A stretch of 43,769 nt of DNA, the filler included, from Jimgerdemannia flammicorona (taxonomy: Eukaryota): assembly GCA_003990765.1 (NCBI GenBank). It is 2 parts of 2 records of this genome, joined end to end, with 100 filler letters (N's around TTAATTAATTAA, not from the genome) between each part and the next. Parts side by side here need not be neighbours in the genome. Positions count along the whole stretch, not along the records: positions 1 to 21,839 come from RBNJ01001382.1; 1 more part is not named here. One strand, given 5' to 3'. How positions within the stretch are numbered: position 1 is the first letter of the stretch; each line of letters starts with the position of its first letter. Shown here in pieces: positions 1 through 43,769 of this stretch. The translations under genes and the position numbers were made by a program. The notes beneath the pieces are model-generated. The model made no database searches. It was not told the DNA's origin and worked only from the letters and a program-made list of their open reading frames with translations.

Positions 1-2
1 AG

Positions 3-170
3 GTTGGCGTGGAGGAGGTCGGCCCAGAGGAGGATATGGAGGAGGAGGATATAGAGGAAAGCGGTTCGGAATATATGGAGGAAGATGGTTTGGAATATGA
101 GAAGGAGGAGGATCAGTTGGTTTATAGTGATGAAGAGGAGGATCAGTTGGTTTATAGTGATGAAGAGTAA
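3..170 (+). CDS. 3' end of an ORF with a very acidic tail (probably the gene of the DNA transposon ending at 697); truncated by the window edge
   Basis: Frame 3 reads VGVEEVGPEEDMEEEDIEESGSEYMEEDGLEYEKEEDQLVYSDEEEDQLVYSDEE* with a 30-bp duplication; TAA at 168-170; followed by a subterminal repeat array. Confidence 0.45.
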   Translation, partial: VGVEEVGPEEDMEEEDIEESGSEYMEEDGLEYEKEEDQLVYSDEEEDQLVYSDEE

Positions 171-329
171 GATCTGTTCACACCGGTAAGTTCTTTATTT
201 TCCTGATTTACTTCCTATTTATTTCCGATTTTATTTTGATTTCTGATTCCTAATTATGTTTCTGTTTGTTTATTCTAAATATATATCTTAGATGTGTAAT
301 ATATTTTTTTTGGTGCCTTGTAGCTTAAA

Positions 330-697
330 GGCGGATTAAAGACAGGTCTGTGTCGGGTTAAATACGGGTCAGGGTCGGGTCATGTATATTTCTCAGATCG
401 GGTCACATATATTTCTCGGGTCGGGTCACATATATTTCTCGGGTTGGGTTAAAGACAGGTTATATATAATTCCGGGTCAGGTTAAAGATGGGTGACGTAC
501 GTTTCCAGGTCGGGTTAAAGATGTGTGACGTAAAATTCCGGGTCGGGTTAAAGATGGGTGACGTATTATTCCGGGTCAGGTTAAAGACAGGTGACGTATT
601 ATTCCAGGTCAGGTTAAAGACAGGTGATATCTAATTCCGGGTTGGCTGTTTTATGGGTCGGGTTTCGGGTTAATCAGGTTGGGTTTGCGGAGCACTA
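330..697. mobile_element. Right end of a hAT-like DNA transposon (subterminal repeats plus putative TIR) inserted into gypsy element A
   Basis: Dense GGGTCGGGT/CGGGTT repeats end at ...GGTTTGCGGAGCACTA (reverse complement TAGTGCTCCGCAAACC; a TAG start is typical of hAT TIRs). Gypsy protease sequence begins abruptly at 698. CpG is retained. Confidence 0.6.
440..637 (+). repeat. Six 33-bp tandem repeats (consensus CGGGTCAGGTTAAAGAYRGGTGACGTATTATTC), preceded by about three 23-bp repeats
   Basis: Units start at 440, 473, 506, 539, 572 and 605; four contain TGACGT. Confidence 0.9.
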
Positions 698-900
698 TAC
701 ATGAGCTATCCCCCTTGGCAAAATCTGAGAAGTCTCCATAAGATAGGAGGAGCTACTATCCTAGTAGATGTGATTGTTACAAGCACCACCAACTATGATA
801 TTCTCATTAGCAACCAATGGCTTCACAAGGCCAAGACCATCATTGACCTCAATACCCAGAAGATGCAGATCAACTATAGAGGAAGAAAGATATGAGTCTC
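698..900 (+). pseudogene. Aspartic protease, C-terminal half (element A)
   Basis: ATILVDVIVTSTTNYDILISNQWL; near-identical to element B protease ATISVDVIVTNATNYDILISNQWL. Confidence 0.85.
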
Positions 901-1259
901 TATCAATGTCTACAAAGGAGTTCTACCAGACATGGAGGAAGGAGATGAAGAGGACATAGAGGTCTTCATGTACTCAGTGAATAAGAACAAGAACAAGAAC
1001 AAGACACCCAAGCTCACAGATGAGCAGTGGTATAATAAGATTATTGATGGCTATACCCCTCAAGAAAGATGCCCCCATGGTACTAGAATGTACTGCTCTG
1101 AATACCTAAATGACTGCTGGTCCCATATCAGTGAAGTCAGGAAAATCCACTATCAGAAATATGAGCAAGGAGCCACCAAAGCAAAAAAAGAAAGCCAAAG
1201 AAGATGACCAGCCCCCAGAGCTTCAAGCTGACAGTGATGATGAGGAGGAACAAGAACTA

Positions 1260-1680
1260 AATATTACCCTCAAGGTCAAGAAGTTTTACCCTGAAGCCAA
1301 GATCCTAGAATACAAAACTGAAGGAGCCATAGGAATAGACCTTGCTAGCATTCAAGATACTACCCTTAAACCACAGACCACCACCCTACTTGGCACTGGA
1401 ATTAGAGTCAAGTTACCAGAAAACTATGCTGGAATTATCAAGACCAGGAGCAGTCTGGCCAAAAGCAAAATCTCAGTTGAAGGAGGAGTAATTGACTCTG
1501 ATTACACTGGTGAGATCTTCCTCATAGTCAGGAATTACAACCCTACCACCCTATTCAAAGTCAAGAAGTATGACAGGATTGGCCAGATGCTGATCTACGA
1601 AATCAAGAAACCTAAGATCACTGAAGCCATTGAACTCATCAAGACCAAGAGAGGAGAATAAGACTTTGGATCTACTGGAA
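1260..1680 (+). pseudogene. dut: Trimeric-type dUTPase domain (element A)
   Basis: Motifs GIDL, TRSSLA, GGVIDSDYTGEI, DRIGQML and a decayed KRG..FGSTG. Confidence 0.95.
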
Positions 1681-1849
1681 GAGGAGCCTATGCTGCCATC
1701 AAGATTACTGAACTTAAGCACAAGAAAGACAAGGACTAGAACAAGCATACATATACTATCAGAGAAAACTTTCCCCTGGAAGAACAACCTCTCAAGATCC
1801 TATACCAAAACAAAGGAGTACTTGCTATAGACTTCAAGGATATCTATAA

Positions 1850-2760
1850 TCAAGAACCCAAGTACTACCACAAAGTTGACACTGGTGATACTAAGCCCAT
1901 CTACCAGAAATCCAGACCCATACCACCTATCTACAGAGAATGGCTGCAAGCAGAACTCAAGGAAATGGAAGAAGCCAGAATCATCAAGCAAGCTATCAGT
2001 TCCTGGGCTTCACCCATTGTCCTTGCCCCAAAGAAAGGAAGCAAGTCTGGAGAGTTTACACCAAGACTCTGCATTGACTACAGGAAGCTCAATGCCATCA
2101 CCAAGAAGGATAGGCAGTCCTTGCCAAATATTCAAGAAATCCTTACCACCCTTAGATGCAAAACCAAATACTACACCACCCTAGATCTGTTCTTGGGCTT
2201 CCATCAGTTTGGTCTCACTCAAGATACCAGTGAGAAATCAGCCTTCATCATACCTGATGCCACCTATATCTACCTATGAATGCTATTTGAAATGTACAAT
2301 GTCCCAGCAAGTTTTTAGCAAATGATGAATAGAGTTTTCAGCAATGAGATTAGAAAATAGCTCTTTATCTATGTTGATAATGTGATCATCTTCAGCAACA
2401 CTGTACAGGAATATGTCAATCATATATAACTAGCCCTCAAGAAGCTCAAGGAGCATGGCCTTTATATCAAGCCCAAGAAATGCAAGTTTGCAGCTCAAGA
2501 AATCACCTATCTAGGACACCTTATCAACCAGATTGGAATCCATACAGACTCTATGAAGATTGAGGCTGTTGTAGCCTACCTAAGACCCAGAACAACTACA
2601 GAAGTCCATGCCTTCCTTGGACTGACCAGCTACTACAGAAGATTCATCAAAGGATACTCCAACATTACAGCACCTATCCATGAGCTACTGAAGAAGAAAA
2701 CCAAATTTGAATGGACCAAGAAACCTTCAATGAACTCAAGATTATATTGACTCAAGTACC
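1850..2760 (+). pseudogene. Gypsy reverse transcriptase (element A)
   Basis: SSWASPIVLAPKK, RLCIDYRKLN, LDLFLGFHQ, YVDNVII (decayed YVDD), FLGLTSYYRRFI; several stops. Confidence 0.95.
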
Positions 2761-3360
2761 TATTCTCAGAAGACCAGATTGGAACCTAGAATTCATCCTG
2801 CAGACAGATGCAAGTGCTATCTCTTCATTAGTATTGAAATGCAGCCAAATTTGGCTACTGCTACTGCAAAAAAAAATTTAAAAAATTTTTTAACTTAATA
2901 TTTGATATAATTTTTTTTTTTTTTTTTTTTTTTAGTAAAATAATTTTTTATGATTTCTTTTTATTTTTATAAAATTTTAAATACAGTTGTTTTTTGCAGC
3001 TAAATTTGGCTGCAATACCACCTAAGAGATAGAACTTGGAGCAGTCCTAGCTCAGAAGAAAGATGGATATGCATATATCATCTCCTATACAAGCCAAGGT
3101 ACCCATGAAGTAGAACAGAACTATGAGTTATGCAAGTTTGAATGCTTAGCAGTAGTTTGGGCAGTAGACAAGTTCCACTACTATCTAGCTGGGAAATACT
3201 TCACTATTCAAACAGATCATTCTGCTCTTGTCTGGCTATTCTACACTCTAAACTTCAAAGGAATATATGTCAGATGGATCTACAGACTGCAAGAGTATGA
3301 CTATACTATCAAGCACCACTCAGGAAGAACCAATACCAATGCTGATGCACTCTCAAGGAA
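2761..3360 (+). pseudogene. RNase H (element A), split by a MITE
   Basis: QTDASAI/[insert]/ELGAVLAQ, ECLAVVWAV, QTDHSAL, NADALSR. Confidence 0.9.
2821..3028. mobile_element. 208-bp MITE with ~35-bp imperfect TIRs and an AT target duplication
   Basis: AT|CTCTT..GTATTG..GCAGCCAAATTTGGCT ... AGCTAAATTTGGCTGCAATAC..AAGAG|AT. Removing the insert plus one AT restores in-frame DASAIELGAV. Confidence 0.85.
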
Positions 3361-3399
3361 ACCCCCAAATACCTCCATCAAGACTATTCAACATAAATT

Positions 3400-4599
3400 A
3401 AGGAGCTATACTATGGATTAATCAGCTATCTTAGGCAGTAGAAGATGCCCAACCATCTCAAACCCTGGACAATCACCATCATCAACCAGACTTGGAAACA
3501 GTTTAAACTAGATAACAGTATACTCAGAAAAGGAGGAAAGCTAGTAATACCAGAATACAAGAAATATCAAGTAATGAAGGAAGTATACAAGCAAGGACAC
3601 CTAGGAGGAACCAACATATATGACAAGACAAAAAGAACTATATGGTGGCCCAAGATAGAAGAAGATCTGCACCAATTTGTCAAAGGGTGTGACAAGTGTC
3701 AAAAACAGAAATAAGATCAGCAAGACCAGGCATTTGAGTCATCAAGAATTGAGCCTATCTCCTTCCACTACAACACAATGGATATCATTGGGCCACTACT
3801 AGTAACACTATTAGGAAACCACTATATCATAGTTATTGTAGACCTCTTTACCAAATAGATAGAAGTAGGAGTATTAAAAGAAGCCAATGCCCTCTCTATA
3901 GCTGACTTCCTGTACTGAGAAATCATCTGCCACTACAAGACACTGAAGCAAATTACAACAGACCATGGCATAGAATTTATCAATAGATTCCATGAGATAA
4001 TGTATCAGAAATACAAGATCTAGCATATCAAGACCACCACATACCACCCTCAAGAAAATAGACAGACAGAGAGAATCAACAAGACCCTCAAGAACATTCT
4101 GGCAAAGATCTCAGAGATATATGAGAATTGGGATAATTATCTCCTAATTACCCTCTCTGTCCTATGAGACATATAGTCACAGAGCACACACTTTACCCTA
4201 AGGAAACTGCTCTTTGGAGAAGAAGATTCTGATAGAACCTCAGCCACAAATCTAGACCTAACTTGGAGATGAGTTGATACAGAAATCCAGAGACTATACC
4301 AAATCACAAAGAAGGCTGAGGATTACATCATCAAGTCACAAGTGCTGATAAGGAAGAATGTAGAAAAGAATCACAAGATCCTAGAACCCATCCAAATCAG
4401 AGAAAAGGTCCCACTGTATCAAAATATGGTAGAAGCCTCATGGTTGCAAAAACTGGAGCCCAAATGGAAAGGACCCTTCTACATACAAGATATCAAGAGA
4501 ACTACCTTCTGGCTTAGAAAAATCTCAGAGACCATACTGCTTACTATGGTACATAGGAACAGACTCAAGAAGTACCACAAACCTATACAAGAGAAGTAA
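3400..4599 (+). pseudogene. Integrase with zinc finger, DDE core and GPY/F domain; no chromodomain (element A)
   Basis: GHLGG..WWPKI..CDKCQ, MDIIGPL, TDHGIEF, YHPQ..ER.NKTLK, KLEPKWKGPF, VHRNRLKKY. Confidence 0.93.
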
Positions 4600-4944
4600 A
4601 ACATAATGACTGCCTGCAAGGTTCTAGTCCATGAATCATAACAGCATGTCCTATGACCAGTAGGCTATCTATCTGGACCATTCTCTAAGGGATATGGCAC
4701 CAGCAACTACTCATCCATGAGACTTTCAAAGCCAGAGGAGTTCAAACCATCAACTGATTAATCAAGATCAGAATTAGGCCCTTGCTCTATATGAAGGGAG
4801 CGACCCTTCACTATCATGCCAAAATACAAAGAGAAGATGCCAGCTCATAAGCACCACTTTTCAACCCCTTGCCAGAGGTTATGGGATCAGCAAATTTTTC
4901 AGAACTGGACTAATGAATAAGGATGCTTGAAAAGATCCTTATTC

Positions 4945-4954
4945 AGAAGGAAGA
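4945..4954 (+). promoter_or_regulatory. Polypurine tract of element A
   Basis: ATTCAGAAGGAAGA|TATAATA matches element B ATTCAGGAGGAAGA|TGTGACA. Confidence 0.8.
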
Positions 4955-5109
4955 TATAATAATGACTCCAGAATGATGACATCAGCACAGAAGACAGCCT
5001 TTTCTTACAAGCCACCAGATCAGAGTACAAGAAGATCATATGGCATATGAGATGAGCAATGATGACCAACTGTGAGTTATTGTGACCACAGTATGGGTAT
5101 CTTGAGGAA

Positions 5110-5117
5110 TATAAAAG
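5110..5117 (+). promoter_or_regulatory. Putative TATA box 1, upstream of the LTR-encoded ORF
   Basis: TATAAAAG 87 bp before ATG 5197; conserved in the solo LTR (8420-8427, minus). Confidence 0.6.
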
Positions 5118-5196
5118 AAGGATCAAGAAACCATAGTAGCAGCAACCAACAAGACCCACCAATCCCAAAATAGCTCAAAAACTTACCACAAACAAA

Positions 5197-6030
5197 ATGC
5201 CTGCTGCTCACCAAACCTCAAGGTCAAGGAATCACCAAGGTATCTCAGTCAAAGAGAGAATGTTCCAAGACATCAGAAGAGCTATGAGGATCTGCTCAAG
5301 AAGGACTCCTAGTATCAACCTGGGTACTAGTGACTCTTATCATTATATTCTCTACTGCTGTGAAATGGAACCAAGGATTATTATTGCTACCAAATATCTC
5401 CAAATGTAGCAGGAGTATGAAATAGGAAACCTTCTCTGCCGGGAGTTCCCACAGGCCAGCACTCAAGAGCTACAAGATACTACTCCCATAGATATATGCA
5501 AAACAAGGATAGCTAAGAAGATCTATCAGATCTTCAGGCATGCACTATAGTCAATTCCCAACTTAGAGTATGTTAGAGTCTCAGATTTCAGAGATCTGTC
5601 ATCCTACCATATTAATGTACTAGAAGCCAGAGTGGCCACAGAAGTCCAGTCCACTATCACCCTCAATAGTGATAAAGTAGAAGACTTCTGGTATTCCATT
5701 CTTCAGGACAACCCAGATCAATCCCTGTAAGAATTGATCTCAGTATTCCAAGATCCAAGCATCCAGGTTAGACCTCTCCAAGATCCCACATTTGTTCTCT
5801 ATTTTGTGAAAGAGAATCTCATAGACTGGAGAGCTCCAGATCTCCTTGTTCCTGCCACTGCTGCTGCTGAACATGATGACATCATTGGTGATGATGTTAT
5901 TTCATATAACATTGAAGTATGTGAAACATGCAACCTATGCGATAATAATGAATTTGCAGACCTCATCTCCTTTAAAGACATCCTGACCTCTGATAATGAA
6001 GCCCTTATGGTCTTAAACATTCTGCTCTAA
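5197..6030 (+). pseudogene. LTR-encoded accessory protein of unknown function (~277 codons, three in-frame stops)
   Basis: Single frame from MPAAHQ to LNILL*; includes YEIGNLLC...RIAKKIYQIFRH...VRVSDFRDLS. Stops are TAG/TAA, explicable by C>T or G>A. ATG and stop are conserved in the solo LTR. Confidence 0.8.
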
Positions 6031-6254
6031 GTCCCTTGGTTATATTAAATAATACCAGCATCAGTATTTTGATATAATACTGAATAATGCCAGCATCAGC
6101 ATTTTGATGTAATACTAAATTATACCAGTATCCTGAATCTGTACAACTATCAGTACCAACCCTAGAACTTAGTAGTTTTTCCTGTCCTGGCATTTTATTT
6201 TAGTTATTGGAATTTATATTTAGCTTTATATCTTACAACCATTGAATTATATTT

Positions 6255-6289
6255 TATATAAATACTCCTCTTATTTCCTCTGAAATAAA
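6255..6289 (+). promoter_or_regulatory. Putative TATA box 2 (TATATAAATA 6255-6264) and poly(A) signal (AATAAA 6284-6289) of LTR A
   Basis: The same TATA, ~20 bp, AATAAA arrangement occurs in the solo LTR (7256-7263 and 7231-7236) and the element B LTR (22901-22910 and 22877-22882). Confidence 0.65.
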
Positions 6290-6497
6290 GTCAATTCTTT
6301 TCAGTGTAATATACACACTTCTTTGCAAGCAATCTAAGAGATAACAAGATAGTTTAAAGATAAGAAGTTTGAGGACTATAAGATCTTGGAAAGGTACTCA
6401 AATAAGAACTTACTTATAACAAACTTGAGTTAGTCTAAGAGATACACCTTGAAGAGAATCTGGTATATTTGAAGAACTCAGCAACTACTACATGATA

Positions 6498-6969
6498 ATA
6501 AGAATAACAGGAGAATAAATAGATACTATACAGAACAGACTGATATTAAGTGACTAGAAGTATTTAGTATTCTTTAATAAAACAAAAATTAATTATTTTA
6601 GATTCTATATATAATATATATCTTTTTCTATTATTTTCAAATTTTAGTCAATCAATATTATATAATTTGTATTAAATGATATTTTATATCTTTGATTCAA
6701 TTTTATAGTATCTTAGATATTTAAGATAATAACAATATACTGTTTGAGTATTTGTAGTCAGTTTAAAGTAGTTTTGTGGTATTTTCAATATAGAAAAAGT
6801 CATGTAACATCAATTGACTACAAAATTCAAAGATGATAGAAAAAGGTAGATATCATATATAAAATTCAAAATAATTAATTTTTGTTTTATTAGAGGATAT
6901 ATTATACTTCTAGTTACCTAATATTAGTCTGTTCTGTACAGAATCTATTTATTCTTCTGTTATTCTTAT
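6498..6969. mobile_element. Foldback/MITE-like element with ~165-bp terminal inverted repeats
   Basis: ATAAGAATAACAGGAGAATAAATAGAT...GTCAATCAATATTA (6498-~6665) is the reverse complement of ~6800-6969; non-coding AT-rich loop. Confidence 0.75.
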
Positions 6970-7021
6970 ATATATTTAATACTATAATAATTTATATAAT
7001 TTCAAACTATAACTCATCTAT

Positions 7022-8596
7022 TGTTATATAGTGGATACTGAGTTCTTCAAATATATCAGATTCTCTTCAAGATGTATCTCTTAGACTAACTACAAGTTTG
7101 TTATAAGCAAGTTCTTATTAGAGTGCCTTCTCAAGATCTTATAGTTCTCAAACTTCTTATCTTTAAACTGTCTTATTATCTCTTAGATTACTTGTATGGA
7201 ATTAAGTATAAGTAAACTGAGAGAACTGACTTTATTTTAAAGAAAATGAGAGATATATTTATACAAAATATAATTCAATAGTTGCTAATATATAAAGCTA
7301 AATATAAATTCTAATAACAAAATAAAATACTGGAATATAGAAACTTCAGTTATAAGTATAAATTCAAGTATCTATATAAATGGTCATACAAGTTCAGAAT
7401 ATCAGTAGATTTTAGTGATATAAGAAAAGAATGCTAGAAGATTTAGATATTTAGATAAATAGTTATACAAAGAACTTAGAGCAGAATATTCAGAACTCTA
7501 GGAGCTTTATCTTCATTACTATCATCAAGGTTAGAGGTTGGGAACAGGATGTCTTTGAAGGAAATGAGGTCAGTAAATATTTCATTCATCTCACATATGT
7601 CACATATTTTGCATACTTTACATATATTACTAATTAGTGAGATGACATCATCACTGGTGATATCATTATGTTCAGTAATGGCAGAGAAGAGAGCAAGGAG
7701 ATCTGGGGCTCTCTAATCTATGACATTCTCTTTTATAAAATAAGGAACAAATGTGGGGTCTTGGAGAGATCTAATATGGATACTGGAGCCTTAGAATGCT
7801 AAGATCAATTCTTGTAGAAATTGATCTAGATTGTTCTAGAAGATGGGATTTCAGAACTCTTCTACCTTATCACTATTGAGGATGATGATAGATTGGGCTT
7901 CTGTGGTTACTATGATCTCCAGTATAGTGAGCTGATAGTTTCTTGAAGTCTGAGACTCTAGTATACTCCAAGTTGGGGATTGACTATAGTATATATCTAA
8001 AGATCTGATAAATCTTCTTGGCTGTTCTTATTTCATATATATTTATGAGGGTAGCATCTTGTATCTCTTAAAGACTGGCCGGAGAGAATTCTCAGCAGAG
8101 GAGATTTCTAATTTCATATTTCTACTACATCCAGAGACATTCAGTAGTGATGGTGATCCTTGTTTCCATTTTATAGTGATAGAGAATAAAGTAATAAGGA
8201 TCACCAGTACTCAGATTAAGACTAGGAGTCCTTCTGATATGAGTCTTCATGACTCTTCTAATGTCTTGGAATATTTTTTCTTAGACTAAGGGGTCTTGGT
8301 GGTTCCTGAACCTTGAGATTTGGTGGGCAGCAGGCATTTTATTTATAGTGAGTCTTTGAACTATTTTAGAGTTTTGTGAGTCTTGTTTGAGTTACTGCTG
8401 CTGTAGTTCCTTAGTCCTTCTTTTATATTCCTTGAGATATCTATCTTGTAGTTATGATGACTCATAGTTAGTCATTATTACTCATCTTATAGTCTGGATA
8501 AGTCATACTGTATAATTTTCTTGTACTCTGATCTGGTGGCTTATAAGGAAAAGCTGTCTTCTATAATAATATTACCATTCTGAGGTCACCATTATA
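7022..8596 (-). mobile_element. Solo LTR of family A carrying the accessory gene
   Basis: Colinear reverse-complement homologue of 4955-6497; flanked by CTAT (7018-7021) and TTAT (8597-8600), a 4-bp TSD with one C>T. Confidence 0.88.
7476..8337 (-). pseudogene. LTR-encoded accessory protein, second copy
   Basis: MPAAHQISRFRNHQ...YEIRNLLC...RTAKKIYQIFRY...TRVSDFKKLS; multiple stops and at least one frameshift. Confidence 0.8.
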
Positions 8597-8599
8597 TTA

Positions 8600-9383
8600 T
8601 TTAATAAATAAATTATAATTTATTATAAGTAGAAAGTATACTTAAATAGTCTTCTTTAGACAAAATATTATTGTTTTAATATTTAAATTCAGTATATTAA
8701 TAATATATTATATATATTTATATATATTTATAAAGAGTTTTTTTATTATTTTTTTTAAAAGATAAAATAAATAAGATTTTAAAAAATAAATTATATAAGA
8801 TTATAGAGAAATATTAAAAGAATAACTATAATAAGTTTTAAATGTATATTTCAATTTATTATCTATCTATTAAATAAAGAATATTTATAAATAATTTTAT
8901 TCTAAAACTTAACCAATATTTTGTTTTTTTTTTAGAATTTTTTTAAAGATAAAATAAAAATTTAAAAATAATAAATTTAACATTTTTAAATATCTCAAAT
9001 ATAAAACTATAATATATTATAAAATAAAATATATTTATAAAGAGTGTTATTATTTAAATAATTAAAATATAAAATTTAATAAAATATTAATTCAATTTTA
9101 GAATATGTATATTATATATAATATTTCATCTTTTGAGTTATATCATTTAATGTATAAATATATGAGCAATTAATAAAACAATACTGCTCTTTTCTCTCCA
9201 CTCTATATTCCTAACTAAGATATAACATAAGTATTAATATTAAGTTAGAATAGCTTTAATAGTAATGTTTGATATATTAGTAATAATTATAAAGAGTTCT
9301 ATAGGATGAGAGCTGATCAGGATTAGTATATTGATCAATATTTTTTTTTGAGAATATTAATAGCTATAGTATATTTTACTGTC

Positions 9384-9387
<4 letters not shown>
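8600..9387 (-). mobile_element. Heavily decayed gypsy relic, RNase H part (continues at 15342)
   Basis: Minus strand at ~9230-9385 shows decayed W..AF..LK..PIL..P..F..TDAS..AIGAIL.Q; extremely AT-rich. Confidence 0.6.
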
Positions 9388-9465
<78 letters not shown>

Positions 9466-9524
9466 GTCCCTTGGACTCCATCTTTATTAACAGTCTATGA
9501 ATAAGTATACAATATCACCACTCA

Positions 9525-22696: not shown

Positions 22697-23162
22697 TGTA
22701 ACATAGCGAATGCTTACTCTTGAAAGTACATCAGATTTCTGTATCTTGAATACTTGATCTTCTCTGACTCCTTGGAGTCCTTGGGGTGCAGGGGTGGATG
22801 AGTTCAAAGTGTATCTGCTTGTGGGCTTACTAGTCCCTTTACTATTTCTTTGCTTTTGAACTATTTCGATCTAAGGTTTATTCACTCTAAGATACTAGGT
22901 TATTTATATAAGTTTTGCTAACTATAAGGTGGCTAAGTAATGGCTCATTTCACAAGTGTTGAATCTTTTAACATCTGCTAAGATTTCGCTAATTGCGAAG
23001 ATTCTAACATCTCCTAAATCTTTGCAAATGTTAAAGTTTCCGCACTTTGCAGAATATGGCTGCTATTTATGAGGCTAAGCTATATTGGGAATCAGATTCA
23101 GGTACTGCAATCAAATATCTAATTCCCTTGTTTCATGTTACTAATTCAGATCAGCTGTCACA
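22697..23162 (-). repeat. 3' LTR of element B (466 bp)
   Basis: Direct repeat of 27104-27569, same length. Confidence 0.97.
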
Positions 23163-23309
23163 TCTTCCTCCTGAATAGGTAATTTGTCTTAGAAGTATTC
23201 TATTTACTTAAATTCCCAGGCTTCTACAATTTGTATTTCCTTATACTATATAATTTGTGTCATTATGTCCTTCCAATATTATTTCTTAATATATCCAAAG
23301 TCTCCTAGG

Positions 23310-24300
23310 GTTACTCCTCAGCTTAGGTATGCAATGACATACTCTTTTTTGTCTTCCTTTTGAGCTAGAACCACTCCTAGTCCTTGTGCACTTGCATCTG
23401 TCTAAAGGATAAACTCTTGGGTCCAATTGGGTATCTGAGGATGGGTGCCTGGGTCAGTCTGACCTTGAGTTCAACAAATACTTTTTGTTGTCTGCCAGTC
23501 TAGTTGAATTTAGTGTCCTTTTTATTGAGTTCATAGATTGGACCGTAATATTAGAGAATCCTCTGATAAATCTGCGATAGTAGGAGGTAAGTCTCATGAA
23601 GGCTTGGGCTTCTATAACAGTGGTGGGCCTTGGGTATGCTGCTACTGCTTGTATCTTGAGGGGGTCCATGTGCGTTCCATCTCAATTAATAACATAGTCA
23701 AGGTAGGAGATCTCAATTTCTGCAAATTTGCATTTCTTGGGCTTGATATACAGATCATGCTTTCTCAGTCTTTCCATTATCTGCCATATGTGCTGCAGGT
23801 GTTCCTCAGGTATCTTGCTGTAGATGATTACATCATCGATATAGACTATTATCCATCTTCCCATATTATAGTGGAAGATTTTGTTCATTATTTGCTAAAA
23901 GCTTGCTGGTGCATTGCATATCTCGAACAGCATTCGTAGGTAGATGTAGGTTCCGTCTGGGGTGATGAAGGCTGACTTTTCACTTGCCATCTCTATGAGT
24001 CCAATTTGGTGGAATCCTGAGTATAAGTCCAAGGTGCTCTAGTACTGTGCTTCATCTCCCAGTATTATAAGGATGTCACTGATGAGGGGCAGTGATTGGC
24101 AATCCTTCTTAGTAACTACATTGAGCTTTCTGTAGTCAACACAGAGTCTTGGGGCAAATTCTCTAGGTTTGCTTCCTTTTTTTAGGGCTAGTACAACTGG
24201 TGAAGACTAGGGGCTGCTGGCTTCTTTGATAATACCAGCTTCTTTCATCTGCTTGATTTCTTCTCTGAGCCATTCTTGGTAGGCTGGTGGGATAGATCTT
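23310..24300 (-). pseudogene. RT and N-terminal RNase H of element B
   Basis: RLCVDYRKLN, LDLYSGFHQ, VYIDDVII, LTSYYRRFI, TDASAQGLGVVLAQ; homology breaks after YVIAYLS. Confidence 0.93.
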
Positions 24301-24519
24301 GCCTTCTGGTAAATTGGTTCAGTGTCTTCAGTATCTATCTCATTATAGTAGTATGGGGTTTTTCCCTTGATATCTTTGAAATCCATGACAAGGACATCCT
24401 CAAATTTGTGGAGTATTTTCTTGAGTTCCTCCTTGAGTAGAAATTCATTTCCAATGGTATAACTGTGCTTGTTTGTAATTTCCTCCTTCTCATGCTCCAG
24501 TTCAGTGATCTTGGTACTA

Positions 24520-24950
24520 GTAAATACTCCTTTTCCTATAGATTCAAATCCTTTCTTTCCTCTTTTCATTTCCTCCAAATTCTTGACTTCTATGATCCTT
24601 AGTTGTAGGATTGGAAAGATCAACATTTGTGCCAATTTGTCCTTCTTCTTGACTGGGAATAGGATTGTAGAATTGTGATTCCTAGCAATGAGCAGGATTT
24701 CTCCAGTATAGTCAGAATCAATGACTCCTCCTTCAATCATAATTTTGCTTCTGGCCAGGCTGCTTCTTGTCTTGAGGATCCCAACATGATCCTTTGGGAT
24801 AGTCATCTCCAGTCCAGTTGCAAGTAGGGTGGTTGTTTGGGGTTCTAGTATAGCTTCTTTTACTGTGGTGATGTCCATTCCAGCTGCATTTTCTGACTTA
24901 TATTCTGGCAAGACTGCATCAGGGTGGGTCCTTCGGATCTTGACCTTAAT
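24520..24950 (-). pseudogene. dut: dUTPase domain (element B)
   Basis: AAGMDI, TRSSLA, GGVIDSDYTGEI, DKLAQML, KRGKKGFESIG. Confidence 0.95.
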
Positions 24951-25334
24951 TTCTTCTTCATCATTACTATCCTCCAGGAGGGCTGGTGGTTCATCATCTT
25001 CCTTCTTCTTCTCTTCTCTAACCTGTTTTTTGAGAGCTTTCTATCTTCTTTCTTGGTGGATTTTCTTGATTCTGATGGTGCACTGGTAGCAATCATTGAT
25101 ATACTCTATATAGTACATCTTGATCCCATGAGAACAGACTCCTTGTAGTATATAGCCTTCTGTGATCTTCTTATACCATTCTGCTTCACTCATCCATCCA
25201 ACTTTCTTTTTCAGAGTAGTCACCATATAAGCTTCCTCTTGCTCACTTTCTTCTTCCTCCATGTCAGGCAAGACTTCTTTGTTGACATTAATGGGAATTT
25301 GTATCTTCTGTCCCCAGTAGGTAATTTGCATCTT

Positions 25335-25660
25335 TTAGACATTGAGATCGATTACTACCCTGGCTTTGTAAAGCCATTGATTGCTGATGAGGATGTCATA
25401 GTTGGTGGCATTGGTTACGATTACATCTACTGAGATGGTTGCTCCTCTAATCTTGATGGGGACTTCTTGGATCTCTCCCAGAGGGGTGGCTCTTATGCCA
25501 TCTGCTGTGACAAAAACCAACTTGATTGCTTCTTCAACTTCCCAGCCTAGACAGTCTGCTGCTTTCTTACTGAGGAGACATCCTCCTGCTCCAGTATCAA
25601 TGATGGCTTCAAAGACTCTATCTTCGTTTTGGTATATTGCATTGGTAAAGATTTTGCAAT
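25335..25660 (-). pseudogene. Aspartic protease (element B)
   Basis: AIIDTGAGGCLLS...YDILIS. Confidence 0.92.
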
Positions 25661-25759
25661 TGTCTTCACTTTCTTCTCCTGAGTTCTCTTGAACATTATT
25701 GGCCTCAGTTATCTTCCATCCTTGCTCCTTGGTTGTTTTGGCAAGTCTGAATCTCATTT

Positions 25760-26995
25760 GTTATCTGAATGTTGGGATTTCTGTAAGTGACCAAAGGTTG
25801 CATTGACCTTTTGTTGGCTAAGGTCCTTGAAGATATCGTACTTGAAAGTCTTGGTCTTGCAAAGTTTCTTTTCTTTTTTTCCTTCACTGGCTGGAGTAGT
25901 TCCTCAAATAATATCTTGAACTGCTTGCTCCAGCTCCATATCTTGGTCCATCTCTTCAGTCTGGCTTTCAGTAGCCATTTTCATCTGCTTTTCTACTGGG
26001 TTCTTCTTGGGTCTTCCTGGTGGTCTCTTGTAGGGTTCCTTGCAAACATCCTTCTTAGTAGTCGGAGCAGGATAGGCCTCCTATTCTTCTTCATCAGAAT
26101 CTCCAATTTCCTCAAAGGTAATTATATTGGCCTGCTCCTTGTTTCATGTAGCATTGCTTGGTTGAGCCTTGTGCTTAGTTTTGCTCATGCATTCATAGGA
26201 GTAGTGGCCTTCTTCTCCACAGGTATAGCAGGTGCCTTTCTTCTTGTCCAAGGTGACAGCAAACTTCTGAACTGGGCAGTGGTTTCTTCCTTAGATTTCT
26301 TTTACCATATCTCTTAGATGAGAGGTCATTTCAGCAAACCTCTTAGCAAGTTCCTCCATAGGGTCACTGTTCTTTTGCTGCTTTGTAGTTTTTGGCTGAG
26401 GTGTGTTTCAATTGATTATTGTAGTAGGGATCACACTAGTTGCCTTGGGTGTTTCGATTCTGACTCCTGTAACTCTTTCTATTGTATGGTCTTGTGGATG
26501 TCTGGCTGTCCAATATCACTGAGCATAGGTGACCTTCTGTGATAGATCCAAGACTATTGGTGATGAACAAATAGCCATGGCTATCTCTGGGTGAACTCCT
26601 TTCATGAAGGTTGCTTTGGCTACTTGATCTCAGATAGCAGTAGCATAATCTGCAAGGATTATCTGATATCAAATTCTGGTATAGAATGTGTTTGAATCCT
26701 CACTCATTCCTTGGTATATTGTATTGAACTGATCCTTCAGAGCTTGCTTGATCTCATCTGTATAATATATATTTTGGAGCCAGGTCTTCTGTGCTGTCAG
26801 TATAGCATTGGTGTTATTTCCTGCATAAGTTGTGGCTGTAAATACTGCTCTGGCAGGACCTTGTAGGCTGAAGGGCATGAGGGCTACTTGCTGCACTGCT
26901 GTCAGGGTCCTTACAGCAGTATACTGCTCGAAATTATCAATGAAGTTAATGATTGATTCATCTGAGATATACCTGTAAAATACTGGTGGTCTCAT
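25760..26995 (-). pseudogene. Gag (element B)
   Basis: MRPPVF..FIDNFE capsid-like start; CYTCGEEGHYSYEC knuckle at ~26189-26230. Confidence 0.85.
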
Positions 26996-27103
26996 ATCTA
27001 TTTTGTCTGGGTATTGTATAGTTGCTCAGGTAGTGTCAGTTATTTGTTGTTCAGCTTGAAAGTGAGGGATTCATCTTGAATCACTAGCCAATGGGTACTA
27101 AGT

Positions 27104-27569
27104 TGTAACATAGCAGATGCTTACTCTTGAAAGTACATCAGATTTCTGTATCTTGAATACTTGATCTTCTCTGACTCCTCAGAGTCCTTGAGGTGCAGGG
27201 GTGGATGAGTTTGAAGTGTATCTGCCTGTAGGCTTACTAGTCCCTTTGCTATCTCTTTGCTTTTGAACTATTTCGATCTGAGGTTTATTCACTCTAAGAT
27301 ACTGGGTTATTTATACAAGTTTTGCTAACTATAAGGTGGCTAAGTAATGGCTCATTTTGCAAGTATTGAATCTTTTAACATCTACTAAGATTTTGCTAAT
27401 TGCAAAGATTCTAACATCTCCTAAATCTTTGCAAACATTAAAGTTTCTGCACTTTGTGGAATATGGCTGCTATTTATGAAACTAAGCTATATTGGGAATC
27501 AGATTCAGGTACCATGATCAAATGTCTAATTCCTCTGTTTCATGTTACTAATTCAGATCAGCCATTACA
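27104..27569 (-). repeat. 5' LTR of element B (466 bp)
   Basis: Direct repeat of 22697-23162. Confidence 0.97.
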
Positions 27570-29611
27570 CTATATTAAAACTATATATAAACTATTTCAA
27601 AAGACATTTAACTAACATCTTAATTCTTATTATATTAGATTTATTAAAACCTTTAATATTATTATTAAAATAATATTTGGTCAAAAAGATTACCTAATAA
27701 TTTATTTTTCTCAGAATCTTAAGTCAGCTAAAATAATATATGATTTATAAAAAAAGTTATTAGTTATAGTTATAGCTCTTAAAAAATAGTATTATTTCTT
27801 ATTTGATATTTTTTTATAGTATTTAAATTACTATACTCTTAAATATATTTAGTTAATACTAATCTATAAATAAGTATAATAAATATAGATCATTATATTT
27901 TTAATATAGAGATTAAATACATTCTAGATATGATTAACTAAATAATAAATAAATTTTTAAGATATGGAAAACAAACTTATTTATTTTATTAAAGTTATTA
28001 ATAATTTTATTTAACTTATTAAAGATAATTATCAGAAGAATAACCTATTATCAAATTTTCTTTAATACTATTAAAATCTAAACTCTGAAGTATCTAAAGT
28101 TATAAAAAAAATAATTAAGAGATTTATATATTGAGATAAACTTATTTATAGAGTTTATAAATAAGTAGTCATATCTAGAAATAATAATTCCAGACTTAAA
28201 ATTATTTATATAAAAATTCTATAATATTTCAGATATAGAAAAATTTTAGTTTAATAAAATCTATAATCTTATTTCTCAAAAATACTATTAGTAAAATATT
28301 TAAAGATATTAAAATCTTTATAGTCTTCTTTAATATATATATTAAAAATTCTAAAATAATAATAAGCTATTAGCTAGTTTTTATAACTTCTTTAAATTTA
28401 ATCTATAACTAAAAATTATATTATAATAGACTTTATTATATAACTTTTTAAAATTAGAAATAATTAGAATATTATTATTATATTTATAGACCATCTTAGC
28501 AAATAAATCTACTTTATACTAATAAAAATTACTATAATAGTTTTTGAAACTACTGAAATATTTTTTAACTTTATATTTAGATTATACAAATAATATATTA
28601 AGTACTTTAGTTTAATTATATAAAGTTTATAAGTAACTTTTAAAGTTATTTTTTTATTTTTTATATATAAAGTTAAAATTATTCTATAATTTATCTATTA
28701 CTCTAAATATTAATAAAACTCTGAAGCAGATACTTAGTATCTTTAGTAGATCTTAATAAAAAAAAAAAACTCACTTTTTTTAAAATTATAAATAATATTT
28801 AAAACTTTAAGTACTGTTGAAATATTGAGATAATAATTTGATATATTAATATATAATTATACTATTCTATTAGTTTTATATTATTCATTAGTAATATATA
28901 AAATATATAATATATAACTTTAATAAAATTAACCTTTCTTTTACAATAAAGATTATGAGCCCTACTAGTACTAAGTGACTATAGTAAAAAAAAAAAATTC
29001 CTTTTTAATATATATTATTCTAAAAATATCAAGTAATCATCAGTCTAGCAATATAAGTAATGTAATAGATATACTAATTATAAATATTTTAGTAATAACA
29101 GGAGTAGTTCTTATTATAACTACTGATATAATTATAATAATAAAAATATCACTTTAGTTATTAGTATAAATATAGATCCTGATATTGAGAAATATTCTAT
29201 ATATTATTTGAGTATTCTATATATCAAATCTTATAAAAGAATATAGCTTAGCAAAGTATATAAAGCTATAAGTACAAATTCAAGATTATGATACTGTAAA
29301 TAATTACTAAGTATTATATAAGATTATATTCATATAGTCAAATTTATAAAGAAAGCTCATAATGTATTCAATAATAACTTATAAGATATATGAGACTCTA
29401 TATAATAATTATATATAAGTATTTATATCAAATTAATTTTACCTAAAATCTCAGCTATTCAATTTGTAAAATATGTCTAAAGAGAGTATCTACAAATATA
29501 CCAATTATATTAATGATCTGGTAAATTAAGTGAATTTCCTCAATATATCTACAGATTATATTAATAATGAAGATAAGATTATAGTACTCATAAGAGGACT
29601 TTTAAATATAT

Positions 29612-30974
29612 TGTGACATGTATAACTGCTAATACTGGAATAAGGAGTAATGATAACAGATCTTATAATATTGGATGATAACTTCAACCTTATAATGTAA
29701 TAATTAGATAATACTATCTAATGACTTACTTAACTCATCAGATGATCTGATCAAAAGGAGTAATAATAATTTAAGCTAAAATGAAGACCACATTATTTAA
29801 AGAATCTAGACCTAGTATGTATATTAAGAAGAATTAGAATATATAAGAATACAATATCTCCTTTCCACCTCTCTAACCAGACCTTCCATCATAATACTTC
29901 TTTACCAAGAATAAAGAGTCTTGTCTTCAAAGTCATCAAAATGGCTATCTGGTACCTAGACACCACTAAGTATCTGAACTTCTATACTGAAGATCTTGGA
30001 TATTTCATTAACTACTACTATATAATAACTTAGTAGTGCAAGAATACTACTGACTGAATAAACCTCTGACATGACTATGAAATTGTATACTACCTCTGCA
30101 ATAAACCCCAAGAAGATGATTAAGAAAATCTTATTACCAAACTATTAACCACCAACTGGCTGATCATGAGAGTTTTTCATATCTACCAAATCTTCTATTA
30201 TATATTATAGGCTATAGCTCACTTACATATAAGGAGTTACTACTAGAAATATAGTCTACCTCACTACTGAAGAAGTCAATTGGAAAGAAGTTGAAGTTGT
30301 TAATTATATCAGGAGCAACTGTATTACTGTAGAAAGTCAACAAACTGAAAGGCTTCTATATAACCTCTTTCTGATACAACTATCAAGGCTATCTAATAAT
30401 TCTTATGGAAATCTTTAAAGGACTACCCATTACCATTGAAGCACCTACAAGAGCTACTACAACTACTCTCTACCCTGTTAGTTATATGTCATATCACATT
30501 ATATAAAAACTGAACTAAGAAGTCCCAAAAACTTCTGTTCAAGAAGAAAAAGAACACTAAGACTATCCAAACTGAGGAATCCCAAGAAAAAAATAAAGAA
30601 TCTACCAGTCTTCAGTCTGCCTTTAAGCTATATAAGAGTTAGAAAACATCATTAAAGATAACTGGCCACTATTCTATCTCCTCACCTCTTGGATAGTACT
30701 TTCTCTCTTTAAAGAGTGATATGATGAAGTCACAATCCAATAAGGTGATTTTCTTATTACATACTGGTAAAGGATATAATGCCTTTTAAGATAGAGATCA
30801 ATATTCTTTATTAGTAATACAGAATAAAGGTATTCCAGCCTTATCTAATTTAGTTAATATCACTCTCTACATAAGTATATTATAGTTTTGCCAAATATAG
30901 AATAGCTCTCCTATTATCTAAACATTCTTTACCAGCAGTGCAGATCAAGAGAATTTCAACCTTACCCTATCACA
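29612..30974 (+). mobile_element. Orphan LTR-like unit D (1363 bp) with two TATA boxes and an internal accessory gene
   Basis: Bounded by TGTGACA...TATCACA; TATATAAG at 29840-29847 and 30629-30636; ORF remnant between them. Confidence 0.65.
29890..30560 (+). pseudogene. Divergent homologue of the LTR-encoded accessory protein
   Basis: RIKSLVFKVIKMAI..LNFYTEDLGYFINY..YEIVYYLC..RVFHIYQIF..CITVESQQTERLLYNLF..LMEIFKGLPITI is colinear with 5197-6030; stops and frameshifts. Confidence 0.7.
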
Positions 30975-31203
30975 TATACACACACCTGAATCGCCACTAT
31001 ACCCAGAGAACCATCTCAATTAGGAAATCGACATACAAATCGCTTGCAGATATCCAGCTTAACTATTATACCACTAAATATCAAGGACTTTAGGAATTAT
31101 AAAATATTTTATTGTTTTTGACAAAGTAACTGGGGGCTCAAGCCAAACTACATCAACTTCCCAACCTTGTAATTTGTCTCTATTGAGCCAGACACATTAC
31201 ATT

Positions 31204-31221
31204 TGGGGGCTCAACTGGGAA
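31204..31221 (+). promoter_or_regulatory. Primer-binding site, probably tRNA-Pro
   Basis: TGGGGGCTCAACTGGGAA 2 nt after the LTR end; resembles the tRNA-Pro PBS TGGGGGCTCGTCCGGGAT (14/18). Confidence 0.7.
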
Positions 31222-31756
31222 GATTTCAAAATTGACATAACTTTTCAGCTCACAAGAACCCACAGTCAAACTGAATGCATTTGATATAACACCAATCTCT
31301 GCTACTATAGGAGAACCAGTTATCACCAGCATCTGGACAGGAAGAGAAGTAATTACTTCAAGACTTGTCAATTACCCAGTATCAGAAGGATCTCAATTAG
31401 AACCAGAAGACAGTATAGCCCGAAATCCCCAACCAGATCAACCAGACAATATAGGCAGTCCTGTTAGAGATTTTGGAGAACTTGCACAAGAACTAGAAGA
31501 CCTTATCACATAAACCTGAGACCTAACAGCCAGACATCCCAGATCAGTTCCTCCAATCTCATCAATAGAACCTTTACCACAACCCTGTGAATTGGAAACA
31601 GCTCCTATAAGAATACCTAGGCTTATTCCACTTCATTGAAGGTCCAGAACACTATCCTCAAGATACCCAAGCACCCATATCTCCAGTGACAGTTCAGAAA
31701 GTGAATCAGAATCAGAATCCAAACCTGAACCAGAATTAGAAGAAAGTGATGATGAA

Positions 31757-33220
31757 ATGGCCACCTCATTGCCAATCTTTACAGGATATTCAGAGGAAGA
31801 CCCCAGAGAGTTCCTTGATAGAATTGAAGGAATTGCAGTCTTGAGGAATCTCTCAGATGAAAGAAAAATCGCCATCTACAAGGCTTAGCTCAGAGAACCA
31901 GCCAGAGGAATTTTCCATTGAATAGCAAATAATCCAGATTCAGAACTAGCAAGACAGATATAAGCAGCAATGTCTTATGAGCTAGAATATGAGGCCATGG
32001 TCCACTGGCTCATTGAAAAGTATGCAGGAAACAAAACCCACTACAAGGCTCAAGAATCTATCATGGGGATGAAGATAAATCTTGGAGAATCACCCAGAGC
32101 CTTCTTTACAAGAATCCAGAAGAGAATGCATGCTGCCAGGTTCAATACCACCAACCAGGACATAATAGGTCCAATGACCTTTATGAATGGAATTCCCCCA
32201 AACATTGCCCAGTATGTCCACACCCTAGGCATCAGAAGGTCTGAAGAACAAGTAGATGTAGCCCAAGGATTCTTTGATATTAGACAAGGAACTACCTGGA
32301 GTGATCATGATAGGAAAGAAGAGAAAGGAGACATCCTGGTCAAAGCCCCACAAGGACTCCTTCAAGGACAAGAAAGATCTGAAGAAAGAAGGCCAGCTAA
32401 GGAAGGAAAGAAGGACAGAAGTGAAATCCAAGACCTCAGCTCCAAGTTAGACCAATTGGTTGGACAGATTGAAAAACTCACTACATGCGAAAATCAGAGC
32501 TACCAAGACAACAAAGGATACCCACCACAAAGAAACCAAGATTATCCACCAAGAGATAACTGGAATTACCAGCAGAAAGAAAGAAGGTACCCTGTCCGAG
32601 ACAGAGCCCAAGTCCAATGTTTTCACTGTGGACAATTTGGACACTATGCCACTGAATGTGATAACAAAAGAAGTGACCAAAGAGACTCAGAACCACCAAA
32701 CTGAAGGAATGACACCCAGTACAAGAAGACTGAAGCCCATCCTGTTGAAGATTTTGAGGAAGCAAGCAATAGTGAAGACTACAGTAACCTAGACTTGTAC
32801 CCTACCAAGGTTACCACCCAAAAGACAGTCTACCCAGCAGAAAAGAGGAAGAGATCTGTAGGAAGGCCATCCAGGAACATCAGCAGAAGAATCATCCAAG
32901 AAGAAGATAAAGAACATGAGGAGGAACAAGTAGAAACACCTTCCTGAACCCCCTCACCTTTTGGTCCCAAGATAAATAAGTTGTCACCAGAAGATGAAGA
33001 AATGGAACAAGAAGAATGGGAACCTGCTGCTCCAAAGCCCAAGAAGAAGTACACTCTGAAGATCATGCCTAGAGACATTTACCATGAAGCCTGGCAGAAG
33101 ATTCAAGAGGCCAAGATGGAAGTCCCCCTCCTGCAGTTCCTGCAACTGATACTAGCTGGAGTCCAAAAAAAATTGCTGAGAACCACTAGGTCTAGCACTG
33201 GCCAAGTCCCAATCCCATAG
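31757..33220 (+). pseudogene. Gag (element C)
   Basis: LPIFTGYSEEDPREFLDRIE; GESPRAFFTRI; FMNGIPP; CFHCGQFGHYATEC at 32618-32659. Confidence 0.9.
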
Positions 33221-33269
33221 CAAGAACCAGTTCCCATCCCTGTTCAGGCAGCTGAAAGACATATCAGCA

Positions 33270-33630
33270 CCTACCTACATGGAGATATTGGAGAACAAAA
33301 GGCAAAGATCCTCATAGACACAGGAGCAGCTGTCTGCGTCATTGCCAAACGGTTCCTGGACACCCTTCAATGGCCCATTGATGGACCATCCAATCTCAGC
33401 ATCATAGTAGCAGATGGAGCCCGAACTCAACCCCTTGGAGAAGTACAAAATATCACCATCTCCCTTGGACACATTCAGTTCTCCATCCCCAAAGCTGTTA
33501 TCACTGAAGCTATCACCTATGATATGATTCTTGGCACCAACTGGATGAAGGAAATGAATGCAGTTGTTGATATTGGCCAATAGGTACTCAAGTTTGATTA
33601 CAGAGACAAGAAATATAAAGTCAGGGTGAC
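33270..33630 (+). pseudogene. Aspartic protease (element C)
   Basis: ILIDTGAAVCVI...YDMILGTNWM. Confidence 0.92.
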
Positions 33631-34934
33631 CAGCTATAAGCAATCAAAGAAAAAGAAGAAGGTCACTATTCAGGAAGAATATGCCAGCAGTGAAGAATCT
33701 ACCACAGAAGAAGAGGAAGAATCCAAAGATGGATATGATCCCAGACTTAACCCCCAAATTAACCTGGTGGATGATAGACCAGAAGACAATGTGTGGGCTA
33801 AAAACACCATCCCCATCACCATCAGAGCTATTGCAGAAGAAGCCAAAGGATGCCCTATCTGTCTCAAGAGACATAAGTGTCCTGAGCACTCCTCCAAGAT
33901 CATGGGTACAAGGAAATCACCTGGTACAGCCTGCCCAGAATGCAGAAGGAAGAAGAAGAAATGCAGACATATTTCAGAAATACCTGCAACTGAAGCAGCA
34001 GAAGTACAAGCAATTTGGGGTCAAGAATCATCAGAGGAAGAAGAAACTTCTGATCAAGAAGTCCCTGAACAAGAAGTACCTGAAGAAGAAGAAGTCCCCG
34101 AACTCATTCCTTGGGATGATCCTCATTGGATACCACCTGAAGACAATGACCCTTGGAACACAGGAGAAGGACCCAGTCCAATCACCATTACTCCCAAGAA
34201 AGAAACTCACCAAGAGAAGGCTTTTTGGCTTAGAAGATATCTACACCAAATGGTCTTCCACTCTCCCTGAGGCTACTGCTATCAGTATCATTTATTGGAT
34301 CAACAAGAAAGACAGAGACCTGAGAGATTAGAACCCCCAACTATACTTGTACAGTCAACCACTTTTCAAGAAGTTATCACAAGGTTAAAAAGTCGATTTA
34401 GAGGACAAGGCTTCTGCACCCAGACAGAAATATATCCCTTGTCTACTCTTCCACCTACTTATGACCAAGATGGGTACCAATTTCCAAGGCAACAAGAGAT
34501 CAACAGCCAAGAACACTATTTTTGAGCAATGGGATATTGCAACTATGGAAGACACCCAGACTGCCGAGATTGCAGGCATCAGAAGATCCATCTTAGTCAT
34601 GATGTTGTAGTCCATACTTTAAAGAGAGGAGACAATAGAGGCTAGATCCGAAAAGGCTGAACCAAGAAGCCAGAAAGAAGAATCCTCAAGATCTATGATC
34701 TGGGAGAAGATATCCTAGCTCTCATCAGACATGCAATCTGCCAAGGATGGGCAGAAGATACCACCAACTTCATGGAAGCCCTAGACCCTATAGGAAGAAG
34801 GGGAATCAACTATCTCTGAGATCCCTCTACTAGAGCCAGATGGCCACACCTCAACCTTAGAGCTTGGAGGCTCTCTACTAGTGGAGCTTCAGCCTTAGGA
34901 AGATCTGAACTCAGTAAGGATATTGCTCAGTACA

Positions 34935-35195
34935 TATGTCCTGCTGTACCCCAAGGCCAAACCCCCAACCAAAGCCCACTCAGAGGATGTAGGATATGAT
35001 CTTCACAGCCTGGAGGATGAATCTATCAAACCTGGAAAAACCTTCATGATTAGAATATGCAGAATGGCACTGAATCATTAGAGGACAGAAGATTGCCCAA
35101 GCAGTCTTCATGAAAGTCAAAACCCCATAGTTACAAGAAGTCTCTGAACTAACTGAAGGAACAAGACAAGCCAAGAGATTTGGAAGTTCAGATAG
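34935..35195 (+). pseudogene. dut: Internally deleted dUTPase (element C)
   Basis: AKPPTKAHSEDVGYDL..IKPG, a gap, then GQKIAQAVF..R..KRFGSSD; motifs 2-3 are missing. Confidence 0.85.
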
Positions 35196-35739
35196 GAAGG
35201 AAGTACACCTCCTTCAAGTCAACCACCTCAAGAGAAATGTTCCCCAGCAAGTATACTGGCAACCAGTCAGACTGTACAAGAATCTTATTCTGGAACCTGG
35301 AGAACAAACTACCTTTGAAATCTTTGCACCACCCAACCCCAGAAATCTTTTCTTTGAACCCAAGGAAGATATCCCACACCTGGACATAGAGGGACACACA
35401 TTCTCTGACAAGATGAATCCAGTACACTCCTGAGCAACCAACCAAAGTTGGGAGACCATCATCTTGCTGAAAGGATCCATCATAGGATATCTGGTGCCTT
35501 TTCTCAACTAAATTCATAGGGAAGTTTATGAACTAAACCTATGGGAAATGGCAAAAGGTCCCAGAGGAAAGGAAAGGCCCCTCTGTGACCCAGGAGACAG
35601 TGAAGTCTTCCACCAACATTGGAGAAGAATTGAAACCTCAACAACAACAACAACTAGTAGAACTTCTCAACAAATATCAAGATATCTTCACTACTGAATA
35701 GAAACCTGCCATATAATCCATCATATCACATAGCACAAA

Positions 35740-37012
35740 TATAGGAAATGCAATACCCATCTGGCAGAAACCCTATAGAATACCCCATTACTTGAAAACA
35801 TTCGAAAAGGAGCACATCTAAGAACTCTTAGACAATGGAGTCATCTGACCCTCTACCAGCCCCTGGGCCAGCCCTATACTTATTGTACCAAAGAAAGGAA
35901 GATGGAGACTCTGCATGGATTACAGAAAACTCAATTCAGTCACCAAAAAGAATATTTATCCTTTGCCCAGAATCGATGACCTTTTGGACCAGTTACAAGA
36001 TGCCAGATACTTCAGCAGTATGGACCTCTTCGTAGGATTCCATGAGATTCCCATGGACCCCAAGGTCATTCAAAAGACAGCCTTCCTTATGCTAGGAAAA
36101 CTGTTTGAATACCTCCAAATGCCATTTGGACTTTGCAATGTACTCTCTACCTTCCAGAGGATGATGAATTCAGTCTATGCTCCTCTGATCCACTACTGCC
36201 TGATTGTATATATGGATGATTCCAACATCTATTCAGCAAATTTTGAAGAACACCTGCACTACCTAGAGGAATTCTTCAAGCTCACCTGCAAGAACCACTT
36301 TAGATTGAATGCAAAGAAATGCTACTTTGGGAAACAAAAACTTGAATTTCTTAGATTTATAGTTTCAAAAGAAGGAACCCATCCAGACCCAAAGAAAACC
36401 AAGAAGATCAACAATTGGCCAGTATCCAAAACTCCAAAGGAAACACTATCATTCCTGATGCTAGTATCCTACTACAGAAGGTTTATCAAAGACTTTGCCC
36501 AAATTGCTGCCCCAATCCGAATCCTTCTCAAGAAAGAAGTACCATTCAAATGGACAAAAATACAAGAAAAAGCCTTCAGGGAACTCAAAAACTACATGAC
36601 TACAGCACTAATCCTTGTGTGCCCCAATCTACAGAAGCCATTCATCTTGTATACAGATGCTTCTAAAGATGGCCTAGGAGCAGTTCTAGCCCAAGAAGGA
36701 TCTGACCAACAGCACCATGTGATAGCTTATGCAAGCAGAGCCACCAATTAGCAGTAGATGAACAATAGTAGCACTAAACTGGAATGTCTTGCAGTCATAT
36801 GGGTGATCACCCAGTTCAAGCATTATCTTATTGAAAAAAGGTTCACCCTGATCACAGACCATGCAGCCCTCAAATAGCTATTTAACTACAAGAAACCCAC
36901 CAGAATCCTAGCCCACTAGATCCTTATCCTTAAGGATTATAAAATCACCATTATTCACAAAGCAGGGAAAGCCCACAACAATGTTGATGTACTTTCCTAC
37001 CAGTCTCAATGA
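35740..37012 (+). pseudogene. RT and RNase H (element C)
   Basis: SPWASP, CMDYRKLN, YPLPRIDDLLD, MPFGLCN, YMDD, YTDASKDGLGAVLAQ, TDHAAL, NVDVLS. Confidence 0.96.
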
Positions 37013-38088
37013 ACCAGAAGAAGGGTGTCTCAAGGAACTACACCCTAAAGGAAGCCCCTGAGATCATTAAGGCACAAGAAGATCTCATCCAAAAAGAACA
37101 TCAGAAAGCCCACCAAGGACAGGTGAATGTAGAAGAGAAGCTGCAAACAACATACCAACATTGGCCCAACCTTAGAACACAAGTTTGGGACATACTCAAG
37201 AAATGTGACACCTGCCAGAAGAACCAAGGAAGACAGAACTATCAAGCATCATTACAACCAATCACACTACTAGACAACATCTTTCAGAGATGGAGAGTAG
37301 ATGTAATTGGACCTCTACCAGTTATACCAAGAAGAAACAAATACATTCTTGTATTTGTAGAACACCTGACCAAGTGGCCTGAGGCTTTTCCAATAGAAAT
37401 TGCAGATGCCCTAACCATTGTAGACCTTCTCCATGGACTCACACTCAGATATGGACCTCTAGAAGAACTCATCTCTGACCAAGGCACAGAATTCATCAAC
37501 AACATAATCACAAGTTATGCTCGAATTCACAAGATACATCTCAAACAGACCACATCATACTATCCCCAGACCAATGGCATGACAGAAAGAATGAATCAGA
37601 CCATCAAGAAAGGACTTGCCTGAGTCAATTCTACCAATTGGGATCTCTGCTTATCTGAGATCCTATGGGAAATTCAGAACACCCCTACTGCCTCAACCAA
37701 ACAAAAGCCATTTGAAATGATGTTTGCCAAGAAAATGAGAACTACTGACCATAAGAATCTTGGAGATCTTCTCAAGAAGGCAGAACAGTTACATAATCAG
37801 GCCTGAGGTCAGATTATCAAAGCTCAAGAAAGACAAAAGAAGTACTATAACCAAAGACAGAAGGATCAGGAGATCAAGATTGGAGATCAAGTACTAGTTT
37901 GGAGAAGTATGATTGAAACAAACTTTACTGCCAAACTGGAGCCCAAATGGGAAGGACCTTATCTTGTGCATAACATTAGAAGAACCAGCATCTATTTAAG
38001 AAGCATAGATGGATGAACCCTAAAGACACCAGTATACATCAATTGCCTCAAGATATATCTCTTCTCCTATCATAAACTAGAGAATTGA
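37009..38088 (+). pseudogene. Integrase with GPY domain; no chromodomain (element C)
   Basis: H..AH..CDTCQ, VDVIGPLP, SDQGTEF, PQTNGMTERMN, KLEPKWEGPY. Confidence 0.95.
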
Positions 38089-38584
38089 CAACTGCCTCCA
38101 AACTCTTATCCTCAGCTTCCTCTAAGTTCTACCAGTTCCCCTGCCTCAGTTCTGGAAACCCAATGGAACATATCTTCAGAAAATCTAAGTTCATCAAGAG
38201 AACCTCACTTTGGCCAAGAGACTACTCCAGGTCCACCAGTTGCAGGCATACTATATAATTGGAGAACAATTGCAGAATCTTTCTCTCCCAGACCTAGCCT
38301 ATGTCTGTAATACCACTGGCCTGAATAGAAGGAATACCACTGCTGCAGACAGACTATACACAATATATAAATGAAATCCTTCTGCCTTAATCTAGGTCCA
38401 GTTCTCTCTGAATGACCTCCAAAAGATGACACTACCCACCTACCTCAGCATTATTCACCAAGTAGAGATCCTATTTCCCAAGGAAGAAGAAGAGCTCCTG
38501 GAATGGAGTGACCATAGCTCAGATGATGATGATGGAACAAGTATAGATGCAGAAGCTGCTTATGTCTATTGGGATGATGACTGA
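38072..38584 (+). pseudogene. Post-integrase accessory ORF (~170 codons), same family as the LTR-encoded ORFs
   Basis: One frame with substitution-type stops: QAYYIIGEQL..CNTTGLNRRNTTAADRLYTIYK.NPSAL..VQFSLNDLQKMT, then an acidic tail ending WDDD*. Confidence 0.65.
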
Positions 38585-38659
38585 AGAATTATTAAAAAAA
38601 AAAAAAAAACAAATATCTAAAGAATAGTCTGGGACAGACTACCCTTCAGTGAAGGTTGA

Positions 38660-40246
38660 TGTAACAGACCAAAAATATACTACCTGAATTATAAATTAGC
38701 CAGATGATGTGAACAATTAGTATACTTACTAAGCATGATGTGACTTCTAGTATATTATAGTTACCCATGCCTACCATACTTATAATTAGCCAAGATACTA
38801 GATCAGGATTGTTTATCTGTATCCTGAGGACACACTCATGTCCTGTGGATACACTCATGTCCTGTGGACACACCTGTACCCAGAGGACACATCCAAATAT
38901 TATCAGAAGTAGTAAATCTATAGTTAGTCATATAGTAACCAGATAGCAACCAACTTATATAAATTACCCCAGAGACAAGAGTGAATAAACCTCAGTCTGA
39001 AATTCAGAACACATTTCAACTCTGGTTTGCTTTCTAATACAAAGAAGAGTCTGAAATTCAGAACACATTTCAACTCCAGTTCACTTTCCAATACAAAGAA
39101 GAGTCTGAAATTCAGAACACATTTCAACTCCAGTTCACTTTCTGATACAAAGAAGAGTCCAAAATACAAATACCAAAGAAGTCTCTAAAGATTGAGCATT
39201 GGTCCCCTTTCCACTCCAGTCTACTTTCCAATACAAAGATTGATTGGTACGCTTGCCAGACTAAGTCTGAAGATTTGCTGCCAAAGTTCAAGGAAGAACT
39301 TCACTGCTTTTGAAGAACCACAACTTAAGGAATAAGCTGCACTATTGGTATGCTTGCCAGATAAGTCTGAAGAATCCAAGTTTCACCACCATTCTTGCCA
39401 CTAGCCAGTCTTTCTGATGCAACTTCACAGTAGAGCCAGTCTATGATATAAACTCATACAAATGAAGCCAGTCTTTGATGTAACTTGCCAAGAATCCTAG
39501 TTAATTCCCAGTTGAAGCTGCCAATTCAGAAAAATCTATATCATCTGTCATTTCCAAGTTAACTACTGTATTCTTAGTTGAAGCTGCCAATTTAGGAAGA
39601 ATCTGCACCATCATATTCCCAGCTGAACCTGATTTAGAAGAACTCACACCATTTGAGTAGTATTTCTAGTTATCCAAATTATCCATACCATCTGAAGTTA
39701 TCCATTGTTCCCAGTGAGTCTGAGTTATTAAGATATCTACCACCAGTACAATTCCCTGTAAAGCCAAATTGAGTTATCTGTCAAATTATCAGAACATCTC
39801 ATATAAGGAATCTGTTATGCCATATAAATTGCCTACCACCCAAGAAGGAGAACTGCTAAATTGTCAGACCATCATGTACAAGATCATCATACTATATAGA
39901 AATCGCCCGCTGCCCAAGAAGGAGAACTGCTAAATTATTAGACTGTCACACACAGAGATTGTCGCACTATACATAAAATTCTACCATTCTCAGTTGACCC
40001 AAGAAGGAAACCCATTCATACATATATACATCTGAATTGCTGCTATATCCAGAGAACTGTCCCAATTAGGAAATTGATATACAAACTGCTTGCAGATATT
40101 TAGCTTAACTATTATACCACTAAATACTAAGAACCTCAGGAATCATAGAATATTTTATTGCTTTTGACAAAGTAACTGGGAGCTCAAACCAAACTATATC
40201 AACTCCCAACCTTGTAATTTGCCTCCATTGAGCCAGATATGTTACA
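38660..40246 (+). repeat. 3' LTR of element C (~1.59 kb) with a repeat-rich U3
   Basis: TGTAAC...GTTACA termini; the 3' part matches 30975-31201 and 21601-21839. Confidence 0.85.
38994..39160 (+). repeat. Three 54-bp tandem repeats in LTR C
   Basis: AGTCTGAAATTCAGAACACATTTCAACTCCAGTTCACTTTCCAATACAAAGAAG units. Confidence 0.92.
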
Positions 40247-41166
40247 ATAGCTATTAATTTATTTATAATATAAAATAAAAAATAAAAAAACCTGACTTAA
40301 AGAATAAGAATCTTTAAAAGTTACTATTATTATTATAATTTCAAATATATAATGTAAAAATTATATAAAAAAAATAGGAGCTTTATTCAAACATATAATA
40401 AATATAAACATAAATATATATATATATAAAATAAAATAAATAAATAAATATGAAATAAAATACAAATCAGATTCAAGAAAAAATAATGTGTTTAAGTATT
40501 TACTAGAGCATTCAGAATTGTTTGGTAAGTCAAATTTGAATTCTGAAGAGATGGTGCTCAAAATTTTGTTTCACCACCCCGAAACATATGAATCCCACAA
40601 CCGCACGTGAGGGGGGTGTTGATAAGCTGGCGTCTTCCATATAGATTTCAAGTGTTGTTGGTAACGAGGCACTCTAAAATACGTCGACCAGCGCTTAAGG
40701 GCGGGCACGGCTTTGTGGTCGGTCCGGGCGCTTAATAAGTTCGGACCGGGGTAAGCTTAGCCTTCGGGCCTTCTTCTTTTCGCTTCCTTGGGACCCTGCT
40801 TTGGCCGTTTAAGCTTGGCCTTCGGGCCTCCCTTTCCTCGCTTTCGGAGATATATGTTTTTCACAGTTTTTTGCAATGAATAGGTAAAGCCTGGCCTTCG
40901 GACCTCCTTCTTTTCACTTCCCTGGTTTTCCCCAGTTTTTGCGACTTCACTTTTGCCGTTTGTGAATATTGATTATCGTGCACGGTTCAGCCACACAGAC
41001 TTGATGACAGTCCCCCAACTCTTGAAACCCCTCCAAACCCGTGCGTCAACTACGTGTACCTCGCCATCGCGCGCTCTGCCGTCCCCCCTCGAGTGCCCCA
41101 AACACCATCAACAGCAGTTCAAGGCTCATGCTATACAACGCGCTCTGCAACAGCACGACGACTTCT

Positions 41167-41332
41167 CACCCCAGCGGGCGCGGGCGCCATCGTTGACCTG
41201 ACCTGTCCGCTCAAATCTGGCGACTCCACCGCTGGACGATCCTTTGCCACCCCAGCGGGCGTGGGCGCCATCGCTGACCTGACCCGTCTGCTCGAATCCG
41301 GCGACTCCACGCGCTGCACGATCCTTTGCCAC
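41167..41332 (+). repeat. 81-bp-period GC-rich duplication
   Basis: CACCCCAGCGGGCGYGGGCGCCATCGYTGACCTGACC.. starts at 41167 and 41248. Confidence 0.88.
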
Positions 41333-43769
41333 AAGCCGTCTGCGTCGTCTACGCGGTCGGTGTCCATGAACGAATTCGCAGCACAGAATCCCGGCATCCA
41401 GACATTGTTGCAGAATGGCGGAACTAGGGACCCGGTAGGGGGCAAGAGAATTGAGGTGTACGTATGTGGATCAGATGGGTTTTCTAAAATAGCGGAGTGG
41501 TGTCGTATAGAGAAGTATCGCATGTGTAGCATGGTTTGCAACAACGAATACGTAGTTATTTGTACGGCCATCTATGAACCACACACATTAATTGATTAGG
41601 CTGCTCCCATCATAATTGTTGTGGCCAGGACCACAATCGAGTACATTTCTGCGTATCGGTGGGTATATGTATGTTGCTTTCAAGCAGACGGCGGGAAAAG
41701 TGCCGTAAGGATAGATTCCTTCACAATAAATAAGTAGCGGTGGAACAGTGTTGGCCGCAAATAATTTATACACTCACAGTATGGCCAATGGAGGGTTGCA
41801 AAGACTCGTTGAGTTCATGAACAGTGTTCGTTTAGTGATGAGAAGTTTCTTACGATGGGTGCGTGGTTTATTACTATCGTCACAGACGTGCGTGACGTTA
41901 TGTTAAGTATGGGGGCGTCATTGAGAATCATCTTCTCTACACCAGCTTCATGTCTACTTTCCCCTCCGCCTTCATCGCAGCAATCTCAACCTTTTCCTCG
42001 ACCACCATACCCTCCGTAGGCCTCGTCATCCAAACGAACTCGAACCGTTCCTGGTATGGTGTCAAGTCTATGAACGTCGGAGGGTGGTTCGCTGACATGT
42101 TGCTCTCTCTTGAGCATTACAAAGAATCCAGGCGCGACAGGGATTTAGGTCAGGGGAGGTGGTGAGATGGGTGGAAAGCGATTGGTGTTGGGGTTTGGTC
42201 CAGGGGATGCTGGGGTGGGCGGGGGGTTTGATAAATGGACGTATATACCGGTGGTCGTAGATGATGTTTTTGGTTAGATTCTTTAACATTAAACGATTCA
42301 AACTTACATACACGAATCGGTATAGTAATACCATTGGCAACGAGAGATCTCATAACATTGAGTCGCCCTCTCCACCCATCCCTGAGGGACGACCTTGACC
42401 TTTTCAAAAGCCTTAACACCGTAAAGGGAGGAAGGGTGGGATTTTCACAACGCAATTCCCACGATCGACTGATTCATCCCTGCCTGCCAACCATCCATCT
42501 GATCATGAGCCCTACTGTCAATCCCGCCTGGATCCCATTCAAACTTACCAATGACCATGCCCTGACTCCAGTGGACGGAGAACGTCAGCGAGTGGGATGG
42601 CATTTCACCTCGACCTCGGACCAACGGCAAGACGGTTCCACGCCTTTGCCACCTTCGTCTTTGCCGTCATCATTGGCGAGTTACCATCCATTGAGACGTT
42701 GCCCATCAGGACGTCACCCACCGACGCCATTATTAACATGTCACATCGAGATTATGGCATCGCCAATCGTTATGCAAAATCTCCCTTCAATAGCCATTAA
42801 TCGAGGACTTTGCCTGTGTGCCTTCATTGAACAGTTTTTGTTGCCACTCCTTTGTAAAACATTTTGCAGCTTGTTATCCAAGTGATTAAAATAATTCAAT
42901 CTCTAATGCGCGAAACAAGTGATGATACTTCTTCGGTAGACGAAAGCTAAGCAACCGAGGAACCACTTTTGCCTTATAAAGGACGCTAGGCCGAAAATCA
43001 TAATTATTGCCGATGATAATGTTGATTTGCTTCCTGGTTTTAGGGTTGAGCTGCATGGAGGCAACAATAATTCGGATGGCAGGCGCTGGATATACGATTT
43101 TGTCATTGTTCCAGACTGTCTGTAATAACGGCTTGGCTTATAGGAGCAGGATGGTGGCCTTTCCTGAATAAAGAGCTCGTAAAATATATGACCAGTAACT
43201 GGAGGAATCATTTGCCTTAAAGTGTAGAGCGGCAAAATCATTTTCAGAATATTGCTCACAGATGGGGATGGGTTGCTCGGATGCGGAGGTGAGAGTTTTT
43301 TGTACCTGAAAAACCTTTTTGGCCAGTGAACGGGAATTTTTTGAATGATGTAATGTACATGGACCGAACAAATGCACAAATTCCTCTGCTCCGAACTGGT
43401 GAATCGGGAGAGCCTTTCTTATAAACGGACTTGATCTTTACTTGTGAACAGCCACTGAGATTGATCGCAGTAGCAAAGGAAAGGTCGACGTCATATTCCC
43501 ACATCACTGCCCTTCCGGAAATCAAAAGAAGGAAATAGAAAGAAGAACTTTCCCATCACAAAAGCGTTCTTCGTCTCTCTCTCAGCTACCATCTCAACAG
43601 CCACACAAATAACGTTTGCGTCAACCTTCTATGAAATAGAAACAACCCCCCAACTTCCCAGTTCCAAAAAAATGGCATATGTGGGAAGATATGAGGCACT
43701 AGGCCTCGGTAAGTTAAAATCGAGTCACTATCGTCCAAACAGGCTTCAATTACTAAACCTCCCCCCCCC

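Follow-up and report, generated by a model that had tools for sequence, protein, structure and literature searches.

Genes that lie inside an LTR have so far been known from a small number of retroviruses. Accessory genes of retroviruses overlapping U3 are expressed either from the 3′ part of the genomic RNA or from a subgenomic RNA made by splicing, and in foamy viruses a second, internal promoter drives the regulatory gene Tas, which acts on the LTR promoter. Retrotransposon LTRs are regarded as non-coding control regions, and annotation pipelines skip genes there. Catalogues of extra ORFs cover only the internal region of elements (PMC7264820); in plants and rotifers, the additional ORFs (aORFs) that LTR retrotransposons carry are described either before gag or between pol and the 3′ LTR, in either orientation, sense or antisense (PMC7264820, PMC5408684). 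Among fungi, chromovirus-type Ty3/gypsy elements with a dUTPase have been described, for instance PosPlaTy3-5 of Postia placenta; the passages on them describe no LTR ORF, and a figure legend names an ‘add. ORF’ (PMC2864245). Among the titles and abstract openings listed, we found no report of a retrotransposon gene inside an LTR; listed papers on LTR ORFs dealt, by their titles, with MMTV, with non-LTR elements or with unrelated surveys.

The window analysed here, a stretch of 43,769 nucleotides from the Jimgerdemannia flammicorona assembly GCA_003990765.1, contains a retrotransposon, element A, whose 3′ LTR harbors such a gene (Table 1). With a probability of roughly 70%, we regard this locus as the 3′ LTR of a dUTPase-bearing Ty3/gypsy element with a complete gene of an orphan family in its long U3, each LTR being proposed as a self-contained cassette. 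Such a cassette would begin with the TATA at 5110 and a conserved leader of short length, continue with the ORF at 5197–6030 and a 3′ untranslated region of about 250 nt, and end with the TATA/AATAAA module at 6255/6284.

Table 1. Features of the locus and of its relatives, in positions along the window
Feature	Position	Strand	Basis
Protease remnant, element A	from about 703	+	Pfam on read-through translations
dUTPase, element A	about 1293–1679	+	Pfam E 4.2e-27 (read-through translations)
RT (RVT_1), element A	about 2028–2519	+	Pfam E 1e-21
RNase H (RT_RNaseH), element A	about 3026–3298	+	Pfam E 9.5e-25
Integrase zinc and core, element A	about 3547–4050	+	Pfam Integrase_H2C2 E 5.2e-13; rve 1.9e-05 (rve below its cut-off)
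Polypurine tract	4944..4954	+	sequence; abuts LTR start 4955
3′ LTR (1543 bp) of element A	4955..6497	+	polypurine tract, homology of termini to element C, contig depth drop
Upstream TATA TATAAAAG, 87 nt before ATG, candidate promoter of LTR gene	5110–5117	+	same in inverted copy; present in L001
16-nt leader directly 5′ of ATG	5181..5196	+	identical in L001
LTR ORF, 277 codons and TAA (6028–6030), here a pseudogene	5197..6030	+	ATG 5197–5199; homologues; codon-position signature
Tandem repeat, 35 bp × 2.6, in 3′ untranslated region of the gene	6042..6132	+	Tandem Repeats Finder
Downstream TATA, TATATAAA	from 6255	+	sequence; kept in inverted copy; counterpart in element C LTR
AATAAA	6284–6289	+	sequence; kept in inverted copy; counterpart in element C LTR
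LTR flank, inner palindrome arm	6498..6663		matches 6802–6969 inverted, 83% over 168 columns
Unpaired palindrome centre	6664..6801		between aligned flanks
Inverted flank copy (6802–6969) and 52 extra bases (6970–7021) adjoining inverted LTR	6802..7021		alignment
Inverted second LTR copy, 1575 bp	7022..8596	-	73.6% over 1608 columns
ORF remnant of inverted copy, more decayed	7476–8337	-	translations
Element C, relative of A	22696..27562	-	67% over 2161 columns

Element A is a degenerate, 5′-truncated Ty3/gypsy element, and the frames of its internal region (703..4943, + strand) are broken by many stops and shifts. Between 703 and 4050 it shows the Ty3/gypsy pol order of protease, RT, RNase H and integrase, with the dUTPase between protease and RT. 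Neither a gag gene nor a 5′ LTR of element A lies within the window, and direct LTRs at both ends of the element were not found, the sole other copy of the LTR being inverted and downstream. No chromodomain was detected by Pfam in the window's elements.

The ORF starts 242 nt inside the LTR, ends 467 nt before the LTR end and sits complete in U3, between the LTR start at 4955 and the TATA/AATAAA module. An earlier note on this DNA had placed a TATA at 5110, the ATG at 5197, the end of the TAA at 6030, a second TATA at 6255 and the AATAAA at 6284, all of which we confirm. It had also described one frame up to the TAA; this frame is not open, as three in-frame stops of transition type interrupt it (5407–5409, 5548–5550 and 5728–5730); each falls at an alignment column with a sense residue in every homologue covering that column. 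Two of these stops, the first and the second, recur in the inverted copy, which contains many further ones and is shifted in frame by an 8-bp deletion. It has kept its start and stop codons and the two TATAs, as had been claimed, and has a 22-column gap opposite the tandem repeat. The two LTR copies differ by 287 transitions and 77 transversions; there are 188 C/T differences, 71 of them followed by an A in both copies. The observed/expected ratio of CpG is 0.01–0.11 in the LTR elements, compared with 0.92 in 41000–43769. C-to-T and G-to-A changes, through CpG deamination or a RIP-like process, have ruined both window copies. Together, intact homologues, a codon-position signature in the ORF frame, and a TATA and leader kept in a distant copy indicate that the LTR ORF is a real, conserved protein-coding gene, dead in the window and intact in related copies elsewhere; the central proposal of the earlier note, a gene inside the LTR, stands on this evidence.

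The distant copy lies on a metagenome contig, L001, and has an intact ORF of 291 aa, a length exceeded by none of 1000 shuffles (maximum 194), with the TATA TATAAAAG 80 nt before its ATG. The window and L001 proteins are 36% identical (98 of 273 aligned codons), and nucleotide identity at the three codon positions is 0.487, 0.626 and 0.348; in shifted-frame controls, the coding signal stays with the ORF frame (alignment score 359 versus 49 and 56). A local alignment of 5177–5196 with L001 355–374, ending just before the ATG of the window ORF, is identical at 19 of 20 positions, a score reached by 0 of 300 shuffles. The upstream part of L001 bears a marginal likeness to the internal end of A (a score reached by 9 of 300 shuffles), no similarity to the R/U5 of A was seen in its tail (98 of 300), and LTR limits were sought in L001 and not found.

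That the upstream TATA and the leader form a promoter of the gene's own seems to us an even bet. In the cassette, genomic RNA would start at the 6255/6284 module, and the same module would supply the poly(A) signal for transcripts of the ORF. The LTR protein could possibly be a trans-acting regulator for the element, one that for example activates the LTR or counters silencing; this suggestion is tentative. Similarly tentative is the wider reading that every 5′, 3′ and solo LTR might be an autonomous cassette supplying a family-wide trans factor, i.e. a transactivator or an anti-silencing protein. Alternatively, the gene may be real and inside the LTR but have no promoter of its own; the TATA would then be incidental, and the ORF would be expressed, like those retroviral accessory genes, from genomic RNA at its 3′ end or after splicing to a subgenomic RNA. 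The U3 of the 3′ LTR is within every genomic transcript, TATA-like strings are common in AT-rich DNA, and an AG, a possible splice acceptor, directly precedes the 16-nt leader in L001 and in the inverted copy. Yet TATAAAAG is kept at 80–87 nt from the ATG although the proteins are so divergent, and we consider this alternative improbable.

The encoded protein belongs to an orphan, very rare family of about 270–340 aa. Five related proteins were found at E ≤ 0.01 among 281 candidates, an exhaustive representative search gave four credible matches, down to 31% identity over residues 17–266, and a profile search gave nine family proteins among 4360 candidates, drawn from 5.8 billion clusters. Their E values reach 1e-104 and their identities range from 31% to 78% (phmmer), the closest being 74% identical by BLASTP. 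Intact forms have 271, 291 and 342 aa, and all known members are on short metagenome-type contigs. One of the nine, P0006, ends in an unrelated C-terminus of the kind that a frameshift would leave. The repetitive, 948-aa protein P0010 (E 8.7e-06 over 23 residues) was rejected as a low-complexity chance match and left out of all alignments. A scan of metagenome DNA with P0009 returned a single contig, L001, and one with the close-family alignment returned no match; related DNA was found neither in viral contigs nor in prokaryote genome contigs.

The protein is basic at its N-terminus, has a conserved helical core (about residues 95–215 of the 271-aa form) and ends in an acidic tail (12–26 acidic versus 1–4 basic residues) in which two short hydrophobic motifs are conserved, both present in all eight sequences examined. 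Pfam returned no family for P0001 (E ≤ 0.01) or for four intact homologues (E ≤ 1), and a PDB sequence profile search gave no match at E ≤ 1. AlphaFold2 produced no confident fold from an eight-sequence alignment (mean pLDDT 39.5, pTM 0.23). The ESM Atlas offered no lead for the intact homologue P0003, its best feature score of 0.83 being a level often reached by shuffled proteins; the Atlas model for this protein has a pLDDT of 0.35, with TM scores all ≤ 0.41. From the dUTPase ORF of element C, the Atlas recovers the dUTPase family (0.95; 209 of 256 features). An origin of the LTR ORF from gag was considered and rejected (profile comparison with the gag of the window's third element, probability 0.09%).

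A family with no recognisable domain would also suit a passenger, that is, a host gene transduced into the LTR with no role for the element, and transduced host sequences are known in LTR retrotransposons (PMC7264820). Transduced ORFs are described there as occurring in one or few copies (PMC7264820), whereas the start of the ORF is here heavily covered in four sequencing runs. Moreover, family members down to 31% identity stay open, and no fused, longer or host-type homologue was found among 7860 candidates, which is weak evidence. A passenger is, in our view, quite unlikely.

The limits of the LTR can be compared with those of element C, which shares homology with A from 703 to 2817 of A and carries a dUTPase as A does (Pfam). 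The two 460-bp LTRs of element C (22696–23155 and 27103–27562) are 92.6% identical and contain no ORF; their limits follow from their comparison with each other and from the position of the primer-binding site next to the 5′ LTR. In targeted alignments, the first ~50 bp and the last ~90–250 bp of A's LTR are homologous to both of them, and they carry the same TATA…AATAAA pair, at like spacing, as A's 6255/6284. Their start aligns with 4955, right after the polypurine tract of A, and this tract is one transition apart from that before the 3′ LTR of element C. Aligning the two LTRs under a permissive gap model was uninformative (score 147 versus a shuffle maximum of 138). The termini are TA…TA in A's LTR and TG…CA in element C, and the inverted copy's end is CA, which makes those of A look transition-mutated from TG…CA.

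Public sequencing data bear on the other end. Four DNA-type runs from four studies share 0.04–0.15 of sampled words with the stretch, and no RNA run containing it was among the matches listed. Contigs from the four runs (~150–270 bases long, used at 80% likeness or more) cover 4400–6492 and stop at 6493, where the summed contig depth drops from 1412.8 to 2.63 in X1 and from 90 to 1.03 in X2. One short X2 contig runs from 6495 into sequence like the primer-binding-site region of element C; what it shows in the 5′ position is an end matching that of A's LTR, not the ORF behind it. The first 570 nt of the ORF are covered by contigs of all four runs as heavily as the LTR ends. Contig cover is sparse at 5765–6219; in the protein, the tail is likewise the part that varies. 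Neither the window nor the short run contigs showed a full-length element in which both LTRs bear the ORF. With the polypurine tract, the homology of the termini to element C and the contig cover ending at 6493, we take 4955–6497 to be a genuine 3′ LTR of element A, and the earlier claim that the whole 1.54 kb is LTR is upheld.

The second copy is a different kind of evidence from what the earlier note had assumed in calling it a TSD-flanked solo LTR. By self-BLAST, 4954–8597 is one palindrome of 3.6 kb (71.5% over 3818 columns), and since the inverted flank is shared, the second LTR copy is not an independent insertion but the other arm of this palindrome. Its supposed target-site duplication amounts to just 4 bp (ATAA/ATAG, read on the element strand) within AT-rich DNA, and the 5′ flank of A is missing. 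Homology between the copies had also been reported to start and stop at 4955 and 6497; position 6497 holds as the LTR end by element C and the contigs, but the homology itself is not simply over there, as it resumes past the 52 extra bases.

One could ask whether the 1.54 kb are one LTR at all, the true LTR being the last 250–460 bp and the ORF an internal one between pol and LTR that was duplicated with the flank. This would match the LTR length of element C and the common type of extra ORF, between pol and the 3′ LTR (PMC7264820), and a copy within a segmental inverted duplication cannot define limits. However, the LTR start of element C aligns with 4955 after A's purine tract, the inverted copy ends exactly at the matching point, 8596, and neither a polypurine tract nor an LTR start is seen in the sequence near 6040–6250, so that we hold a short LTR to be very unlikely. 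Short LTRs free of the ORF in intact elements had been named beforehand as an observation that would speak against the gene; element C does have ORF-less LTRs of 460 bp, but it has lost its RT-to-integrase part, so that it matches this description only by half. Finally, an ORF that is open by chance, in sequence rich in A and poor in T, can be virtually dismissed: an AT skew of +0.14 (A-rich strand) lowers the stop-codon frequency and the window copy has three stops, but the homologues reach the E values given above and include intact distant members, the codon-position signature tracks the ORF frame, and none of 1000 shuffles reached the length of the L001 ORF.

A gene wholly within an LTR is present in two copies per element, survives in every solo LTR and may bring its own promoter. 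Taken together, these consequences would provide a handle on the self-regulation of retrotransposons or on their fight against host silencing. If the cassette reading is true, a circuit of the complex-retrovirus type would have evolved in a non-infectious Ty3/gypsy element, and solo LTRs would no longer count as inert remnants. The nine proteins among 5.8 billion clusters all come from short contigs of metagenome type, so that such genes are probably overlooked or hidden by repeat masking.

Among known systems, the ‘LTR ORF’ of MMTV, sag, is alike in having a U3 of more than 1 kb with a complete ORF of about 300 codons, which is copied along with the LTR and is located 5′ of the genomic promoter and poly(A) module. 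MMTV is a betaretrovirus, whereas the element described here is a Ty3/gypsy element without env and has a TATA and a conserved leader just before the ORF. Pfam holds a Sag model, and no relation to Sag or other retroviral accessory proteins was found by Pfam (0 families) or among PDB sequences (0). Foamy-virus Tas and HIV nef resemble the LTR ORF as accessory genes at the 3′ end that reach into U3, but they start upstream of the LTR, whereas the LTR ORF is wholly inside, and no homology to either was found. The two-promoter circuit of foamy viruses has its possible counterpart here in two TATA motifs, at 5110 and 6255, from which we infer it. The aORFs, as family-wide conserved extra ORFs on gag-pol elements, with functions not known, are comparable as far as the relevant parts of the literature go (PMC7264820, PMC5408684), but they are internal, while the LTR ORF starts 242 nt downstream of an LTR start that is set by the polypurine tract and element C. 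The dUTPase, finally, is a feature that elements A and C have in common with fungal chromovirus-type elements: it lies between protease and RT in both, as in PosPlaTy3-5 of Postia placenta and others (PMC2864245).

Searches with the translation of the open reading frame (ORF) inside the LTR of element A, a decayed, 5'-truncated Ty3/gypsy element, were run with X at the stops; of 281 candidates, 5 proteins passed E <= 0.01 (best E 6e-104). An exhaustive search of representatives added further members at 40% and 31% identity, spanning residues 17-266; its fifth match, a repetitive 948-aa protein, was dropped as spurious, with only 23 residues aligned. A profile built from eight members found 9 proteins among 4360 candidates (5.8 billion clusters). 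All members lie on short contigs (600-4848 bases) from JGI/IMG or ENA, and intact forms have 271, 291 and 342 aa. One of the nine, P0006, has a C-terminus unrelated to the family, as if frameshifted, which indicates that decayed copies exist elsewhere too.

Features of the LTR, its palindrome and the elements of the window
Feature	Position	Strand	Remarks
Purine tract	4944-4954	+	
Upstream TATA, TATAAAAG	5110	+	
LTR ORF	ATG 5197, TAA 6028-6030	+	three in-frame stops
Downstream TATA, TATATAAA	6255	+	
AATAAA	6284	+	
Palindrome	4954-8597		3.6 kb; LTR plus 166-bp flank, 138-bp centre, inverted flank, 52 extra bases, inverted LTR
Element A, internal region	703-4943		decayed Ty3/gypsy; Pfam on read-through translation
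Element C	22696-27562	minus	relative of A; gag, protease, dUTPase; RT-to-integrase part deleted
Third Ty3/gypsy element	30964-40246		~9.3 kb; unrelated in sequence; long open stretches of gag, RT, integrase
Non-LTR-type reverse-transcriptase region	about 9786-15000	minus	GC-rich (0.54)

On inspection of the sequence, the purine tract, both TATA boxes, ATG, TAA and AATAAA all lie where the earlier note had placed them, but its single open frame from ATG to TAA is contradicted by the three stops. Each of these falls in a column with a sense residue in every homologue covering it, and each is of the transition type, the main kind of change in these decaying copies: the palindrome arms differ by 287 transitions vs 77 transversions, and CpG observed/expected of the LTR copies is 0.01-0.04. 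A distant metagenome contig, L001 (1535 bases, GC 0.47), carries an intact 291-codon ORF, a length reached in none of 1000 shuffles of the contig (maximum 194). A codon alignment with the ORF of the window shows 98 identical residues out of 273, and nucleotide identity at codon positions 1, 2 and 3 is 0.487, 0.626 and 0.348. Because this alignment had been built on proteins, we ran a shifted-frame control: the true second position remains the best conserved, and the alignment scores 359 in the ORF frame vs 49 and 56 in the two shifted frames, which hold 12-27 stops. On these comparisons, the ORF is well supported as a gene; the proposal of a gene inside the LTR is better founded than the sequence alone allowed, though on different evidence.

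That all of 4955-6497 is LTR had been argued from the homology limits of the second copy. This argument is weaker than it looked, and the conclusion stands on other evidence. Element C has two 460-bp LTRs (92.6% identical), whose limits were set by comparing them with each other and by the purine tract before the 3' LTR and the primer-binding site after the 5' LTR. The purine tract of A and the bases from 4955 onward match C's purine tract and the first ~50 bases of its LTR, while 6255-6497 aligns with the TATA/AATAAA pair and the final ~90 bases of C's LTR, up to the same terminal base. We also placed contigs of four public runs from four studies (three labelled soil metagenome, one with a coded organism label) on 4400-7100 at a likeness of at least 80%, with 2003, 387, 79 and 243 contigs per run. 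In all four, summed contig depth is unbroken up to 6492 and drops sharply one bin further on (X1, 1412.8 to 2.63; X2, 90 to 1.03; X3, 43.6 to 0.1; X4, 30 to 0.11). One X2 contig runs past 6495 into sequence matching C's primer-binding-site region; an end matching that of A's LTR therefore occurs in the 5' position too, which bears on the LTR end only. Depth is higher in the LTR than in the internal part, to which we give no weight, as depth summed over contigs does not measure copy number. The LTR identity of 4955-6497 is well supported.

Within the window the 1.54 kb recurs only once, in inverted orientation (7022-8596, 73.6% over 1608 columns). Homology restarts once 52 extra bases of the inverted side are passed (6498-6663 vs 6802-6969, 83% over 168 columns), and self-BLAST merges the whole into a single palindrome. 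This makes the two copies the arms of one inverted segmental duplication, flanking sequence included, rather than two integrations. The earlier reading of the second copy as a solo LTR flanked by a target-site duplication (TSD) is accordingly weakened as independent evidence; the 'TSD' is just 4 bp in AT-rich DNA. Both TATA boxes, the ATG and the stop are kept in this copy, as had been claimed, but the frame is lost: its ORF shares the first two stops of A's ORF, has many more and is shifted by an 8-bp deletion. The appearance of the palindrome as a whole suggests that, after the inverted segmental duplication, the second element lost its interior.

The protein has a basic N-terminus (residues 1-45 of the 271-aa form hold 10 K+R vs 2 D+E), a conserved core predicted with low confidence to be helical and followed by a short hairpin, and an acidic tail (12-26 D+E vs 1-4 K+R). 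Two short hydrophobic motifs occur in this tail in 8/8 sequences examined. Pfam, PDB sequences, the predicted structure and the Atlas gave no known family, solved relative or fold, and we found neither fused forms nor any likeness to gag. By resemblance, such a build, with a basic start, a folded middle and motifs in an acidic tail, would suit a regulator or adaptor, for example a transactivator, and the product may act in trans.

Element C's LTRs lack the ORF, and C also lacks the RT-to-integrase part: homology to A extends only to A's 2817, which leaves 230 bases up to the purine tract of C. C, which is probably non-autonomous, may be a doubly deleted derivative; alternatively, the ORF may have been gained in A's lineage. 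Members at 31-40% identity show that the gene is old, and do not give the order of the two LTR forms.

The distance from TATAAAAG to the ATG is 87 nt in A and 80 nt in L001, and the box is identical in the inverted arm. The 16 nt immediately 5' of the ATG are the same in A and L001; a local alignment here is 19/20 identical, a score reached by 0/300 shuffles. Conservation of the leader thus exceeds that of the coding sequence. The stop is followed by about 225 nt, including a 35-bp tandem repeat, and then by the TATA/AATAAA module common to A and C's short LTR. As AATAAA lies 29 nt after the downstream TATA, by general retroelement biology it would coincide with or slightly precede the start of the genomic RNA and serve only transcripts from upstream. 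We propose that each LTR may be a cassette in which a putative promoter and leader precede the ORF and the poly(A) signal is shared; both LTRs of an element, and solo LTRs as well, would then yield an mRNA of ~1.2 kb. Among the sequencing runs listed as matching this stretch, none was of RNA. Expression through spliced or genomic RNA is possible instead, and the two promoters are putative. L001 also has a 33-nt direct repeat near both contig ends (170-202 and 1481-1513, 82% identical, 1311 bases apart), the first copy falling where the start of A's LTR would align; it may be a repeat internal to the LTR or an artefact of assembly.

With stops read through, element A shows dUTPase, RT, RNase H, integrase zinc domain and integrase core in this order, preceded by a protease remnant recognised through homology to C (67% over 2161 columns); within the window it has neither gag nor a 5' LTR. 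In the available passages of PMC2864245, the dUTPase of fungal gypsy elements is located between protease and RT, and its placement in A fits a fungal origin without proving it. Upstream, 1-700 consists of unrelated tandem repeats, with arrays at 27-642 (periods 15, 24, 30, 23 and 33/99 bp; positive GC skew) adjoining its truncation point. The third element has terminal repeats of ~240 bp (84% identical), and an inverted fragment at 21574-21834 is related to its LTR (74-75%). ATAG may be a 4-bp target duplication of C. Read on the element strand, ATAG directly follows the 3' LTR end of C (22692-22695), the third element (40247-40250) and the inverted copy (7018-7021), with ATAA in A; this could reflect a preference for certain integration sites or be due to chance, the DNA being AT-rich. 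The reverse-transcriptase region has a strong C-over-G skew (-0.35 to -0.51) and seems to have decayed less than the AT-rich DNA around it (CpG observed/expected 0.39 vs 0.01-0.11 in the surrounding LTR elements). A 77-T run (97% pure) lies at 9386-9462. The stretches 27600-30900 and 15500-21500 are extremely AT-rich (GC 0.21-0.27, down to 0.14 per kb; CpG 0.00-0.01, TpG/CpA <1, TpA >1), which suggests RIP-like decay beyond CpG loss, in contrast to 41000-43769 (GC 0.48, CpG 0.92).

In position, the ORF resembles the LTR ORF of MMTV (sag), and the possible second promoter recalls the internal promoter of foamy viruses and Tas; as Pfam revealed no similarity, it is not a member of either family. 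The additional ORFs of LTR retrotransposons catalogued in the accessible text of PMC7264820 differ in location, lying upstream of gag or, downstream of pol, ahead of the 3' LTR, and five phrases that would refer to the inside of an LTR have no occurrence in that text. Nor did we find an earlier description of a retrotransposon ORF in an LTR in a search of mostly titles and abstract starts (supplements and subscription journals aside). Element A represents an LTR retrotransposon that carries an accessory gene within U3, as in a few retroviruses; the gene encodes an orphan protein family.
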